In this document: positions 1 through 52,167 of the stretch, piece by piece | Layout: every line of letters begins with the position of its first letter | Position numbering within the stretch: the first letter of the stretch is position 1 | Virus record (IMG/VR): IMGVR_UViG_3300015245_000043 | Location: 1 to 52,167 of that record | Strand: one strand, 5' to 3' | DNA from: a virus | Taxonomy: Duplodnaviria; Caudoviricetes | DNA length: 52,167 bases | The notes under the pieces: model-generated | Databases searched by the model: none | Told to the model about the DNA's origin: nothing | The model's input: the letters and a program-made list of their open reading frames with translations, nothing else | Program-made: the position numbers and the translations under genes

Positions 1-209
1 AGATTGCCGTTGATAAATGCATTCACCTTCTTGATGCCAATGGCTTGCCACGCGACCGAGAGCCAGGTGCCCCACGACTGGGCGTAGGCCGGATAGGTAA
101 CGGCGAGACCGCCTCCCTCCGAGGTGTCGTTTGGATCGTACATCGGAGTCGCATTGGCGAAGCGCTCCTGGTTGTCGGGAGGGGTGAAGTTCATCGTCCG
201 GGCATAAAA
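1..209 (-). other. Internal fragment of a GMC oxidoreductase gene, fungal-like (foreign, probably chimeric DNA)
   Basis: Minus-strand frame reads FYARTMNFTPPDNQERFANATPMYDPNDTSEGGGLAVTYPAYAQSWGTWLSVAWQAIGIKKVNAFINGN, resembling the FTPP..R.ANATP.YD..GGPL.VTYP.YAQ segment of fungal GMC oxidoreductases; open at both ends. Confidence 0.6.
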
Positions 210-786
210 CTCCAGCATGTTATCGCAGAATTCAACCATCCATTGCTTACGCGAATATTTGGAATTGATCGTTACACGATTCGAATTGGCGATTTGAATT
301 TGCCCCCAGCCCAAAGCGCCTATTGTTAAGCAATCCCCATCCCAAAAACTCGATTGAAACAAATTTCACCTGCTCAATAATTGCCTTTAGGCCGTCAACG
401 TCATAGGAAACCATCAAGATAACAAAGTAGTTCCTATCGTCCTCGTAAAACCGTGCGAGCCGCTCGACAGAAATCAGATTCGGCATGTTGAATTTGGTGC
501 TCAGTCGATGCGTCTTAACATCAACAACATTATAGAATCCGTCGCAATCTTCAAACGCCAAGTCCGCCATTGCTCGTCGTGCAAATTCGGAAGAATACTT
601 AGCACACAATTGTTCGCCCAAAATCCCTTGTAAATTATCAGACAAGATATCTTGAATGGCGTCGCCGACGGCGCGTGGACTGTTTACTGTAGAACCGGAC
701 AGAAAGGCTTCTTGTTCATTAAGAAACGTTTTGATTCGTTCCTCGATAGCCTCATACTGGTCGCTGTAAAAGATCTTACTTTTCAT
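210..786 (-). pseudogene. Putative type II restriction endonuclease, frameshifted near 335-338 and truncated at about 210
   Basis: PD-(D/E)xK-like MADLAF...VVDVKT motif; lies directly downstream of a methyltransferase; the alternative frame after the G4 run continues DCLTIGALGWGQIQIANSN...MLEFY; lower GC than the phage. Confidence 0.55.
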
Positions 787-805
787 GGGCGAGCTTCGAG
801 AGGGT

Positions 806-1264
806 TCAAAATCCGAACTGATCTTGAGTTACGTTGGCGGGTTTTTTTCGTGGTGCGTCTTTCTTCTGATCCGTAAGGGTGTTGCGCTCCCAGAAAACCT
901 TGTCGTGATAGCCTTGAATTGAATTATCGCGCTCCACTAATGCAAGACGCTTTTCTGCGAGACAGCAATAAGTCTCGTCAATCTCTACTCCAACAAACTT
1001 TCGATTAAGCTTCTTGGCGACCACGGAGGTTGTACCAGAACCAAGGAAAGGATCAAAGACGACATCCCCAGCATTTGAACTCGCGAGCATTAGCTTGGCG
1101 ATTAGCTTCTCTGGCTTCTGTGTAGGATGGTCTGTGTTTTCCGGCATTGACCAAAACGGTACTGTAATGTCAGTCCATAGGTTCGAAGGATGGGTGAACC
1201 GAAAGTCTCCATTTTCAGTCCGTGCCCAGTCCTTTGGTTTTCCGTCTTCGCGGGTGTATGGTGC
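806..1264 (-). pseudogene. C-terminal half of an N6/N4 DNA methyltransferase (beta class), 5' end missing
   Basis: HPTQKPEKL and DPFLGSGTT (SAM-binding motif I) present; the catalytic DPPY half is absent; similarity appears to stop at APY (about 1264), where phage-like sequence begins. Confidence 0.85.
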
Positions 1265-1307
1265 GCCGTCGACACTGTCCCTACACTTCCAACCAAGGGG
1301 TATCCCA

Positions 1308-1943
1308 ATGTCAAAAGGCTGGATCACTTTCGAGTTTGAGACGACGCCGGGCGCTGTCCCGACGCCGCCGATCTACTACCCGCCGCCGGGTCAGCCGGCG
1401 CACCCCATCGCGCCTGGCGGCCCGCCGCCCGAAGTGTGGCCGCCGCAGCCGCCGGTCGGCATCTGGCCGTCGCCGCCGGTCTATCCGTCACAGGGGTTGC
1501 CGATCGCGCCGGGTCATCCGTCACATCCCATCGTGATCCCGCCTGGCGGCATCGTCATGCCGCCCATCGTGATCGATGGCAAGCCGACGCCGCCGATCTA
1601 CTATCCGCCGCAGGTGTGGCCGTCGCCGCGTCCAATTCCGGGGCACCCGATTGTGCTGCCGCCGGACGTGAAGCCGCCGGTCATGTGGCCGCCGTCGCCG
1701 CCGGACGTGGCGACACCGCCCATCGTGATCCCGCCCGGCGGTATCGTCATGCCGCCGATCTACAACGACGGCGTCGTGACACCGCCGATCTACTACCCGC
1801 CGGTCGTCGATAACACCTTGCCGGCGCCGCCAGGACAGCCGCTCGTGCCGGGAATGCCGTTGCCGCCGTCGGCTCAGCCGAAGCCGACACCGCCAGCGGG
1901 CGCGCCGCCTGCGAGCGGTGCCAAGCCGGTGCCGGGTCACTGA
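1308..1943 (+). CDS. Proline-rich repeat protein (PxHPI/TPPIYYPP repeats), variant 1
   Basis: ATG at 1308 after AAGGGG; 211 aa with repeated HPIVIPP/PPIYYPP; homologous to 51578-52123. Confidence 0.8.
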   Translation: MSKGWITFEFETTPGAVPTPPIYYPPPGQPAHPIAPGGPPPEVWPPQPPVGIWPSPPVYPSQGLPIAPGHPSHPIVIPPGGIVMPPIVIDGKPTPPIYYPPQVWPSPRPIPGHPIVLPPDVKPPVMWPPSPPDVATPPIVIPPGGIVMPPIYNDGVVTPPIYYPPVVDNTLPAPPGQPLVPGMPLPPSAQPKPTPPAGAPPASGAKPVPGH

Positions 1944-1948
1944 CACAA

Positions 1949-2131
1949 ATGAGGGTCGTCATCATCCTGATGGCGGCCCTCTTGTCGGCGTGCGCGTCGA
2001 GCAGCCCGCCCAACGCCATCGGCGCCATCATGTCGCCGCTCTGCGTGTTCAATTGCGTCACGGTCATCCACTACGCCAACGGCGTCGAGACGATGACCGA
2101 AAGTCCGCGCATTACGAAGGTGAACCACTAG
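1949..2131 (+). CDS. Small lipoprotein
   Basis: Hydrophobic signal with LSAC lipobox; PLCVFNC..HY motif shared with 51327-51494. Confidence 0.65.
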   Translation: MRVVIILMAALLSACASSSPPNAIGAIMSPLCVFNCVTVIHYANGVETMTESPRITKVNH

Positions 2132-2151
2132 CGGCTGCTCTCGCTGCTCTC
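2128..2151. repeat. 24-bp exact direct repeat of the window end (52144-52167)
   Basis: CTAGCGGCTGCTCTCGCTGCTCTC at both positions. Confidence 0.95.
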
Positions 2152-2355
2152 CTGATGCCCGACGCCGCCGACGAGCGGCCCATGAAACTCGACGACCAGC
2201 GCGTCGTTGATCTTCAACCGAACAGCCTTATGATAGAACGCGGAGCCGCCGGTTTCGTGGCGCGTCTCCTTCCATAGCTTCGCCTGCTCCTCCAGGTTTT
2301 TGTAGTCCTCGTAGGACAGGTGCATGTAGATGACGGCGGGCTTGCTCATCTTCAT
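2128..2355 (-). CDS. Hypothetical phage protein
   Basis: 75-aa ORF with GGAG RBS, packed at the end of the replication operon. Confidence 0.7.
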   Translation of the reverse strand: MKMSKPAVIYMHLSYEDYKNLEEQAKLWKETRHETGGSAFYHKAVRLKINDALVVEFHGPLVGGVGHQESSESSR

Positions 2356-2361
2356 CTCCCT

Positions 2362-2691
2362 CTAGGACAATGGTCCACGTTGCCATACCGTGATTGGCGA
2401 ACAGTGCAATGTATCGCGTGACGATGGGACTGGCAGTCGCGGCGCCTTCTTGATCAATCCTTCTTTTGCGAGCTTGGCAAAAATTGGCCCCATCGCTCTC
2501 TCATCATGCGTCCACACATGGGGGTAGCGAACGTGCATCAGGGCGCGAACGTCGTCAGCCGTGAATTCACATTTGTCGCGCACTACTAGCCTCGCACAGT
2601 GATCCGCCGCCGCCATCCATGCCGGGTCAGCATGTCGTTTAACCCGATCCATTCCCTCTTTTTTAAGAGCCTCGCCGTCCTCGCGGCTCAT
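2362..2691 (-). CDS. Hypothetical phage protein, possibly winged-helix (FTADDV motif)
   Basis: ATG overlaps the polymerase stop codon; lower GC than neighbours. Confidence 0.7.
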   Translation of the reverse strand: MSREDGEALKKEGMDRVKRHADPAWMAAADHCARLVVRDKCEFTADDVRALMHVRYPHVWTHDERAMGPIFAKLAKEGLIKKAPRLPVPSSRDTLHCSPITVWQRGPLS

Positions 2692-4697
2692 TTGCGATAC
2701 CTCGGCCCCGACCAGCCCGCGACCTTCAACGGGCAGTCGCCGATCCACTCCGGCGTCACGTTCAAGAGCGCGATGAATTCGGTGAGCGACTTGTCGCCCA
2801 TGATCAGATCGCCATCGCCGACTTCGGAGACGATCTCATCATGGACGTGCAGCACAACCGGATAGCCGGCGGCCTCGACGCGCAGAATGCCGGCGGCCAG
2901 GACATCGCGCGCGAGTGCCTGCGTCGCGTTCTCCGTCAGCTTTCCGCCGTAGGTGTACATGCGACACCATTGGTAGGTGATCGGGTTCACTCCGGTGAAC
3001 GTGATCTGCTCGCGCTCGTAGGGACCGTCATCGCCCTCGACGACGACGGTCTCGATCTTCGGATGCAGGTAGGCGAGGAAGCGGCCCGACGGCAGCTTCA
3101 TGTAGAGGACGCTGCCCTTGACGCCGAAGCGCAGGCCGCTGCGATGCTGGTAGACCGTGCCGGGGTTCTCGATGGCGTTCTTGGCCGCCTCATCCATCGC
3201 GCGCCATAGCTCCGTGATCTCCGGGTTGGTCGCGCGGTAGGTCTCGATGGCAAGCTGCGCGTCGTAGTCGTCGATGACGACGCCTTCCTTGGCGATCCGG
3301 TTTTGCAGGTTGCGCCAGCCGCATTGGTAGCCGCAGGAGAGGACCAGGGTCTTGCCCAGGAAGCGCTCGCCGTCGTCGATGTCGGCGACCGCCTTGTGGT
3401 AGACGTGCGACGCCATGACCTTGTAGGGATCGCTGCCGGTCCTGAACAGGTGCAGGACGATCTTGGCGCTCGCCAGCCAGGCCAGAATGCGCGCCTCGAT
3501 CGCGTTCCAGTCGGCGACCAGCAGCTTCTTGCCGCGCGCCGCGATGACGCAGCCGCGCAGCAGCGACGCGATCAGGTCGAGCGGCGGCCCATGCAGCGCC
3601 TCGATGCCGGTGAGGTCGAGCGTGCGGTCGGCCGCCTTCACATCCTCGACCGTCGCTTCGAGGTCGGCCGGCAGCAGATGCCCGCGCGGGAAATTATGAG
3701 GTTGCAGGAGATGCCCGGCCCATCGGCCGGTCTGGCGGGCGCCGTAGTAGCGCAGCACGCCTCTGATGCGGCCGTCGCGGTTGCTGGCGCGCTGCATCAC
3801 CGCCAGCTTGGCCGTCGACGACTTGCTGGCCTCCTGACGGATCGTCAGCACGGCGCGGACGGCGTCGGTCAGGTCGTCGCGTTTCAGCAGCCGCACCAGC
3901 GTGTACTTGTCGATGCTGTCGAGATCGTCATCGAGGTCGGCGTGCAGCGCCAGCCATTTGAGCAGGTCGTTGCGCTTGCGCGTGTTGGCAACCATGCCTT
4001 TCGTCAGTTCGCGAACGTCGTGATCGAGCCTGGCCGCCGCCTTGCCGACGACGGTCAGCGCGGCATGTACCAGGTCGTGATCGAGCAGCATGCCGCGCTC
4101 GTTGATCTTCTGATCGATCAGGTAGATGGCGCGCTCCTCGTCTGGCATCGGCCGCAGCCGCGATCCGATGGCGCGCTCCGTCGCGATGTCCTGCATGCAG
4201 TAATCGCCAAGCCGTAGCTGCATCGTCTCGTCATCCCACCAGATGACGGAGCCGTCGACGTTGACCAGGCGCGGCCGGCACATCTTCAACATCAGCTTGC
4301 GGCCATCCATGTCCTTCCGCATGTTGATGCCGAGAGCTTCGGCCGCCTTGTCGAGCGCTGCCGGCAAGCCCTGCGTCAGCGCTTGCGCCTGCGTACACCA
4401 GGTCTGCTCGACCGGCAGCGGCGGCCAGCCCTGGCGGTACGTCAGGATGCCGTTCCAGACGATCCGCTCGAAGGCCGCGTTCCAGGCGCGGAACATCCCG
4501 CCGGCCCGCGCATGCTCCTGTAGCTCCTTGGGAAGCGTCTGGCCTCGACGCCACAGGGAAATAGGGCCGAAGTCGAAGGCCCAGGCCATGCACCAGACAT
4601 CGGTCGTCGGATGCTCGACGTACTTGTAGACGCCGACTTTCGGAAGATCGACCTGGCTGCGGGTCTCGAAATCGATCGAGCAGATCGGCGCGGTCAT
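2688..4697 (-). CDS. Phage family A DNA polymerase with 3'-5' exonuclease domain
   Basis: Exo I DFET, Exo II WNAAFER, Exo III YCMQD; motif A DWNAIEAR, motif B RFLGKTLVLSCGY, motif C VHDEIV. Confidence 0.95.
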   Translation of the reverse strand: MTAPICSIDFETRSQVDLPKVGVYKYVEHPTTDVWCMAWAFDFGPISLWRRGQTLPKELQEHARAGGMFRAWNAAFERIVWNGILTYRQGWPPLPVEQTWCTQAQALTQGLPAALDKAAEALGINMRKDMDGRKLMLKMCRPRLVNVDGSVIWWDDETMQLRLGDYCMQDIATERAIGSRLRPMPDEERAIYLIDQKINERGMLLDHDLVHAALTVVGKAAARLDHDVRELTKGMVANTRKRNDLLKWLALHADLDDDLDSIDKYTLVRLLKRDDLTDAVRAVLTIRQEASKSSTAKLAVMQRASNRDGRIRGVLRYYGARQTGRWAGHLLQPHNFPRGHLLPADLEATVEDVKAADRTLDLTGIEALHGPPLDLIASLLRGCVIAARGKKLLVADWNAIEARILAWLASAKIVLHLFRTGSDPYKVMASHVYHKAVADIDDGERFLGKTLVLSCGYQCGWRNLQNRIAKEGVVIDDYDAQLAIETYRATNPEITELWRAMDEAAKNAIENPGTVYQHRSGLRFGVKGSVLYMKLPSGRFLAYLHPKIETVVVEGDDGPYEREQITFTGVNPITYQWCRMYTYGGKLTENATQALARDVLAAGILRVEAAGYPVVLHVHDEIVSEVGDGDLIMGDKSLTEFIALLNVTPEWIGDCPLKVAGWSGPRYRK

Positions 4698-4957
4698 TTT
4701 ATCAGTTCATCGAGGTCGACGTGATCGAGGTCGAGCCGCCACTTCAATTCCGCGACGCCACTGGCGGCGAGATCGAAGCAGCCGTTGATCCGCTCCAGCG
4801 AGGTCGTCTTGGCGGCGTCGCGCCGGTAGCCCTCGACCGTGTTGAAGGTGATGTTGACGCCGTCGCGATACCATTGCAGCGCGTCGACCAGGTGGCGCAC
4901 GCCGGCAGGCGTGATCCTGCCGGCGGCGTCGTAGACTAGCTGTAGATCACTATCCAC
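4694..4957 (-). CDS. Hypothetical protein
   Basis: 87-aa GTG-start ORF whose stop overlaps the polymerase start. Confidence 0.6.
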   Translation of the reverse strand: MDSDLQLVYDAAGRITPAGVRHLVDALQWYRDGVNITFNTVEGYRRDAAKTTSLERINGCFDLAASGVAELKWRLDLDHVDLDELIK

Positions 4958-4978
4958 GACGGTAACCCGACACTCCGA

Positions 4979-5575
4979 TCAAAACGGAATGCCGCTGTCG
5001 TTGCCGCCGCCGACCGGCCCGGCGCCGGCACCAGCAAGCGGCGTGAAGTCCTGCTCGATGGTGCGACGGTTGTCGAGACGCGGCCCGTCCTTGATCTTCT
5101 GCATGTTGCCGAGACCGAAGGAGACGCCGCGCTTGCCGACGCGCTCCCAGGCGAAGGCGTTGACCGTCGCGTGAACGTAGCAACCGCTGTAGATCACGTT
5201 CGGATCGATGACCGCCTGGCGTGCCTGGTCGCACAGGCCCGGCGGGAATTGCGACTGGCAATTGATCGCGACGCTCCCTTCGGGGAAGCCGGGGATTTTC
5301 GCGTCATTCTCTTTCAGGACTTTGAACGGCCAGTTTTCGAGCGGGATCGCCCGCGCCTTGGCCTCGCCGAACGCCTCGACCGCCGCCCGCCAGATCAGGT
5401 TCTTTAGCGCCGTGATGTCGATGCCCGGCGCGAACACCAGGACGCAGCTATAGTTGCTCTTGGTCGCGTCGAAGCGCGACACCTTCGGCCGGAACAGGTT
5501 GGCGAAGCTGAGCCGGGCTTCCGGCGTCAGGATGAATTGGCTCTTAACCGGAGCCGTCGGGTTTGGTAGCGCCAT
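4979..5575 (-). CDS. DUF2815-family single-stranded DNA-binding protein
   Basis: RLSFANLF..P, IYSGCY, GVSFGLGNMQKIKDGPRL motifs; acidic/aromatic C-terminus DSGIPF. Confidence 0.9.
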   Translation of the reverse strand: MALPNPTAPVKSQFILTPEARLSFANLFRPKVSRFDATKSNYSCVLVFAPGIDITALKNLIWRAAVEAFGEAKARAIPLENWPFKVLKENDAKIPGFPEGSVAINCQSQFPPGLCDQARQAVIDPNVIYSGCYVHATVNAFAWERVGKRGVSFGLGNMQKIKDGPRLDNRRTIEQDFTPLAGAGAGPVGGGNDSGIPF

Positions 5576-6059
5576 CTTTAGTCTCCTCAGTTTTCAACGA
5601 TGCTGCCGGAGCCGCCGGCAGTTCGGGAAAGGCCGTGAACCCCTGTGACGGGACCGGCGGCCTGACATCGTCATCAGACGCGAGGGTCGTGCCTGACGAG
5701 ATCATCTGCGCGTAGAGCGCGACGATGCCGCGCTTCTCTTTCGGTAGCTTCTTCTCGATTTGCGCGGGCGAGCGCAGGCTGATCTCCACGATCGCCTCGT
5801 CGGACAAGCCGATCTCGTGCAGCGCCGCGATGATGTGACGGTCCTCGTCGATCCATTGCCGGCGCCCGCGCTTCATCACCAGCTTGTAGCCGGGGATCAC
5901 GACGCCATGCTCAGCGGCGGCGTGCGCGCACTCGCGCACCAGCTTGATCCAATCCTCGACCAGGTCGAGCTTCGGCAGCAGCATGGCAAGCTGCTCCGGC
6001 GTCATCATGCGCGGATCGGCGAGCGCCTGCGGCGGCTTATTGAGGGTCAGAGCGGACAT
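5544..6059 (-). CDS. C-terminal part of a DUF2800-family protein, encoded as a separate ORF
   Basis: LPKLDLVEDWIK..IPGYKLV..RGRRQW..LRSPAQIEK matches the C-terminal region of DUF2800 proteins; AGGTG SD before the ATG. Confidence 0.75.
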   Translation of the reverse strand: MSALTLNKPPQALADPRMMTPEQLAMLLPKLDLVEDWIKLVRECAHAAAEHGVVIPGYKLVMKRGRRQWIDEDRHIIAALHEIGLSDEAIVEISLRSPAQIEKKLPKEKRGIVALYAQMISSGTTLASDDDVRPPVPSQGFTAFPELPAAPAASLKTEETKDGATKPDGSG

Positions 6060-6832
6060 GGCGACACCTGTGTGAGATCGGGAAATTGGAGCGCGACTTG
6101 CGCGAGTGCATGGTCGCGGTAGGCGACACAGACGCCAGCAGCCCGACACCAGCGACACCAGGAACCGGCGCGCAGGGGCGCCAGCGGATTGTCGGTCGCC
6201 TCTGCCGCCTTCAAGAGGTCCATGCTCCAGTCGTAGACATCGATCAGGTCGACGCGCCAGCGCCGCACAGGCCCGGCCGAATGGCGGGCGCGCGGCTGCA
6301 CGATGACAAGCTCGACCGCCTCGATGTTCAAGCCGGCCAGGTTGATGACGGCGCCGTAGCCGTAGTAGAGAAGCTGTCGGTTGCCGACGACTTCGACCAG
6401 GACGCCCTTGCCGCCCTTGAAGTCGTAGACGCGCACGACGTTGTCGCGGCAGCGGACCAGGATGGCGTCGTTGGTCCCGTACATGCCGGGACGCAGGCGA
6501 TCGAGGTCGAAGCGTTTCTCGATCAGCAGTTCGCCGCCGTACTCGTGCTGATCGGCCCGCACGACCTGCACGTAGAGCTTGACCGCCTCGACCATCTCCT
6601 CGTCTAGCTCGATGCCCTCCCATTGGAACAGTATCCAATCCGGCTCCAGGCCGGTCGTCAGCCATTGCTCGCCGGCCCGGTGCATTGCCGTGCCTTCGAG
6701 CGCGTAGATGCTGGCGCCGGACCATAGCTCTTTCGGCAGCGAGCGGATCAGACCAGGACTGCCGGGACACTCCATCCAACGGTCAGCGGTCGATGCGCCT
6801 AGCTCTGCGTGCGGTCGTGCGGTTTCGGTCAT
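6047..6832 (-). CDS. DUF2800 / Cas4-like PD-(D/E)xK exonuclease, N-terminal part
   Basis: HAELGASTADRWMECPGS, EGTAMH, GTNDAI..VYDFKGGKG, QLLYY, C-terminal WCRWC...C Fe-S cysteines. Confidence 0.9.
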   Translation of the reverse strand: MTETARPHAELGASTADRWMECPGSPGLIRSLPKELWSGASIYALEGTAMHRAGEQWLTTGLEPDWILFQWEGIELDEEMVEAVKLYVQVVRADQHEYGGELLIEKRFDLDRLRPGMYGTNDAILVRCRDNVVRVYDFKGGKGVLVEVVGNRQLLYYGYGAVINLAGLNIEAVELVIVQPRARHSAGPVRRWRVDLIDVYDWSMDLLKAAEATDNPLAPLRAGSWCRWCRAAGVCVAYRDHALAQVALQFPDLTQVSPCPL

Positions 6833-7029
6833 GTCAGTGTGACGGGCGCCTGGAACACGCCTAGCGCGTGCAGGATGCAGAGGATCACCAGGATTGCGAA
6901 CACCGCCCGCACGATCAGCCATATTTGCGGGAACGGCGGCGTAATGTACTTCAAGACAACCTCGACGACGATCCACAGGATCAGCAGGATCAGCAGGCAG
7001 ACGATGAAAGGCAGGACCGCGAACGACAT
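6829..7029 (-). CDS. Small two-helix membrane protein
   Basis: 66 aa with two hydrophobic stretches joined by PPFP; GAGG RBS; stop overlaps the next start. Confidence 0.7.
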   Translation of the reverse strand: MSFAVLPFIVCLLILLILWIVVEVVLKYITPPFPQIWLIVRAVFAILVILCILHALGVFQAPVTLT

Positions 7030-7043
7030 AGGACTTCCCTCCT

Positions 7044-7256
7044 CTAACTGCGCTTCTCCTCGTCGCGCGCCCGAACGGCGTCGACGATCTCTTTGCCGAA
7101 TTCGTTGTTGGCGCAGACCGGGCAGAAGATCATGTCGACGTTCTCGTAGTGCGCCATGCGATGATCGCAGATCATGCAAGCCTCGCCGCTCAGATCGACG
7201 ATCATCTTTAGAGCGGGGTACTTGCTCAGATCAGGTCGTGCTTCCTCAGCAGCCAT
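7044..7256 (-). CDS. Small zinc-ribbon protein
   Basis: CMIC...CPVC motif; start uncertain (7256 or 7271). Confidence 0.6.
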   Translation of the reverse strand: MAAEEARPDLSKYPALKMIVDLSGEACMICDHRMAHYENVDMIFCPVCANNEFGKEIVDAVRARDEEKRS

Positions 7257-7420
7257 ACTGGAACCCTCCATAGACGATCGCTCTCGCGCTCGCATTGCGA
7301 CTTCGGAAGCCAGATGTCGATCGGCTCCTGCTTCCCCATCGGTACCGCGCGCACGCACCAGGCCAGGCCGGTCTCGGTGACGAAGTCGGCGACGAAATCT
7401 TCGAGGTCATCCGTCGGCAT
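7226..7420 (-). CDS. Conserved small phage protein (WLPKSQ motif)
   Basis: ETGLAW..IWLPKSQ..VPVWLLRK pattern typical of small phage replication-region proteins. Confidence 0.7.
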   Translation of the reverse strand: MPTDDLEDFVADFVTETGLAWCVRAVPMGKQEPIDIWLPKSQCERESDRLWRVPVWLLRKHDLI

Positions 7421-7646
7421 CGACGCGCTCCAGCCGGCGCAGCGCCTTCGCCAGGTCGAGGATCGCGGGACTGGCGAAGTATCGCCACGCCTCGCCGATG
7501 CCGCCGTGCTTCTCGACGGCGCGCTGGCGCACGTGCTTCTCGGCCAGCAGCAGCGACGCCTGGCAGGACTTCACGTGATCCTGCACAACCTCGACGCCCG
7601 CCATGACGACGCGCGCCATGTCCTTCGCGAGCGACGGCGCCGGCAT
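7407..7646 (-). CDS. Hypothetical protein
   Basis: ORF packed between neighbours with overlapping ends. Confidence 0.6.
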   Translation of the reverse strand: MPAPSLAKDMARVVMAGVEVVQDHVKSCQASLLLAEKHVRQRAVEKHGGIGEAWRYFASPAILDLAKALRRLERVDADG

Positions 7647-7648
7647 GC

Positions 7649-8323
7649 TCACAGCATCATTTCCTGGTTGGCCTTGGCGACGACTTCGGCCCAACGCTCC
7701 TTTGGCAACGAGGAGAATTGCGTCGTGCCGTAGCCTTTCAGCAATTCGGTGAGCCGGTTCGGACCATCGGCGCCGTACTTGTTCATGTAGGCGCGCAGCA
7801 CCGCCTTGACCTGGTCCTCGGTGTACATGCTGGTCACCGCTGCCGCCGGCTGCTCCGGCGGGACCGGCGACGCCGTCGCTGCCGGGACCGGCGACACGCC
7901 CGCCGCTGGCTTGGCGCGATTGAGGAAGTCGGGCATGCCCGGCTCCGGCGCAACGGTCGCGGGCTTGGGCGGCGCCGCCGCTGGTGCAGAGGCAGGCGGC
8001 TCCTGCACCGTCGACGGCGCCCCCAACGGATCAGGCGTCTGCACCTGTCCGTTCCCTGCCGCCGCCGCCGGCTTGCGCCCGCGCGGCTTCGGCGGTGTCT
8101 CGGTCAATTGCTCCTGCGCCTGTCCCGCCATCGCCTTCTCGATCAGCCCGGTGACGCGATCGATCGACACCGAGAAGCGGTCGAGCGCGGCGATGATCAG
8201 CGGCTCCGTCGCGTGCTGCGGCTGCTCCTGCTCGCCGTGAAAGACGACGCGCTGTTGCTGGCCTAGCATCAGACCTTGAAGGTGCTGCACGATGGACGTG
8301 AATTCAGTGAGTGTCAGCGGCAT
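7649..8323 (-). CDS. Pro/Ala-rich phage protein with conserved helical C-terminal domain
   Basis: C-terminal TEDQVKAVL..KYG..LLKGYG..FSSLP domain of the kind found upstream of DUF2800 genes; GAGGAG RBS. Confidence 0.75.
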   Translation of the reverse strand: MPLTLTEFTSIVQHLQGLMLGQQQRVVFHGEQEQPQHATEPLIIAALDRFSVSIDRVTGLIEKAMAGQAQEQLTETPPKPRGRKPAAAAGNGQVQTPDPLGAPSTVQEPPASAPAAAPPKPATVAPEPGMPDFLNRAKPAAGVSPVPAATASPVPPEQPAAAVTSMYTEDQVKAVLRAYMNKYGADGPNRLTELLKGYGTTQFSSLPKERWAEVVAKANQEMML

Positions 8324-9698
8324 CGGTCGTCTCCTCGAAATCAGGGAATAGCTGAGCCAGGATGGCAGTCTTGCGCGCGACGACGCGCATGATGATCTCG
8401 TCGAGCGAGCCGGCGAGCGTCATGAACCGCGCCAGCACGGCGCGGGTCTGACCGAGACGCGCGCAGCGGCGTGCCGCCTGCACGTTGACGGTCGGTGTCC
8501 AAGAGGCTTCCGCGAACACGACATGCGCGGCGGCGGTGAGGGTGATGGCGCGATGTCCGATGTCGAGTTGAATGAGCAGCACGCGACAAGCGACGGCGCG
8601 CTGAAAGTTATCGATCGCCGCCTGGCGCAGCGTCGGCGGGATGTCGCCGTGTATCAGCGCACAGCCGAAGCCTTGCAGCATCGAGTGCAGCACGGTCGCG
8701 ACCTGGCGGTGATGGAAAAACACGACGACCTTGTCGAGACCGCCGAAGGCAAGCTCCTCCGTCAGCCATTCCGCGACCAGCCCGGCCTTGGCTTCGCCGT
8801 AGAGCCGGCGGATCGTCGCCAGCGGTAGCTCGCTGTCCTCATTCAAGAGGATGTTGGCGAGAACGCCGTTGCGATCGTCCTCGCTCTCCTTGATCTCCAT
8901 CGCCGCGACCAGCAGCTTGCGAACGATCTCGATCTCAGGATGGTCGGCTTCGATCCGCGCCAGCACGTCGCCGGGATCGAGGGTGACGGTCGAGAAGCGC
9001 AGCGGCGGAAGCTCCGGCAAGACTTCGGCCAAGGTCCGGCGCAGCGCGAACGGTCGTAGCTGTTCGCGCAAGCTGTTCATGTTGCGGGCGCCGATGATCT
9101 TCGGCGGCAGCGGTGCCGGCCGGTCCTCGACGACGCAGTAGCGATTGATGAAAGAGATGTACGACATGATGGCGCCGTCGGCGAGCCGCAGCGGATCGGG
9201 GAACATCGCGACCAGGAGCGCGTAGAGTTCGCCGGGATGGTTCGGGCAAGGCGTGCCGCTGAGCGCCCATACCCGCTGCGCCTGGCGCGCCATGCCCCTC
9301 GACGACAAGATGTTCTGCGTCCGCTTGGCGCCGTGATTTTTGATCGCCTGTACCTCGTCGAGGATCATCAGGTCGAAGCGCGCGTCGCGCATCTGGTAGA
9401 TGAACCGGCCCGGCACCGAGAACAGGTCGTAGTTCACGACCATGAACCTGGCCGGCGAGATGGCGTCGTTGCGGAGGATCGATGCCGTCGAGCCGGGCGA
9501 CCATTCGGCGATCTCGCGCGTCCAATTGATCAGCGCGATGTTCGGCGCCACGACCAGGACCGACGCCGCCTTGATCAAGTCGGCGGCCAGGATCGCCTCG
9601 CACGACTTGCCGACGCCCATCTCGTCGAATAGCGCGCCGTAGCGCCGCTCAGCGAGGAAGCGGGCGCCGACGTGTTGGTAGGGGAACGGTAGTCCCAT
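8304..9698 (-). CDS. SNF2-family helicase
   Basis: DEMGVGKS (motif I), ILDEVQ (II), LSGTP (III), QAARRCARLGQ (VI). Confidence 0.92.
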   Translation of the reverse strand: MGLPFPYQHVGARFLAERRYGALFDEMGVGKSCEAILAADLIKAASVLVVAPNIALINWTREIAEWSPGSTASILRNDAISPARFMVVNYDLFSVPGRFIYQMRDARFDLMILDEVQAIKNHGAKRTQNILSSRGMARQAQRVWALSGTPCPNHPGELYALLVAMFPDPLRLADGAIMSYISFINRYCVVEDRPAPLPPKIIGARNMNSLREQLRPFALRRTLAEVLPELPPLRFSTVTLDPGDVLARIEADHPEIEIVRKLLVAAMEIKESEDDRNGVLANILLNEDSELPLATIRRLYGEAKAGLVAEWLTEELAFGGLDKVVVFFHHRQVATVLHSMLQGFGCALIHGDIPPTLRQAAIDNFQRAVACRVLLIQLDIGHRAITLTAAAHVVFAEASWTPTVNVQAARRCARLGQTRAVLARFMTLAGSLDEIIMRVVARKTAILAQLFPDFEETTDAADTH

Positions 9699-9724
9699 AG
9701 TCCGACAGTACCCCGACACTCCGG

Positions 9725-10231
9725 TCAAAATAAAGGATGCTTCGGCGCCAGCGTCAGCAGCGCCCATCGGGCGAGCAGGAACGCGGCGGCCTTGTTGTGG
9801 CTGTTCTTGTGCGCCAGCGCCTTCGCCAGCATCGGATTGATTTCAAGAGCGCGCTGGCGCGCCCCTTCGGGACCGCCGCGCACTTTCATCTCGCGCGTCC
9901 AGGCCGACGGCGCGACCAGTTCGCAGGGCAGGCCGATGCCGGCGCAGCAGCCCTCGGCGATGCCGCGTGCGTGCATCAAAAGCCCGCCGGTCATCGGACT
10001 GCGTTGCTTCCCCTCCGGCCGCCCGACCGGCTGCACCGCCTCGATCACGACGATGTCGGGCGCCCATCGACGCAGGATGTTGGCGATGAGAGCCGGCTGC
10101 GGCACGGTGCGCTTCCCCTTCCCTCGCTTGACGACGACGGCGGTCTGCTCGTCGAAGTCGACTGCGCCGTCGGCGCCGATCCGGCAGAGCGTCGGCCGGA
10201 CGCCGGGATCGATGCCGACGACGATCAGCAT
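9725..10231 (-). CDS. RuvC-like Holliday junction resolvase
   Basis: VGIDPG N-terminus, VVIEAVQ, VAPSAW; the C-terminal acidic residues appear degenerate (HNKAAA). Confidence 0.8.
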   Translation of the reverse strand: MLIVVGIDPGVRPTLCRIGADGAVDFDEQTAVVVKRGKGKRTVPQPALIANILRRWAPDIVVIEAVQPVGRPEGKQRSPMTGGLLMHARGIAEGCCAGIGLPCELVAPSAWTREMKVRGGPEGARQRALEINPMLAKALAHKNSHNKAAAFLLARWALLTLAPKHPLF

Positions 10232-10467
10232 TATCCGTCGGCCGCCTTCTTGGCCCGCTGCACCTTCTTGACCAGGCGCCCGATGATCTGCTCCAAGAGA
10301 GCGCCCGGCTGCGGCGGCAGCGAGAAGTGTCCCGACATGCCGCTCGCCAGGATGGCGAAGTGCAGCCGCCGAACCTGCTTCCTGCTCTTGCCGCCGACCG
10401 GCTTCCGCAGCAGGTCGGTGACCATGATCGAGGTCCGGTCGTCGATCTTGTAGGTGTGCTGTGTCAC
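10231..10467 (-). CDS. Small basic hypothetical protein
   Basis: 78-aa ORF coupled to its neighbours. Confidence 0.6.
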   Translation of the reverse strand: MTQHTYKIDDRTSIMVTDLLRKPVGGKSRKQVRRLHFAILASGMSGHFSLPPQPGALLEQIIGRLVKKVQRAKKAADG

Positions 10468-10634
10468 GCTCTCGTCGCCTCGCAGTAGCAGCCGTAGATT
10501 TCAAACCAGACTATCCAGGCATCGCGGTCTCCGGCGCGCACCCGTCCTAGCAGGCGTGCGTCATCGGCGCGTTGTGCCATCACCGTCGCCGGGTCGAGCA
10601 GCCGACGGCGCAGGCAGGTCAATTCGCGGTCCAT
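10464..10634 (-). CDS. Hypothetical protein
   Basis: 56 aa with GAGGGG RBS; stop overlaps the next start. Confidence 0.5.
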   Translation of the reverse strand: MDRELTCLRRRLLDPATVMAQRADDARLLGRVRAGDRDAWIVWFEIYGCYCEATRA

Positions 10635-10823
10635 GCCCCTCACCTTCAAATGCGAGACAGCCAATCGGGACGTTGTACAACACCCGCCCCGTCCTCAACC
10701 GTAGGTCGCACGTCTCCGAAACGAAGGCGTGCGCCACGACAATACCAGCCGGCGCCCCGTCCGGTGTATTGGCCCAAAGTCCATCTATCACGACCGCCGT
10801 TTTTCCGAGATAATGCCGGCGGG

Positions 10824-11075
10824 TCAGCGATCCTGCATGATGTAGTCCCATACGTTCATCCCCGGTGCGCGATGGTGCAGGGTGATCAGGACTTCGGCCA
10901 ATCGTTCGGCCGGCAGCGTTCGGCGACGCTTCCATTGCCCGATCTGAGAGTAAGTCAGCGGGTAGAAGCCCAAGTCGCGGTGTGCCACGATCAACGGCTG
11001 GTCGCCGCCGGCCGCCGAGATCAGCCGGTGAACGTCCCACCTGGCCTTGGGCTTTACTGGCCCTGGCTTTCGCAT
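10824..11075 (-). CDS. Cro-like transcriptional regulator
   Basis: LISAAGG...TYSQIGQWKRRRTLP HTH-like pattern; GGGAGG RBS; divergent from an XRE gene. Confidence 0.7.
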   Translation of the reverse strand: MRKPGPVKPKARWDVHRLISAAGGDQPLIVAHRDLGFYPLTYSQIGQWKRRRTLPAERLAEVLITLHHRAPGMNVWDYIMQDR

Positions 11076-11113
11076 CGGTCCCTCCCAAAGCGAGACCATT
11101 GTCGGTCTGTTAA

Positions 11114-11222
11114 CCCTACGGTAAGCCGACCGTGATCAATATGTCAATAGGGTGAACAAGCCGTTTTCGGAGGTCGCCAGGCGGCCGATCGGCGTCGTTT
11201 TGTCGCCCTACGGTAAGCCGAC
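11114..11222. promoter_or_regulatory. Immunity-region operators: 17-bp direct repeat CCCTACGGTAAGCCGAC (11114-11130, 11206-11222) with leftward TTGACA promoter
   Basis: Exact repeat between divergent regulators; minus-strand TTGACA (11142-11147) is 18 bp from TACCGT, which lies inside the first copy. Confidence 0.75.
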
Positions 11223-11316
11223 AAAACCCCTTCCCCTAATTAGGAGGAAGGTCTATCCTGTAACAGGTTGTCACTCATCATGACAGCCCACGTTAGGCAA
11301 TTAAATCACGGAAGGA

Positions 11317-11853
11317 ATGCTCACGATGTCCAAGAAGAAATCTTCTCAGGAGCGCTCTGTGCGCTCCTCGGAAGAAGGCACGAAAGAGAGTAAGGCTTTT
11401 TTGCCGCCTATCCCTTTCATGCACACAACACCCGCCATCTTCTCGAAGCGTCTGACCGCTCTCCTCAATCGGAAGGGTTGGTCGCAGAGCGATTTGGCGG
11501 CAGCGATTTGGGGAAGAAAAGAGGACAGTCGAGGGTTCAAGGTTGCAAAGAAGCGCGACCTGATCTCTAGCTACTGCAAGGGCGAGATGCTTCCTAGCCG
11601 TCTCAATCTCGAAAAGATTGTCGACGCCTTGGGATGCACGATCGCCGATCTCCTTCCGCCGATCACTCAGCAAGAGCCGATGGTCGACGAAGGCGTCATC
11701 TCGCGGCAGACCAAGAAGGATGATCCTCGTAGCATCATCTGGAATGCGCGCCTCGTGCTGACCAAGGATGTCGCCGATTTCTTCGAGGAGCTTTACGTGC
11801 GCTTTGATGAGGCGCGTCAGAAAGGCGAAACCTTCAAACTTCCACGATGGTGA
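11317..11853 (+). CDS. XRE-family HTH regulator (CI-like)
   Basis: FSKRLTALLNRKGWSQSDLAAAI...ISSYCKGEMLP..NLEKIVDALGC; no peptidase S24 domain seen. Confidence 0.85.
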   Translation: MLTMSKKKSSQERSVRSSEEGTKESKAFLPPIPFMHTTPAIFSKRLTALLNRKGWSQSDLAAAIWGRKEDSRGFKVAKKRDLISSYCKGEMLPSRLNLEKIVDALGCTIADLLPPITQQEPMVDEGVISRQTKKDDPRSIIWNARLVLTKDVADFFEELYVRFDEARQKGETFKLPRW

Positions 11854-12278
11854 AAAACATGACGACGCTCGCACATCGCTTTCATAACTACCCTGACGAT
11901 CATCTGTTCACCCGCGCCGAAGCCGCTCGCATCTGCGGCGTCTCGACCGGGGTTCTCTGCAATCACTCCTATGCCGGTCTCCTGCCGTTCATCCCAGGAC
12001 GGCCGATCCACGTCCGCAAACGAGACCTAGAAGTTTACATGAGCATGCTCGCCAACGGTCACTCTAGAAGTCTGCACCGCAGCTTGCGGATCGAGCATGC
12101 CGATCGTCAGGCGTACTCACCTTTGCATGGCGTCGTCGACTTTCAGACGCGAGAGCCTAAGCAGGTCATCGCGACCGTGATCAAGGAGACCGGCTACCTC
12201 TGGAAAAAATACAAGGAGCAGCGGAAGGAGAAGGCCAAGAAGGGCAAGCGACCAGCCTCAGCAGGAGCAGTTAAATGA
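11847..12278 (+). CDS. Excisionase-like (HTH_17/MerR-type) DNA-binding protein
   Basis: LFTRAEAARICGVS....GLLP...GRPIHVRKRDLEVY. Confidence 0.75.
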   Translation: MVKNMTTLAHRFHNYPDDHLFTRAEAARICGVSTGVLCNHSYAGLLPFIPGRPIHVRKRDLEVYMSMLANGHSRSLHRSLRIEHADRQAYSPLHGVVDFQTREPKQVIATVIKETGYLWKKYKEQRKEKAKKGKRPASAGAVK

Positions 12279-12775
12279 CACAGGCAGACACCCCGAAGCC
12301 GCAAGGCATCGATCTCTACGCCCACCCCAACGGGCAGATCATCATCCGCGTTCCCAAGGGCGACGGCACGCAATGGAGTGTTCACGACCTTGGCACGACC
12401 AACCTGGAGACGGCGCGCAAGGGACTTCGCCGCTACCTCTCCAAGAACAAGATCACTGGTATCGACGCCGAGAAGGCGCTGGTGAACAGCCGCTACGGCC
12501 AGCTAGAGGACAACGGCGTCCCGGTCGCGCGGCAGATCAGGGAGAAGCGCATCGCCAGCGGCGAGTACAAGGCTCACAAGGGCAACGGCCGGGCGCTGGT
12601 GCCATACATCGAGGAGAACGCCGCCAAGGCCCGCGCGGCGCTCGCCCGGCAGCGCGAGCGGTCGAAGCGCATGGAGAGAGCCGGCCCGATGATCGCCGCC
12701 CTGGCGGCCTCTATGGAAGCCGCCGCGATCAACCTGCGCGAGCTACAGTCGATCATCACAGGAGACGACGAATGA
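12275..12775 (+). CDS. Hypothetical protein with N-terminus resembling an integrase arm-binding domain
   Basis: LGTTNLETARKGL resembles TGTKVLAEAQAF in the downstream integrase; ATGA-coupled on both sides. Confidence 0.65.
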   Translation: MTQADTPKPQGIDLYAHPNGQIIIRVPKGDGTQWSVHDLGTTNLETARKGLRRYLSKNKITGIDAEKALVNSRYGQLEDNGVPVARQIREKRIASGEYKAHKGNGRALVPYIEENAAKARAALARQRERSKRMERAGPMIAALAASMEAAAINLRELQSIITGDDE

Positions 12776-14061
12776 AACACCAGCGGGCAGGCCGCCCCTC
12801 AACCGGCCCGATCCTGCACAAGCGCGGCGAAGGAAACTACGTGCTGCGCGGGACCAAGAACGGTCAGGACTACCAGGTCAGCACTGGCACCAAGGTGCTG
12901 GCCGAAGCCCAAGCCTTCGAGGACCGTTTCAAAGCGGAGAAGCGTCACCTGGCGGCGCGCGGCGACAAGCTGACGCACGCCGCCGGCTACCTGCAATGGC
13001 GCGAGGAGATCGGCGTGAAGAAAGCCGACGCCCTCGCCAAGATCGACGGCGCCATGTGGCGTCTCGGCATCTACCAGCCGCCCGACGAGCCGGCGGCGCT
13101 GTTGCCGAAGGCCAGTCTAGGCCCGCGCCTGATCGCCGAGATGGCGCACGACGAGGAAGCGATGGACACCTACTGGAATAATCTCCAGGCCGAACCGTTC
13201 ACTTATATGCGCTTCCGCAAGCCGCGCAAGGCGGCGGCGGTGCAGTCGGACGCTAACATCCTGTACCTACAAAGCCTGGTGCTGACGTACTTGAACTTCC
13301 TCATCCGGCGCAAACGCATCGCCTCCGACCTGGTCCCGGTGATCAATTGCCGGAAGGCGTCGGAGCCGCGCGAGGAGGTCTATACCCATGACGAGATCGA
13401 CGCCATCGTCAGCGCGGCGGCGGCGATGTCGCCGCGACCGGACCTTGGTCCGCCCTGCCGGGAGCATCTGTTTGTCGTCATCGCCTACAAGACGATGGCG
13501 CGCAGCGACCGCATCCTCAATGCCCGATGGGACTTGGTCGATTGGGACAATATGAGCTTCGACTTCACCCGCGTCTACTCGCCGATGGGGCGCGAGCGCA
13601 AGCAGCCCGATCGCCGGCATCTGCGCGGGATCAAGCCGGCGCCGTTCGCCGAACTTGACGAGGAGCTATACGACCTGCTTCGATGGGCTTGGAAGTGGAA
13701 GGGCAGCGACACCGACTACGTCCTCGGCTCGAAGGCCAGCCTGTACAAGAAGCTCCAGGCTGTATTACGCGCCGCTGGTCTGGTCGACGAGGAGGGTGAG
13801 GTCAGAGGTTCCGGCCACACCTTCAAGCACACAGGTTTGACCCATCTGCTCGCCGGCAATCGGCGTCTCGGCATTCCGGCAGTCGATCCCCAAAAAGCAT
13901 CCGACATCTCGAATACCTCGGTCCCGACTATTCAGCGCGTCTACTACAAAGTCATCGGCGGTGATCATGCTGAGATCACCCGCAAGAGCCTATCAATCGG
14001 CCGCCAGCGGCAACCCGATAATGTTGCGTCACTGGCGGCCAAGAGGTCGCGTCGATCGTAG
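12772..14061 (+). CDS. int: Tyrosine recombinase / integrase (divergent)
   Basis: Likely start ATG 12772 after GGAG; catalytic R in TMARSD, HTFKHT in place of HxxRH, Tyr in RVYY. Confidence 0.8.
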   Translation: MKHQRAGRPSTGPILHKRGEGNYVLRGTKNGQDYQVSTGTKVLAEAQAFEDRFKAEKRHLAARGDKLTHAAGYLQWREEIGVKKADALAKIDGAMWRLGIYQPPDEPAALLPKASLGPRLIAEMAHDEEAMDTYWNNLQAEPFTYMRFRKPRKAAAVQSDANILYLQSLVLTYLNFLIRRKRIASDLVPVINCRKASEPREEVYTHDEIDAIVSAAAAMSPRPDLGPPCREHLFVVIAYKTMARSDRILNARWDLVDWDNMSFDFTRVYSPMGRERKQPDRRHLRGIKPAPFAELDEELYDLLRWAWKWKGSDTDYVLGSKASLYKKLQAVLRAAGLVDEEGEVRGSGHTFKHTGLTHLLAGNRRLGIPAVDPQKASDISNTSVPTIQRVYYKVIGGDHAEITRKSLSIGRQRQPDNVASLAAKRSRRS

Positions 14062-14066
14062 CTACC

Positions 14067-14152
14067 TCCCCTGAGTGATGCTCAGGGGATCATGTGATCG
14101 GCACGACGGGCGGGCGGTCGTTCTTTCGTGAGACGACCGCCCGTTCGCTTTT
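14067..14152 (+). terminator. Two hairpins downstream of the integrase, likely terminator
   Basis: TCCCCTGAG/CTCAGGGGA (14067-14089) and CGGGCGGTCGT/ACGACCGCCCG (14111-14143) followed by TTCGCTTTT. Confidence 0.6.
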
Positions 14153-14159
14153 GTAGCAA

Positions 14160-14541
14160 GTCGTCGGCGCCCTGGCATTGATATACGTCAGGCTGACTTT
14201 TGCAATCATTCCAAACAACCTGTCCGGCGACGACCTGTCGTTGCCGTTGACAGGCTGTTGTCGGGTCAGTGTAGGTGTACGAAAACTGTCCGAAACCCCC
14301 CGGACAAAGGCGGAACATCGGGGTGACTGCACGGTAATTGTCACCCGACACTTGGCAGTTTCCGGCCCGACACTTCTCGCGTTGTTCCTACACTTTAGCG
14401 CGTAAATGCTTGACAACGCACCGTCGGTTTAGTGTCGGGGTAAGACAGTGTCTCACTTCAAACCCGACACCGTCACGACACTGAATTCATTCAGAAAGCT
14501 CGTGTCGGTTGCACGGTAATTGTCCGGCAGAGCGCTGATTT
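14160..14541. other. Putative attP region
   Basis: Probably non-coding, lower-GC gap next to int; 15-bp direct repeat TGCACGGTAATTGTC (14328-14342, 14510-14524), several TGTCCG copies and three GTCGG-N6-GTMGG-type sites. Confidence 0.55.
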
Positions 14542-17500
14542 TCAACGAAAGCCAGCGCTCTCGCCGGTACTCTGCCGGAAACCACTTCCGCTGCTAGCGC
14601 TCTCGCGGAAGCCGGCCGCGCCGCCGCTCTTGCGAGTGTGCTTCTTCCCGGCAAACAGATCGACGATCGCATTTTTCACCATCGGCGCCGCCGACGAGAA
14701 CATGGTCGACGACGCGATGGCTTCGCCGACGACGCCCAGGCGCCCGGCCGGCAGCGCTGAGATGCCGCCCTCGATCAGCGGCAGGACAGTCGAGCCATAG
14801 ATCGCCCGCACCAGCTTGCGCTTCGACGTGTTGGTGTGCGACGTGTCGCGCAGGTACTCCATCGTCGCATCGGCAAGCTGGTAGGGGATGGCGGCGTAGG
14901 CGCCGATGCCAAGGTCGGCGAAGGAGCGGTCGTACTTCAAGCCGCCAACCAGGGTGTTGACGATCGGGTCGAGCAGCCCGAACAGATTGGAGCGCGTCGC
15001 CAGGAGCATCGCCTTGTCGGTATCCGGCCGCTGCTCCCATTGGTCGCCGTTAAGCAGCTTCTCGCGACCATAGCCGAACAGCATCGCCATGCCGGCGGCC
15101 ACGCTGTAGCCAGCCATCATCGAGATCACGCGCGACGGGTCGCCGGTCTTGGCGCCCTGCGCGATCTTGCGGAGGGTCGACTTCTGCACATTGCGCCAGT
15201 AGGCGTAATTGAAGCTCATCAGCGCGAAGATCGCCCGCTGCGAGGTCGTCGCCCGTTCCGCCTTGTCGTACTTCTTCGGGTTCTGGATCGTGTAGTCAAC
15301 CAGGCGCGCGACGGCCTGGCTGTACTGCCGGCCCATCTCGCCGGCCTTCGCCATCTGGTCGATCGTCACGTAGCCGTCGTGATCGGTAAGGAACTTGGCG
15401 AACTTCGGCAGGTTGGCCTCGTCGATGCCAAGCTCGCGTAGCTCCAGCTTCGCGGTCGCGTCGCCGGCAGCGGCGGCTCTGGTCATCTGGTCAAGCTGCG
15501 CCCGGCCGACGATCGTCATCGCCGTGCGCTGGCCGCGCGTCAGCTTCGCCAACAGATTGCGCTCGTAGAATTGCTCCGTGATCCGGCGCTGCCAACGCTT
15601 GAACGCCTGGTCGCCGAAACGGTTGTGCATGATCTGCTCCATCCCACCGCGCGAGATGATGCCGTTCATGCGCGCGAAGTCCTGCGCCTCCTTGTAAAAC
15701 GCGCCGCCTGATAGCTGAGCGAAGGTGTGACCGAATGCCTTGGCGCCGTCGAGCGCGCCCCGGAAACCGCCGCGCGTGACGGCGGCGGTGAACGGTTCCG
15801 AAAGCGACGAGATCGCGCTGAGCGGCAGGAGCGCCACCTGGCCTAGCAGGTTGATCGCCGACGCCAGGTGACTGCTCACCGTGTTGTCGGCGCTGTAGGT
15901 GCCGTGACCAAGGATTGCCTGCGTCAACCGCTGCACGGTCTGAAAGTCCTCGGTGCTGAGACCGTCGCGCGATGCCTGGCGTAGGCGCTCCTGCATCTTC
16001 TCGCCGTTCGGCCCGAAGCGACGCGCGCTCTCGATCCGACGCGCCGACGCGATGCCGTAGCGTTGCAGCAATTCGAGCGGGTCGTGCAGCAGGTACTTCC
16101 GCATTACCTCGTCGGCCTCTTTCGGGAAGCTGCGCGGCTTCTCGTGGCGCTGGCCGAAGCCCAGGCCCGGCCGCGAGAATTCGATGTCGTCGCCGAAGAT
16201 CGCTTGCTGAAACAGCGTCTCCGCTGCCGTCACGTGATCGTCGAAGCCCATCTTCTTGAACATCGAGCCGGCGGCTTTGATGAACCCCTCGCGGTCCTTG
16301 CCGACCGCATCGGTGTCGAGCATGCGCGGCAGGTAGCCTGGCACGTAGCCGATGCCGGCGCCGACCTTCTCGGCATCGAAGTGCCGCAGGTCGAGGAGAT
16401 GGCGAAGCTCCGACCATGCCTTCCTGATCTCCGGCGTGACCCTGCCCGACGGCCGGCGCCGCGCCAGGAGATCGCCTAGCACCGCGCGCTCCTCCGGCTT
16501 CGAGAACCGGCCGAAGGCGGCCTCGATGGCGTTCTCGACCTTGTTGGCAAAGGCGTTGCTCGACCGCTCGACGGCTTCGGCGAAGGTCTCCGGCTGATGA
16601 CGCCCGCTGCCGCGATCGGTCGCGATCATGTCGACGTGTTCGGCCAGCGCCTTGCTGTGCGCGTACTTGGCGCGGATCGCATGCAGCACCGATCCCATCG
16701 GCGTCAAGCCAAGGGCGCGGCCCTCGTCGCGCCCGCGCTTGGCGATGTACGTCGCGCCCGACGCCGTCTTGGTCAAGGCGTTGCCAATGGTGCGGCCCAA
16801 CCCGCCGATGTCACCCGCCAGCTTCCGCCATAGCGCGGGATCAAACATCGGGTTGCTGTAGAAGGTCGACAATCCCTTCGATCCGCTGGTGCGCTCCAGC
16901 ACGCCCTCGATTGCTTCGAGGGTATTCGGGATCACCATCTTGGTCTCAGCACCGCGCGCCGTCTGCAAGGTGCGCTCGACGAAGGTCGGCGCCTCGTAGC
17001 CTGGCGGCGCCGGATGTTCCTTCGCAAACTCAGCGCCCGCGCGCCGCCCGAAGTCGTAGGACGGCCCGGTGCTGCGCCGATCGACGCCATGCACGCCATC
17101 GCGAAAGCCAAGGGCGACGCTAGGCTCCATGTGACTGCCGCCCGGCACCGCCTGCGTGTAGCGCCCCTGCGCGCTCTTGGTCATGCTGTCAATCGCGTTC
17201 TCATAGTCGCTGATCTTCCGCTCGCGAGCGCTCTCGGCAGCACGCTCCTCCTCGGTCGGGAAGGGCGCCTCGGTCTTGCGCTTACTCTCGGCGGTGTACT
17301 CGGCGATCCGTCGCTCTTGCGCTGCCGCCGCCTCTGCGCGCGGCTCCTCTAGCGATGACGTGAATTCCTTCTGCAACCGCTGCGCCGTCGCCTTCTGCTC
17401 CTTCGACGGCTTGAACGGCTCCGCTCCGGTGCGCGGCTGCGACATGCGCGCCTCCGGCGCCGGGCGCGGCGCCTTGCGGTACTTCATCGCCTCCTTACCG

Positions 17501-20500
17501 CTCAGCGGCGCCTCGAATTCGCCCGCGATCTTGTCGATGTTGGCGGCGATCTTCGGTTCGGTTCGGAAGCCAGCGGCCAGGCCGACGAGCTTGTCACCAT
17601 CGTAGAACGCGAACACGCTCCCGTCCTTGTCGGCCTTGACATCGAGACCGTGCTGGTTGACGGCATAGTCATAGAATTTAGCGTTCATCGCGACGACCTT
17701 GTCGCCGACCTTGCCGTACACGGTCGTCAGCTTCTCGCTAACCTGGTGCGCGAAGATGGGCTTGAATTCCTTGGTCGCCGCCTTCCGGCTCTTGTCCATG
17801 AATTCGCGCATCTGCTCTGCGTTGCGCGCGGCTTCCTTGATCGGCAGCTTCGACTTGCCCCACGCCTCGTCGTAGGCGGGATCGAAGCCCTTGCGCCAGA
17901 TCATGTTGCCAGTGCCTTGCCAGTCGCCCGCGCGCACGCGCTGATCGCCGACTTCGATCATGTCGCGCGGCGACGCTTTGTCGATGTCCTCGACGGCATG
18001 GTAACCCTCGCGCAGCGTCGGCGGCTCAGGGTAGCCGGTCTTTTTCAGATGCTCGTAGACGGCGATCTCGATCCTGGCCTTGCGCGCCTTCTCCATCATG
18101 GCGTGACGCTGTTGGTTCATGCCCTGACCCTTGGTCTGCTCCAGGGCATGTTCGGCGCCGGCGATCTCCTCCCGCGCTCGACCGATCATCTCGTCGAAGT
18201 GCTTATCGGTGTACTTGGTCTCGCGGTTCCAATAGGCGTCGACCAGGTTGCGATATTTCTCGCGCGCCTCATTGAGGTCGAGACCCTTCACGCCCTCGAA
18301 AGGCGGTCGATCCGCTTCCGGCGCTGGCTCGACGCGCTCGCCTAGATCAGTCTGCGGCTCTGACACAGGCTCCTCGACGGGCGCCTTGGCCTTCCGCGCA
18401 CGCGCCGGCTTCTTCGGTGCCGGCGTCGGTTGTGTTTCTACCGCCGGTCCCTGAGCTTCCGGTTGTGGCGCTGGCTCTGGCGCTGCCTCAGTCGCAACCT
18501 CTGGCGCAGGTTGCTCCGTTGCTCGCGCCTGTGCAACCGGCTCCTCGACCGGCGTTACTCGCTCCTGTGCAGCCGGCTCCGGCGCCGCAGCGGGACGATG
18601 CTCCGGCGCCGGCTCCGCTGCCGGTTCCGGCTGCGGCGCAGTTCTCGCCGCCGGTCCCGGTGCCTCCTTGATCGCCAGGGGCGCCAGGGGCGCCTCCTGG
18701 CGTGCCTGCGGCCTCTCTGGCGGTGGCTCAGGCCCGCCGGGCGGTGCTTGCCCCTCTCCCCCTGGCGGCGGCTCCTGCGGCCCGCCAGGCGCCTCGCCGG
18801 CCGGCGGCTCCTCGTAGCGCGTGAATTCGCGAGCGGAGAACCCTTCGCCCCTTGGATGATTGACGATCTCGAAGCGCTGGTCGGTCGCCTGCTGCGCCCG
18901 CACGATCCAACGCGCCGCCTGCTTCTGGTCGCCGAAGATGATCGGCCCGCCGCCGGTCGAAAGGACATAGCCATCGGGATCGGTGTGATACCGACCGTCC
19001 TGGTCCGGCGGCTGCGGTGTGTTGGTCGAGCGCTTCCCCTCGTAGCGCTGCCGCGCCCGCGCCTGTGCCTGCTCCTGCTCGCTGCGGCGGTACTGTGTGC
19101 GCTCGCGCTGCGACCGCGCCCTTTCCTCAGCCTGGCGCCGCATCTCCTCGTGGAAGCGGCGCATGACATCCTCGAAGGTCGGACGCGGCCGACCAGGGTG
19201 AGGACCGCCCGGCTGTTCGGGAAACGGCGCACGGCCGACGTGCGGCGGCTCGCCGACATCGGGCGGCGTCATCCGGTAGGTCTGGCGCTGCTCGCGGCCG
19301 ACACCCTCGCCTGGCATGCGCGCCGTCTCCGGCGGACGCGGCCCGCGCACGCGCTGCTGTACGTCCTGTGCCAGGCGCGGCTCCTTGGCGTAGCTCGTCG
19401 TCGAAAGGTTCCGCATCGGCACAACGTAGTCGATCGATCCCTCGACATCGCGGCCGGTCCTGGGATCGTAGCGCCGCACGACCGCATTCTTGCCTTGCTG
19501 CCGGACCACGCGAACCGGGAAGCCCTGGTCGAGGATCACGCGCTCCGGCGAAGCACCCATCGTGCGCCCGGCCGGTGACACGTCGACGGCGCCCGGCGTC
19601 TCGACCGCTCGCGCCCGCTGCCGCTCAGCAAGCGCGAAGGCACCGCCGGCTTCTCTCTGCCCCTGAATATCCGTCGGCGTCATTGGCTGGCGTGCTGCCG
19701 GTGCCGTCAGCCGCGCCGCTCCGGCCTCGATCGCGGGCGCGCCCTGCCCCTCCTCGGCGCGCATGCCGGCGCCGCCTTCGGCTCCCATCGCCCGCGCCTG
19801 GTGCGCGATCTCCTCCGGCGTCAGCCTGGTCGGCTGCGGCTCGATCACCGCCGACAGGTTGTACTTGCCGCTGCGAAGCTCCGTCGCCAGCGGCAGGCGC
19901 TCCTCGGCAGCGTAGCGCTCCGGCGTGATCACACCAGGCAGCGGCTCGCGCGCACGCGGCAGGTTGGCCGCGCCGGGCGCGATCTCGCCTTCTGCGACGC
20001 CAGTGATCTCGCGCCGCAGCGTCTCGACTTCGGCCTCTTGCTGACGCCCCTGCTTCGCCGCCGGCCCGCGCCGCTGCTCCGGCGGAACCGGCGCGCCCCC
20101 TTCGACCGGCGGCTGCTCTGTCATTGACAACCGCTCTTGCGTCGCCGCCGCCTGTCTCGCCTTCTCGACCGGATCGGCTTCGGCGGCCCGCCGCGTCTCC
20201 AGTCGCTTGGTCAGCACGTCGACCTGCTGCGGCGTCAATTGATCGGCGTGCGCGTCGATGAACGCCTGCACGTCGGGAGAGCGCGCGAATTCCGCCTGCT
20301 CCTCCGGCGTGATAGTCGAGACATCGATCGCCTCCGGCCGCACGCCGCGCTTGCGCGACAACCAATTCTTCGCGATCCCGATGAAGCGCCCGGCGATCGG
20401 CAACGCACCGCCGCCGACGGCGCTGGTGACGCCGGCCATAAGCGTCTGCGTCGGATCGTATTCCTTCCGCGCGCCGGTCGAGACCTGCGACCGCTGCACG

Positions 20501-21525
20501 ATTGGATCGGTGAGCAGACCGATCAAGCCATTGACGACGGCTTCGCGCCCGGCGGTCCTGAGCAGCGTCGCGCCGCGCCCGGCCGGGATGTAGTTCTCCG
20601 GTGAGAGCATGCCGCCGCCAAGCTCGCCGCCGACGGCGGCGACGTAGCCGGCGACATCATGCGCGCCCGGCATCGCCTCGTACTGACCGGCGACCTGATG
20701 CTCGCGCGCCAGCCAGCCGCCGTGCATCTGGTCATACTGAGCCTGCGCCCGGTTGCGCTCGCTGCGGAGATCATCGAGCGATCGGCCGGCGAACGGCCCG
20801 CCAAGCGTCTGCTGCGCGACATCGTTCGGGTCCATCGCAGCCGGCGCGATAATCCCGGTCAGCGGATCGCGAACCGGCGCCTGCGGCGAGATGTAGGTCT
20901 TGCTGGCACCGCCCGGCAGCGGCAGCGTCTCCTTGACCGGCATCTGAAAATCGCTGCCAAGCGGAAGCGCGACGTTGCTGCCCTGGCCCTCCGCGTAGGC
21001 GATGATCGCGTCAAGCTGCTCGACCTGGCGCGCGTACTGCTCGCCGGCTTGAACATTCGACCGCGCCTGGCCCAACAAGGTGTTCTCGAAGCCGCGCTCG
21101 CCATGCGCCAGGAAGCGCTCGCCGGCCGTCGGGTCGGCGATTGGCAATTGCGCCGCTGCGGCAATCGTCGGTCCCGGCCGCTGCGCCGTCTGCGTCGCAA
21201 TGTCTGCGGCTTGCACCGTCGGCCCGGCGCGCATCGTCGTGCCGGTGTTCGGATCGTAGGCGGGGATCGCCTGCGGCGGCGTCGGCGCGCCGAAGATGTC
21301 GGGCAGCGTGCGCGCCAGGTCGGCGTGCAGCGTCGGCGATGCCGCCGGTCGCGGCGCTGAGACTTCGGCGTCGCTGAAAGTCCGCTTCGCCGTCGGCGCC
21401 GCTGGCGCTGCCGACTGCTGCGGCGCTGAGACTTCGGCGTCGCTAAAGGTCCGCTTCCTAACAGGCGTCTCGGTCGCCGCTGCCGGCGTGAACAGGAGCG
21501 GGATACTCAGCCGATCATCGGGCAT
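14542..21525 (-). CDS. Very large internal virion / DNA ejection protein
   Basis: 2327 aa, last gene of the virion operon, helical Ala-rich C-terminal region with GYVPGYLPR motif as in T7 gp16-like ejection proteins; long Pro/Glu-rich central linker. Confidence 0.75.
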   Translation of the reverse strand: MPDDRLSIPLLFTPAAATETPVRKRTFSDAEVSAPQQSAAPAAPTAKRTFSDAEVSAPRPAASPTLHADLARTLPDIFGAPTPPQAIPAYDPNTGTTMRAGPTVQAADIATQTAQRPGPTIAAAAQLPIADPTAGERFLAHGERGFENTLLGQARSNVQAGEQYARQVEQLDAIIAYAEGQGSNVALPLGSDFQMPVKETLPLPGGASKTYISPQAPVRDPLTGIIAPAAMDPNDVAQQTLGGPFAGRSLDDLRSERNRAQAQYDQMHGGWLAREHQVAGQYEAMPGAHDVAGYVAAVGGELGGGMLSPENYIPAGRGATLLRTAGREAVVNGLIGLLTDPIVQRSQVSTGARKEYDPTQTLMAGVTSAVGGGALPIAGRFIGIAKNWLSRKRGVRPEAIDVSTITPEEQAEFARSPDVQAFIDAHADQLTPQQVDVLTKRLETRRAAEADPVEKARQAAATQERLSMTEQPPVEGGAPVPPEQRRGPAAKQGRQQEAEVETLRREITGVAEGEIAPGAANLPRAREPLPGVITPERYAAEERLPLATELRSGKYNLSAVIEPQPTRLTPEEIAHQARAMGAEGGAGMRAEEGQGAPAIEAGAARLTAPAARQPMTPTDIQGQREAGGAFALAERQRARAVETPGAVDVSPAGRTMGASPERVILDQGFPVRVVRQQGKNAVVRRYDPRTGRDVEGSIDYVVPMRNLSTTSYAKEPRLAQDVQQRVRGPRPPETARMPGEGVGREQRQTYRMTPPDVGEPPHVGRAPFPEQPGGPHPGRPRPTFEDVMRRFHEEMRRQAEERARSQRERTQYRRSEQEQAQARARQRYEGKRSTNTPQPPDQDGRYHTDPDGYVLSTGGGPIIFGDQKQAARWIVRAQQATDQRFEIVNHPRGEGFSAREFTRYEEPPAGEAPGGPQEPPPGGEGQAPPGGPEPPPERPQARQEAPLAPLAIKEAPGPAARTAPQPEPAAEPAPEHRPAAAPEPAAQERVTPVEEPVAQARATEQPAPEVATEAAPEPAPQPEAQGPAVETQPTPAPKKPARARKAKAPVEEPVSEPQTDLGERVEPAPEADRPPFEGVKGLDLNEAREKYRNLVDAYWNRETKYTDKHFDEMIGRAREEIAGAEHALEQTKGQGMNQQRHAMMEKARKARIEIAVYEHLKKTGYPEPPTLREGYHAVEDIDKASPRDMIEVGDQRVRAGDWQGTGNMIWRKGFDPAYDEAWGKSKLPIKEAARNAEQMREFMDKSRKAATKEFKPIFAHQVSEKLTTVYGKVGDKVVAMNAKFYDYAVNQHGLDVKADKDGSVFAFYDGDKLVGLAAGFRTEPKIAANIDKIAGEFEAPLSGKEAMKYRKAPRPAPEARMSQPRTGAEPFKPSKEQKATAQRLQKEFTSSLEEPRAEAAAAQERRIAEYTAESKRKTEAPFPTEEERAAESARERKISDYENAIDSMTKSAQGRYTQAVPGGSHMEPSVALGFRDGVHGVDRRSTGPSYDFGRRAGAEFAKEHPAPPGYEAPTFVERTLQTARGAETKMVIPNTLEAIEGVLERTSGSKGLSTFYSNPMFDPALWRKLAGDIGGLGRTIGNALTKTASGATYIAKRGRDEGRALGLTPMGSVLHAIRAKYAHSKALAEHVDMIATDRGSGRHQPETFAEAVERSSNAFANKVENAIEAAFGRFSKPEERAVLGDLLARRRPSGRVTPEIRKAWSELRHLLDLRHFDAEKVGAGIGYVPGYLPRMLDTDAVGKDREGFIKAAGSMFKKMGFDDHVTAAETLFQQAIFGDDIEFSRPGLGFGQRHEKPRSFPKEADEVMRKYLLHDPLELLQRYGIASARRIESARRFGPNGEKMQERLRQASRDGLSTEDFQTVQRLTQAILGHGTYSADNTVSSHLASAINLLGQVALLPLSAISSLSEPFTAAVTRGGFRGALDGAKAFGHTFAQLSGGAFYKEAQDFARMNGIISRGGMEQIMHNRFGDQAFKRWQRRITEQFYERNLLAKLTRGQRTAMTIVGRAQLDQMTRAAAAGDATAKLELRELGIDEANLPKFAKFLTDHDGYVTIDQMAKAGEMGRQYSQAVARLVDYTIQNPKKYDKAERATTSQRAIFALMSFNYAYWRNVQKSTLRKIAQGAKTGDPSRVISMMAGYSVAAGMAMLFGYGREKLLNGDQWEQRPDTDKAMLLATRSNLFGLLDPIVNTLVGGLKYDRSFADLGIGAYAAIPYQLADATMEYLRDTSHTNTSKRKLVRAIYGSTVLPLIEGGISALPAGRLGVVGEAIASSTMFSSAAPMVKNAIVDLFAGKKHTRKSGGAAGFRESASSGSGFRQSTGESAGFR

Positions 21526-23250
21526 CTACGGCTCCTCCCACTCTGCCCCCGGTACGCCTGTCCAACGCAGCGGCCCATGTGCCGGCGTGTCGTAGACCGT
21601 GCCGACGACGCGGTCCTGCGCGGCCGGCATCGCCGTCGATTGCGCGGGCGCCGCCGCTGACGCGGTTCCGGCGGCAGGCGCAGCCGGCGTCGCGGGCGCC
21701 TGTTTCGGCACCATCGAGAAGTCAGTCGCGTTGAACGGTCCCGACGGATCAGTCGGCTTGGCGATGTCGTAATTGCTATTGAGCCAGTTCAAGCCGGCGA
21801 CGACGGCATCATTGATGTTCCCGTTGCTGGTGTTCCAGGCATCGTCGACCGCCTTGACATAGGCGGTGAGGTCGGCGTCGGGCAACGTGCCTAGCACGTT
21901 CTGCGTGAAGTAATTGATGTCGACGCCAAGCTGGTTGCTGAGCAGTTCGCGAATGCGCTGATCGTCGGCCGGCGTCGGCTGTCCGACCTTGGTCGTCGCG
22001 CCGCCGCTAACCACGTCAGGCATCTTCGGCGCGGTGACCTTTAGCTCCAGCAAGCCAGTGTTCGGATTGCGCTCGTAGACGCTGGCACCGCCGGACACTT
22101 CGAGCGGCGCTTCCGGTTTCGGCGCGGTGTAGACACCGCCTCCCGGCCCGAAGATGTCAGGAACGCCGCCGCTGGCGTCGGCGACTTGAACAGGTTGTTG
22201 CTGCGTCACCGCCGCCTGCGTCGTCTGCGCCTGATCCGGTTGCAGCCCGGCATTGCGGAGGATGTCGGTCACATAGTCAGTCGTCGACGCCGGTCGCCCG
22301 CCGATGCCGCCCTTCTCATAATTACCAGCGCCCCAATTGTAGGCGGTCAGCGCGGCGTCCCAGGTGCCGTACTGCTTCTTCAACCCTGAGAGATACTGCG
22401 CGGCGAAGTGAATGTCGGCGCCAGGATCGACGCCTGGCGTGTAGGGATCGGCGCCGTAGCCTGGCGCGGCGGCGGTGTCGACCATCGTCTGCGCCATGCC
22501 GCGCTCGCCCGACGTGCCAAGGGCATTGAGCCGGAATTTGCTCTCACGCCACAGAACCTCCGTCAGTATCTCCGGCGGGATACCGCTGGCCTCGGCCTCA
22601 TCGAGGATCGTCTGCTTATAGACTTCCGGCGCCTGGTGCGGCGTCGGCTGCACAGGAAGCTGCTCCGATTGAACCGACGCGGTCTGCGGCGCGATCGTGT
22701 CAGCCATCGAGGTCGGCGCCGTCGTCGACGCGAACCGCGACTTCGGCATGACGACCTGCTCGCCTGGTGACAAGGTGATCGGCTTGCCGCGCGAGATGGC
22801 TTCGGCTTCCTGTTGCGATCCCGCGAAGTCGAGACCGGGATCGGTGCCGGTCGCGATCAGCGCGTTGCGCTTGAAGTCGCTGCCGCCGCCGCTATAGGCC
22901 GCGCCCGTCCGCATCAGATCGGCCAGATCGGACGGCTTGTAGTCGGCGCCGATCGCATACTGACTGAGGTACGGCATCGCCTGCCGGTAGTTTTCTTCCG
23001 ACAAGGTCTGTCCCTGCGGGACATTGAATACCGTCGACATCGCCGTCTGTAGGCTCTCCAGCGCCTTGTCGGCGCGCAGCTTGCGGTTGATCTCGTCGTA
23101 GGTCTTGGTCGTCTCGGCTTCGCGGTAGGCGCCAAGCTGCGCCTTGTCACTCGTCGCCGGATCGCCGAACAACGCCAGACCAAGATTGGAGAACCCTGCG
23201 TTCCAAGGGTTGTCAGACGACATCGGGTTGCTGATCTTCGCCATGACCAT
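21526..23250 (-). CDS. Internal virion protein with lytic transglycosylase (SLT) domain
   Basis: LWRESKF..GERGMAQTM..TA..AAQYL..ALTAYNWGAG SLT motifs. Confidence 0.85.
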   Translation of the reverse strand: MVMAKISNPMSSDNPWNAGFSNLGLALFGDPATSDKAQLGAYREAETTKTYDEINRKLRADKALESLQTAMSTVFNVPQGQTLSEENYRQAMPYLSQYAIGADYKPSDLADLMRTGAAYSGGGSDFKRNALIATGTDPGLDFAGSQQEAEAISRGKPITLSPGEQVVMPKSRFASTTAPTSMADTIAPQTASVQSEQLPVQPTPHQAPEVYKQTILDEAEASGIPPEILTEVLWRESKFRLNALGTSGERGMAQTMVDTAAAPGYGADPYTPGVDPGADIHFAAQYLSGLKKQYGTWDAALTAYNWGAGNYEKGGIGGRPASTTDYVTDILRNAGLQPDQAQTTQAAVTQQQPVQVADASGGVPDIFGPGGGVYTAPKPEAPLEVSGGASVYERNPNTGLLELKVTAPKMPDVVSGGATTKVGQPTPADDQRIRELLSNQLGVDINYFTQNVLGTLPDADLTAYVKAVDDAWNTSNGNINDAVVAGLNWLNSNYDIAKPTDPSGPFNATDFSMVPKQAPATPAAPAAGTASAAAPAQSTAMPAAQDRVVGTVYDTPAHGPLRWTGVPGAEWEEP

Positions 23251-23254
23251 TGTC

Positions 23255-23938
23255 CTACGGATGACTGCCGCCAAGCATCTGGTTGTACCAATTCAAGTTC
23301 TGTGTGTCGGCCGGCGTCATCGCCGGCATCGTCGTGCCGCTCGTCGGCACCTTCATCATCATGCCGCCGGCCGATGACAGCATGTCGCCTAGCGGAACCT
23401 TCGGCTTCGCGCCCTGCACGTTGGCGATGTCCATCTCTCCGGCGTTCTGCCAGCCTTGCATGAAATTCGCCCGCGTGCCGATCTCCTGCCCCAGGTTGGT
23501 CAGCCCCAGGTTTTGCAGCCAGGTGTTCGCATCGAAGCCAGACATCTTCGCCTGCCCGGCAAGTTGCGCCCGCGCCATGTCGAGCTTGGTCCCTAGCTGC
23601 TTCGCGGCCTCGGTCTTGACGATCGTCGGCGTTCCCTCATCAGTTTTGATGATGTTCATCTCTGGCGGCTTGTCGGCGGCGGCGGCCTCGTAGGCTTGCT
23701 GTCGCTTCGCCGTCTCCTCGTCGATTGCCTGGCGCTGCTGCTCCGGTGACAGCTTGTTCAAGCCCTGCTCCCAGGCTCCGAGCGCCTTCTTGCGCTCATC
23801 CTCGACCTTCTTGCGCGTGAAGTCGGCGATGTCGCCGATCTGCTTGCGCTTCTGCACCGCCTGCGCCGTCTGCATCGCCGCTCCGGCAGCGGCGACGGCC
23901 ATGCCGATCATTGCGGTCGTCGAGATAGGTTCGCCCAT
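23255..23938 (-). CDS. Internal virion protein (T7 gp14-like)
   Basis: MGEPISTTAMIGMAVAAAGAA N-terminus and position in the operon. Confidence 0.65.
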   Translation of the reverse strand: MGEPISTTAMIGMAVAAAGAAMQTAQAVQKRKQIGDIADFTRKKVEDERKKALGAWEQGLNKLSPEQQRQAIDEETAKRQQAYEAAAADKPPEMNIIKTDEGTPTIVKTEAAKQLGTKLDMARAQLAGQAKMSGFDANTWLQNLGLTNLGQEIGTRANFMQGWQNAGEMDIANVQGAKPKVPLGDMLSSAGGMMMKVPTSGTTMPAMTPADTQNLNWYNQMLGGSHP

Positions 23939-23948
23939 CGCGCTGCTC

Positions 23949-24569
23949 CTAGTAGTTCACGGTCCTCGACGCGGCCTTCTTGTATTGATTGCTCACAGGA
24001 TCGAAGGTGTAGCCTGGATAGGGTGTCGTGCCGGAATAGCCGCCGGTCGGCGCCGTCGTCGCCAGGCCCGCCGTCACGTTGCCGAACAAATCGGCGAGCG
24101 GATCGAAGGCCGATGGTTTCGAGAGAAGGTTGGCTTGTGACATCGCCATCTGCGCCGCTGCCGCCGGATCGGCCGTCGCATTCAACGACTGCAAAATCTT
24201 CCCCCTCTCGGCTTCGACGTTGCCCTGCGCCTCCTGCGACTTCTGTAGCCCCTGCTCCGTGATGTTGGTCCGCGCCAGCGCGTAGCGCTTTGACAGGTCG
24301 GCGACGCGCGACGCCGCCTCGCTGGTCTGCGTCGTACCGAATTGTCGAGCGAGAGCATACTTCAATTGCTGTCCGGCCTTGGCGTACTGATCGTCAAGCT
24401 GCGGCAGCGCGAATTCATTGTAGGCTCGCGCCTGGCTCCCATAGAAGTCCGGCGTGAAGCCGGCGAAGGCACCCGCGACCTTGCGCTTGCCCTCAGTGAT
24501 CCGCTTTTGACGGAGCGCTTCTTCCTGCGCGCTGTTGTCGTCGGGACCGCCGCCGCCCATGAACCCCAT
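23949..24569 (-). CDS. Putative internal virion protein
   Basis: MGFMGGGG start, helical Gln/Ala-rich, position between GNAT-like and ejection genes. Confidence 0.6.
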   Translation of the reverse strand: MGFMGGGGPDDNSAQEEALRQKRITEGKRKVAGAFAGFTPDFYGSQARAYNEFALPQLDDQYAKAGQQLKYALARQFGTTQTSEAASRVADLSKRYALARTNITEQGLQKSQEAQGNVEAERGKILQSLNATADPAAAAQMAMSQANLLSKPSAFDPLADLFGNVTAGLATTAPTGGYSGTTPYPGYTFDPVSNQYKKAASRTVNY

Positions 24570-24572
24570 GAT

Positions 24573-25022
24573 CTACCTCCAGGTGAACATCTTGTAGTCC
24601 TCACCATGCCGGCCGTAGCCGACCAGGTCGCAAGTCTCGACCGCGCCCAGGCGACGCAGCCATTTGTGACCATCGATCTTCTCGGCGAGCGTGATGACAT
24701 CGATCCGATGCCACTCGTCGTGCAGGCGCGGAAAGTCGCGCAGGATCATCTTGCTGACCTGCCGCATCACTTCTGGCCAGCGATCGGTCGAGAAGCCCCA
24801 CAACGACCAGACGCCCGGCCGCTCCGGTATGACACCGCAGGCGTAGACCGGCTCGCCATCGGCCGCTGCCGCGATCCAAGCCAGGCTGCTCCGCTGCATC
24901 ACCGCCGCCGTCAACGCCTCGCGACTATCGCTCCAGCGCAGCGAGAACACTTCTAGCTGGTCGATTGCGCGCATGCGCTGCGCGATGTAGTAGACCGCCT
25001 CGAATGTCGGTTTAACCAACAT
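24573..25022 (-). CDS. GNAT-fold virion assembly protein (T7 gp13-like)
   Basis: MRAIDQLEV, GVWSLWGFST, HKWLRRLGA pattern; position after the tail tube gene. Confidence 0.7.
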   Translation of the reverse strand: MLVKPTFEAVYYIAQRMRAIDQLEVFSLRWSDSREALTAAVMQRSSLAWIAAAADGEPVYACGVIPERPGVWSLWGFSTDRWPEVMRQVSKMILRDFPRLHDEWHRIDVITLAEKIDGHKWLRRLGAVETCDLVGYGRHGEDYKMFTWR

Positions 25023-27399
25023 CGGCAAGCTCGTAGTGGATGATGAAATTGGCGAGCCGCGCGGGCGCGGCATCGACACACTCTAGCCGGATGTTCGCGT
25101 GCGTGCCGTAGCCGGCGACCGGAACGCGCTGCATGCTCAGCGTCGGCGCATTGATCTCGGCGACCAGTTCGCGCGCCATCGTGTTCAACGGCTCGAAGCC
25201 AGCGTAGATTTTCCAGTTCCCCTCGACGACCAGGTCGATCGCGTTCCAGTTCTTGAAGTGCGCCGGCTTCTGCACATCGATCAGCGAAAGCTCGACCGCA
25301 AGCAAGCTAGCGTCAATCTCGTCGCCCGTCGGCCCGCCGACCTGGTAAAGCTGATCACCACTCCGACACACCAGCATGTCATCGGCGGTGACGAAATACT
25401 CAGGAACGAAGCCCGGCTTGTAGGTCGACCAGGCCGATACCTTCGAGCCGGGGAATTGCGTATAGGCGTAGATGGTGTCGCCGATCGCCAGCCAATAGCG
25501 CCCGGCGACCGGCTCGATCACGGCCGGCGACTTCGCCGCCTGCGCCGGCCCGACGGTATGGATCGCGGCGACGATGGTCTCGTCGATCGGCGTGCCGATG
25601 TCGTTGACCGCCGCCGCCGTCGAGCTATCGCGCGCTCGCAGGGACCGCACGCCGCTGTCACTGAGATAAAAAACGTCTGCATCTCCGAATTGCTCGACCG
25701 ACGGCGGCGACACCAGGCCAGTGTTCCGCAAGACCTGCTTCTGCACGTTCAACCCCGGATCGACATCGAGCGTCCATATCTGCACATTGCGGCGGGCGAA
25801 CACGGCGACGCCGTTGTAGTAGCGCTCCAGCGCGAGAAGCGTCTGCGACTGGCCGTCCTGATTGACCATGTTGATGAAACCGGCGCCGGTCACATCGGTT
25901 TTCCATTGCGTCGGCTCCTCGACGCCGGAGTAGTGCAAGACGCTCTCAGAGGTCGAGTACATCTTGGTATTGATCGTCTTGACGAAGGCACCAGGCTGAA
26001 ACTCGCTGGCATCGAAGCCGGCGGTCAGCGTGAAGGACGCCGGCAGGATGGTGATGTCGCCGGTCGATTGAACCTCGACGCTGCGCCCGTTGGCATCGGC
26101 GCCCGGCAGATCGGTGACGATATTGATGGTCGTGCCGCTGCGCGTCGCCGTGTACTCCGGCGCCGACACATGCGCGTTGATGCTGTCGACGATGCTCTGC
26201 GCCGTCTCCTCATTACCGCCGGCCCAGGCGATCGGACCATTCGTGATCTCGACGCCGTCGATCTTGATCGACGTGATCTGCGACGCCGCGACGCCGCCGG
26301 TAATGGTGCCGACGTTGGCGATCGTGATGTTAGGACCGTTGTCGGTCGTGACGATCGCCTTGCCGTTGTCGATCGTGTCGTTGGTCTTGCGGATCAACCG
26401 GATCACGCCTAGCGAGCTTTCGGCGGTGTAGGCCGACGGCGCGTTGCCGCCCGCGAAGGCGACGAAGGCGCCAAAGGTCATCTGTGCGGCGGTGCCAGTT
26501 TTCGACGCCACGACCAGCTTACCGTTGTCGACATTCGTGTGCGCCTTGGCCGTCAGCGTGATCACGCCGGCCGCCGCTGCCGCCGTGTAGGGCGACGCCG
26601 CGTTGGCGGTGATGTTGGCGGCGACGGCGGCAGCGGTGACGGCGATGCTGGTGTTGAACGGGACCGGCGCCGTCAGAAGATTAGGCGCGGTCAACGCGCC
26701 GATCTGCACCGCCGTTACCACGCCGCCGGCAGCGGCGGCGGTGATCGTGAAAGAGCCGACCGCCAGCGCGCCGACCAGGTTGGCGTTGATGTTGTTCACG
26801 ACATCGGTCGCCGTCGTCGCGACATCCGTGTTGAACGGGACGTTGCCTGAAAGCAGGTTCTCGTCGAGACCGCTGCCGATCCGCACGGCGTTGACGATGC
26901 CGCCGGCCGCCGCCGCCGTGATCTCGAAGGTGCCGTTGGCCTTGACGCCCGTCACCGTCGTGCCGCCTAGCACCTTGAACTTTCCGCGCGCCCGACCGTC
27001 AAACCAATCGGTGACCAGCGCGCCGTCGTAGAAGTGTGCGACCGTGCCGTCGGCGAATTCAGCACTGACATAGAGCTTGCCGTCGAAGATGTCGTAGGAC
27101 GGGACGCGCACCAGGGCGCTGCCGCCCGACGGATCGACAAGCTGCTGGTAGCCAAGCACGGCATCGAGACCGCCTGGCCTGGCGCCGCTGCCGAACACGT
27201 AGAACTTCCCTAGCAGCGATGCCAGGCCGACCGTGCCGGCGACATTGAGCCAAGGAGCGAAGGAACGCCGCTTGCTGATCTCGCCGCCGCGCGTGATGTG
27301 GCCGTTCTCGCAGACGCGCAAGCTGGCGGCCGGCGCCGTCATCGGATGACGGCGCTTGTCTAGGCCGGCGGCGAAATTGTCGATGATGACATACGGCAT
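25012..27399 (-). CDS. Tail tubular protein B / nozzle (P22 gp10-like) with nested inserted domains
   Basis: NFAAGLD..R, CENGHITRGG, DVFYLSDSGVRSL, SKVSAWS beta-propeller motifs. Confidence 0.8.
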   Translation of the reverse strand: MPYVIIDNFAAGLDKRRHPMTAPAASLRVCENGHITRGGEISKRRSFAPWLNVAGTVGLASLLGKFYVFGSGARPGGLDAVLGYQQLVDPSGGSALVRVPSYDIFDGKLYVSAEFADGTVAHFYDGALVTDWFDGRARGKFKVLGGTTVTGVKANGTFEITAAAAGGIVNAVRIGSGLDENLLSGNVPFNTDVATTATDVVNNINANLVGALAVGSFTITAAAAGGVVTAVQIGALTAPNLLTAPVPFNTSIAVTAAAVAANITANAASPYTAAAAAGVITLTAKAHTNVDNGKLVVASKTGTAAQMTFGAFVAFAGGNAPSAYTAESSLGVIRLIRKTNDTIDNGKAIVTTDNGPNITIANVGTITGGVAASQITSIKIDGVEITNGPIAWAGGNEETAQSIVDSINAHVSAPEYTATRSGTTINIVTDLPGADANGRSVEVQSTGDITILPASFTLTAGFDASEFQPGAFVKTINTKMYSTSESVLHYSGVEEPTQWKTDVTGAGFINMVNQDGQSQTLLALERYYNGVAVFARRNVQIWTLDVDPGLNVQKQVLRNTGLVSPPSVEQFGDADVFYLSDSGVRSLRARDSSTAAAVNDIGTPIDETIVAAIHTVGPAQAAKSPAVIEPVAGRYWLAIGDTIYAYTQFPGSKVSAWSTYKPGFVPEYFVTADDMLVCRSGDQLYQVGGPTGDEIDASLLAVELSLIDVQKPAHFKNWNAIDLVVEGNWKIYAGFEPLNTMARELVAEINAPTLSMQRVPVAGYGTHANIRLECVDAAPARLANFIIHYELADVG

Positions 27400-27411
27400 C
27401 GCCGTGCCTCC

Positions 27412-28116
27412 CTAGCGCGGGATCGGCGGCGGCAATCCATAGACCCTCCGGTAGGGATCGATATACACGGCATTTGGCGACAAGCCGCCGACCAGCGGGA
27501 TCACGTTCCTACGCTTGTCGGAGACTTGCTTCGCCTGCATGCGCTGACGAATGCGCTGCGCGGCTTGTAGCTTGGCATTGGCGTCGGCCATCTTGTTGCG
27601 CGCCAGCCATTCCGCCGCCGCGAACAGGATGATCATGTTGTCGTCGAGGATGCAGCGGTCGTTGTCGGCGACGAGCGGCCGATAGGCGAGGTAGCCGTAG
27701 ATGTAGAGCGTGCGCGGCGATGCCGGCGTCGGCCATACCTCGTACTGTCGCGCGTCGACGATCTGCCATTTCAGGACCGGATCGGAGCGATCGGTGTCGC
27801 CGAAGGCGTTGCGATCCTCGAAGTCGATGCCGTAGCCGACCGGCGTGTAGTAGTCGTTGTACTTGTCCCAAAGCTGCCGAACATCCTCGACGAGGAGATC
27901 AGCCGGCCAGGAGTAGATACGTTCGCCCGCCAGCAACGGCTCCGTCCGATAGATACGGAGCATCGGCCAGTCGAAGTCGTTGTAGAGCGTTTCCTGCACG
28001 CGATCGAGCGCGTGCTTCACATGCTCGCGCGTCTGCTGACCCTGCGCCAATTGGATCGACTGCCCGGTCTCCAGCCGGAATTTCTGCACCATCTCGCTGA
28101 GGGTCGTGTCACGCAT
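27412..28116 (-). CDS. Tail tubular protein A / head-tail adaptor
   Basis: TLSEMV, FDWPML, YEVWPTP motifs; position downstream of the capsid gene. Confidence 0.75.
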   Translation of the reverse strand: MRDTTLSEMVQKFRLETGQSIQLAQGQQTREHVKHALDRVQETLYNDFDWPMLRIYRTEPLLAGERIYSWPADLLVEDVRQLWDKYNDYYTPVGYGIDFEDRNAFGDTDRSDPVLKWQIVDARQYEVWPTPASPRTLYIYGYLAYRPLVADNDRCILDDNMIILFAAAEWLARNKMADANAKLQAAQRIRQRMQAKQVSDKRRNVIPLVGGLSPNAVYIDPYRRVYGLPPPIPR

Positions 28117-28119
28117 GCG

Positions 28120-28548
28120 CTAGTCCAGCGGCGTCGCCTGCGGCGCAAGTTCACCGCGCGCCTCGATCTCCTGGCGCTCCTGCTCCATCTCGACCAGCGC
28201 TTCGACTTCCGCAATGGTGCGGGGAAACTGCGGCGCCAGGCCGGGGAACAGCTTGTCGATCAGTTCGCCGTAGCGCGGGTAGGTTTTGAGCAGGCGAATG
28301 CGCTCGCTGACCGCGCCGACCGGCTTCTCACCGTCCTTCACGACGTTGTAGACGGCGTCGTTGCCATTGTGAATTCGACGCAGCACGACGATCTCCGGCG
28401 CCGTCACGCCGGTCCTGTAAACCTCATTCATGGCGTCGCCATTGAGACGGACCAGGCAGGTCGCCGTCTCCATCATCGGCGCCTTCGGAAAAGAAGGCGG
28501 CGTTGCCGCCGCCTCATCAGGAAGCAAGTCCAGGGTTGCTTTTGCCAC
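28120..28548 (-). CDS. Hypothetical virion-region protein
   Basis: GTG start with GGAG RBS directly after the capsid stop; VTAPEIVVLRRIH motif. Confidence 0.7.
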   Translation of the reverse strand: MAKATLDLLPDEAAATPPSFPKAPMMETATCLVRLNGDAMNEVYRTGVTAPEIVVLRRIHNGNDAVYNVVKDGEKPVGAVSERIRLLKTYPRYGELIDKLFPGLAPQFPRTIAEVEALVEMEQERQEIEARGELAPQATPLD

Positions 28549-28556
28549 GTTAGCTC

Positions 28557-29606
28557 CTACGGGACTGCCGCGATGCTCTGGTAGACACCGTGACAATTGA
28601 GTTGGTCGGCCACGACGACACCAGTGAGGGTGACGGCGCGGTAATAGACGTACTTGTTCTCCGGTCGCGCGGGCGCGTGCTGCTTCATCCACTCATCGTC
28701 CATCGCTTCCAAGTAGAGATGCTTCGGATCGATGAAGTAGCAGTAGCGGGTCTGCGCGAGGTCATCGAGCGTCGGGTCATACTTGAACGTGCCGACGCCG
28801 CGCATCGAGATGTCGGACATCCCGATGTCATTCTTGCCGTTGTTCACGAAGCCGGTCTGTGTGTAGACGCCTTTCTCGAAAACCTCGGCTTCGAGGTCGG
28901 CGAGGAAGCCGCTGCCCGCGAGCAGGAGCGACGGGCGCCCGCCGTAGCGGCGAAGCTGCCGGACTTCGGCGCGCAGCGTCTTGGTCAAGGTCTGATCGCT
29001 GAGGTCGGCTTGGATCGCGGCCGGCGCGCGGTTGCGCCACCAGGTCACGGTGCGACGGTCGAGACCGCCGGTCAGGCCGACCGATGGCGTCGTCGTGATG
29101 AACGCCTTGACGCCAGCGATAGCCTTCGGATCGGCGGTGCCGTCACCCCAAAGCTGGCCGTTCAACGACCGGCTCGTGCCTTCGCCCATATCTTCGAGCT
29201 TATCTTCGAGCAGGTTCACCAGGCGCGTCATCTCGGCCTGGTCGTGGTTGGTCGTGTTCTCGCCGGTCGTGCTATCGGTGACCGACGTGCCGTTGATCTT
29301 GAGTTCGGTCCCGGTGATGACGATGCCGCAATGCTCCTCCTTCCAAGGATAGAACACCCGCTTGATGTTCGCCGGGTTAGCGTAGGTGACGGTATCGTCG
29401 TGCGTATAGCCGACCATCTGTGACGTGTAGTCACCCTTCACAGGGAGATCGACGTTGCCCTTGCCGCCTGGGAAGGTTTTCTTGGCGCTGACCATCGCGT
29501 CGAGCAGCGGCTTGTCCTGAATGGTCTGTAGGAATGGCTGACGCTTGATGTAGAAATCGAGCGCCGCGTTCGCGATGTTCGCGAGTTCGCCGGCTGTGAA
29601 TGCCAT
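28557..29606 (-). CDS. Major capsid protein (HK97 fold)
   Basis: 349 aa after the scaffold gene; LWGDGT, GGLDR..WWRN motifs; strong codon bias. Confidence 0.88.
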   Translation of the reverse strand: MAFTAGELANIANAALDFYIKRQPFLQTIQDKPLLDAMVSAKKTFPGGKGNVDLPVKGDYTSQMVGYTHDDTVTYANPANIKRVFYPWKEEHCGIVITGTELKINGTSVTDSTTGENTTNHDQAEMTRLVNLLEDKLEDMGEGTSRSLNGQLWGDGTADPKAIAGVKAFITTTPSVGLTGGLDRRTVTWWRNRAPAAIQADLSDQTLTKTLRAEVRQLRRYGGRPSLLLAGSGFLADLEAEVFEKGVYTQTGFVNNGKNDIGMSDISMRGVGTFKYDPTLDDLAQTRYCYFIDPKHLYLEAMDDEWMKQHAPARPENKYVYYRAVTLTGVVVADQLNCHGVYQSIAAVP

Positions 29607-29614
29607 CTGACCCT

Positions 29615-30730
29615 CTATTGGTTGAAACGGTAGCGGCCATCCAACCCTTGCTGCGCGGCCTCGCGCAGGTTCTTGGGCGGCGGCGGTGCTACGTTGTTCG
29701 GTGACGGACTGCTCGCGCTCGACGGCTGTCGCGGCGTAGCCGCTGGCCTCGGAGCGTAGCCGGCTAGGACATCATTCACGCGCTTGTAGGCGCGATCGAG
29801 GACGCTGACAGCGGCCTCCGGTGTCCTTGGCTGGCCCTCCTGCGCCAGGATGGCTCGCGCCGCGTCTTGCACCATCGGACGCTTGCGCTCGAAGTCAGGG
29901 TCTCTGGCAATGATGCTGCTTTCCCAGGTTGCCGCTGCACCACGATTACGCTCGACCGCTGTGCTGGCGACTGTCGCTTCTGTCGTCTTGGACGCCCGGC
30001 TTGCTGCCTCGTCGGACAGCCGTGCGCGCACGCGGGCTTGTGCGAGTTCCCGCGCGCTCTGCTCATCCATGAACCCCTGGTCGACCTTCTCAGCCAGGTC
30101 GTCGGGCAAGGTGTGACCGGCCCGCTTCTGTAGCTCTCGATAGATTGGCTCCAATCTTTCGAGCGCAGAGAGCGGATCGGTTTTCATGCGAGCGATCAGA
30201 TCGTAGGCGACGACCATGTCATCGGCCGTGATGCCAAACTGATCCATGTAGGCGGTGATCTTCCCGTACTGTTCGGCCGGGGCGCGAAGCTCCTCGACCT
30301 GCTTGCTCGCCGTCTGGTAGTCGGCGGTCAGCTTCTTCCAACGGGGATGATCGTTGAAGGGCGGCGGCTGTTCGGCATCAGCGGCACCTTCCTTGCTTTC
30401 GCCTCCGGGCTTCTTCGCCTGGGTTACTTGCGCGGTCGGCGCCGCTGCGCCGTTGGCCCGCTCGCTAGGAGCGGGCGCAGCCTTGCCATTGCCCTGATCT
30501 GATGGAGCGGACGGGCGCTCCGTCGCGGTCTTGGTGACAGCCGCCGTCGCGACCTTCATCAGTTCCGCATGCACGTCGAGAGGTTTGTCGCCTGGCGAAG
30601 GCGACGAAGGCTCAGCCGATGTACTCGGTGCAGACGCAGGGGTCGTCGCGGACGGATCGACCGTCGTCGAAGCCGCCGCTGGCGTGCTTGTCTGCTCAGT
30701 TTCCGGTGCCGAAGCCGGCTCGTCGGGCAT
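29615..30730 (-). CDS. Scaffolding protein
   Basis: Disordered N-terminus, PFNDHPRWKKL motif, helical core; lies between portal and capsid genes. Confidence 0.75.
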   Translation of the reverse strand: MPDEPASAPETEQTSTPAAASTTVDPSATTPASAPSTSAEPSSPSPGDKPLDVHAELMKVATAAVTKTATERPSAPSDQGNGKAAPAPSERANGAAAPTAQVTQAKKPGGESKEGAADAEQPPPFNDHPRWKKLTADYQTASKQVEELRAPAEQYGKITAYMDQFGITADDMVVAYDLIARMKTDPLSALERLEPIYRELQKRAGHTLPDDLAEKVDQGFMDEQSARELAQARVRARLSDEAASRASKTTEATVASTAVERNRGAAATWESSIIARDPDFERKRPMVQDAARAILAQEGQPRTPEAAVSVLDRAYKRVNDVLAGYAPRPAATPRQPSSASSPSPNNVAPPPPKNLREAAQQGLDGRYRFNQ

Positions 30731-30802
30731 GTTCAACCCCTGTCCCTTGTTCGCGTCATACTCCTGTCGGGTAACAAACTCAACACTAACCCGACAAATT
30801 GA

Positions 30803-33100
30803 TCACGCCGCTCCTCGCTGCGCGACTGACGGCGGCACCGCTACCTGCGGTCGCGTGCGCGGAATTGTCGTCGGCGGTGCAGCGTTCGCGGCGGCGCCTT
30901 GACCAGGCTGCGGCGCGTTGTTGGCGCCCTGCGCGCCCTCGGCGGGCTTGCCACCGCCCGGTCGCGGCGCGCCGGCACTCTCCGGCTGCGCCGAACCGCC
31001 CGCCATCGTGTTCTGCGCGACGATCGACGGGATGTTCTGTGCCATCGCGTCGGTCAGGTCCATGCGATCGTCCATCCGGCGCAACACTTGCTGCGCCAGC
31101 CACATCGGATTGATGCCGGGGATTTGGATCAGGTAGGGCAGGATCATATTCATATTCTGCATCTCCTGCGCCTTGTTCGGGCGGCCCGACGATCCGGCCT
31201 CGACTTCGACGTAGAATTCCGACGCGATGTCGGCCTTGCTCATCTGCGGCCAGATGGCACCCGGCCCGGCAATCTGCTGCACGGTCGGCAGCGTCAATTC
31301 GATCATGCAGACCTGGCCGCCGGCCCGCGCCATGTCGGAGAGGAAGTCATCGAGGTCGTCGATGTTGGATTGCAGCGACGAGAGCCGGCTGCTCTCCGCG
31401 ATCGAGCTTTCGGTCGCCGTGCTGTTGCTGGTGCCGCCCAGGTTAGCCTCCTGAGAGCCGACCACGCGCAGCACATCTTGAAAGACCATGTCGGTATTGT
31501 AGAGCGCCGGATCGATCGGCGGTCCCTTGTACGCCTGTATCAAGTCCTCGACCTTCTGCCCCGGCGACAACGCGCCAATCTCGATGATGGCGTTGTCGGG
31601 GTGAGTTTTCATCGCCGTCTCATCCTCCTCGCTGAGGACGCCGGCCGCGACGATGGTCTTGGGCCGGTTGGCGATCCGATGGCGACGCAGACCCTCGCGG
31701 CAGCGGTTGTACTCGCGCTGCGCCGACATAAGCAGGCGCACGTCGCTGACCGGGAACACCTTGGTCTCGTGTTCGCCGTCGTTGAAGGAGAGCGGGAACC
31801 AAGGCCAGAAGCGTTCCAGCGCCGGACGCGGCGACGCCGGAGCGCGCAGGTAGTCAGGCCAGCCCTCGCAGACCGTAGAGACCGTGCCGCTCTTGCGCTC
31901 GTAAACCTCGTAGACGCAGGCGACGGTCTCGCCGCTGTAGCCGGCCGGCACCGACCCCATCGCTTGCAGCTTGGTCGGACTGACGCCCTGATAACTGTAG
32001 GCGGTGTAATTCGACGAGATGTCGATGCCGTAGATTTCCTCGATCTCGCGCGGCGTCAGAACATATTCCTGCGACACCCGGTTGCAGCCGATGAACCCCT
32101 TCAATTGCTTGCAGCGGCGATCGGGGATGACCGACCACGACGCCGGGTAGTCGATCGTCAACCCTTCACGGATCAGAAGGTCTGGCTCCGATTGAAGGGC
32201 ATCCATCGTCTTGCGTATCTCCTCCATCTCGGCACTCGCCGGATTGAGCTTGTCGTCGGCCACGTCGGCGACGAGCGCCTGTAAGTGTGCCATGCGCTCG
32301 CTGGCGTCGGCGATGCCCTGCACGACTTCGGGCTTGGTCTCCATCACCCGCTGAAAGCCGATCTTCGCGTAGGAGACGCCGCACGTGATCGCGCGCCGCA
32401 CCGCCTGCTTCATCTGATACTTGAACGGCTGCACCTGCTCGTCGGTGTAGTAGGTGAAAACGATCTCCAGGGTGCGCGCCAAGTTCTCGTACATCTTGCG
32501 CTGCGACATGCCCTGCTGAATGTCGGCAAGCGTCTGCACCGCCTGCTGCGTCGCCTGCACCTGTTGCGGCGCCATCATCGGCGGCGCGCCTGGCGCTGCG
32601 CCGCCGGTCGCCGCTACCGCCGCCCCTTGCTGCACGGTCTGCATCGCCAGCATCGCCGACTGCGGATTTTCATCCCATACCGCGAAGTCGAGCCGCTTCT
32701 TGCGGCGGGCGACGAAAGTCGGGTTCTTGGCGTAAAGCGCGCTGACGCGCTGGTTGACATGCCGCTGCACGATGTTCGCGGTGTAGCGGTCGTCGCTCCA
32801 GCCTTGCTGGTCCGGCCATTGCCAGCCGCGCGCGAAGTCCATGTCGACGCGCATTTGCTTGAAGTCCGCCTCGAAGTGTGCCTTGTCGAGCTTCACTTCC
32901 TGCATCAGCTTGGCAACGCCCTGGCGCCGGCTCTCCGGTATGTCGGGCGGCTCGCGCTGCACCTTCGAGCGCCCATCGATCGGCGCCGCCGCGTCCGGCG
33001 TCAGCGCGGGCGACATGCCGCTGGCATCCGGTAGCGGCGCCATGTCACCCGGCGGCATCGGCATCGCGCCGCTCATCGGCATCTCTGGTCCGATCGCCAT
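30803..33100 (-). CDS. Portal protein
   Basis: 765 aa after TerL; ALYAKNP, STATES, VEAGSSGRPNKAQE motifs. Confidence 0.85.
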   Translation of the reverse strand: MAIGPEMPMSGAMPMPPGDMAPLPDASGMSPALTPDAAAPIDGRSKVQREPPDIPESRRQGVAKLMQEVKLDKAHFEADFKQMRVDMDFARGWQWPDQQGWSDDRYTANIVQRHVNQRVSALYAKNPTFVARRKKRLDFAVWDENPQSAMLAMQTVQQGAAVAATGGAAPGAPPMMAPQQVQATQQAVQTLADIQQGMSQRKMYENLARTLEIVFTYYTDEQVQPFKYQMKQAVRRAITCGVSYAKIGFQRVMETKPEVVQGIADASERMAHLQALVADVADDKLNPASAEMEEIRKTMDALQSEPDLLIREGLTIDYPASWSVIPDRRCKQLKGFIGCNRVSQEYVLTPREIEEIYGIDISSNYTAYSYQGVSPTKLQAMGSVPAGYSGETVACVYEVYERKSGTVSTVCEGWPDYLRAPASPRPALERFWPWFPLSFNDGEHETKVFPVSDVRLLMSAQREYNRCREGLRRHRIANRPKTIVAAGVLSEEDETAMKTHPDNAIIEIGALSPGQKVEDLIQAYKGPPIDPALYNTDMVFQDVLRVVGSQEANLGGTSNSTATESSIAESSRLSSLQSNIDDLDDFLSDMARAGGQVCMIELTLPTVQQIAGPGAIWPQMSKADIASEFYVEVEAGSSGRPNKAQEMQNMNMILPYLIQIPGINPMWLAQQVLRRMDDRMDLTDAMAQNIPSIVAQNTMAGGSAQPESAGAPRPGGGKPAEGAQGANNAPQPGQGAAANAAPPTTIPRTRPQVAVPPSVAQRGAA

Positions 33101-34681
33101 CTAAAACCCCTGGTGTTGCACGACGCGGCGTTCCTTCGCCCGCGTCGCATGCTTCAAGGCGCCGAAAGTGCCGTCGGCGTAGGGCGACGCTTCGCGCGTG
33201 CGCGCCGACGCCCGGTTTTGCAGATTGAGACCGCGCCCCAACAACGAGATGAAATCGACGAAGTCGTCGCGCAGCGCGTTCGGGAAGCCGAATAGCTCCT
33301 CGACGGCGTCGCCATACCAGCCGGCGAAGATCGGGAGATGCACCTTCCCCATCGACATCCGGCCTTGGATCGCCTGCGCCCGCGCCATCTTGTCTTTCGT
33401 CGAGACAAGCTGATGGATCGCGCAGTAGGTGCCGCTCTCCAGCATGCGCTGCCGCAGGAACGGCTCGATCGAGCGGAAGATTTGATCCTTCTCGGCCCAC
33501 CACAGGAGCGGCCCGCGCGCGAAGTAGCTGAGCATCGCTTCGACGACGATCGAGGTCTGCGCCCGCCGCCAGAAGATGTCGGGCAGTATCCACAGGTCGC
33601 CGCTCTCGTCGACGCCAGCCAGGCCGAAGCACGACTTGTCGTTGCGCTGCTCCGCCGACGTTGCAAGGTCCGATGCCCCATAGAGCCGCAGGTTGCTAGG
33701 CTGATCGCCGCGTCGATAGGGATGGATGCAGGAGGCATTGAAGAAGGCGCCCTCGGACGGCGACGGGCGGCCTTGCCAGATCGCGCTAAAGCTCTCCGGG
33801 TTCAGCTTCCGCATGTCCTCCAGGTATTGCTTTGTGAAGCGCTCCGGCCACAGCGGCTCGCCCGGCTTGCGGTCGAGGATGTCACCCTCGTCGGCGAGCG
33901 CGGGGATGTTGATGACCGTCCATTGCTTCGCCAGTTCGGGATCGTAGCAAGGGTTCTTGGGATCGGTCAGGCGGCCGACGACATCGTCCTCGTGCCAGCG
34001 CGTCAGGATGATGATCACCGCTGAGTAGGTGTCCATCAGGCGCGACATTGCGACATCGGTGAACCATGACCAGGTCCGCTCGCGCATCGGCCGGCTGTTG
34101 GCCTCGTCGCGGTCCTTGATCATGTCGTCGAGGACCAGCTTGTGTGCGCCGCGTCCGGTGACTGAGCCGCCCCGGCCGACGAAGAAGATCACGCCGCCCT
34201 GGTTGGTCTGTAGCCGATCGCTGGCGGCGCTGCCGGTGCCAAGCCGCACGTCGGGAAAAACCTGTTGATAAACCGGCTGCGTCATGACCGACCGCACGTC
34301 GCGGCCGAAGTCGAGCGCGAATTCCTCGTTGTAGGTGCCGAAGATGATCGACTGGCGCGGGTTGCGCCCCATCGACCAGGGAATGTACTTGCGCGAGGTC
34401 AGTTCGCTTTTGCCGTGACGCGGCGGCATCGAGATGATGACGCGATGGAGCAGCCCCATCTCGACCGCCATCAGCGTCGACGCCAGGAAACTGTGATGAC
34501 GGTAGGCTTGGTATCGCGAGCGGGAGAGATCATCAGGCGCAGCCACGTCGGCCGACGTGATCTGCGCGAAGGTCAGGAGGTCGCCCTGCGCCCTCTGCAA
34601 CAACGCCAGGCGCCGCAGCGCCGCGTTGCCGATCTCGGCTTGCGCCTGATACTCCCGCTCGACGACATCACTGTGATCCAT
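33101..34681 (-). CDS. terL: Terminase large subunit
   Basis: Walker A MPPRHGKSE, Walker B LVLDDMIKD, TRWHEDD, nuclease ASDLA and DDFVD. Confidence 0.95.
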   Translation of the reverse strand: MDHSDVVEREYQAQAEIGNAALRRLALLQRAQGDLLTFAQITSADVAAPDDLSRSRYQAYRHHSFLASTLMAVEMGLLHRVIISMPPRHGKSELTSRKYIPWSMGRNPRQSIIFGTYNEEFALDFGRDVRSVMTQPVYQQVFPDVRLGTGSAASDRLQTNQGGVIFFVGRGGSVTGRGAHKLVLDDMIKDRDEANSRPMRERTWSWFTDVAMSRLMDTYSAVIIILTRWHEDDVVGRLTDPKNPCYDPELAKQWTVINIPALADEGDILDRKPGEPLWPERFTKQYLEDMRKLNPESFSAIWQGRPSPSEGAFFNASCIHPYRRGDQPSNLRLYGASDLATSAEQRNDKSCFGLAGVDESGDLWILPDIFWRRAQTSIVVEAMLSYFARGPLLWWAEKDQIFRSIEPFLRQRMLESGTYCAIHQLVSTKDKMARAQAIQGRMSMGKVHLPIFAGWYGDAVEELFGFPNALRDDFVDFISLLGRGLNLQNRASARTREASPYADGTFGALKHATRAKERRVVQHQGF

Positions 34682-34684
34682 CGC

Positions 34685-34939
34685 CTAGCTCAGTGGCCCT
34701 CCGTCCGGCGGCGTCTCTGCCGCCAGCTTGGCCTTGGCGGCGTCGATCAGCTTGCGCTCCTCGGCGGTCGACGCCTCGGTCGCGGCCTCCTGCTCGGCGA
34801 TCATCTGCTCGCGCGTTTTGAGTGTTGGCCCGCCAAGCGGCCCGATCGGAACCTCGCCGCCGCCAACGGCGTCGTCGAGCTTTCGCATCCCCTCTGCCGG
34901 CGGTGTCTCAGCCGGCGCGCCCTGTGTCGTATCGTCCAT
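34685..34939 (-). CDS. Small acidic hypothetical protein
   Basis: 84 aa with GAGGAG RBS. Confidence 0.65.
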   Translation of the reverse strand: MDDTTQGAPAETPPAEGMRKLDDAVGGGEVPIGPLGGPTLKTREQMIAEQEAATEASTAEERKLIDAAKAKLAAETPPDGGPLS

Positions 34940-34950
34940 GCTTCTCTCCT

Positions 34951-35133
34951 CTATGGTGCAGCCGCCACGTAGGCGGTCGTGCCGGTCGTGATGATGGTCG
35001 TCTGCGCGTTGATCGCGGTGACGAAGGCCGCGTCGGTCACGTAGGCGCCGCGCTCCTGCCCGGCATTGAGCGCGATCAGGGTGTCGGAAGCGACCTTTAG
35101 CCGCTGCCGGATGTCTCGCTTGGTATCAGCCAT
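34951..35133 (-). CDS. Small protein, RDIRQR paralogue 2
   Basis: GGAGGG RBS; shares MAD..RDIRQR with the upstream gene. Confidence 0.7.
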   Translation of the reverse strand: MADTKRDIRQRLKVASDTLIALNAGQERGAYVTDAAFVTAINAQTTIITTGTTAYVAAAP

Positions 35134-35150
35134 TACTCTGTCCCTCCTTT

Positions 35151-35348
35151 CTAGGGTTCGGCGTCAGGGTAGGCGGCAAGATCGGCTTCGATGTCGGCCG
35201 CGTTCTTTTGCAGCTTGTCGAGGAATTCGGCGTCGAGCATCGAGCCTTGCGCCCAGGCGGCGCCGTAGAAACCGATGTCCTCGCTGTTGGTCTTGACGCG
35301 CTGCCGGATGTCGCGTTGCGTCTTGGGCGGCTCTACAGGGTCAGCCAT
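35151..35348 (-). CDS. Small protein, RDIRQR paralogue 1
   Basis: AGGAG RBS, ATG at 35348. Confidence 0.7.
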   Translation of the reverse strand: MADPVEPPKTQRDIRQRVKTNSEDIGFYGAAWAQGSMLDAEFLDKLQKNAADIEADLAAYPDAEP

Positions 35349-35358
35349 GATTACTCTC

Positions 35359-35658
35359 CTAACCTGTCGGTTCGCCAATCGACGGGCGCTGAAACGGATA
35401 GACGCTGCAAGTGCCGTTCGGCCCATTGCTCCATTCACCGCCCGCCCCCTCGCAGATGTCGCGCCAGAACAGGCCATCGACGGTTTTCGAGCGCTGGCCG
35501 TAGCGGTCGGCGGCACTGTGCTTCGGATCGTAAGGCTCGCGCATGTGGTCGTTGCGAGCGCAGCCGCTCAGCGAAAACACGATGACGATGCAGACGATCA
35601 GCCACGCCAAGGCGGCGGCGCCGACCTGAAACCACGTCAGTTCGAATTCGGGCTTCAA
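35359..35658 (-). CDS. Putative membrane-anchored lipoprotein
   Basis: TTG start overlapping the tail fibre stop; hydrophobic stretch ending in LSGC; C-x5-W motif. Confidence 0.55.
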   Translation of the reverse strand: MKPEFELTWFQVGAAALAWLIVCIVIVFSLSGCARNDHMREPYDPKHSAADRYGQRSKTVDGLFWRDICEGAGGEWSNGPNGTCSVYPFQRPSIGEPTG

Positions 35659-37673
35659 TTGATCACCTGTACTTTCACGCGGCCGAACCAATCGGCGGTC
35701 ACGGTGATGCCGACCGCCTGCGTTCCCTTGTTGGTAATCCAGAAGGCTGAGTTTGACATATGATGGTGAACCTGCGTCGCGTCGCACCACAGGCCGCCGC
35801 CCGCGCCGGAATTGACGTTGGAGAAAAGCACGTTGACGACATCGCCGACCGCGTAGCCGGCATTGATGATCTTGCAGATGATGTACATCCACACATCGTC
35901 AGGCCGGACGCCCAACAGATGATTGGTGATCGTGTCGGTGCTTAGGACTAACGTCCAATCCGGCGTGATGAAAGAACGCTTGCCTCGGAAGAAGAAGCGC
36001 GCGTCGGCGACGCTGCCAAGGATCAGAGTGCCGGCGTCGCCCGGCGTCGGCAGGTTCAAGGTGACCAGCGGCGTCGCCTTCGAGACGCAGCGGTCGGCAC
36101 CCTGCGCGTTGAAGGCGAGAACGCCTGCGCCCGGCGCCGACATGACTTCGATCTTCCAACCGTCGACCAGGCCGGCGCTCGCCGGGATGGTGATGATGCA
36201 GCCGCCGGCCGCCGTGTAGATGAACGTCTTGCCGTTGTCGGCAAGAGCCGGCGCATGCGCGGCACCAGCGATGATCGAAGCACCGCCGGATGGCGCCGCG
36301 CCGTTGGCCGCCGCCGTGACGTGGCCCTTCTGATCGACCGTGATGTTGGCATTCGTGTAGGCACCCGGCGCGACGGCGGTGTCAGCATGCCCGATGGTCC
36401 GGTTGGCGCTGAGATCACCGCCGCCGGTAATCGGCGCGGTGACGCCGACGGTGCGCGAGGTCGGCACGGCGCCAATGTTGGCGAGCAGCCCGGCGGCGTT
36501 GTTGATGGTCGTGAGCAGACCGCGCATGTAGGCGGTCGCGTCCGAAATCATCGCGGCGGTGAAGGCGGTCCAGGCCCAGGCTCCGGCATTGGCGATCAGC
36601 GACTTGTTGTTGTCGCCGGGATTGGCCGGGACCGGCACCTGGTTGATCGGCGTGTTCGCGATTGCCGTGATCCGGCCCTGCTGATCGATGGTCGCGGTCG
36701 CTGGCCCGTAGGTGCCAGGCACGACGCCCGGCTGATCGGCCAGGCGCACGGTGCGATCGGCGCTGAGGTCGCCGCCGCCGGTCAACCCGGTGCCGGCGAT
36801 GATCTGCCGCGTCGTCGGCGGGACGCCGAAGTAGGCTTGTGCCTGCGCGGCGTTGGCGGTGCCGGTCAAGAACGCCTTGGCATAGGCGGTCGCGTCGCTG
36901 ATCCGCGCGACCAGGAAGGCGAGCCAATTGAAGGCGCCGGCTCCGGTCGCGGTGAGAACCTTGTCGACATCGCCGGCAACCGGCGGCGGCACCGATCCCG
37001 ACCCTGAGATCAAGCCCTGCACCTGACCAAGGGTCGGCACGTCGGTCGGCGCGACGGCGGCGACGGCGCCCTTGATCGTCTTGCCGGCGGCGGTCCATTT
37101 GCCGTCGGCGGTGTCGATCGTCAGCACGTCTTGCAGGACGTAGGCGGTGTGACCGGGATTGACGATCAGACCCTTGCCGGCGACCAGCGGCGGCCCCGGC
37201 ATGCTGGCGGCGGCGGTCTCCGCTGCGGCTTGCGCGGTCTGCGCGCCCTGCTCGTAGAGGAAGGCCGATGACGCGGCATCGGCGGCGGTCGCAGCATCGG
37301 TCGCGCTCGACGCCGCATGCGTCGCGGAGGTCGCGGCATCGTCGGCGGCGGCTTGCGCGCTGAGCGCAGCGGCTTCGGCCGCCGCAACCGAGTTCGCTTC
37401 GGCCTCGCTCATCACCGCCAGCACGCTATCGTCGAGACTGTCGGCGGTGACGACGCCATTGACCAGGCCGCCGTCGTCGCGCTGGATCAGCGCGAGCCGT
37501 TCCTGCAAGAGGTTGATGCCGTCGTTGCTCTGATCGTAGTCGGCGCCGATCCAATCCGCCGGCAGCGGCGCCGTCGGATGATCGGTCTGCCATTGAACGT
37601 AGTCGTAGAGCCGCGTGATTGGCGTTGGGACCGGCGGCGGTACGTCGAGAACCGAAGGCGCGTCGTCTGGCAT
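35655..37673 (-). CDS. Tail fibre protein
   Basis: Likely start 37673; IQRDDG.L.NG.V anchor, Ala-rich coil, two long repeats containing GGGDLSA.RT and TID/TVD..G. Confidence 0.85.
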   Translation of the reverse strand: MPDDAPSVLDVPPPVPTPITRLYDYVQWQTDHPTAPLPADWIGADYDQSNDGINLLQERLALIQRDDGGLVNGVVTADSLDDSVLAVMSEAEANSVAAAEAAALSAQAAADDAATSATHAASSATDAATAADAASSAFLYEQGAQTAQAAAETAAASMPGPPLVAGKGLIVNPGHTAYVLQDVLTIDTADGKWTAAGKTIKGAVAAVAPTDVPTLGQVQGLISGSGSVPPPVAGDVDKVLTATGAGAFNWLAFLVARISDATAYAKAFLTGTANAAQAQAYFGVPPTTRQIIAGTGLTGGGDLSADRTVRLADQPGVVPGTYGPATATIDQQGRITAIANTPINQVPVPANPGDNNKSLIANAGAWAWTAFTAAMISDATAYMRGLLTTINNAAGLLANIGAVPTSRTVGVTAPITGGGDLSANRTIGHADTAVAPGAYTNANITVDQKGHVTAAANGAAPSGGASIIAGAAHAPALADNGKTFIYTAAGGCIITIPASAGLVDGWKIEVMSAPGAGVLAFNAQGADRCVSKATPLVTLNLPTPGDAGTLILGSVADARFFFRGKRSFITPDWTLVLSTDTITNHLLGVRPDDVWMYIICKIINAGYAVGDVVNVLFSNVNSGAGGGLWCDATQVHHHMSNSAFWITNKGTQAVGITVTADWFGRVKVQVIN

Positions 37674-37861
37674 GTGTCGACCCCCCGTCGGCTTGCGGCT
37701 ATAGCACCATCTCGACACAAAGGGAAGTAGCGCGCCCCGTCGGGTAGGTGTAGCTTTCTGGCGGGACGCTTCGGTTGAGGCGTCGGCGACAACCTGTCGG
37801 CACACCCGACGGGTCGGCGCAGACCGGGCGGAGCGTCCCACCTGACCTGGAGATTGCGACC

Positions 37862-38119
37862 ATGAACGACGAGGGAAACTGCGCCGCCGTGCGCGCGGGC
37901 CGCTGCCCCGACTGCGGCGACGAGCAGATGATCGCCGGCCCTTGGGGCGGCGCTTCCCGCAACCTCTACTGCGCGGTTTGCCTAAGCGCCTGGTGCGCGC
38001 ATGGGATCAAGTACGGCGTGATCTCGGTGCAGCCGGTCGGCAAGATCACGCGCGACGTGATCGAATGGGCGAAGCGCGTCTACCACGACGAGCGATGGCA
38101 CGGCAGCAAACAGCGCTGA
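37862..38119 (+). CDS. Small zinc-ribbon protein
   Basis: CPDC...GP.GG...CAVC; starts directly after GGAGATTGCGACC. Confidence 0.7.
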   Translation: MNDEGNCAAVRAGRCPDCGDEQMIAGPWGGASRNLYCAVCLSAWCAHGIKYGVISVQPVGKITRDVIEWAKRVYHDERWHGSKQR

Positions 38120-38135
38120 CGCTTGGAGGAGATCG

Positions 38136-38393
38136 ATGGCCTACAGGCTACGTGAAACACGGATCATCGCATCGAGCGAGCTACGCGACGCCAACGGCAA
38201 GCGAGCAGAAGTTCTCACCTACGCCGTTCGCAAACTCGGCGACACCTGGCACTACAAGACCGCCGTCATCGGTTGGAAGGGCGAGGAAGGCCGCGCCTGG
38301 TTCGGCGAGTGGCCGGACCAGGAGGCGGCTGAGCGCGGCCACGACGACACCTGTCTCAAAATCCACAACGACCAGGGTGTCACGCTGCAATGA
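38136..38393 (+). CDS. Hypothetical protein
   Basis: GGAGG RBS; YKTAV..EAAERGH resembles the C-terminus of 40531-40989. Confidence 0.7.
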   Translation: MAYRLRETRIIASSELRDANGKRAEVLTYAVRKLGDTWHYKTAVIGWKGEEGRAWFGEWPDQEAAERGHDDTCLKIHNDQGVTLQ

Positions 38394-38599
38394 CGCCGGA
38401 GCGCTTCGAGTTCCTATTTAATTGGACGCTCGACGCCAGCGGCGCGCTCTGGCTCGGCATCGCCATCGGTAGAGGCTGGTGGTGGGGACCGCCACTCGGC
38501 TACATGATTGGCCGCTGGTCCGGCGTCCACTTCACCCGCTGGCTACGCCGCCGCCAGCACGACCATCTACAACGCATGATGCAGGAGCTATCGGAATGA
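38390..38599 (+). CDS. Small putative membrane protein
   Basis: Trp/Gly-rich hydrophobic segment; ATGA-coupled. Confidence 0.55.
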   Translation: MTPERFEFLFNWTLDASGALWLGIAIGRGWWWGPPLGYMIGRWSGVHFTRWLRRRQHDHLQRMMQELSE

Positions 38600-38964
38600 G
38601 ACGCTACGACCACGAGCCGAAGCCAGGTGCCTACGGCGTCTGCGAGCGCTGCGGCGATCCGGCGACGCACCCCGGCCCGTTTGAGCAGGCGAAGCCCGAA
38701 GATCGTCTCGGCGATGCCCCGGTGCAGGCCGACTACCAGAAAATGATGACCGCCATCATGCAAGGCATCGACGAGCTTCTAAATCCCGACAAGGAGACCA
38801 AGGGCCGCGCGACCGGCATCCTGATCATGATGTTCCCCTACGGCGACCACAGCGGGCGCTGCAATTATATGAGCAACGGCGCCGACCGGCGCGGTGTCGT
38901 GATCCTGATGAAAGAGATGATCGCGCGCTTCGAGGGTCAGCCGGACGTGACGGGACGCGCGTGA
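38596..38964 (+). CDS. Conserved phage hypothetical protein
   Basis: MFPYG..GRCNYMSNGADR motif; GGAG RBS. Confidence 0.7.
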   Translation: MRRYDHEPKPGAYGVCERCGDPATHPGPFEQAKPEDRLGDAPVQADYQKMMTAIMQGIDELLNPDKETKGRATGILIMMFPYGDHSGRCNYMSNGADRRGVVILMKEMIARFEGQPDVTGRA

Positions 38965-39287
38965 TCTACGTCCTCGAAACCGGCGGCCGGATCGGCATGA
39001 TGCTGCGCCCGCCGATCGCGCCCAACGAGCTAGGCGAGCTATTCCCCGAAGCCTATCCGGGTTGGACCTTGCTGACCTGCCAGGTGATCGAGCTTGCCGG
39101 CCAGCGCTTTCAGATGTTCTACCGCGCCGGCCACGACGGCGAGGTCAATCAGGCGGCATCACAGATCAATCGATCGTGCGGCGACGAGGAATGTATTCAC
39201 GGCACGGTGATCATGCTATCCGGCCCGCACCTGTTCGACGATGACGTGATCGATAAATTCAGCGACCAGGATTGGGGCAACGCATGA
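38961..39287 (+). CDS. Hypothetical protein (DUF3846-like)
   Basis: VNQAAS...IHGTVIML pattern. Confidence 0.55.
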   Translation: MIYVLETGGRIGMMLRPPIAPNELGELFPEAYPGWTLLTCQVIELAGQRFQMFYRAGHDGEVNQAASQINRSCGDEECIHGTVIMLSGPHLFDDDVIDKFSDQDWGNA

Positions 39288-39481
39288 TCGACGACAAGAC
39301 CAGAGCGCTGATCACGGAGCTTAACGACCTGTTCGCGAACGAATGCGATCTCGACGATGCCGACGACGCCTTCCGCGCGGCGTTCGCCTGCGTCGCCGTT
39401 GCCCGCACGATCGTAACCGAGATGGTCGGCGGCGAGCGCGCGAAGGTCTGGTTCCAGGCGGTGACGGATCGCGTCGCATGA
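39284..39481 (+). CDS. Hypothetical protein
   Basis: ATGA-coupled ORF in the gene chain. Confidence 0.6.
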   Translation: MIDDKTRALITELNDLFANECDLDDADDAFRAAFACVAVARTIVTEMVGGERAKVWFQAVTDRVA

Positions 39482-39687
39482 AAGTCCGCACCTTCACGCC
39501 AGCCAAAGGCCCGGAGACCGAAGCGATGCTCGACAAGATGTTCGCCGACACCGCCGGCATGATCGTGATCGCGTTGAAGCCCGACGATCTCGTGCAATGC
39601 GTCGCGCTCGACATGGACAGCAGGCAGGCCGCCGAAGTCCTCTACGAGTGCGCGCTGATGTTCAAGAAGGCGAGCAAGGCGTCATGA
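39478..39687 (+). CDS. Hypothetical protein
   Basis: ATGA-coupled ORF in the gene chain. Confidence 0.6.
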   Translation: MKVRTFTPAKGPETEAMLDKMFADTAGMIVIALKPDDLVQCVALDMDSRQAAEVLYECALMFKKASKAS

Positions 39688-39923
39688 CGGATGCCAAGAA
39701 GCGCCCGCTGCAATTGGAGGAGATCGCCGCCGGCCGCCGGATCGAGCAATTCGTGCGCGATCGGCTCGACGCCGGCATGGTGTTGACCATCGTCGTGCTG
39801 ACGCCGGACGGCGAAAGAGCGAGCATCCACATGGCCTGCAACCCGCCGATGGAGCCGGACGCCAAGGCCGTCATGGATGCCGTGCTGACGGCGTTGAAGG
39901 CGGCGCGCGAGGACATGGGATGA
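39684..39923 (+). CDS. Hypothetical protein
   Basis: ATGA-coupled ORF in the gene chain. Confidence 0.6.
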   Translation: MTDAKKRPLQLEEIAAGRRIEQFVRDRLDAGMVLTIVVLTPDGERASIHMACNPPMEPDAKAVMDAVLTALKAAREDMG

Positions 39924-40534
39924 TCGAAGAAGTCCTCCATCCGACGCTGACCAAGCTGGCCGATGTCGAGCCGCTGCGCGCCTGCGGCTCCTGCTCGCTG
40001 TGCTGCAAGCTGGTGCCGGTTGCATCACCGCAAGTCGTGAAGGATGCCGGCGTCTGGTGCGACCATTGTACCAAGCCCGGTTGCGCGATCTACGCGACAC
40101 GGCCGATGCCGTGCCGGGTCTGGTCCTGCTGCTGGCTGCTCGATGCCAACCTGTCGGAGGTCGACGCGCTGGAGCCGCGCAAATGTCACGTCGTCATCGA
40201 TCCGGTCTGCGACGAGGTCATCTTCCGCTCGAATTCGACCGGCGAGGAGCAAATCGAGACGGTCGTGCAGATGTGGTGCGATCCGGCCTACCCCGGCGCC
40301 TGGCGCTCGCCCGCCGTGCGCGCCGCGATCGACTACTACGGCAAGCGCATGAAGATGGCGACGATCATTCGGTTCAACAACAAGACCGGCTTCCTGGTGC
40401 GCCCGCCGTCGCTGTCGCCGACCGGCACCTGGGAGGAGAGCGAGCAGGCGGCACCGATCGACCGCAACGAAATGAGGGACAAATTGAAAGCGCTCGACGG
40501 CGGCGACCACGTCTACGGCGAGGCACACCGATGA
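39920..40534 (+). CDS. YkgJ-like CxxCxxCC cysteine-cluster (Fe-S or Zn) protein
   Basis: CGSCSLCCK, WCDHC, CAIYATRPMPCRVWSC. Confidence 0.8.
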   Translation: MIEEVLHPTLTKLADVEPLRACGSCSLCCKLVPVASPQVVKDAGVWCDHCTKPGCAIYATRPMPCRVWSCCWLLDANLSEVDALEPRKCHVVIDPVCDEVIFRSNSTGEEQIETVVQMWCDPAYPGAWRSPAVRAAIDYYGKRMKMATIIRFNNKTGFLVRPPSLSPTGTWEESEQAAPIDRNEMRDKLKALDGGDHVYGEAHR

Positions 40535-40989
40535 TCCGCCGCCCCGGCAACCGGCCGCTGTTCTACATCCTGCGCGACCACAAGGCGCTGCCGACCGATG
40601 ACGTGATCAAGTGGGGCCGGATGCTGGAGGACACGAAGGCGCGCACGGTCGCCTGGACGCTCTTTAATAATTCTGAGCCTTGGATCACGCTCGACCGCCA
40701 GAAGATGCTCGACCGCGAGGCAGCGCGGGTCGAGCTTGGCTTGCGTCCGCACGACATCGAGCAGCTTCGCACGCACTACGCCCGCATCATGGTCTCGACC
40801 GTGTTCCTGGGGCTAGATCACCGATGGGACAGCGGTCCGCCGCTGCTGTTCGAGAGCATGTGCTTCAACGGTCCCTTGGATGAAGCGCAGGAGCGCTACA
40901 CGACCTGGGAGCAGGCGAAGAAGGGTCACAGTGAAATGGTCGAGGCAGTCAAGAACGCGATGGTCGAGGAGGCGGTGAAGGCGCGATGA
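40531..40989 (+). CDS. Conserved phage hypothetical protein
   Basis: VSTVFLGLDH..PPLLFESM.F..RYTTWEQAKKGH motif. Confidence 0.75.
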   Translation: MIRRPGNRPLFYILRDHKALPTDDVIKWGRMLEDTKARTVAWTLFNNSEPWITLDRQKMLDREAARVELGLRPHDIEQLRTHYARIMVSTVFLGLDHRWDSGPPLLFESMCFNGPLDEAQERYTTWEQAKKGHSEMVEAVKNAMVEEAVKAR

Positions 40990-41210
40990 AGAAACAACCG
41001 GGCATGAAGGCACTGGCGCGGCGCCTGCGGACCGCCCGCATCGAAGCCGGGATCGAGACCAGCGAGGCGGCGGCCAGGATGATTGGGGTGAGGAGTGGTG
41101 TCTACTATCGCCACGAGAACGCGCAGTCGATGCCGACGATCACGCACGCGGCGAAGTACGCCAAGGCGTTCGGGGTGTCGGCGTGCTGGCTGGCATTCGG
41201 CCTGTCATGA
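40986..41210 (+). CDS. XRE-family HTH protein
   Basis: RLRTARIEAG..AAARMIGV..YYRHEN..AKAFGVSACWL. Confidence 0.85.
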   Translation: MKKQPGMKALARRLRTARIEAGIETSEAAARMIGVRSGVYYRHENAQSMPTITHAAKYAKAFGVSACWLAFGLS

Positions 41211-41404
41211 TCACCTTGAAGGTCAAGCCGTCCTGGTCGATCCGCGCCGCCAAGCTGTTCGCGCCCGGCAGCGAGATCGTGCTGATCCGCTTCGCCGACG
41301 ACTTCGAGAGCGTCGAGATCGTACATGACAACAGGATGTCGTCGCGCGCCCTGCTCGAAGCGGCGCAAATGGCACTGGCTCGCGTGATAGGGAGAGTGTC
41401 GTGA
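41207..41404 (+). CDS. Hypothetical protein
   Basis: ATGA-coupled ORF. Confidence 0.55.
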   Translation: MITLKVKPSWSIRAAKLFAPGSEIVLIRFADDFESVEIVHDNRMSSRALLEAAQMALARVIGRVS

Positions 41405-41628
41405 GCAAGAAGATGGTCGTGAAGGTGCAGACGCCGATCGTCAGCAACGCACCGAACCCGCCGGCGATGGTCTACGACCAGACGCGCAAGTTCCAGATGT
41501 TCATCGAGAAGAAAGACCTGCCCGACTGGAATTGGATCGTCGAGCGCGGCGGCAAGGCGTTCTACCTGGCGAGGATCAGCGACGACGGGATCACGCTGAT
41601 CCGGCGCGTCAGCGACCGCACATGGTGA
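41401..41628 (+). CDS. Hypothetical protein
   Basis: VVKVQTP..MVYDQTR..KAFY.A motif; GGGAG RBS. Confidence 0.65.
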   Translation: MSKKMVVKVQTPIVSNAPNPPAMVYDQTRKFQMFIEKKDLPDWNWIVERGGKAFYLARISDDGITLIRRVSDRTW

Positions 41629-42257
41629 AGCAGCCGGGCAATAGCAGCGGCCGGATCGCCAACAAGCGAAAGCCGTTCGGCGCGCACGGCATCGATGATG
41701 CCATCGACGAGGGAGCCAGGATCAACCAGCGTCATCCCGGCTCGCTGCGCGCGACGCGGCGGGCGATCGAGAAGCTGTTGAAGAAGCTGCGGCGGCTTCA
41801 AGAGCATTGAGCGCTCGCACGACCAGGGCGGCATTCTCCTCGCTGTAGCAGACGGCAACGCGGTGCCGGCCGTAGATGTTATCCGGTTTTTCGCGATCAC
41901 CGATGTCCCATATTTCCGGCGGCAGCGACTTGAAGCTGACGCCGCCCTCGTGGCGATGACTGTAGTAACGGTCCATGTCGGCCTCCTCACAATCGATCAG
42001 ACGATAAGGCTGTTACTCGCCAGTGTGCAATAGGATTGAAAGCCTGCGTGGAATTTTTCTCGGTCAACCATATAACCAATCAGCACGCGCGTTCGGGGTG
42101 ACCGGGGTGGGCGGGTTGCGAGCGCCGGCCACGACACGGCGCGGCCGGCGCGCAGCGCGCTGCCTGCGCGCCCCTGCCCGCCAAGGAGGAGGCAGCGCCG
42201 CCCCTCCCTCACTGTGACAGTGCGGCGCTGGATTGCGTTCCTAGTGGGATCAACGGG

Positions 42258-42797
42258 TTAGCTCAGCGGATCGGGCGCTAGTGTCCGCTCCCATGCCTCT
42301 AGTCTGGCCTGACCGACGGCGGCAAGGCGCTCTAGCTCGCTCCTCGACATCTCTGCTAGTGCCTTGCCGGGTTGCGGCGCGCCAGGCGCGAACGCTCCCG
42401 CTTCTGGTGTCCCGGTGAGGTAGTAGCCGGCAAGCTCAGCAGCAAACCGCGTCGCCTGCACCAATTCGCGGAGCTTAGCATCGGGCCGCGCCATTTCCTC
42501 ACGAATGCGGAACAGCCCGAAGGGAACAAGCTGCGCCGCAGCGTAGGCGCGCTGTAGCTCGATGACGGCGGCAGCGAAGATCGGTTCCCGCAGCCATCGC
42601 CTGACGGTCTCGACATCGAGCGCCAGGCGCCGCGCGATCTGCGAAGCCCACAACCCATGATAGACCATCAGTTCAACCGCCCCTAGCTGTGCGTCCGTCA
42701 GGCGGTCGAGCGCTCGCAAGTCGCCAGCACCAGGCCCAACCCCGCGCCGGTTCGCCGCAGCCACTCGCCGCAGCGCCAGCCCTGTGTGATCCGTCAT
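42258..42797 (-). CDS. Putative terminase small subunit (HTH)
   Basis: LTDAQ..IARRL..ETVRRWLREP HTH and C-terminal LAEMSRSELE; GGAGGAGG RBS. Confidence 0.6.
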   Translation of the reverse strand: MTDHTGLALRRVAAANRRGVGPGAGDLRALDRLTDAQLGAVELMVYHGLWASQIARRLALDVETVRRWLREPIFAAAVIELQRAYAAAQLVPFGLFRIREEMARPDAKLRELVQATRFAAELAGYYLTGTPEAGAFAPGAPQPGKALAEMSRSELERLAAVGQARLEAWERTLAPDPLS

Positions 42798-43068
42798 CGC
42801 CGGTCCCTCCTCCGCACTGGCTTACTGCCGGCCGCAGGTCGACTGCAAGCGTTCTCGTCTGTTCTAGGGGTGTGACACTTCGGAGCAAAACTAGTTCCCC
42901 TATGAGAGCGCTATATACTCCGCCGCCGCCGCCAAGCCAGCATCAGGTCAGCACCAGATCAGACACAGATAGTAGCCCTACACGGGATTGGTTTAGCAAA
43001 CACTGTCACACCCCTTTTCGAGGTTTTCTGCCGTTTTCTTGCTTCCACACTACTGAGTAAATCCGTTG

Positions 43069-43098
43069 TTGATTTCTTATTACTCACTCGTGTAAGGT
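43069..43098 (+). promoter_or_regulatory. Putative sigma70-type early promoter
   Basis: TTGATT-18-TAAGGT in an AT-rich gap upstream of the early gene block. Confidence 0.5.
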
Positions 43099-43152
43099 GT
43101 CGGTTGCCCGTCGACACGGCGGGCGACACTTAACCGACAGGAGATTGCGACC

Positions 43153-43320
43153 ATGTCCAAGAAGGATTTCCAGCTAATCGCCGAGACGCTGCGCGCTCGC
43201 GGCGCTCAGCACCCCATCGCCGTCGCGACCATCGCTCGCGACTTCGCCGACGCTCTCAGGGCGACTAACAGCCGCTTTGACCGCGCCCGCTTCCTTGCTG
43301 CCTGCGGCGTGTCGGAGTAG
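43153..43320 (+). CDS. Conserved small early phage protein, 55 aa (absent from the ORF track)
   Basis: MSKKDFQLIAETL...FADALRATNSRFDRARFLAACG; AGGAG RBS. Confidence 0.8.
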   Translation: MSKKDFQLIAETLRARGAQHPIAVATIARDFADALRATNSRFDRARFLAACGVSE

Positions 43321-43325
43321 GGCCG

Positions 43326-43460
43326 ATGAACTACGCCGCTCAGCTACTCGTGGCCGTCGCCTTGACCTTCATCGCGACCGCCTGCATCAGCGCTCCCGCT
43401 GCCATCGTGCAGACCGTGACCGCTGCCATTGAGGAGGTCGCACCCCATGCGTCACGGTAA
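43326..43460 (+). CDS. Small hydrophobic protein, 44 aa
   Basis: MNYAAQLLVAVALTFIATAC; fills the gap between neighbours. Confidence 0.45.
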   Translation: MNYAAQLLVAVALTFIATACISAPAAIVQTVTAAIEEVAPHASR

Positions 43461-43713
43461 CGCCCTGATGATCTCCGACGGCGCCAGCAATCCTGCTGGC
43501 GTCGCGCGGGCGCTGGTCGACGCGATCGACGAATGCAGGAAGGAGACACCTTACCGCGATCCGCGCGGCGATCCTGCCGTGATGCTGATCACGCACCAGC
43601 TAGCGTTCCTGCTCAGCCTGCCAACCTGCGAACGGCTCGACGATTGGGATACCTGGCGCAAGCTCTGCCGGGCGCATGTCGACGCCGCAACGGCCGGGAG
43701 GGTTGCAGCATGA
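43447..43713 (+). CDS. Hypothetical early protein
   Basis: GAGGAGG RBS; GASNPAGVA..DPAV.LI..QLAFL. Confidence 0.7.
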   Translation: MRHGNALMISDGASNPAGVARALVDAIDECRKETPYRDPRGDPAVMLITHQLAFLLSLPTCERLDDWDTWRKLCRAHVDAATAGRVAA

Positions 43714-43976
43714 CGACACCAGACGAGTATTGGCGCCGGCCCTATCGGGCGCGCGTCGAGACTTCGCACTTTAGCGGCACCTTCACTTTCGACAACGAAG
43801 CCGACGCCGTCGACTACCTGCACCAGCAATTCGCCCGCGTGCGCCGGATCATTCGCAACGGCGAGTACGGGACATCCTGGGTTAACTTCGACTGCTACCG
43901 CTCCTACATCGAAGGCCCGGCCGGGCGCGTCGCCGCTCGCTACGTGCTGTTCGTCGACAAGCTCGAAAGCCATTGA
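43710..43976 (+). CDS. Hypothetical early protein
   Basis: GGAGGG RBS; ATGA-coupled. Confidence 0.65.
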   Translation: MTTPDEYWRRPYRARVETSHFSGTFTFDNEADAVDYLHQQFARVRRIIRNGEYGTSWVNFDCYRSYIEGPAGRVAARYVLFVDKLESH

Positions 43977-43977
43977 A

Positions 43978-44043
43978 GGTCGAAACGGGGTGTTAGCTCT
44001 GCTAACATCCTGTCGCGGCGTGACGCGCCGCCTGATGATGACC
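43978..44043 (+). ncRNA. Type II hammerhead ribozyme 1 (predicted cleavage after GUC, 44014)
   Basis: GGTC-GAAAC-[GGGGTGTTAGC tct GCTAACATCCT]-GTC-[GCGGCG tgacg CGCCGC]-CTGATGA-t-GACC: complete catalytic core and three stems. Confidence 0.88.
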
Positions 44044-44064
44044 ACACCAAGGAGATTGCGACCA

Positions 44065-44418
44065 ATGGCAACGACACGTACTGACCGCCGGACCTATGCC
44101 GGCACTGACTTTCGCGGCTGGTTCCGCCGCAAGCTCAAAGACAGCGCGGGAGACATCGCCCGGCATGGCGCCGACGCGGGCTATCCTCACATCACCTACA
44201 CCAGCGACACCGTGAAAATCTTCGATCGCTTCGGCGCCGAGATTTGGACGATGGCAGTCGAGGACGCGGAAAGCATGGGATGCAAGAACGTCGCCGAGAT
44301 GATCGCCGGCTTCGGCCGCGCCGACATGCTCGCGGACTTCGACCAATTCAAGAACCTGATGGTGTGGTACGCCTGCGAGAAGGTCGCACACGAGATGGAG
44401 GACGGCGACAATGCCTGA
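44065..44418 (+). CDS. Early protein, possibly Ocr-like
   Basis: DIARHGADAGYPHITYTSDT...FKNLMVWYACE; acidic C-terminus; AGGAG RBS. Confidence 0.7.
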   Translation: MATTRTDRRTYAGTDFRGWFRRKLKDSAGDIARHGADAGYPHITYTSDTVKIFDRFGAEIWTMAVEDAESMGCKNVAEMIAGFGRADMLADFDQFKNLMVWYACEKVAHEMEDGDNA

Positions 44419-44839
44419 ATTCATTCTCGACACTGGCAACGAAGCGGGAGCGGCGGCGTTCGCCGCTCTCGACGAATTCACGCGCGGCTATGTGACCTGC
44501 ATGTTCTTTACTTCGACAGGATCGGGCGACGATGACGATCTAGAGCATGCGACACTGGCAGAGCTAGCGCCGGAGACCTGGACACGGATCGAGACCGATT
44601 GCGCGGCGTTCCAGTTCATCGCGCCACACATGCTGACGATGGCATGCGAGCGCGACGGCTACAACGCCGGTCGCGCTGGTCATGACTTCTGGCTGACGCG
44701 CAACGGACACGGCGCCGGCTTTTGGGATCGTGACGAGCTAGAGGCGAGCGACCTGGGCGACAAACTCTCGACCATCGCCCGCCGCTTCGGCTCCTGCGAC
44801 CTGTATCGCGGCGATGATAACAACCTGTACCTGGCATAG
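44411..44839 (+). CDS. Conserved acidic early phage protein
   Basis: AGHDFWLTRNGHGAGFWDR motif; GGAGG RBS. Confidence 0.8.
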   Translation: MPEFILDTGNEAGAAAFAALDEFTRGYVTCMFFTSTGSGDDDDLEHATLAELAPETWTRIETDCAAFQFIAPHMLTMACERDGYNAGRAGHDFWLTRNGHGAGFWDRDELEASDLGDKLSTIARRFGSCDLYRGDDNNLYLA

Positions 44840-44851
44840 GAGATTGCGACC

Positions 44852-45313
44852 ATGACTGACGTTCAACAATACACGCACTACGACGCGCCGACGCGGGCGC
44901 AGACCGTGACGATACAATGGGAGCGCGTCGAGGCGCGCGACGATAGCGGCGACACCCCGGAGGAGCGTGACGAAGGCTTCTGGCCGTCCCTCGACAAGGA
45001 CAAGGCTGGCTATGTCGGGGAGGAGAATGCGGCCCGCTTCGATGAACTTTGCGAGGCGGCCGACGCGCGCTTCAAGGGTTGGCGCGATGGCGACTGGTAC
45101 TTTATCGGCGTCGCCGCGCGGGCGCATATCAGCATCCCCATCGGCAGCGGATCGTTCCGCACCATCACTATCGATAGCGGCGGCTTGTGGGGGATCGAGA
45201 GCGACGCAGGCGACTACCTCGACGAGGTATTCGAGGAGGAGAAGGCCAGCCTGCTCGCTGAGCTTGCCACGCTTGGCAAGTGGGCGGCTGAGCAGAAAGG
45301 AGAAGTGACGTGA
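44852..45313 (+). CDS. Conserved acidic early phage protein
   Basis: W.DGDWYFIGV..GLWGIESD motif; AGGAG RBS. Confidence 0.8.
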   Translation: MTDVQQYTHYDAPTRAQTVTIQWERVEARDDSGDTPEERDEGFWPSLDKDKAGYVGEENAARFDELCEAADARFKGWRDGDWYFIGVAARAHISIPIGSGSFRTITIDSGGLWGIESDAGDYLDEVFEEEKASLLAELATLGKWAAEQKGEVT

Positions 45314-45564
45314 ATAAGGAGCGACGCGAGCGCCTGCGGAAGGCGATGGCTGCGATCAACGAAGCGCTGGCGGGACAGATCGAGGAGGTCACCGCCGTCG
45401 CCGACGAGGAGCAGGAGGCATTCGACGGCATGCCCGAAGGTCTACAGGCCGGCGAGAAGGGTCAGAAGATGGAGGAGGTCGCGACGCAGCTACGCGACGC
45501 TGCGGAGGCTCTAGAGCAGGCCCGCGACGATCTTGACACGGCGGTCACGGAGGCATGCGAATGA
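45310..45564 (+). CDS. Conserved acidic helical phage protein
   Basis: MNKERR..EEQEAFDGMPEGLQAGEKG motif. Confidence 0.8.
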   Translation: MNKERRERLRKAMAAINEALAGQIEEVTAVADEEQEAFDGMPEGLQAGEKGQKMEEVATQLRDAAEALEQARDDLDTAVTEACE

Positions 45565-45674
45565 GCGGCCACTTCAACGGCATGCGGAAGATCGACCGCC
45601 CGCTCTACACCTGGGCGCGCGTGATCGCCGTCGCCCTCGGCTTCCTTCTGATCTACTGGCTGACGAGCAGATAG
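45561..45674 (+). CDS. Small single-pass membrane protein, 37 aa (absent from the ORF track)
   Basis: MSGHFNGMRKIDRPLYTWARVIAVALGFLLIYWLTSR; GGAGG RBS, ATGA-coupled. Confidence 0.6.
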   Translation: MSGHFNGMRKIDRPLYTWARVIAVALGFLLIYWLTSR

Positions 45675-45732
45675 GTCGAAACGCGCGCCAGGAGGTCGCG
45701 CGTAGCACCGTGATGCGGTGCCTGACGAGACC
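45674..45732 (+). ncRNA. Type II hammerhead ribozyme 2 (predicted cleavage after GUA, 45704)
   Basis: GGTC-GAAAC-[GCGCG..CGCGC]-GTA-[GCACCG tgatg CGGTGC]-CTGACGA-GACC: complete core and three stems. Confidence 0.88.
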
Positions 45733-45768
45733 GGCGAGCGAGAGCGAGCCAGACCAGGGAGACCGACG

Positions 45769-46179
45769 ATGGTAGTGCAGCGACGCGATTGGAAGGACAT
45801 CCTAACGGATCGTCGACGCCATCAGAAGCCAACGGAGCCGACGGTCATGATCCCGCGCTGCCGCTGGTGCAAGCGGAAGCTAGAGCGGGCGACGGTCTAC
45901 ATCCACATCGCGCCGGAGTGGCAGGCGACGGACACGGTCGCGACGGTTCGCTACATGGAGCGGATCAAGGCTGGCGAGGTCGTCAGCTTCGATCGCGGCT
46001 ACTACCCTGGTCAATCGATCCATACGCCAGCGAGCGAGCGCCCGATTGTCGGGGTCAGAGTATGGGACGGCAAGAGCTACAGAGGGAAGCCGGCGCGCCT
46101 GCCGATATTCTGCAAGCCGGCCTGCGGCGTCGAATTCGCGCTCGACGCGCACCAGCATGGACATAGAAGGAGAAGCTAG
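45769..46179 (+). CDS. Zinc-finger hypothetical protein
   Basis: CRWC...FCKPAC; GGGAG RBS. Confidence 0.65.
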   Translation: MVVQRRDWKDILTDRRRHQKPTEPTVMIPRCRWCKRKLERATVYIHIAPEWQATDTVATVRYMERIKAGEVVSFDRGYYPGQSIHTPASERPIVGVRVWDGKSYRGKPARLPIFCKPACGVEFALDAHQHGHRRRS

Positions 46180-46440
46180 ATGCCGAAGCTAAGGAACGTG
46201 ACGGCTCACGAAATCGCTGAGGCCGTCAATGCCGCCGAAGATGTCAGCGCGATCTGCACTGGCATCGTCGGGCGCGTGCAGCAAGGCTATTGCGACGAGG
46301 TCGACGAGCCGGTCACGGTCGCGTCGTCGCTGCTATCGGCCAGCCGGTCGCTGGCTGACCTGGCGCACGCGATGCTGATCAAGGGACGGCTGCAAGAGCA
46401 GAAGGCGACGCTAGAGCGCACGCTGCGGAGCAGATCATGA
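46180..46440 (+). CDS. Hypothetical protein
   Basis: AGGAG RBS, 86 aa. Confidence 0.6.
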   Translation: MPKLRNVTAHEIAEAVNAAEDVSAICTGIVGRVQQGYCDEVDEPVTVASSLLSASRSLADLAHAMLIKGRLQEQKATLERTLRSRS

Positions 46441-46622
46441 AATGGTCCTGGTCCTGCGGCCACGAAGCGAGCGAGTGCTGCGCCGAATGCCATCGCCTGC
46501 TTTCGGTCAAATCGACGACGATGGTCGAGATCATCGACGACCTGATCGACGACCTGCGGCGACGCGGGCTTAACGAGAAGGCCGACGCCATCGGTCGCAA
46601 GCTGAATGAGGCACTACGATGA
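46437..46622 (+). CDS. Hypothetical Cys-rich protein
   Basis: ATGA-coupled; CGH..CCAEC. Confidence 0.55.
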   Translation: MKWSWSCGHEASECCAECHRLLSVKSTTMVEIIDDLIDDLRRRGLNEKADAIGRKLNEALR

Positions 46623-46852
46623 AACCCGCCGAATTCACGACGCTAGGGACCGCCGCCTTCGGCGAGCGCTGGCGTACCGCCCTGGCCGGCGCCATCGGCA
46701 AGTCGCGCGAGATGGTCTATCAGTACGAGCGCGGCAAGTACCCGATCCCCGACGATGTCGCCGTCAATATCCGCAAGGTCTGCGCCAAGCGGATCGAGAA
46801 GCGGATCGCGGACCTACAGGCGACGCTCCTGCGCTGCGAGCTTGCGGCCTGA
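46619..46852 (+). CDS. HTH DNA-binding protein
   Basis: FGERWRTALAGAIGKSREMVYQYERGKYPIP. Confidence 0.75.
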   Translation: MKPAEFTTLGTAAFGERWRTALAGAIGKSREMVYQYERGKYPIPDDVAVNIRKVCAKRIEKRIADLQATLLRCELAA

Positions 46853-46873
46853 ATTCCCTACCTGCTGCATAGA

Positions 46874-49111
46874 CTAATCGTCGTCGTCGCCTGCCTCGCC
46901 GGCCGGGTCGAGATAGGTGACGCCGATGCCTCTCTCGACCTTGTCGTCGCGCAGCCATAGGCCGCGCACGCGATGCCGGTACTTCCCTGTCCTGTAGGTC
47001 TGGAACCCCATCTGCTCCATCACGGCGCGGAAGCGGCCGATGCTATGGATGTAGCGGGTGTCGCCGAAGTGGATCGCGTGATAGGAGCGGAAGGCGCTGT
47101 AGAAGTCGTTGACCGTGTCGCCGTTGGCGGCGCCCTCCTTCGGAGCGACGCGCGTGCAGGCGGCTTCGATGAATTCGATCTCCGGCGCGTTGCTGCTGAT
47201 CCAGATCGCCTGCGCGTCGACGCCGGCTCTCGACGGCAGGATGTAGCTGCGGCTGATGACGCCGGAAAGTGCTGAAAGCATGCGGTTTAAGATCCCGCTC
47301 ATCTCTTTTCGATCTGACCAGATCGACGGCCAGGGCGAGTGCTGGCGCTCCTCTCGCTTGTATTGCCGGCGGAATTCCATCACCAGCGCGCGGTCGCGCG
47401 TTCCCTCGCTGAGGTCGGCGGTCGACGGCCAGGAGTTACAGAGGATCACAGGGAAGGTGCAGCAATTGAAGTTCACGTCGTTGACGTACTTCTTGGCGGC
47501 GTTGATCTGCTTGGCCTCGCTGATCATCTTCAAGGGACCGTCGGGTAGCACCGCCTGATAGTTCATGTCGTCGTCGAGAAAGAGCAGCTTGCCCTCTAGC
47601 TCCGAGAGCGCGAAGCGGTCGGTTTTCAGGTTCTCGATCCGGCCGGCTTGCACCGTGCCGGGCGGTAGCATCGCGCGCACGGTCATCAGCAGCCGCGTCT
47701 TGCCGTTGTGGCCGCTGCCCTTGCAGATCAGGTAGCAGCGCGCGTCGCGCCAGGGTGTCAGCGCGTAGCCCATCGCTTCGAGCAGCATGCGCTCGTTGTC
47801 GGCCTGGTCGTAGACGTGCAGCATGCGGCCCGGTCCCTGCCGGACGCTGGTGTCGCCGTTGACGAGCCGCTGCGCGGTCGCGGCGTAGTCGTCATCGCCA
47901 GCGCGCACGATGTAGTAGGTCTCGCTGAGGACATCGGCGAAGGCGGCGTCGAAACGCGGGCAGACGCTTCGCGGATCGTAGTCGACATCGCAGCAGTAGG
48001 TGAGCAGGTCATCGGGATCGTGCGGCTTGAAGATGATGCCGCCATCGGCGGTCGAGATCAGGATCGTGCCGTTGGCGAGATTGAGGATCGGGCGCAGCGC
48101 CATCTCCGGCCGCAGCAGCGGTGAGAGCCGGTCGTGTACTTCGGCTTCGAGCAAGCCCATCGCTTGCGTGACGGCGGTGTTCACGTTCTGCGGCCTGGCG
48201 TCGCCGATGCTCATCATCAGCGCCGGTTGATCGAGCGCGACGTGCTGCATGTCCTTCTTGATCAGGTTGGCGTCGATCCGGTCCCAGGCTTTGCCGCCGT
48301 AGCGCCACCAGGCGGCGTTGTGGAAGGCGAGCTTGCCGAGACCGTAGAGACCGCGCACGGCATCGGCCAGGCGGCGCGGGACATCGTAGGTCCGGTCCAT
48401 GTCGCGCCGTAGCTGCTCGAATGTCATCTGCTTGCGGAGGGTTTTCAGGCTGATCCCGGTCGCGCCCTTGATCCGGTGCAGGAGATCGTCGACCTGGACA
48501 GGCGTCAGGCTGGCGTCGACGATGGCGGTGATCGCCGTCGCGCAGTCGTCGACCGTGCTGTCGGCCGCCAGCAGATCGACGGCGCCGCCGATCTCGACGT
48601 AGCCTGGCGCCGTCGGCGCGACTAGCTCGACCGGCGGCGGGTTGACTTCTACGTCAACCTCGTCGTCGTGATCGAAGTCGAGGTCGTAGATCAGCGTGCA
48701 GCGCCCGCCGCTCTCCTCCCAGGCTTGCTGCGCCAGCCAGCGAAAGCCGACGTGACAGTGAGCCGGATCGATCCCCTGCCATAGCCTGTCGGCGGTCTCG
48801 ACCGCCTTCGGGTCGCTGCTCCATTGGCCGCACCAATCGAGCCAGGCGGCATAACCCTCGCCGCTCTTGGCGGTCGCGGCAACGATGGCATGGCCCATCG
48901 TCACCCAATACTCGCGCGAGCGCGGATCGTTCGGCCGGATCGGCAGGTAGCGCAGCGCCTCGACGACGGCGTCAATCGAGGAAGCGAGGAGATCGCCGGA
49001 CGGCGGCGCGTGACCGTTCGCCTTGGTCGGCTTGCGCGGGCGCTGTAGCGGGACGTAGTCGATCGCGCGGAGCGCGGCGGCGATCCTACCAGTGATCGGC
49101 GAGTTGCTCAT
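46874..49111 (-). CDS. PriCT-2 / D5_N / SF3 helicase part of a P4-family primase
   Basis: REYWVTMGHA (PriCT-2), LNLANG..PHDPDDLLT (D5_N), Walker A GSGHNGKT, Walker B LFLDDD. Confidence 0.9.
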   Translation of the reverse strand: MSNSPITGRIAAALRAIDYVPLQRPRKPTKANGHAPPSGDLLASSIDAVVEALRYLPIRPNDPRSREYWVTMGHAIVAATAKSGEGYAAWLDWCGQWSSDPKAVETADRLWQGIDPAHCHVGFRWLAQQAWEESGGRCTLIYDLDFDHDDEVDVEVNPPPVELVAPTAPGYVEIGGAVDLLAADSTVDDCATAITAIVDASLTPVQVDDLLHRIKGATGISLKTLRKQMTFEQLRRDMDRTYDVPRRLADAVRGLYGLGKLAFHNAAWWRYGGKAWDRIDANLIKKDMQHVALDQPALMMSIGDARPQNVNTAVTQAMGLLEAEVHDRLSPLLRPEMALRPILNLANGTILISTADGGIIFKPHDPDDLLTYCCDVDYDPRSVCPRFDAAFADVLSETYYIVRAGDDDYAATAQRLVNGDTSVRQGPGRMLHVYDQADNERMLLEAMGYALTPWRDARCYLICKGSGHNGKTRLLMTVRAMLPPGTVQAGRIENLKTDRFALSELEGKLLFLDDDMNYQAVLPDGPLKMISEAKQINAAKKYVNDVNFNCCTFPVILCNSWPSTADLSEGTRDRALVMEFRRQYKREERQHSPWPSIWSDRKEMSGILNRMLSALSGVISRSYILPSRAGVDAQAIWISSNAPEIEFIEAACTRVAPKEGAANGDTVNDFYSAFRSYHAIHFGDTRYIHSIGRFRAVMEQMGFQTYRTGKYRHRVRGLWLRDDKVERGIGVTYLDPAGEAGDDDD

Positions 49112-49748
49112 CGGTGACCGTCCTAACGTGTTCTGCGAGCAGGTCCGTGAGGGTCGGTCGACCGTTGACCGCATGCCAGGTGTAGGGCTTGCCGGTTTTG
49201 GGGTGAATGCCCTCGATGACGAATTGCTGACCGACGCCTAGAAGCTCGACCGCTGAGGTCTGTCCGGTGAAGGCGTTGGCGAATGCCTGGCGCTCTTTCT
49301 TGCGCGCGGTCGCCGGCCGGAACGGGACCAGGAAGCCAGGCGGGCGCCCGATCCTGATGCCGCAGCCGGCGTCGACGATGAACGGCAGCAGCGAGTTATA
49401 CACAGCCTGCGCGAACGTCTCGTCGAGCGTGTCGACATCGATGGCGTGGATATGTCGAGAATTCAAGCCGATGCCGTATGGCTCCGACGACATGCTGTTA
49501 TGCCACTTGACAAGTGTTTCACGTGAAACATCGGCGTGCGTCCATCCCTTGAAGCCGATCCAGCCGTCGGCCAGGCGCAGGCCCGGTATCTTCCCTAGCT
49601 TGTCGGCGGTGATGTTCGGCCCGGCGTCGACGGAGATCGGCGCGCCCGGCGGGATGATGGGAAGCAGGTCCGAAGTGTGACCGAGATCGGCCCATTTCAT
49701 GAACCGATTGACGGCAGGATCGAATTCAGCTACGGGAATGTAGGCCAT
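49086..49748 (-). CDS. Prim-Pol (bifunctional primase/polymerase) N-terminal domain, separate ORF
   Basis: GKIPG..W.GF.GW, AIDVD, VELLG.GQQFV..GIHPKTGKPYTW. Confidence 0.85.
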   Translation of the reverse strand: MAYIPVAEFDPAVNRFMKWADLGHTSDLLPIIPPGAPISVDAGPNITADKLGKIPGLRLADGWIGFKGWTHADVSRETLVKWHNSMSSEPYGIGLNSRHIHAIDVDTLDETFAQAVYNSLLPFIVDAGCGIRIGRPPGFLVPFRPATARKKERQAFANAFTGQTSAVELLGVGQQFVIEGIHPKTGKPYTWHAVNGRPTLTDLLAEHVRTVTDEQLADHW

Positions 49749-49805
49749 GACATACCTCGTCGTTGGTCACCTGACACTTCCTGGTCGCAATCTCGGAATA
49801 GTCAG

Positions 49806-49837
49806 GACAGCGCCCGCCCTCCCAGGCGGGCGTTGTC
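49806..49837 (-). terminator. Hairpin downstream of 49842-50030
   Basis: GACAGCGCCCGCC / GGCGGGCGTTGTC inverted repeat. Confidence 0.5.
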
Positions 49838-49841
49838 GCTT

Positions 49842-50030
49842 TCAGCGGAAGCCGTAGGACTTTGCAGTCGATGCGGCGCTTTTGCGGCCGGCGTCAGATT
49901 GTCGCTTATCAGCAGCGTGAAATTCCTTGGCGACCTTCGCAGGCGGGCAGTCGCCCTTGGCGGCGGCGCGGCCCTTCGGCGTGCTGCACATCGCCATGAA
50001 CCGTCGCTGCGGTGCGGAGGTCGATGGCAT
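49842..50030 (-). CDS. Small basic conserved phage protein
   Basis: MPSTS..QRRFMAM...VAKEF..AD pattern. Confidence 0.75.
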   Translation of the reverse strand: MPSTSAPQRRFMAMCSTPKGRAAAKGDCPPAKVAKEFHAADKRQSDAGRKSAASTAKSYGFR

Positions 50031-50395
50031 CAGGCGAAGCCGTAGGCGTTGGCCGGATGCAGAGCCGCGCGTTGCCGTCGGCGGCGCGTCGGCGTGAACA
50101 GTGAATTGATCCCGGCGTCGACGCTCGCGGCTTGCGGCATCGCCAGCGGCGCCGTCAGCGCGGCGGCGTCAGGCCCGGTGATCGTCTGCGCCGTCGGCGC
50201 TGGTGCTGGTGCCGCTGCCGGCGTCGGCTGCGGTATGAAAGCCGCGCCCTCGCCCGGCTGGCCGACGATGGTCTCCGGCCCGCTGACCTTGCGTCGCGCG
50301 AGCAGCGTCTTGCCAGCGGAACCGCCGCGCTCCTGGCCGCCGCCGACACCGCCACGTTGATCTGAGCCGGCTACGTGATCGCGTTCGTAGGCCAT
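50030..50395 (-). CDS. Hypothetical low-complexity protein
   Basis: Start at 50395 shares its leader with the tail fibre gene; TGATG-coupled to the next gene. Confidence 0.6.
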   Translation of the reverse strand: MAYERDHVAGSDQRGGVGGGQERGGSAGKTLLARRKVSGPETIVGQPGEGAAFIPQPTPAAAPAPAPTAQTITGPDAAALTAPLAMPQAASVDAGINSLFTPTRRRRQRAALHPANAYGFA

Positions 50396-50457
50396 CTGTC
50401 GACCCCCCGTCTGGTCGCGACCCCGACACGCTACTCCGGCCGTCATGGTGTCGCAAT

Positions 50458-50489
50458 AAAAATCCCCGCGCCGATCGCTCGACGCGGGG
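50458..50489 (-). terminator. Rho-independent terminator
   Basis: CCCCGCG/CGCGGGG stem followed on the minus strand by ATTTTT. Confidence 0.7.
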
Positions 50490-50500
50490 TGATCATGAGA

Positions 50501-51061
50501 TCAGGAATGCTCAACGCCTAACTTCTGGTAGTAACGCCGTTGCTTGTCAAGTTTTCGCAGCGCCGTCTCCGCTCGATTGGCCTTCCGTTGCCAGGCGGTG
50601 ATCCGCTCTAGCACCTGACTGTAGCGATCCTGCCGTAGCTGATCGGCGGTCGCCTTCATCTTCGGCTCGCGTTTCAGCTTGCCGTCGAGCCAACCGGACT
50701 TGACGACATAGTCGATCATCTCGCGCTCTAGGAACGCATGCCGCCCCATGCTGTCGTGCGCCTTCTCGTTAGGGTGAAGGCGCCAATGGCAATGGTGCGA
50801 GACGCTGTGAACGATGCAGCGCCAGCCCTCGTCGGGGTTGACGACGCCGCGATAGATCGACGTGCGACGCCGGCCCGACGTGATCCGCAGCGGTGTCTTG
50901 CGCCGCAGCGGTCGCTTCATGGCGAAGCGGTAGAGCAGCTTGACGGCGGTGATCGCCTCGTCGCCATCGAGCTTAGGCAGAGGTCCGTTCGGCCAGGAGC
51001 CGTTGACCGACGCATAGCGTCGCTCGCCGGCCCGTTGTTGGGTCGCAATCTCCATAGTCAT
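50501..51061 (-). CDS. Hypothetical protein with His cluster and C-terminal coiled coil
   Basis: IVHSVSHHCH..H..H; GGAG RBS. Confidence 0.7.
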   Translation of the reverse strand: MTMEIATQQRAGERRYASVNGSWPNGPLPKLDGDEAITAVKLLYRFAMKRPLRRKTPLRITSGRRRTSIYRGVVNPDEGWRCIVHSVSHHCHWRLHPNEKAHDSMGRHAFLEREMIDYVVKSGWLDGKLKREPKMKATADQLRQDRYSQVLERITAWQRKANRAETALRKLDKQRRYYQKLGVEHS

Positions 51062-51130
51062 TCTCCACGATTTACAAGAGCAAGCCGCCTCTCGGCGACG
51101 CCTTCATTATACCAGTTCCAATAAACAATG

Positions 51131-51340
51131 TCAACCCACTTGATTTGCTCGCTTTTTCTCTTGCTCTCTTTTGAGGAAGCATTTCCAGCAATCCTCGCGC
51201 CCCGGTGCCATGTCATCTTCGACCTGGTTCTGGCAGAGCGGCCCGGTGTAGAGCCAACGCCCGCACAGGCTGCGCCCCTCGCGGAAGAAGTGTGCCTTGC
51301 GCGCCAGGCCCGGCCAGGCCCATCCGTCAACGCTCGACAT
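51131..51340 (-). CDS. Small Zn-binding hypothetical protein
   Basis: KAHFF..RSLCGRW..CWKC; start uncertain. Confidence 0.6.
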   Translation of the reverse strand: MSSVDGWAWPGLARKAHFFREGRSLCGRWLYTGPLCQNQVEDDMAPGREDCWKCFLKREQEKKRANQVG

Positions 51341-51494
51341 TGTCGTCATTGTTTCCGTTGATCTCGTAGTGCTGATGAACTTCAACGAAGCAGAACATCA
51401 CACAGACCGGCTCGATGAACGGCGTGAAGCGGGCGCTGTTGGCGCCGCAGCCGCTCAGCATCAGCGCTAGTAGCAGCCATCGACAAATTGTCAT
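51327..51494 (-). CDS. Small lipoprotein
   Basis: LSGC lipobox, PVCVMFC..HY; GGAGGGAG RBS; homologous to 1949-2131. Confidence 0.65.
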   Translation of the reverse strand: MTICRWLLLALMLSGCGANSARFTPFIEPVCVMFCFVEVHQHYEINGNNDDNVER

Positions 51495-51577
51495 CACTCC
51501 CTCCTTCACAACAAGATGTCGGGGGAGTATAGGGTGTTCTGTCGACACCATCCCGACAACACAAAGGGAGGCTTCCC

Positions 51578-52123
51578 ATGTCTAGAGGGTTCCTAGCCTA
51601 CATCCTGCCGATCGATAGCGACGCGCTTCCGTCGCATCCGATCGCGCCTGGCGGCCCGCCGCCGATCCCGACGCATCCGATCTTCTATCCGCCGGAGGTC
51701 ACGCATCCGATCGTGATCCCGCCCGACGCGGTCGCGCCCGGCGTGCCGTCGCATCCGATCTATCTGCCGCCGCCTGTGCCGGGCCACCCCATCGTGATCC
51801 CGCCGGAGGCTATCGCGCCTGGCGTGCCGACGCATCCGATCTACATTCCGGCGCCGGCACCAGGTCACCCCATCGTGATCCCGCCCGACGCGATCTCGCC
51901 AGGCTCGCCGTCGCATCCGATCTACATCCCGGTCGAGCCGTCGCATCCGATCGTGCTGCCGCCCGGCGCCGGCCAAGGCGGCATCATCGTCGTGCCGCCG
52001 AGTGATACTGGACAGCCGCCGATCGTCATCCCGGCCAACAAGCTCGAAGCCGTGCGAGCGTTCCTGACCGGCAACCTGCCGCCAGCACCCGGCGGCCCGA
52101 CGCCGTCGCCAGTCAAGCGGTAA
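51578..52123 (+). CDS. Proline-rich repeat protein (HPIxIPP repeats), variant 2
   Basis: GGGAGG RBS; nine (S/T/G)HPI units in 181 aa. Confidence 0.85.
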   Translation: MSRGFLAYILPIDSDALPSHPIAPGGPPPIPTHPIFYPPEVTHPIVIPPDAVAPGVPSHPIYLPPPVPGHPIVIPPEAIAPGVPTHPIYIPAPAPGHPIVIPPDAISPGSPSHPIYIPVEPSHPIVLPPGAGQGGIIVVPPSDTGQPPIVIPANKLEAVRAFLTGNLPPAPGGPTPSPVKR

Positions 52124-52143
52124 CGACCTGAGAGAGCGCCCGC

Positions 52144-52167
52144 CTAGCGGCTGCTCTCGCTGCTCTC
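52144..52167. repeat. 24-bp exact repeat of 2128-2151 (circular overlap)
   Basis: Identical sequence beginning at the stop codon of the 75-aa gene. Confidence 0.95.

Follow-up and report, generated by a model that had tools for sequence, protein, structure and literature searches.

Self-cleaving ribozymes flanking small phage genes have been known since 2011, when Perreault et al. described prophages in which multiple hammerheads flank single genes or short gene blocks, and proposed that they process mRNAs to gene length (PMC3088659). This processing role is given as unproven in reviews of 2017 and 2019 (PMC6155905, PMC6765202), which, like a paper of 2026, also treat the biological role as open. 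A preliminary description of the locus treated here had placed it among motifs that occur in phage intergenic regions with a largely unresolved function, which agrees with the parts of these sources that treat the subject (PMC3088659, PMC6155905, PMC6765202). In the Rfam model (RF02276, Hammerhead_II) and in the 2011 consensus, hairpin I is comparatively long (22-24 nt in the IMG/VR sample presented below) and its loop forms a pseudoknot with the 3' tail; in a type II example that was mutated by Perreault et al., this pseudoknot between loop I and the 3' tail was critical for fast cleavage (PMC3088659).

Two further systems are close enough to serve as points of reference. In Desulfovibrio vulgaris, three type II hammerheads near phage-like genes were found by cyPhyRNA-seq to cleave both in vivo and in vitro, so that the type II topology works in bacterial cells (PMC8782182). 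The other is the (+) hammerhead of the viroid CChMVd, which tolerates an extra A between A9 and G10.1 of its core; changing this A to U is reported to raise the rate 3-4-fold, while C or G is strongly detrimental (PMC1636495 and PMC3705267, both citing De la Pena and Flores 2001).

The locus described here contains two type II hammerheads (HH1 and HH2) that share with the examples of Perreault et al. 2011 and with RF02276 the same core and the same permutation, in which loops close stems I and III and stem II is open, and that also share the setting of the 2011 prophage hammerheads, namely copies flanking small, poorly conserved phage genes (PMC3088659). As far as setting goes, HH1 and HH2 are what one would expect from the clustered phage hammerheads described in 2011, a textbook example that will not surprise a specialist. 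Unlike RF02276, both have a hairpin I of 17 nt with a U-N-A-N-G loop, a 4-bp stem II with an invariant A on its 5' side, and no evident pseudoknot. The D. vulgaris trio resembles them in being type II, in lying near hypothetical or phage-like genes and in having two members about 300 nt apart; this likeness is drawn by description, and the 39-nt 3' fragment reported for D. vulgaris would rather fit the longer, Rfam-type architecture (PMC8782182). CChMVd resembles HH1 in carrying an insertion at the same core position, but its hammerhead is of type III, belongs to a circular RNA replicon and has A as the natural residue, whereas HH1 is DNA-encoded, of type II, would be part of a phage mRNA and has U (PMC1636495, PMC3705267).

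The window, that is, the whole stretch of DNA that was analysed, is a complete record of 52,167 bp and belongs to a phage, as seen from its terminase, primase and large virion protein; the best terminase match is 48.6% identical, and the phage is without a close cultured relative. HH1 lies at 43978-44043 on the + strand and, when the sequence is read base by base, is a complete type II hammerhead. The coordinates given for it in the preliminary description all match the sequence, the full core and stems I, II and III named there are present, and minimum free energy (MFE) folding gives precisely these helices. Its placement on the sense strand between a stop codon (TGA, 43974-43976) and a ribosome-binding site (AAGGAG, 44049-44054) was borne out as well, and the extra U that had been noticed between the core and stem II is real (U44039). 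The parts are as follows, with the compact class and the two covariance models (R1, R2) being introduced further below.

43974-43976, + strand: TGA stop codon of the upstream ORF, frame 43533-43976 (sequence, ORF list)
43977, + strand: A directly before the 5' strand of stem II; the compact class has A here throughout (sequence)
43978-43981, + strand: 5' strand of stem II, GGUC, positions 11.4-11.1 (pairs with 44040-44043 in the MFE fold)
43982-43984, + strand: core G12 A13 A14 (sequence; aligned as core in the Rfam, R1 and R2 alignments)
43982-43986, + strand: GAAAC (sequence)
43985-44013, + strand: stem III hairpin, 29 nt, closed by the pair A15.1-U16.1 (sequence, MFE fold)
44012-44014, + strand: GUC (sequence)
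44014, + strand: C17, with the predicted scissile bond at 44014/44015 (inferred by applying hammerhead numbering to the sequence)
44015-44031, + strand: hairpin I, exactly 17 nt, -11.5 kcal/mol (sequence, MFE fold)
44032-44038, + strand: core C3 U4 G5 A6 U7 G8 A9, CUGAUGA (sequence)
44039, + strand: extra U between A9 and G10.1 (sequence)
44040-44043, + strand: 3' strand of stem II, GACC, positions 10.1-10.4 (MFE fold)
44049-44054, + strand: Shine-Dalgarno (SD) sequence AAGGAG (sequence)
44065-44067, + strand: ATG of the DUF7222 gene, 44065-44418 (sequence)

Stem III consists of 13 pairs including two G-U pairs around the loop UCU (43998-44000) and has a predicted energy of -18.0 kcal/mol on its own. 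Hairpin I has six Watson-Crick pairs followed by a U-G around GAC, which gives the loop UGACG, the class consensus U-N-A-N-G. The motif begins one base after the stop codon and ends five bases ahead of the SD; the frame of the upstream ORF shows third-position GC periodicity from about 43680 up to that stop. Set against the core definition used for hammerheads in the Methods of PMC3088659 (C3 U4 G5 A6 N7 G8 A9, G12 A13 A14, A15.1-U16.1 and H17), HH1 has every element in the right order, and its core-adjacent pairs (G44015-C44031, G44040-C43981 and A43985-U44013) contain no mispair. By this core definition, judged on its sequence, HH1 is a hammerhead; under the stricter criterion of no insertion inside the core it fails, due to U44039. 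Folding 43970-44050 gives, as the MFE structure, precisely the three-way junction of a hammerhead, at -35.6 kcal/mol, with a z-score of -4.46 and none of 200 shuffles being equally stable.

HH2 is found 1.7 kb downstream of HH1, and the two bracket a block of five genes on the same strand.

44065-44418, + strand: ORF matching Pfam DUF7222, E 6.9e-11
44411-44839, + strand: ORF, second gene of the block (ORF list)
44852-45313, + strand: ORF, third gene of the block (ORF list)
45310-45564, + strand: ORF, fourth gene of the block (ORF list)
45561-45674, + strand: ORF, fifth gene of the block, 37 aa, GC3 0.95 (ORF list)
45673-45732, + strand: HH2, second type II hammerhead, including its 5' A; the motif proper is 45674-45732 (descriptor, fold)

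From its 5' end, HH2 consists of A45673, GGUC, GAAA, a stem III of seven pairs, GUA with the predicted cleavage site at 45704/45705, a 17-nt hairpin I with the loop UGAUG, CUGACGA and GACC, without an extra U, and its MFE fold is again the hammerhead junction (z-score -2.73). HH2 overlaps by one base, its first G, with the TAG stop codon of the 37-codon ORF (45561-45674), and downstream of it stand GGGAG and then an ATG at 45769; HH1 and HH2 each have a stop codon directly before and an SD directly after. Between HH1 and HH2, stem II (GGUC/GACC) and the core are the same, and the differences are compensatory: in stem I two pairs out of six, and in stem III three out of the first seven, have both bases exchanged and still pair.

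The five ORFs of the block (44065-45674, + strand) have GC3 values of 0.73-0.95, and in searches against PHROGs, Pfam and NCBIfam the PHROG and Pfam matches were only to families of unknown function. In the text on Figure 3 of PMC3088659, clustered prophage hammerheads are two or more copies on the coding strand that flank one gene or a short block of genes in phage DNA, and HH1 and HH2, both on the + strand and bracketing five + strand ORFs, are such a case. The genes from about 38,000 to 46,852 are on the + strand, and no terminator-like site was found on that strand between 38414 and 47200, which is consistent with one long transcript. No sigma-70-like promoter was found in 37500-47200, for a consensus that may not be the one of the host, and no tRNA was found in the window. 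The preliminary description had spoken of an 'early operon': the run of same-strand genes stands, while for 'early' there is only the block of small + strand genes, the HTH regulators and the adjoining primase gene.

No relatives of the upstream 147-aa ORF or of the primase were found in IMG/VR, and blastn of 43000-45500 against cultured phages returned short gene fragments only. For the DUF7222 gene, the IMG/VR search gave two phage contigs that share it, in which no hammerhead was found either by our own scanner or by R1 over the whole records; the regions upstream of the gene in these contigs are unrelated to the HH1 locus. None of these searches turned up an orthologous copy of HH1.

How often such motifs would arise by chance was estimated with our own type II descriptor. 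Its elements are, in order, GAAA, stem III as a closed hairpin whose last base is U, the base H, stem I likewise closed, CUGANGA and zero or one extra base (any base) after A9, while stem II is left open. Run over the 52-kb genome, both strands included, this descriptor matches only two sites, HH1 and 45674-45732. With stems of at least 4 bp, none of 300 dinucleotide-preserving shuffles had any match; with stems of at least 3 bp, at least one match was seen in three of 300 shuffles and two matches in one of 300. A simpler pattern scan gave three matches against a shuffle mean of 0.19, of which two are the same site and the third (5671-5743, - strand) was rejected as it failed the stem test. 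CTGATGA further occurs on the + strand at 38905, 43465 and 47253, and these sites were also rejected, being without hammerhead context.

As a way of checking HH1, the preliminary description had pointed to an Infernal scan with the Rfam models, and here the outcome went against it: no family reached its gathering score anywhere in the window. More specifically, RF02276 scores HH1 at 13.9 bits (E 2.7 in a local scan of 221 nt) and HH2 at 22.5 bits (E 0.016, local scan) against a gathering score of 37, and a scan of the whole window by E-value lists HH2 at E 3.7, with HH1 absent up to E 5. The other sub-threshold Rfam matches in the window (mir-598, COG2908, Glutamine-II, snoRNAs) look like chance. 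In the alignments, the low score of HH1 can be traced to the model, which is made for a hairpin I of greater length combined with a short stem III, and penalises the 19-nt excess of stem III as well as the extra base. When Rfam was run at its gathering threshold over 12 IMG/VR loci, six hammerheads were reported, all with a hairpin I of 22-24 nt; in these same loci, Rfam finds six of 11 long-hairpin copies vs none of 23 compact copies, so that its failure with HH1 and HH2 is a property of a subclass and not theirs alone.

Covariance models built from relatives give a different picture, and the support for HH1 comes from these and from the shuffle test of the descriptor. R1, with 13 gap-free IMG/VR members as seeds, was run over the window with its filters switched off and gave 50.0 bits for HH2, 45.3 bits for HH1 and 15.8 bits for the next match. 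This score is partly circular because the seeds were retrieved with a pattern derived from HH1, and the 100% pairing within the seeds is there by construction, as the scanner that picked them demands pairing. On account of this circularity, R2 was built from 10 compact seeds whose stem II differs from GGUC and which, for that reason, could not match the HH1-derived search pattern. R2 scores HH1 at 49.0 bits (E 6.5e-11, a rough value) and HH2 at 48.6 bits, with the next match at 19.9 bits. That next match (15206-15264, - strand) was rejected, being without GAAA and GUH.

The members of the subclass were collected by scanning IMG/VR with the pattern GGTCGAAAC, gap, GTH, gap, CTGANGA, which returned at least 118 stretches. 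The generic descriptor identified at least 72 type II hammerheads in 43 of those loci, many of them neighbours that lie outside the search pattern. Among the matches listed, four of the 72 were set aside as implausible, having short stems or more than 24 nt in hairpin I, so that 68 remained, and loci with 2, 3, 4, 7 and 9 copies occur. Again among the matches listed, hairpin I is exactly 17 nt in 51 of the 68, and within this 17-nt set stem II has 4 bp in 47 of 51 and 5 bp in the other 4/51, all 51 have an A just 5' of the 4-bp stem, 44 have loop I closed by a G-C pair, and 43 have U as the first and G as the last base of the loop. A GGUC stem II is present in 41 of 51 (among the matches listed), a count that the search pattern favoured. 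The 17-nt IMG/VR members and bacterial examples (see below) were then pooled into 70 distinct rows among the matches listed, where A precedes stem II in 70/70 and loop I has its U in 70/70, its A in 57/70 and its G in 62/70.

The compact class can therefore be defined, for the present purpose, as A, a 4-bp stem II, GAAA, stem III, GUH, a 17-nt hairpin I with a G-C closing pair and a U-N-A-N-G loop, CUGANGA, an optional U and the 3' strand of stem II. HH1 and HH2 carry every element of this definition, and three of the features (the 5' A, the U-N-A-N-G loop and the 17-nt hairpin I), all of which both hammerheads fit, were in no search pattern. By this architecture, HH1 genuinely belongs to a compact subclass of type II hammerheads carried by phages. 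The genomic context agrees: an SD with a start codon follows within about 45 nt downstream in 51 of 68 hammerheads (among the matches listed) vs 14% at random positions of the same loci, and a stop triplet lies at most 12 nt upstream in 61 of 68 (among the matches listed) vs 40% at random positions. The stop-hammerhead-SD context is thus the norm of the class.

Full-length, fast-cleaving hammerheads make a tertiary contact between the regions of stem I and stem II, either loop to loop or as a pseudoknot, and such a contact is needed at physiological Mg2+. A pseudoknot between loop I and the 3' tail is not evident by inspection in HH1 or HH2, and covariation between loop I and the flanks gave no significant signal in the 70 class members among the matches listed (mutual information at most 0.26 bits). 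A non-Watson-Crick contact is suggested by the invariant A, by the conserved U and A of loop I and by helices of fixed length, and we offer it as a conjecture. The compact subclass may merit a separate description, and may already be present in the alignments of 2011.

The extra U of HH1 has many counterparts. An extra base after A9 is found in nine of the 68 IMG/VR type II hammerheads (among the matches listed) and is U in 9/9 of these listed cases, though the descriptor allowed any base. A bacterial scan for the form with U (one genome per prokaryotic species, with U specified in the pattern) returned 25 matches in 24 stretches, where a rough estimate assuming uniform composition gives about 1.6 by chance; hairpin I and stem III are properly formed in 21 of these 25, while three seem to be chance matches and in one stem III is flawed. 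With the chance matches from Novosphingobium set aside, the records belong by title to Alphaproteobacteria, Burkholderia, Acidobacteriota, Synergistales, Gastranaerophilales and others. The same U insertion is carried by the two highest-scoring matches that pass Rfam in the 12 tested loci (49.8 and 49.4 bits). Taken as a pattern across sequences, the extra U is a recurrent natural variant. This recurrence, together with the tolerance of an insertion in CChMVd, means that U44039 lowers the confidence in the activity of HH1 only slightly. The two formal tests that HH1 fails, namely the Rfam gathering score and the absence of a core insertion, are failed because of features that are common to many natural relatives.

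Taken together, it is probable that HH1 self-cleaves and, with HH2, processes the operon mRNA into a separate five-gene message. HH1 would be transcribed within a long + strand message, fold into the three-way junction and cleave at the predicted site between C44014 and G44015. Hammerhead cleavage takes place 3' of H17 and leaves 2',3'-cyclic phosphate and 5'-OH ends, and the product ends of HH1 are read from this general chemistry. The upstream mRNA would end in the stem III hairpin with a one-base overhang and a 2',3'-cyclic phosphate, and the downstream mRNA would start at the first base of hairpin I, which would carry a 5'-hydroxyl; its SD, 34 nt further on, is free of pairing when the 3' product is folded computationally. 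The products should separate, as stem II is an open helix of only 4 bp with a duplex energy of only -3.8 kcal/mol. HH2 would cut at the predicted site 45704/45705, and both cuts would release a five-gene mRNA of about 1.69 kb (44015-45704).

In bacterial RNA, 3'-terminal hairpins impede 3' exonucleases, and 5'-terminal hairpins as well as 5' ends other than monophosphates impede the entry of RNase E. From such hairpin-protected ends we infer that the two ribozymes would yield pieces that are separately stable and separately translated, so that the stability and translation of the five-gene block would become independent of the flanking genes. Ribozyme insulators such as RiboJ offer a parallel. 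They place a self-cleaving ribozyme before the SD and give the downstream cistron a defined, hairpin-led 5' end, but they are synthetic and derived from a type III satellite-RNA hammerhead. HH1 likewise lies directly upstream of an SD, and the comparison is meant as a functional analogy only.

Several other explanations have to be weighed against this one, the simplest being that HH1 is a chance resemblance in GC-rich intergenic DNA. Its Rfam scores under the gathering threshold could be read in that way, but we consider it extremely improbable, given that none of 300 shuffles (stems of at least 4 bp) produced what the genome has at two sites, both on the sense strand and intergenic, that the class models give 45-50 bits vs less than 20 for everything else in the genome, and that HH1 shows several class invariants that had not been part of any search. 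That the hammerhead is genuine in origin but now an inactive or very slow relic, with its pair of hairpins serving as an intergenic structure (an exonuclease barrier or a cistron spacer), is a more serious matter. The insertion in the core, the lack of a detected pseudoknot or loop-flank covariation (for the class rows among the matches listed) and a competing long-range helix that in context is slightly more stable than the active fold would all suit a relic; the two contigs that share the DUF7222 gene and are without the motif indicate that it is dispensable at that spot, and some clustered hammerheads are maybe non-functional according to Perreault et al. (PMC3088659). A relic is nevertheless unlikely: HH1 has the consensus base at each of its 13 core positions, the U insertion turns up again across many genomes without relation to one another and is carried by the two best of the Rfam-passing matches in the 12 loci (the 49.8- and 49.4-bit ones), the A-to-U change in CChMVd raised its rate 3-4-fold (PMC3705267, citing De la Pena and Flores 2001), and the class invariants outside the core have been kept in HH1, which argues for selection on an active architecture.

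The competing helix could also be seen as a switch. In a context of 231 nt, the MFE structure swaps stem II for a helix that pairs the core G12 (-88.5 vs -85.9 kcal/mol), formed by 43969-43974 with 44064-44069 and by 43978-43982 with 44059-44063, which covers both G12 and the AUG at 44065-44067. HH1 might then be a conditional ribozyme tied to translation, with the alternative helix hiding G12 and the AUG, and a change to the hammerhead fold, followed by cleavage, taking away the upstream strand and freeing the start codon. It speaks for this that the 11-pair alternative is the MFE structure in contexts of 106, 116, 161 and 231 nt, and that it covers the AUG while using a second GACC (44060-44063). 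We find a switch quite unlikely all the same: the helix was found post hoc, only 2.6 kcal/mol separate it from the hammerhead fold, transcription reaches the proximal GACC first, and a downstream copy of the stem II strand is not enriched in 50 hammerheads among the matches listed (12 vs 10.5 expected), so that the decoy strand is not a class feature and the alternative helix is probably incidental. Hammerhead cleavage leaves ends of the kind used by hammerhead reversal or by RtcB-type ligases, and HH1 and HH2 might serve RNA rearrangement, where a nicked chimeric hammerhead, made up of hairpin I, the core strand and GACC of HH1 and of GGUC, GAAA, stem III and GUA>p of HH2, would yield a circular five-gene RNA, or the outer fragments would be joined and the block thereby spliced out. 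The cleaved ends would suit such ligation, stem II is identical in the two hammerheads (GGUC/GACC), and the possibility is raised explicitly by Perreault et al. (PMC3088659). However, GGUC is simply the class consensus (41/51 among the matches listed, with a pattern that favoured it), the helix holding the parts together has 4 bp and -3.8 kcal/mol, and Perreault et al. report that neither spliced nor circular products were detectable in their systems (PMC3088659), all of which makes rearrangement highly improbable. Very unlikely, too, is a bolder combination, in which the compact form is a distinct, Rfam-invisible architecture where a contact between the U-N-A-N-G loop and the invariant A replaces the pseudoknot, and in which the block between HH1 and HH2 is ligated into a circular, translatable mRNA.

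The processing of the operon mRNA by HH1 and HH2 thus stays the preferred reading, and the locus is a clean and compact test case for it, with one hammerhead that has the U insertion, one that is without it, and a defined block of five genes in between. The compact subclass, which dozens of phage contigs carry and which also occurs in the genomes of bacteria of several phyla, falls under the Rfam threshold, so that routine annotation will miss it. Finally, the natural insertion is always U (9/9 IMG/VR cases among the matches listed), the very residue that is reported to speed the viroid hammerhead, which provides a small but testable link between natural variation and catalysis.

Around HH1, the predicted type II hammerhead upstream of the DUF7222 gene, and HH2, a second predicted type II hammerhead 1.7 kb downstream, the following features are relevant, together with one large ORF elsewhere in the window:

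43429-43713 and 43533-43976 (147 codons), plus strand: overlapping ORFs in different frames, compared by third-position GC
43969-43982 with 44059-44069: alternative long-range helix of 11 pairs, a rival of HH1 stem II
45561-45674, plus strand: unlisted 37-codon ORF, GC3 0.95, with a hydrophobic, membrane-helix-like stretch
45673-45732, plus strand: HH2, with core CUGACGA and cleavage triplet GUA, lacking the extra U
14542-21525, minus strand: single ORF of 2327 codons, of which the C-terminal part alone weakly matches PHROGs of virion structural proteins

In the predicted fold, the 11-pair helix pairs the core residue G12 of HH1 and also masks the downstream gene's AUG, and it is the minimum free energy structure by 2.6 kcal/mol in contexts of 106-231 nt. 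Across the class of compact type II hammerheads (those with a 17-nt hairpin I), a further stem II strand located downstream shows no enrichment. Upstream of HH1, third-position GC suggests that coding in ORF 43533-43976 may begin only near position 43680, and that before that point the real gene may be the overlapping ORF 43429-43713 in the other frame; gene starts within 43429-43976 (plus strand) are uncertain, but the stop at 43976 is unaffected.

HH2 lies directly 3′ of the TAG of the 37-codon ORF and upstream of the gene at 45769. This ORF overlaps the preceding gene at its start via ATGA, and no family match was found for it in Pfam and NCBIfam searches. The loop of HH2 stem III contains an AGGAGG, with no start codon at suitable spacing.

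Among the IMG/VR matches listed, about nine class members carry the complement of the core CUGAN within their 3′ tail, either as GUCAG (loci L018, L022, L065 and L088) or as AUCAG (L012, L031, L060, L080 and L089). By this listing the tail base opposite N7 appears to covary with the core, being G with CUGACGA and A with CUGAUGA, and such tails could form a core-sequestering hairpin. Both HH1 and HH2 lack a CUGAN-complementary tail.

Two of these loci hold dense type II hammerhead arrays, apparently with one hammerhead for each small gene: L080 has nine copies within 3 kb (about 2150-5080), and L012 has seven within 3.4 kb (about 6230-9600). The Rfam model RF02276 was run at its gathering threshold on 12 IMG/VR loci (L008, L009, L012, L017, L050, L056, L064, L069, L080, L085, L088 and L107), where it detected 6 of the 11 hammerheads with a hairpin I of 22-24 nt but missed all 23 of the compact type. 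Compact type II hammerheads are a blind spot of annotation with RF02276.

What the first reader, a model, noticed from the sequence alone, without database searches (positions are those of the whole stretch)
44015..45704. Paired hammerheads could excise, and possibly circularise, a five-gene early mRNA
Seen: two same-strand hammerheads with different stems I and III but identical stem II (GGUC/GACC) bracket 1690 nt holding five complete ORFs with their RBSs, mostly acidic. Established: hammerhead cleavage leaves 5'-OH and 2',3'-cyclic phosphate ends, which can be joined by the reverse reaction or RtcB. Inference: the released fragment carries stem I-CUGAUGA-GACC at its 5' end and GGUC-GAAAC-stem III-GUA at its 3' end, so its ends could assemble a hybrid hammerhead and ligate into a circular mRNA. 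Even if linear, this would be host-independent processing analogous to RNase III cutting of T7 early RNA, stabilising a putative anti-defence cassette. This is the best candidate for an undescribed system in the window.
Basis: partly seen in the sequence, partly recalled or inferred. Interest (0 to 1): 0.92.

Follow-up and report, generated by a model that had tools for sequence, protein, structure and literature searches.

The report
Two hammerhead ribozymes bracketing phage genes
Two self-cutting RNA motifs sit between genes of a phage operon and should chop its long transcript into shorter messages, an arrangement already described for prophages in 2011, and nothing found here supports the idea that the released piece becomes a circle.

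Summary
Two same-strand type II hammerheads (43978-44043, cut after 44014; 45674-45732, cut after 45704) bracket 1690 nt holding five ORFs. A covariance model built only from other viral contigs scores them at 44.1 and 52.2 bits; the next best hit in the window scores 10 bits. None of 200 shuffled windows gave two motifs.

Excision of a linear five-gene RNA is the straightforward prediction. Circularisation has no specific support:
- GGUC/GACC is the consensus stem II of a compact, pseudoknot-free subclass (13 of 17 viral relatives).
- 11 of 15 whole viral records carry a single copy.
- Neighbouring ribozymes in arrays are no more cross-compatible than random pairs.
- The fragment ends share no extra complementarity.
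- The phage encodes no RtcB or RNA ligase.

Perreault et al. 2011 described ribozyme-flanked gene blocks in prophages and looked for circles without finding any. So this is not an undescribed system.

Most likely function: host-independent cutting of the polycistronic transcript, leaving each new end closed by a hairpin. The anti-defence label is unsupported.

A side result: Rfam's curated threshold misses this compact subclass.

The parts
43978..44043 (+). Hammerhead 1. Type II, compact class. Stem II GGUC/GACC, stem III of 13 bp, stem-loop I of 17 nt, core CUGAUGA with an extra U at 44039. Cleavage predicted after C44014.
   Evidence: R1 gives 44.1 bits, E 2.1e-12. The isolated RNA folds as a hammerhead at minimum free energy, -35.6 kcal/mol, z -4.6.
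45674..45732 (+). Hammerhead 2. Type II, compact class. Stem II GGUC/GACC, stem III of 7 bp (9 pairs in the predicted fold), stem-loop I of 17 nt, core CUGACGA. Cleavage predicted after A45704. Its first G is the last base of the stop codon of the preceding ORF.
   Evidence: R1 gives 52.2 bits, E 3.9e-15. Rfam Hammerhead_II gives 22.5 bits, below the cut-off of 37. The isolated RNA folds as a hammerhead at minimum free energy.
44015..45704 (+). Predicted 1690-nt cleavage product. It starts with the stem I hairpin of HH1 (5'-OH) and ends with the stem III hairpin of HH2 (2',3'-cyclic phosphate).
   Evidence: Follows from the two cleavage sites. The end chemistry is established hammerhead chemistry and was not tested here.
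44065..44418 (+). ORF 1, 117 aa, DUF7222, pI 5.1. AAGGAG lies 10 nt upstream of the start.
   Evidence: Pfam PF23864, E 6.9e-11..
44411..44839 (+). ORF 2, 142 aa, phrog_1915 (unknown function), pI 4.3.
   Evidence: PHROG match, E 1.9e-27. Its structural neighbours are all viral hypothetical proteins.
44852..45313 (+). ORF 3, 153 aa, no family match, pI 4.3.
45310..45564 (+). ORF 4, 84 aa, phrog_4068 (unknown function), pI 4.3.
   Evidence: PHROG match, E 1.7e-21.
45555..45674 (+). ORF 5, 39 aa, basic and hydrophobic. The more likely start is the ATG at 45561, which overlaps the stop of ORF 4 as ATGA and lies 7 nt after GGAGG.
   Evidence: The choice of start is my reading of the sequence.
43153..43976 (+). 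Upstream segment of the same + strand gene cluster: small ORFs 43153-43320, 43326-43460, 43429-43713 and 43710-43976. After the HH1 cut it would end in the stem III hairpin.
   Evidence: That the cluster is one transcription unit is inferred.
45769..46852 (+). Downstream segment: ORFs 45769-46179, 46180-46440, 46437-46622 and 46619-46852 (the last HTH-like). After the HH2 cut it would begin with the stem I hairpin.
   Evidence: HTH_3, E 3.9e-4.

Best explanation
Both elements are functional type II hammerhead ribozymes of a compact, pseudoknot-free subclass. They lie in the intercistronic gaps of a + strand cluster of about 13 small genes (43153-46852) in a 52-kb integrase-encoding phage.

As the polycistronic RNA is made, each ribozyme cuts itself, at 44014|44015 and at 45704|45705. 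This converts one transcript into three linear mRNAs of 4, 5 and 4 ORFs.

In the type II topology stems III and I are closed hairpins on either side of the scissile bond. Each upstream product therefore ends in a stem III hairpin with a 2',3'-cyclic phosphate. Each downstream product begins with a 5'-OH stem I hairpin, followed about 20-35 nt later by a ribosome-binding site.

The likely consequence is that the decay and translation of the segments become uncoupled without any host nuclease.

Shown here: the motifs, their statistical support, and their intercistronic placement. Inferred: that they cut in vivo, that the cluster is one transcript, and that the effect is on mRNA stability or expression.
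For: - Both cores are complete (C3-A9, G12-A14, A15.1-U16.1, H17) with three helices.
- R1, built from 17 ribozymes of other viral contigs, gives 52.2 and 44.1 bits against 10 bits for the next hit. None of 200 shuffles gave two motifs.
- Both match the subclass at positions that no search pattern fixed. In 96 distinct genome-contig examples, A precedes GGUC in 95, and loop I reads U at position 1 in 96, A at position 3 in 83 and G at position 5 in 91. HH1 has A-GGUC with loop UGACG; HH2 has A-GGUC with loop UGAUG.
- Placement is intercistronic. HH1 starts 1 nt after the stop at 43976 and ends 21 nt before the ATG at 44065. HH2 overlaps the stop at 45672-74 and ends 36 nt before the ATG at 45769.
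- The same placement recurs elsewhere (my own ORF and Shine-Dalgarno heuristic). A same-strand stop lies within -2 to +6 nt in 14 of 19 compact examples. A Shine-Dalgarno sequence plus start lies 12-36 nt downstream in 14 of 19.
- Arrays are always co-directional: 0 of 98 genome loci have ribozymes on both strands.
- Literature: clustered hammerheads flank genes or short gene blocks in prophages, and three arrays cleaved in vitro and one in E. coli (PMC3088659 passages). Three type II hammerheads near phage-like genes cleave in vivo in D. vulgaris (PMC8782182 abstract and passages).
Against: - There are no transcript data for this phage.
- Both motifs are below Rfam's gathering score, and HH1 is not listed even at E<=10.
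- HH1 carries an extra U between A9 and stem II. It is the only one of 19 compact examples in the viral set to do so, although 12 of 13 insertions across all 57 viral-set hits are also U.
- Neither has the loop I/tail pseudoknot that most type II hammerheads use; the longest complement is 2 nt. The stabilising tertiary contact is therefore unknown.
- Nearest-neighbour folding in a 121-nt context gives the 4-bp stem II a probability of only 0.02 (HH1) and 0.04 (HH2), with competing helices 2.3-2.6 kcal/mol better. The 17 relatives range from 0 to 0.92 with a median of 0.105, so this does not set the window apart.
- Relatives of ORF 1 lack any hammerhead: L124, L125 and 30 of 31 metagenome loci. 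The one exception is a 99%-identical copy of the window.
- The direction of the effect on stability depends on the host. Recalled, not from a call: RNase E prefers a 5'-monophosphate, whereas RNase J1 degrades the 5'-OH glmS product.
Confidence: 0.75

Rival explanations
1. The excised 1690-nt RNA is circularised into a circular five-gene mRNA. This would happen either by a hybrid hammerhead assembled from the 5' half of HH1 and the 3' half of HH2 running in reverse, or by a host RtcB.
For: - The two end pieces alone cofold into a hammerhead-shaped complex: -34.6 kcal/mol against -27.8 for the separate pieces.
- The core of such a hybrid would be complete.
- Hammerhead ligation and RtcB joining of these end types are established chemistry.
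- Paired ribozymes do produce circles in retrozymes (PMC4918200, listing and abstract only).
Against: - The matching stem II is the subclass consensus, not a pair-specific adaptation (13 of 17).
- 11 of 15 whole viral records have one copy.
- Adjacent pairs in arrays are not enriched for compatibility. Of 17 pairs, 9 are Watson-Crick, 5 wobble and 3 mismatched, against 57% Watson-Crick for random pairs.
- Only 4 bp would hold the ends together. In the minimum-free-energy fold of the whole fragment both strands pair elsewhere or not at all.
- The ends have no extra complementarity: 17 of 25 internal windows pair with the 5' end at least as well.
- The phage encodes no RtcB or RNA ligase.
- Perreault et al. 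state that they could not detect circular or spliced products from such arrays; data not shown in the paper.
Confidence: 0.04
2. One or both motifs are weak, conditional or decaying ribozymes, so the transcript is cut only partly or only under some conditions. HH1 is the more doubtful of the two.
For: - HH1 has an extra U after A9, and a competing helix is predicted around it.
- No pseudoknot is present.
- The predicted probability of stem II in context is low.
- Perreault et al. report slow core variants in phages and suggest regulated cleavage.
Against: - All other core positions are canonical.
- Both match subclass-specific conserved positions.
- HH1 is unchanged in a 99%-identical second contig that differs at 13 positions and 8 gaps over 2085 aligned nt. 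This is weak evidence.
- A U insertion at this site recurs in 12 other natural examples.
Confidence: 0.15
3. HH1 is part of a switch. An 11-bp long-range helix (43969-43974 plus 43978-43982 with 44058-44062 plus 44064-44069) competes with stem II and hides the start codon of ORF 1. Cleavage and translation of ORF 1 would then be coupled.
For: This helix is in the minimum-free-energy fold of 43950-44070, -48.7 kcal/mol against -46.1 with stem II enforced.
Against: - The GACC used is part of a 13-mer ribosome-binding-site motif that is repeated five times in the genome, so the pairing may be incidental.
- No independent relatives exist to test covariation.
- The minimum-free-energy structure has a frequency of 0.08 in the ensemble.
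Confidence: 0.05
4. The motifs are chance matches with no function.
For: They fall below the Rfam threshold.
Against: - None of 200 shuffles gave two hits.
- R1 E-values are 1e-12 to 1e-15.
- Both lie in intergenic gaps on the coding strand.
Confidence: 0.01

Closest known systems
Clustered type II hammerheads flanking genes in prophages (Perreault et al. 2011, PMC3088659; examples from A. tumefaciens, A. caulinodans and C. scindens)
   Same: - Same-strand hammerheads flank single genes or short gene blocks of variable identity in phage operons.
- The core is canonical.
- The proposed role is processing of long phage transcripts.
- Circular products were considered in that paper too.
   Different: - These two lack the loop I/tail pseudoknot that the paper reports for most type II examples.
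- They score below Rfam's Hammerhead_II cut-off.
- The bracketed block (1.69 kb, five ORFs) is longer than the 228-1204 nt spacings I saw in other arrays.
- None of the five proteins matches ArdA at E<=0.1.
Type II hammerheads near phage-like genes in Desulfovibrio vulgaris (cyPhyRNA-seq, PMC8782182)
   Same: Type II topology in a phage-like gene context. In vivo cleavage was shown for all three predicted ribozymes.
   Different: Those lie at three separate loci, not as a bracketing pair. I did not compare their sequences with the compact subclass.
Retrozymes and viroid-like circular RNAs with paired hammerheads
   Same: Two same-strand hammerheads release an RNA with a 5'-OH and a 2',3'-cyclic phosphate.
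   Different: - Those RNAs are mostly non-coding and highly self-paired, and a host ligase joins their ends.
- Their ribozymes are type I or III and sit in repeats.
- Here the RNA is a coding mRNA with no end complementarity, and the two ribozymes are not repeats of each other.
RNase III processing of phage T7 early RNA (recalled, not from a call)
   Same: A polycistronic phage transcript is cut between genes, leaving hairpin-closed ends. This is a functional analogy only.
   Different: In T7 a host protein nuclease makes the cut. Here the RNA cuts itself, and the end chemistry differs.

Membership tests
Hammerhead ribozyme | Conserved core: C3 U4 G5 A6 N7 G8 A9, G12 A13 A14, A15.1-U16.1, H17 | tested here: met
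   Both have it. HH1 reads CUGAUGA ... GAAA ... GUC. HH2 reads CUGACGA ... GAAA ... GUA. HH1 has one extra U after A9.
Hammerhead ribozyme | Three helices around the core, with paired positions next to it (10.1-11.1, 1.1-2.1, 15.1-16.1) | tested here: met
   Stem lengths III/I/II are 13/7/4 bp in HH1 and 7/7/4 bp in HH2. In isolation the minimum-free-energy fold is the hammerhead fold.
Hammerhead ribozyme | Tertiary contact between stems I and II. For type II this is usually a pseudoknot of at least 4 bp between loop I and the 3' tail. | tested here: not met
   The longest loop I/tail complement is 2 nt in both, against mostly 4-7 nt in the class with a 22-24-nt stem-loop I. The conserved flanking A and the U.A.G pattern in loop I hint at another contact, which remains untested.
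Hammerhead ribozyme | Self-cleavage at H17 | not testable with these tools
Rfam Hammerhead_II (RF02276) | Score at or above the gathering cut-off of 37 bits | tested here: not met
   HH2 scores 22.5 bits and HH1 is not listed. The model also misses all 22 compact hammerheads that R1 finds in 20 genome loci.
Compact type II hammerhead subclass (defined here by model R1) | 17-nt stem-loop I, 4-bp stem II (consensus GGUC/GACC), and no pseudoknot | tested here: met
   52.2 and 44.1 bits with a model that holds no window sequence. The features are listed.
Ribozyme-bounded circular RNA (retrozyme or viroid-like) | Ends brought together by extensive self-pairing, and circular junctions observed | tested here: not met
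   There is no end complementarity above the internal background. Junction reads could not be tested.

The most novel reading that the evidence does not exclude
The 1690-nt five-gene RNA released by the two ribozymes is joined end to end, by a transient hybrid hammerhead through the shared GGUC/GACC stem II or by a host RtcB. That would give a circular, translatable bacterial mRNA. Because stem II is invariant across the compact subclass, the same would hold for every array of these ribozymes.
Probability: 0.04. Interest if true: 0.85.

Novelty: new member of a known kind. Interest (0 to 1): 0.3.

Why it matters
The biological role of hammerheads in phages is still an open question (reviews PMC6155905 and PMC6765202, passages). 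This locus adds one clean example but no new principle.

Two points may be useful to others.

1. The type II topology leaves a hairpin on both new ends. This gives a simple rationale for its use between cistrons. It is my inference.

2. A compact, pseudoknot-free subclass is widespread. It is invisible to Rfam's curated cut-off: 0 of 22 were detected. Phage and prophage annotation therefore probably under-counts these ribozymes.

Tried and rejected
Searches that found nothing useful:
- Rfam at gathering threshold on the whole window: nothing.
- A weak Rfam hit at 38856-38911 (10.6 bits) lies inside a coding region and lacks the motif. Rejected.
- Relatives of ORF 2 (6 viral loci, 32-51% identity): no hammerhead by scanner, R1 or Rfam.
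- ORF 3 and the ORF at 45769: no relatives in viral contigs.
- Relatives of ORF 1 (2 viral and 31 metagenome loci): only L155 has a hammerhead, and it is a 99%-identical copy of window 42071-44154.
- Rfam on L124 and L125: no ribozyme.
- Sigma-70 promoter scan of 42000-47200: 0 sites. Terminator-like sites are not above the shuffle expectation. Uninformative.

Protein function:
- Pfam, PHROGs, PDB sequence search and the protein atlas give only unknown-function families.
- I did not run structure prediction or the large homologue searches, because the gene functions do not decide the finding.

Other points:
- No RtcB or RNA ligase gene in the phage. The host is unknown.
- The end-to-end duplex test used very long, loose RNAduplex alignments. 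It is only a rough control.
- The pair counts on alignment A1 come from sequences that my scanner selected for pairing. The 98.8% paired figure is therefore by construction; only the variety of pair types is informative.
- Many of the 34 adjacent pairs in genome contigs, with spacing of about 350-390 nt, come from related Gastranaerophilales assemblies and are not independent.
- The look-up of sequencing runs: none was listed and no RNA holder was listed.
- Supplements of PMC3088659 (Figures S1-S3 and S5, Dataset S1) were not opened because supplements are closed. They may already contain the compact subclass, so I do not claim it is unpublished.
Full report
**What the window is.** The window is a complete IMG/VR virus record of 52,167 bases, with CheckV completeness of 100. 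It encodes a DNA polymerase, exonuclease, helicase, integrase-like protein, large terminase and primase. The finding lies in a + strand cluster of small ORFs (43153-46852). This cluster sits between a divergent - strand gene (42258-42797) and a convergent - strand primase gene (46874-49174).

**The observation.** Reading 43800-45900 shows two type II hammerheads on the + strand, at the stated places.
- HH1 spans 43978-44043. In order it reads: GGUC, GAA, a 13-bp stem III hairpin, C17 at 44014, a 17-nt stem-loop I, CUGAUGA, one extra U, GACC.
- HH2 spans 45674-45732. In order it reads: GGUC, GAA, a stem III of 7 bp (9 pairs in the predicted fold), A17 at 45704, a 17-nt stem-loop I, CUGACGA, GACC.
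- The predicted cuts are 1690 nt apart.

Five ORFs lie between them. Four are acidic and one is a basic 39-aa hydrophobic peptide.

The two motifs are well above chance.
- A permissive structural scanner finds only these two on both strands.
- 200 dinucleotide shuffles of the window gave a mean of 0.025 hits, and none gave two.
- Rfam's curated threshold reports nothing. In E-value mode only HH2 appears, at 22.5 bits against a cut-off of 37.

**Independent model.** I searched IMG/VR with a pattern that fixed only GAAAC, CUGANGA and the two inner pairs of stem II.
- 38 of the 115 hold at least one structurally valid type II hammerhead.
- 10 hold two or more, always on one strand. One locus, L030, holds seven.

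Two classes are visible.
- One has a 22-24-nt stem-loop I whose loop pairs with the 3' tail, with Watson-Crick runs mostly 4-7 nt long. This is the pseudoknot that Perreault et al. describe.
- The other is compact. It has a 17-nt stem-loop I, a 4-bp stem II and no pseudoknot (runs of 2-3 nt).

Both window ribozymes are compact. I aligned the 17 compact relatives, with no window sequence (A1), and built model R1 from them. Over the whole window, with filters off, R1 gives:
- HH2: 52.2 bits, E 3.9e-15
- HH1: 44.1 bits, E 2.1e-12
- next best hit: 10 bits, E 0.53

**Is the shared stem II special?** No.
- Among the 17 compact relatives, 13 have exactly GGUC/GACC. The outer two pairs were free to vary in that search.
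They come from many bacterial phyla and one Methanobacteriaceae assembly.
- 98 of those 120 loci hold at least one valid hammerhead: 67 hold one, 29 hold two, one holds three and one holds four. No locus has ribozymes on both strands.

Positions that the pattern left free are strikingly conserved. Across 96 distinct sequences:
- A precedes GGUC in 95.
- A follows GACC in 80.
- Loop I has U at position 1 in 96, A at position 3 in 83 and G at position 5 in 91.

HH1 and HH2 fit these rules. Identical stem II is therefore a subclass constant.

**Do relatives keep pairs?** Mostly not.
- R1 searches of the whole records behind 15 viral loci found one copy in 11 and two or three copies in 4. Five of the six records that are at least 90% complete have a single copy.
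- Outside the window there are 17 adjacent same-strand pairs in the viral set. For these I asked whether the 3' strand of stem II in the upstream ribozyme pairs with the 5' strand in the downstream one. It is fully Watson-Crick compatible in 9, pairs with wobbles in 5 and is mismatched in 3. Random pairs from the same pool of 55 are Watson-Crick compatible 57% of the time. Neighbours are not selected to match.
- Relatives of the genes themselves lack the ribozymes. None was found in 6 loci with ORF 2 relatives, in 2 viral loci with ORF 1 relatives, or in 30 of 31 metagenome loci with ORF 1 relatives. The one positive, L155, is a 99%-identical copy of the window.
- In L124, where ORF 1 is 77% identical, the same gene boundary carries a terminator-like hairpin with a T run and a promoter-like TTGACT. 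This single example fits the idea that the ribozyme marks a transcript boundary.

**Circularisation.** On paper the two ends of the fragment can form a hammerhead-shaped complex. The end pieces alone cofold at -34.6 kcal/mol, against -27.8 when separate. Several results argue against it:
- Only 4 bp would hold the ends together.
- In the minimum-free-energy fold of the full 1690-nt RNA both strands pair elsewhere or not at all.
- The 5' and 3' 150-nt ends pair no better than the 5' end pairs with internal windows; 17 of 25 internal windows are at least as good.
- The phage has no RtcB or RNA ligase gene.
- Perreault et al. raise exactly this possibility for such arrays and state that they could not detect spliced or circular products (passages read).

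I put this reading at about 4%.

**Most likely mechanism.** The ribozymes fill the intercistronic gaps.
- HH1 begins 1 nt after a stop codon and ends 21 nt before the next ATG. HH2 overlaps a stop codon and ends 36 nt before the next ATG.
- The same placement holds elsewhere. A same-strand stop lies within -2 to +6 nt in 14 of 19 compact examples, and within -1 to +10 nt in 26 of 38 others. A Shine-Dalgarno sequence plus start lies 12-36 nt downstream in 14 of 19 compact examples, and 16-44 nt downstream in 33 of 38 others (my own heuristic).

In the type II topology the cut lies between two closed hairpins. Every product therefore keeps a terminal hairpin: stem III with a 2',3'-cyclic phosphate at the new 3' end, and stem I with a 5'-OH at the new 5' end. 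I infer that the ribozymes split the operon RNA into three hairpin-ended mRNAs whose decay and translation are uncoupled, without need of a host nuclease. This matches the role suggested in the literature. It is also consistent with the in vivo cleavage of type II hammerheads in D. vulgaris.

**Caveats.**
- No RNA data exist for this phage.
- HH1 has an extra U after A9. This is unique among the 19 compact examples of the viral set, although 12 of 13 insertions at this site across all 57 hits of the viral-set scan are U.
- Secondary-structure prediction in context gives stem II a probability of 0.02-0.04. The relatives span 0-0.92 with a median of 0.105, and such models ignore tertiary contacts.
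- Around HH1 a competing 11-bp helix that covers the ORF 1 start codon is predicted. It uses part of a 13-mer ribosome-binding-site motif that occurs five times exactly in the genome, against 0.18 expected. It may therefore be incidental.

**The other claims.**
- 'Anti-defence cassette' has no support. The matches are DUF7222, phrog_1915 and phrog_4068, with nothing for the other two ORFs. There is no PDB sequence match and no ArdA match at E<=0.1.
- 'Early' is plausible from the neighbouring HTH and replication genes but untested.

[quoted passage not shown] This is a new member of a known kind.

The modest extra value is the compact subclass.
- It is widespread.
- It has conserved unpaired positions that suggest a non-pseudoknot tertiary contact.
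- Rfam's gathering threshold misses it entirely: 0 of the 22 that R1 finds in 20 genome loci.

Noticed in passing
window 43978-44043 and 45674-45732; loci L013-L122 and L157-L276: There is a compact type II hammerhead subclass: 17-nt stem-loop I, 4-bp stem II that is almost always GGUC/GACC, and no pseudoknot. Its unpaired positions are strongly conserved. A lies 5' of stem II in 95 of 96 distinct sequences, and loop I has U at position 1 in 96, A at position 3 in 83 and G at position 5 in 91. Rfam's gathering threshold detects 0 of the 22 that model R1 finds in 20 genome loci.
   Followed up: partly
window 37849, 43140, 44051, 44839 (+), 51041 (-), 49783 (-, 1 mismatch): The 13-mer GGAGATTGCGACC occurs five times exactly, against 0.18 expected. 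At least three copies lie directly before start codons (43153, 44065, 44852). It looks like a reused unit of ribosome-binding site plus spacer.
   Followed up: partly
window 43969-43982 with 44058-44069: A long-range helix of 6+5 bp is predicted to enclose HH1. It would compete with stem II and cover the ATG of ORF 1 at 44065. There are no relatives in which to test covariation.
   Followed up: partly
L124 3870-3960: In a viral contig whose ORF 1 homologue is 77% identical, the boundary upstream of that gene carries a terminator-like hairpin with a T run and a TTGACT promoter-like site instead of a hammerhead.
   Followed up: no
L030 (viral), L185 (Polyangiaceae MAG), G008 (406-kb viral record): Some records hold long co-directional arrays. 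L030 has seven type II hammerheads within about 3.4 kb. L185 has four compact ones within about 1.7 kb. G008, a 406-kb phage record, has three within 2.8 kb.
   Followed up: no
window 45555-45674: The fifth ORF more likely starts at the ATG at 45561. That start overlaps the stop of ORF 4 as ATGA and lies 7 nt after GGAGG, which would give a 37-aa hydrophobic peptide.
   Followed up: no
L155 1-2078: A 2078-b metagenome contig is 99% identical to window 42071-44154 (13 mismatches, 8 gap openings) and carries an unchanged HH1. The phage or a near strain was therefore sampled twice.
   Followed up: partly
window 12373-14061 (+): An integrase-like ORF (phrog_1, E 1.2e-15) suggests that the phage is temperate.
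   Followed up: no

Follow-up and report, generated by a model that had tools for sequence, protein, structure and literature searches.

The window, that is, the whole stretch of DNA that was analysed, is a complete virus record of 52,167 bases with 64% G+C and belongs to an uncultured tailed phage. Pfam and PHROG scans reveal genes for a large terminase, a major head protein, a family A DNA polymerase, an SNF2 helicase, a primase, and an integrase. The nearest terminases among named phages are those of a Microcystis phage (48.6% identity) and a Rhizobium phage (41.9%). A DNA search of phage records for close relatives returned 17 records with a query coverage of 6% or less, and a search of viral_contigs for relatives of the protein encoded at 45769-46179 found none. 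No close phage relative having been found, there is no orthologous copy in which conservation at 45674-45732, the site of interest, could be tested.

The site lies in a run of small plus-strand genes that extends from about 43153 to 46852 and whose stops and starts overlap or abut. The interval 42700-47000 holds no terminator-like site on the plus strand; two such sites were found there, with 2.0 expected, and both are on the minus strand. From the overlapping or abutting genes and the lack of a plus-strand terminator-like site, we infer that the run is a single transcription unit. An AT-richer, gene-free stretch at 42840-43150 separates a region of minus-strand ORFs from the first early gene of the plus strand. 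The promoter of the operon with the two ribozymes described below is likely to lie in this stretch; a scan of 42700-47000 for sigma-70-like promoters returned 0 sites, and so gave none there.

A 13-base word composed of a ribosome-binding site (RBS) and a spacer recurs in the phage: on the plus strand at 37849-37861, 43140-43152, 44051-44063, and 44839-44851, and on the minus strand at 51041-51053 and 49783-49795. There are 5 exact copies and 1 with a single mismatch, against 0.18 expected, and 6 copies were reached in 0 of 100 shuffles. On the plus strand, ATG follows the word directly in three cases and A-ATG in one, the gene just 3' of ribozyme 1. The last four bases of the word, GACC, are also those of a stem II strand of the ribozymes. 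The word may represent a shared site, for translation initiation or for the binding of a regulator.

A 94-nt gap between two genes of the run holds a hammerhead ribozyme, here termed ribozyme 2, on the strand of all neighbouring genes (+). Table 1 collects its parts and surroundings, together with those of a second hammerhead, ribozyme 1, farther upstream.

Table 1. Coordinates of the two ribozymes, of the parts of ribozyme 2, and of the neighbouring genes
Feature	Position	Strand	Remark
Ribozyme 1, type II hammerhead	43978..44043	+	GUC cut site after C44014; 12-bp stem III; loop I UGACG
Five-gene segment of 1690 nt between the two predicted cut sites	44015..45704	+	Genes 44065-45674; putatively released by double cleavage
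phrog_4068 family gene	45310..45564	+	E 1.7e-21
Upstream 39-aa ORF, small hydrophobic protein	45555..45674	+	TAG shares one base with ribozyme 2; GC3 0.90
A immediately 5' of stem II	45673	+	Position conserved in the subclass
Ribozyme 2, complete type II hammerhead, 59 nt	45674..45732	+	
Stem II 5' strand GGUC (11.4-11.1)	45674..45677	+	G45674 doubles as the final base of the TAG stop
Core GAAA (G12 A13 A14 A15.1)	45678..45681	+	
Stem III hairpin	45682..45702	+	C45682-G45702, GCGCG/CGCGC, bulged U45696, CC/GG, loop AGGA
U16.1 and A17	45703..45704	+	Predicted scissile bond A45704/G45705, from position in the core alignment
Stem I hairpin, 17 nt	45705..45721	+	GCACCG 45705-45710 / CGGUGC 45716-45721, loop UGAUG
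Core CUGACGA (C3-A9)	45722..45728	+	
Stem II 3' strand GACC (10.1-10.4)	45729..45732	+	
RBS GGGAG and ATG 45769 of the downstream gene	45756..45771	+	
Downstream gene, 136 aa	45769-46179	+	No family

A type II hammerhead with a GUA triplet had been proposed at 45674-45732 in a first-pass annotation made from the letters of the DNA, and every element that it listed is present, base for base. The GUA triplet occupies 45702-45704, and stem III joins GCGCG (45683-45687) to CGCGC (45697-45701) between the flanking pairs C45682-G45702 and A45681-U45703. The invariant hammerhead core is intact: CUGACGA at 45722-45728, GAAA at 45678-45681, the pair A45681-U45703, and A45704 as the H at position 17. 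The pairs adjacent to the core are standard (G45729-C45677 as 10.1-11.1 and G45705-C45721 as 1.1-2.1). The order of the parts (GGUC, GAAA, hairpin III, GUA, hairpin I, CUGACGA, GACC) is that of type II topology. The same annotation placed the start of the ribozyme on the last base of the upstream stop codon, and indeed G45674 is the last base of the TAG of ORF 45555-45674. From the predicted cut site to ATG 45769, a 5' UTR of 64 nt would remain (45705-45768). Another CUGACGA at 45660-45666 precedes the GAAA at 45678; we regard this as chance, as no stem II hairpin is possible between the two and the stretch lies inside the 39-aa ORF. The pattern was counted 3 times, with 2.05 expected.

A strict descriptor covering all three hammerhead topologies has 45674-45732 as its sole match in the window; ribozyme 1 escapes it because of an extra U after A9. 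In 300 dinucleotide-preserving shuffles of the window, any match arose in 3 and a match with stems as strong and as long arose in 0. On its own, the 59-mer has the three-way junction as both its minimum-energy and its centroid structure (-29.2 kcal/mol, z -2.85), and 2 of 200 shuffled sequences fold as well. In a 115-nt context, GGUC of ribozyme 2 pairs in the minimum-energy fold with a later GACC (45752-45755) and not within stem II, and the centroid structure contains stems I and III only, without stem II. Further plus-strand copies of GACC lie 3' of the ribozyme at 45752-45755 and 45761-45764, one of them between the RBS and the ATG. Given a stem II of 4 bp and this alternative pairing, the active fold may compete with other folds.

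Ribozyme 1 shares with ribozyme 2 an identical GGUC/GACC stem II and differs from it by one extra U between CUGAUGA (A9) and GACC. Such a U is common in accepted members: it is present in all ten type II ribozymes found beside relatives of the phrog_4068 gene (see below). The setting of ribozyme 1 is of the same kind, just after a stop codon (TGA 43974-43976) and 21 nt before an RBS, with an ATG at 44065, and its fold has a z of -4.72. That the stems of the two ribozymes differ while pairing is kept had been put forward as an argument for selection on structure. The comparison bears this out: both sides have changed in 2 of the 6 pairs of stem I and in 3 of the 7 of stem III, thus in five pairs, and a sixth has changed on one side. 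Every differing pair is still a standard pair, and the covariation argument therefore holds.

Over the window, Rfam at its gathering thresholds gives no match. At permissive thresholds, the model RF02276 (Hammerhead_II) aligns with ribozyme 2 over its full length of 1-66 and scores 22.5 bits, short of the 37 bits set for gathering; a search space of 401 bases gives an E-value of 0.028, and that of the whole window one of 3.7. At ribozyme 1, the Rfam hammerhead models have no match at E<=10. A weak Rfam match at 38856-38911 (10.6 bits) was rejected, being inside a coding region and without a GAAA element. Ribozyme 2 loses score against Hammerhead_II where the model calls for some 10 nt in loop I, a stem II that is very short, and conservation in the 3' tail, all of them parts of a pseudoknot between loop I and the tail in the published consensus (PMC3088659), where the pseudoknot is described as having at least 4 bp in the majority of consensus type II members, not in all (Perreault et al. 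2011, PMC3088659). At ribozyme 2, a search for a 4-nt complement of loop I, G-U pairs allowed, found none over 25 nt of the 3' tail and 24 nt of the 5' flank. As it falls short of the gathering score and lacks the pseudoknot, ribozyme 2 is filed outside the narrower Rfam definition. It is a hammerhead of type II topology that belongs to a pseudoknot-free subclass under-scored by Rfam.

This subclass was collected with a pattern that fixed only the core and the GGUC/GACC stem II. The pattern occurs in at least 125 viral stretches and in at least 120 stretches of bacterial and archaeal genomes from many phyla, against a chance expectation, by rough arithmetic, of the order of ten matches. The viral loci yielded 131 distinct pattern matches among the matches listed, and the 127 with clean stems form alignment A1. 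Within A1, 99.0% of the cells of the hammerhead pairing are standard pairs, a percentage that is partly built in, given that only matches with clean stems (127 of 131) entered the alignment and that the search pattern fixed stem II; sliding the 3' partner lowers it to 30-45%. Changes on both sides of a pair number 551 cells against 182 in shuffles, a value reached by 0 of 500 shuffles, and they occur in 9 of 11 variable pairs. The covariation score is 0.705 against 0.130 in shuffles, and again none of the 500 shuffles attains it.

A covariance model built from A1, termed R1, contains 127 viral sequences and none from the window, and it was run over the whole window with filters off. Ribozyme 2 scores 58.3 bits (E 5.6e-10), ribozyme 1 scores 46.8 bits (E 1.2e-7), and the third-best site 12.2 bits. 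The first-pass annotation had named an Infernal scan among the checks on its hammerhead; the Rfam model under-scores the site, and R1, an independent model, recognises it. On 461 kb of unrelated phage DNA, R1 returned 4 matches at E<=0.01, all at hammerheads. When loci from prokaryote genomes were searched jointly, ribozyme 2 ranked 56 of 80, a set with 78 members from prokaryote genomes and a range of 29.8-65.1 bits; its score is in keeping with those members. A relaxed descriptor that allowed one core mismatch and one stem mismatch proposed further candidates at 19194, 10688, 11329, and 2233; these were rejected as long, weak, and within or across coding regions, and none of them scored with R1.

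Under-scoring by Rfam is a property of the whole GGUC/GACC subclass. The 26 siblings of ribozyme 2 present as GGUC/GACC members in the 15 pattern loci that were scanned were compared with Hammerhead_II: 0 of 26 reach 37 bits, and 3 are listed at E<=0.1, with 30.9-33.7 bits. Two pseudoknot-type neighbours, in the loci L020 and L022, pass the cut-off with 41.0 and 43.5 bits. Because no sibling reaches the cut-off although the subclass is common, routine annotation can be expected to miss most of its members.

As defined in this analysis by model R1, the subclass is marked by a stem II of 4 bp preceded by A and by a stem I of 6 bp with a 5-nt U-N-A-N-G loop. Ribozyme 2 has all of these, with A45673, the loop UGAUG, and a significant R1 score. 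Among the matches listed, the stem I region is 17 nt long in 118 of 127 members; within these 118, loop I has U at position 1 in 117, A at position 3 in 87, and G at position 5 in 96, and UGAUG is its commonest form (11/118). The base before stem II is A in 126/127 of the matches listed. The search pattern imposes neither this A nor the length of the stem I region nor the three loop I bases. Still among the matches listed, the stop triplet overlaps the ribozyme by one base in 28/127, as it does at ribozyme 2, and an RBS-like motif with a start lies within 60 nt in 101/127. In most subclass members among the matches listed, the 5' strand of stem II is at a stop triplet or no more than about 4 nt from it. 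A 4-nt complement of loop I is present in the tail of 15/127 members among the matches listed, which does not amount to a general pseudoknot. In its loop I, its stem lengths, the A before stem II, the stop overlap, and the RBS with start, ribozyme 2 is typical of the subclass. Among the matches listed, its only minority states are the GUA cut site, seen in 13 of the 127 viral members (GUC in 112, GUU in 2), and the G after stem II, seen in 22 of 127 (A in 96).

Two further features of the collected sequences deserve mention. In 11 of the 127 members among the matches listed, the five bases directly 3' of stem II form a perfect reverse complement to CUGAN of the core. These tails track N7, with 9 having A opposite U and 2 having G opposite C, and they could form a core-masking hairpin; both ribozymes of the window lack such a tail. 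A viral contig, L106, carries eight type II hammerheads on its plus strand within about 3 kb (about 950-3600), spaced 252-651 nt apart. They amount to roughly one per small gene and have several different stem II sequences.

The gene at 45310-45564 offered a second view of how such ribozymes are placed. Its phrog_4068 relatives were compared from 79 viral loci. The descriptor found hammerheads beside the relative in 12 of the 79, and R1 added the loci L034 and L041, for 14 of 79. Of the 12 found by the descriptor, ten have type II hammerheads, L033 has three type I copies, and L052 has one of type III; the ribozymes of L020 and L022 that pass the Rfam cut-off, mentioned above, belong to this set. 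In several loci the ribozyme starts 13 nt past the end of the protein match, and in others, and in the window too, a small ORF lies between the two. In L020, 2321-2596 (+) is a strong match to RAGATH-8 RNA, with 275.7 bits where the cut-off is 86.7. About 400 nt separate this match from the phrog_4068 homologue downstream, which is followed in turn by a type II hammerhead. In L033, the three type I hammerheads at 2060-3005 (+) are arranged with one before and two after the homologue (match 2134-2367), and their score with the Rfam HH9 model is 34.8 bits, below the cut-off of 52.

Hammerheads as a class, their type II topology, and their clustering between phage genes are all in print (PMC3088659), and 45674-45732 is a real addition to a kind known in phages since 2011. 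In the prophage clusters described there, hammerheads flank genes or short gene blocks, and the role proposed is the processing of long phage transcripts (PMC3088659). The same account reports that, of the prophage arrays, three cleaved in vitro and one in vivo, and the active arrays it names are in Agrobacterium tumefaciens, Azorhizobium caulinodans, and Clostridium scindens (PMC3088659). In Desulfovibrio vulgaris, three type II hammerheads near phage-like genes are described as cleaving in vivo (PMC8782182).

Ribozyme 2 has the same invariant core as the type II hammerheads of bacteria and prophages (RF02276; Perreault et al. 2011, PMC3088659). It also has the same loop-capped stems I and III with an open stem II, and the same intergenic place on the coding strand of a phage gene array (PMC3088659). 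As in the clusters of that account, there are several copies in one operon, flanking single genes or short blocks; here two ribozymes bracket a five-gene block, and the same processing role is proposed (PMC3088659). The A. tumefaciens, A. caulinodans, C. scindens, and D. vulgaris loci are similar in having multiple ribozymes within a few kb beside hypothetical or phage-like genes, and their cleavage ends are given as 2',3'-cyclic phosphate and 5'-OH (PMC3088659, PMC8782182). The genes that those active arrays flank, as described, differ from the ones here. Unlike RF02276 and the type II ribozymes of Perreault and colleagues, ribozyme 2 is without the pseudoknot of loop I and 3' tail. Unlike the Rfam consensus, it has a stem II of 4 bp where that consensus is very short and a loop I of 5 nt where it has about 10 nt, and its GUA cut site departs from the majority GUC.

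An engineered counterpart is found in synthetic biology. RiboJ-type insulators were engineered from a plant satellite-RNA hammerhead and are placed between promoter and RBS. Upstream of the RBS, such a hammerhead cuts off the upstream RNA and leaves a defined 5' UTR that starts with a hairpin. By analogy, ribozyme 2 may be likened to these insulators in function only.

The reaction catalysed by the hammerhead core, in which the 2'-OH of residue 17 attacks the phosphate next to it, forms a 2',3'-cyclic phosphate and a 5'-OH. On this basis, we read 45674-45732 as a type II hammerhead ribozyme in the early plus-strand operon that cleaves after A45704 and so divides the transcript, and we give this reading a probability of about 0.8. 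Judged from the sequence, ribozyme 2 is predicted to cleave itself in vivo, and its purpose is predicted to be operon processing. After transcription of the 59 nt, the hairpins of stems I and III would form, and pairing of the outer GGUC with GACC would complete stem II and enclose the conserved core. A45704 would then use its 2'-OH to attack its own 3' phosphate. Of the two products, the upstream one would finish with the stem III hairpin and a 2',3'-cyclic phosphate, and the downstream one would open directly with the stem I hairpin, bearing a 5'-OH, 64 nt ahead of ATG 45769. That both product ends would be capped by hairpins follows from the type II topology. These hairpins would protect both new ends, which would suit a device for making stable sub-operon messages. 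Together, cuts after 44014 and 45704 would split the early transcript into three RNAs of 4, 5, and 4 genes, and the translation and decay of the three pieces would thereby be uncoupled.

Three other explanations have to be weighed against this reading. Ribozyme 2 might be a slow or dead relic: derived from a hammerhead, deprived of a stabilising tertiary contact, and now serving through its hairpins as passive intergenic structure, for example as exonuclease barriers. Several results lean this way, namely the missing pseudoknot between loop I and 3' tail, the loss of the 4-bp stem II from the centroid fold in the longer context, and the Rfam score below the cut-off. The tested type II ribozyme of PMC3088659 needed this pseudoknot for fast cleavage at 0.5 mM Mg2+, and its disruption slowed that ribozyme by 20-fold to more than 100-fold (PMC3088659). 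However, all core positions of ribozyme 2 match the consensus, where a dead relic would be free to drift, and the whole pseudoknot-free subclass has kept its core intact, over at least 125 stretches from viruses and at least 120 from genomes. The same account puts the share of natural hammerheads without the pseudoknot at about 60% (PMC3088659). Moreover, the subclass has conserved non-helical positions of its own, the A at -1 (126/127) and U1 of loop I (117/118) among the matches listed, and on the strength of these positions a different tertiary contact presumably replaces the pseudoknot. We therefore consider a relic unlikely.

A further proposal accepts that cleavage occurs and concerns the fate of the product. 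As both ribozymes use the same stem II strands, the 1690-nt five-gene piece (44015-45704) could close into a circle through a hybrid hammerhead, with ligation by reversal of cleavage or by a host ligase. Ends with 5'-OH and 2',3'-cyclic phosphate are substrates of RtcB-type ligases. With the shared GGUC/GACC and the self-contained hairpins of stems I and III, the hybrid would formally be a complete type II hammerhead. Circular or spliced products are named as a possibility for the prophage arrays, but are reported there as not detected (PMC3088659). In addition, neighbouring ribozymes elsewhere often differ in stem II (for example, in L106, L103, and L138), and common descent explains a shared stem II as easily. 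We hold a circle to be highly improbable; if it did form, double cleavage would yield a circular five-gene phage mRNA. A milder idea, likewise of low probability, builds on the position of the stem II 5' strand at or near a stop triplet in most subclass members: a terminating ribosome would gate the folding of the ribozyme, and hairpin-capped, long-lived messages would result from the cut. Finally, a chance resemblance, in which GC-rich intergenic DNA happens to hold two unrelated hairpins, would accord with the Rfam E-value of 3.7 at whole-window level but is negligible in view of a motif equalled in strength by 0/300 shuffles, the E of 5.6e-10 with R1 as an independent family model, and the second copy 1.7 kb upstream on the same strand and in the same kind of gap.

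The reading of 45674-45732 as a ribozyme that divides the early transcript bears on a wider question, for the biological role of phage hammerheads has been called elusive (PMC13725137). Our search of the literature on their function found nothing beyond the processing hypothesis of 2011, and this locus adds one example, not an answer. It does belong to a very common pseudoknot-free subclass of phage type II hammerheads that falls under the Rfam cut-off and most of whose members routine annotation would miss. For the phage itself, the early plus-strand operon probably yields three separately processed messages, and the genes on either side of 45704/45705 could differ in lifetime and in rate of translation.
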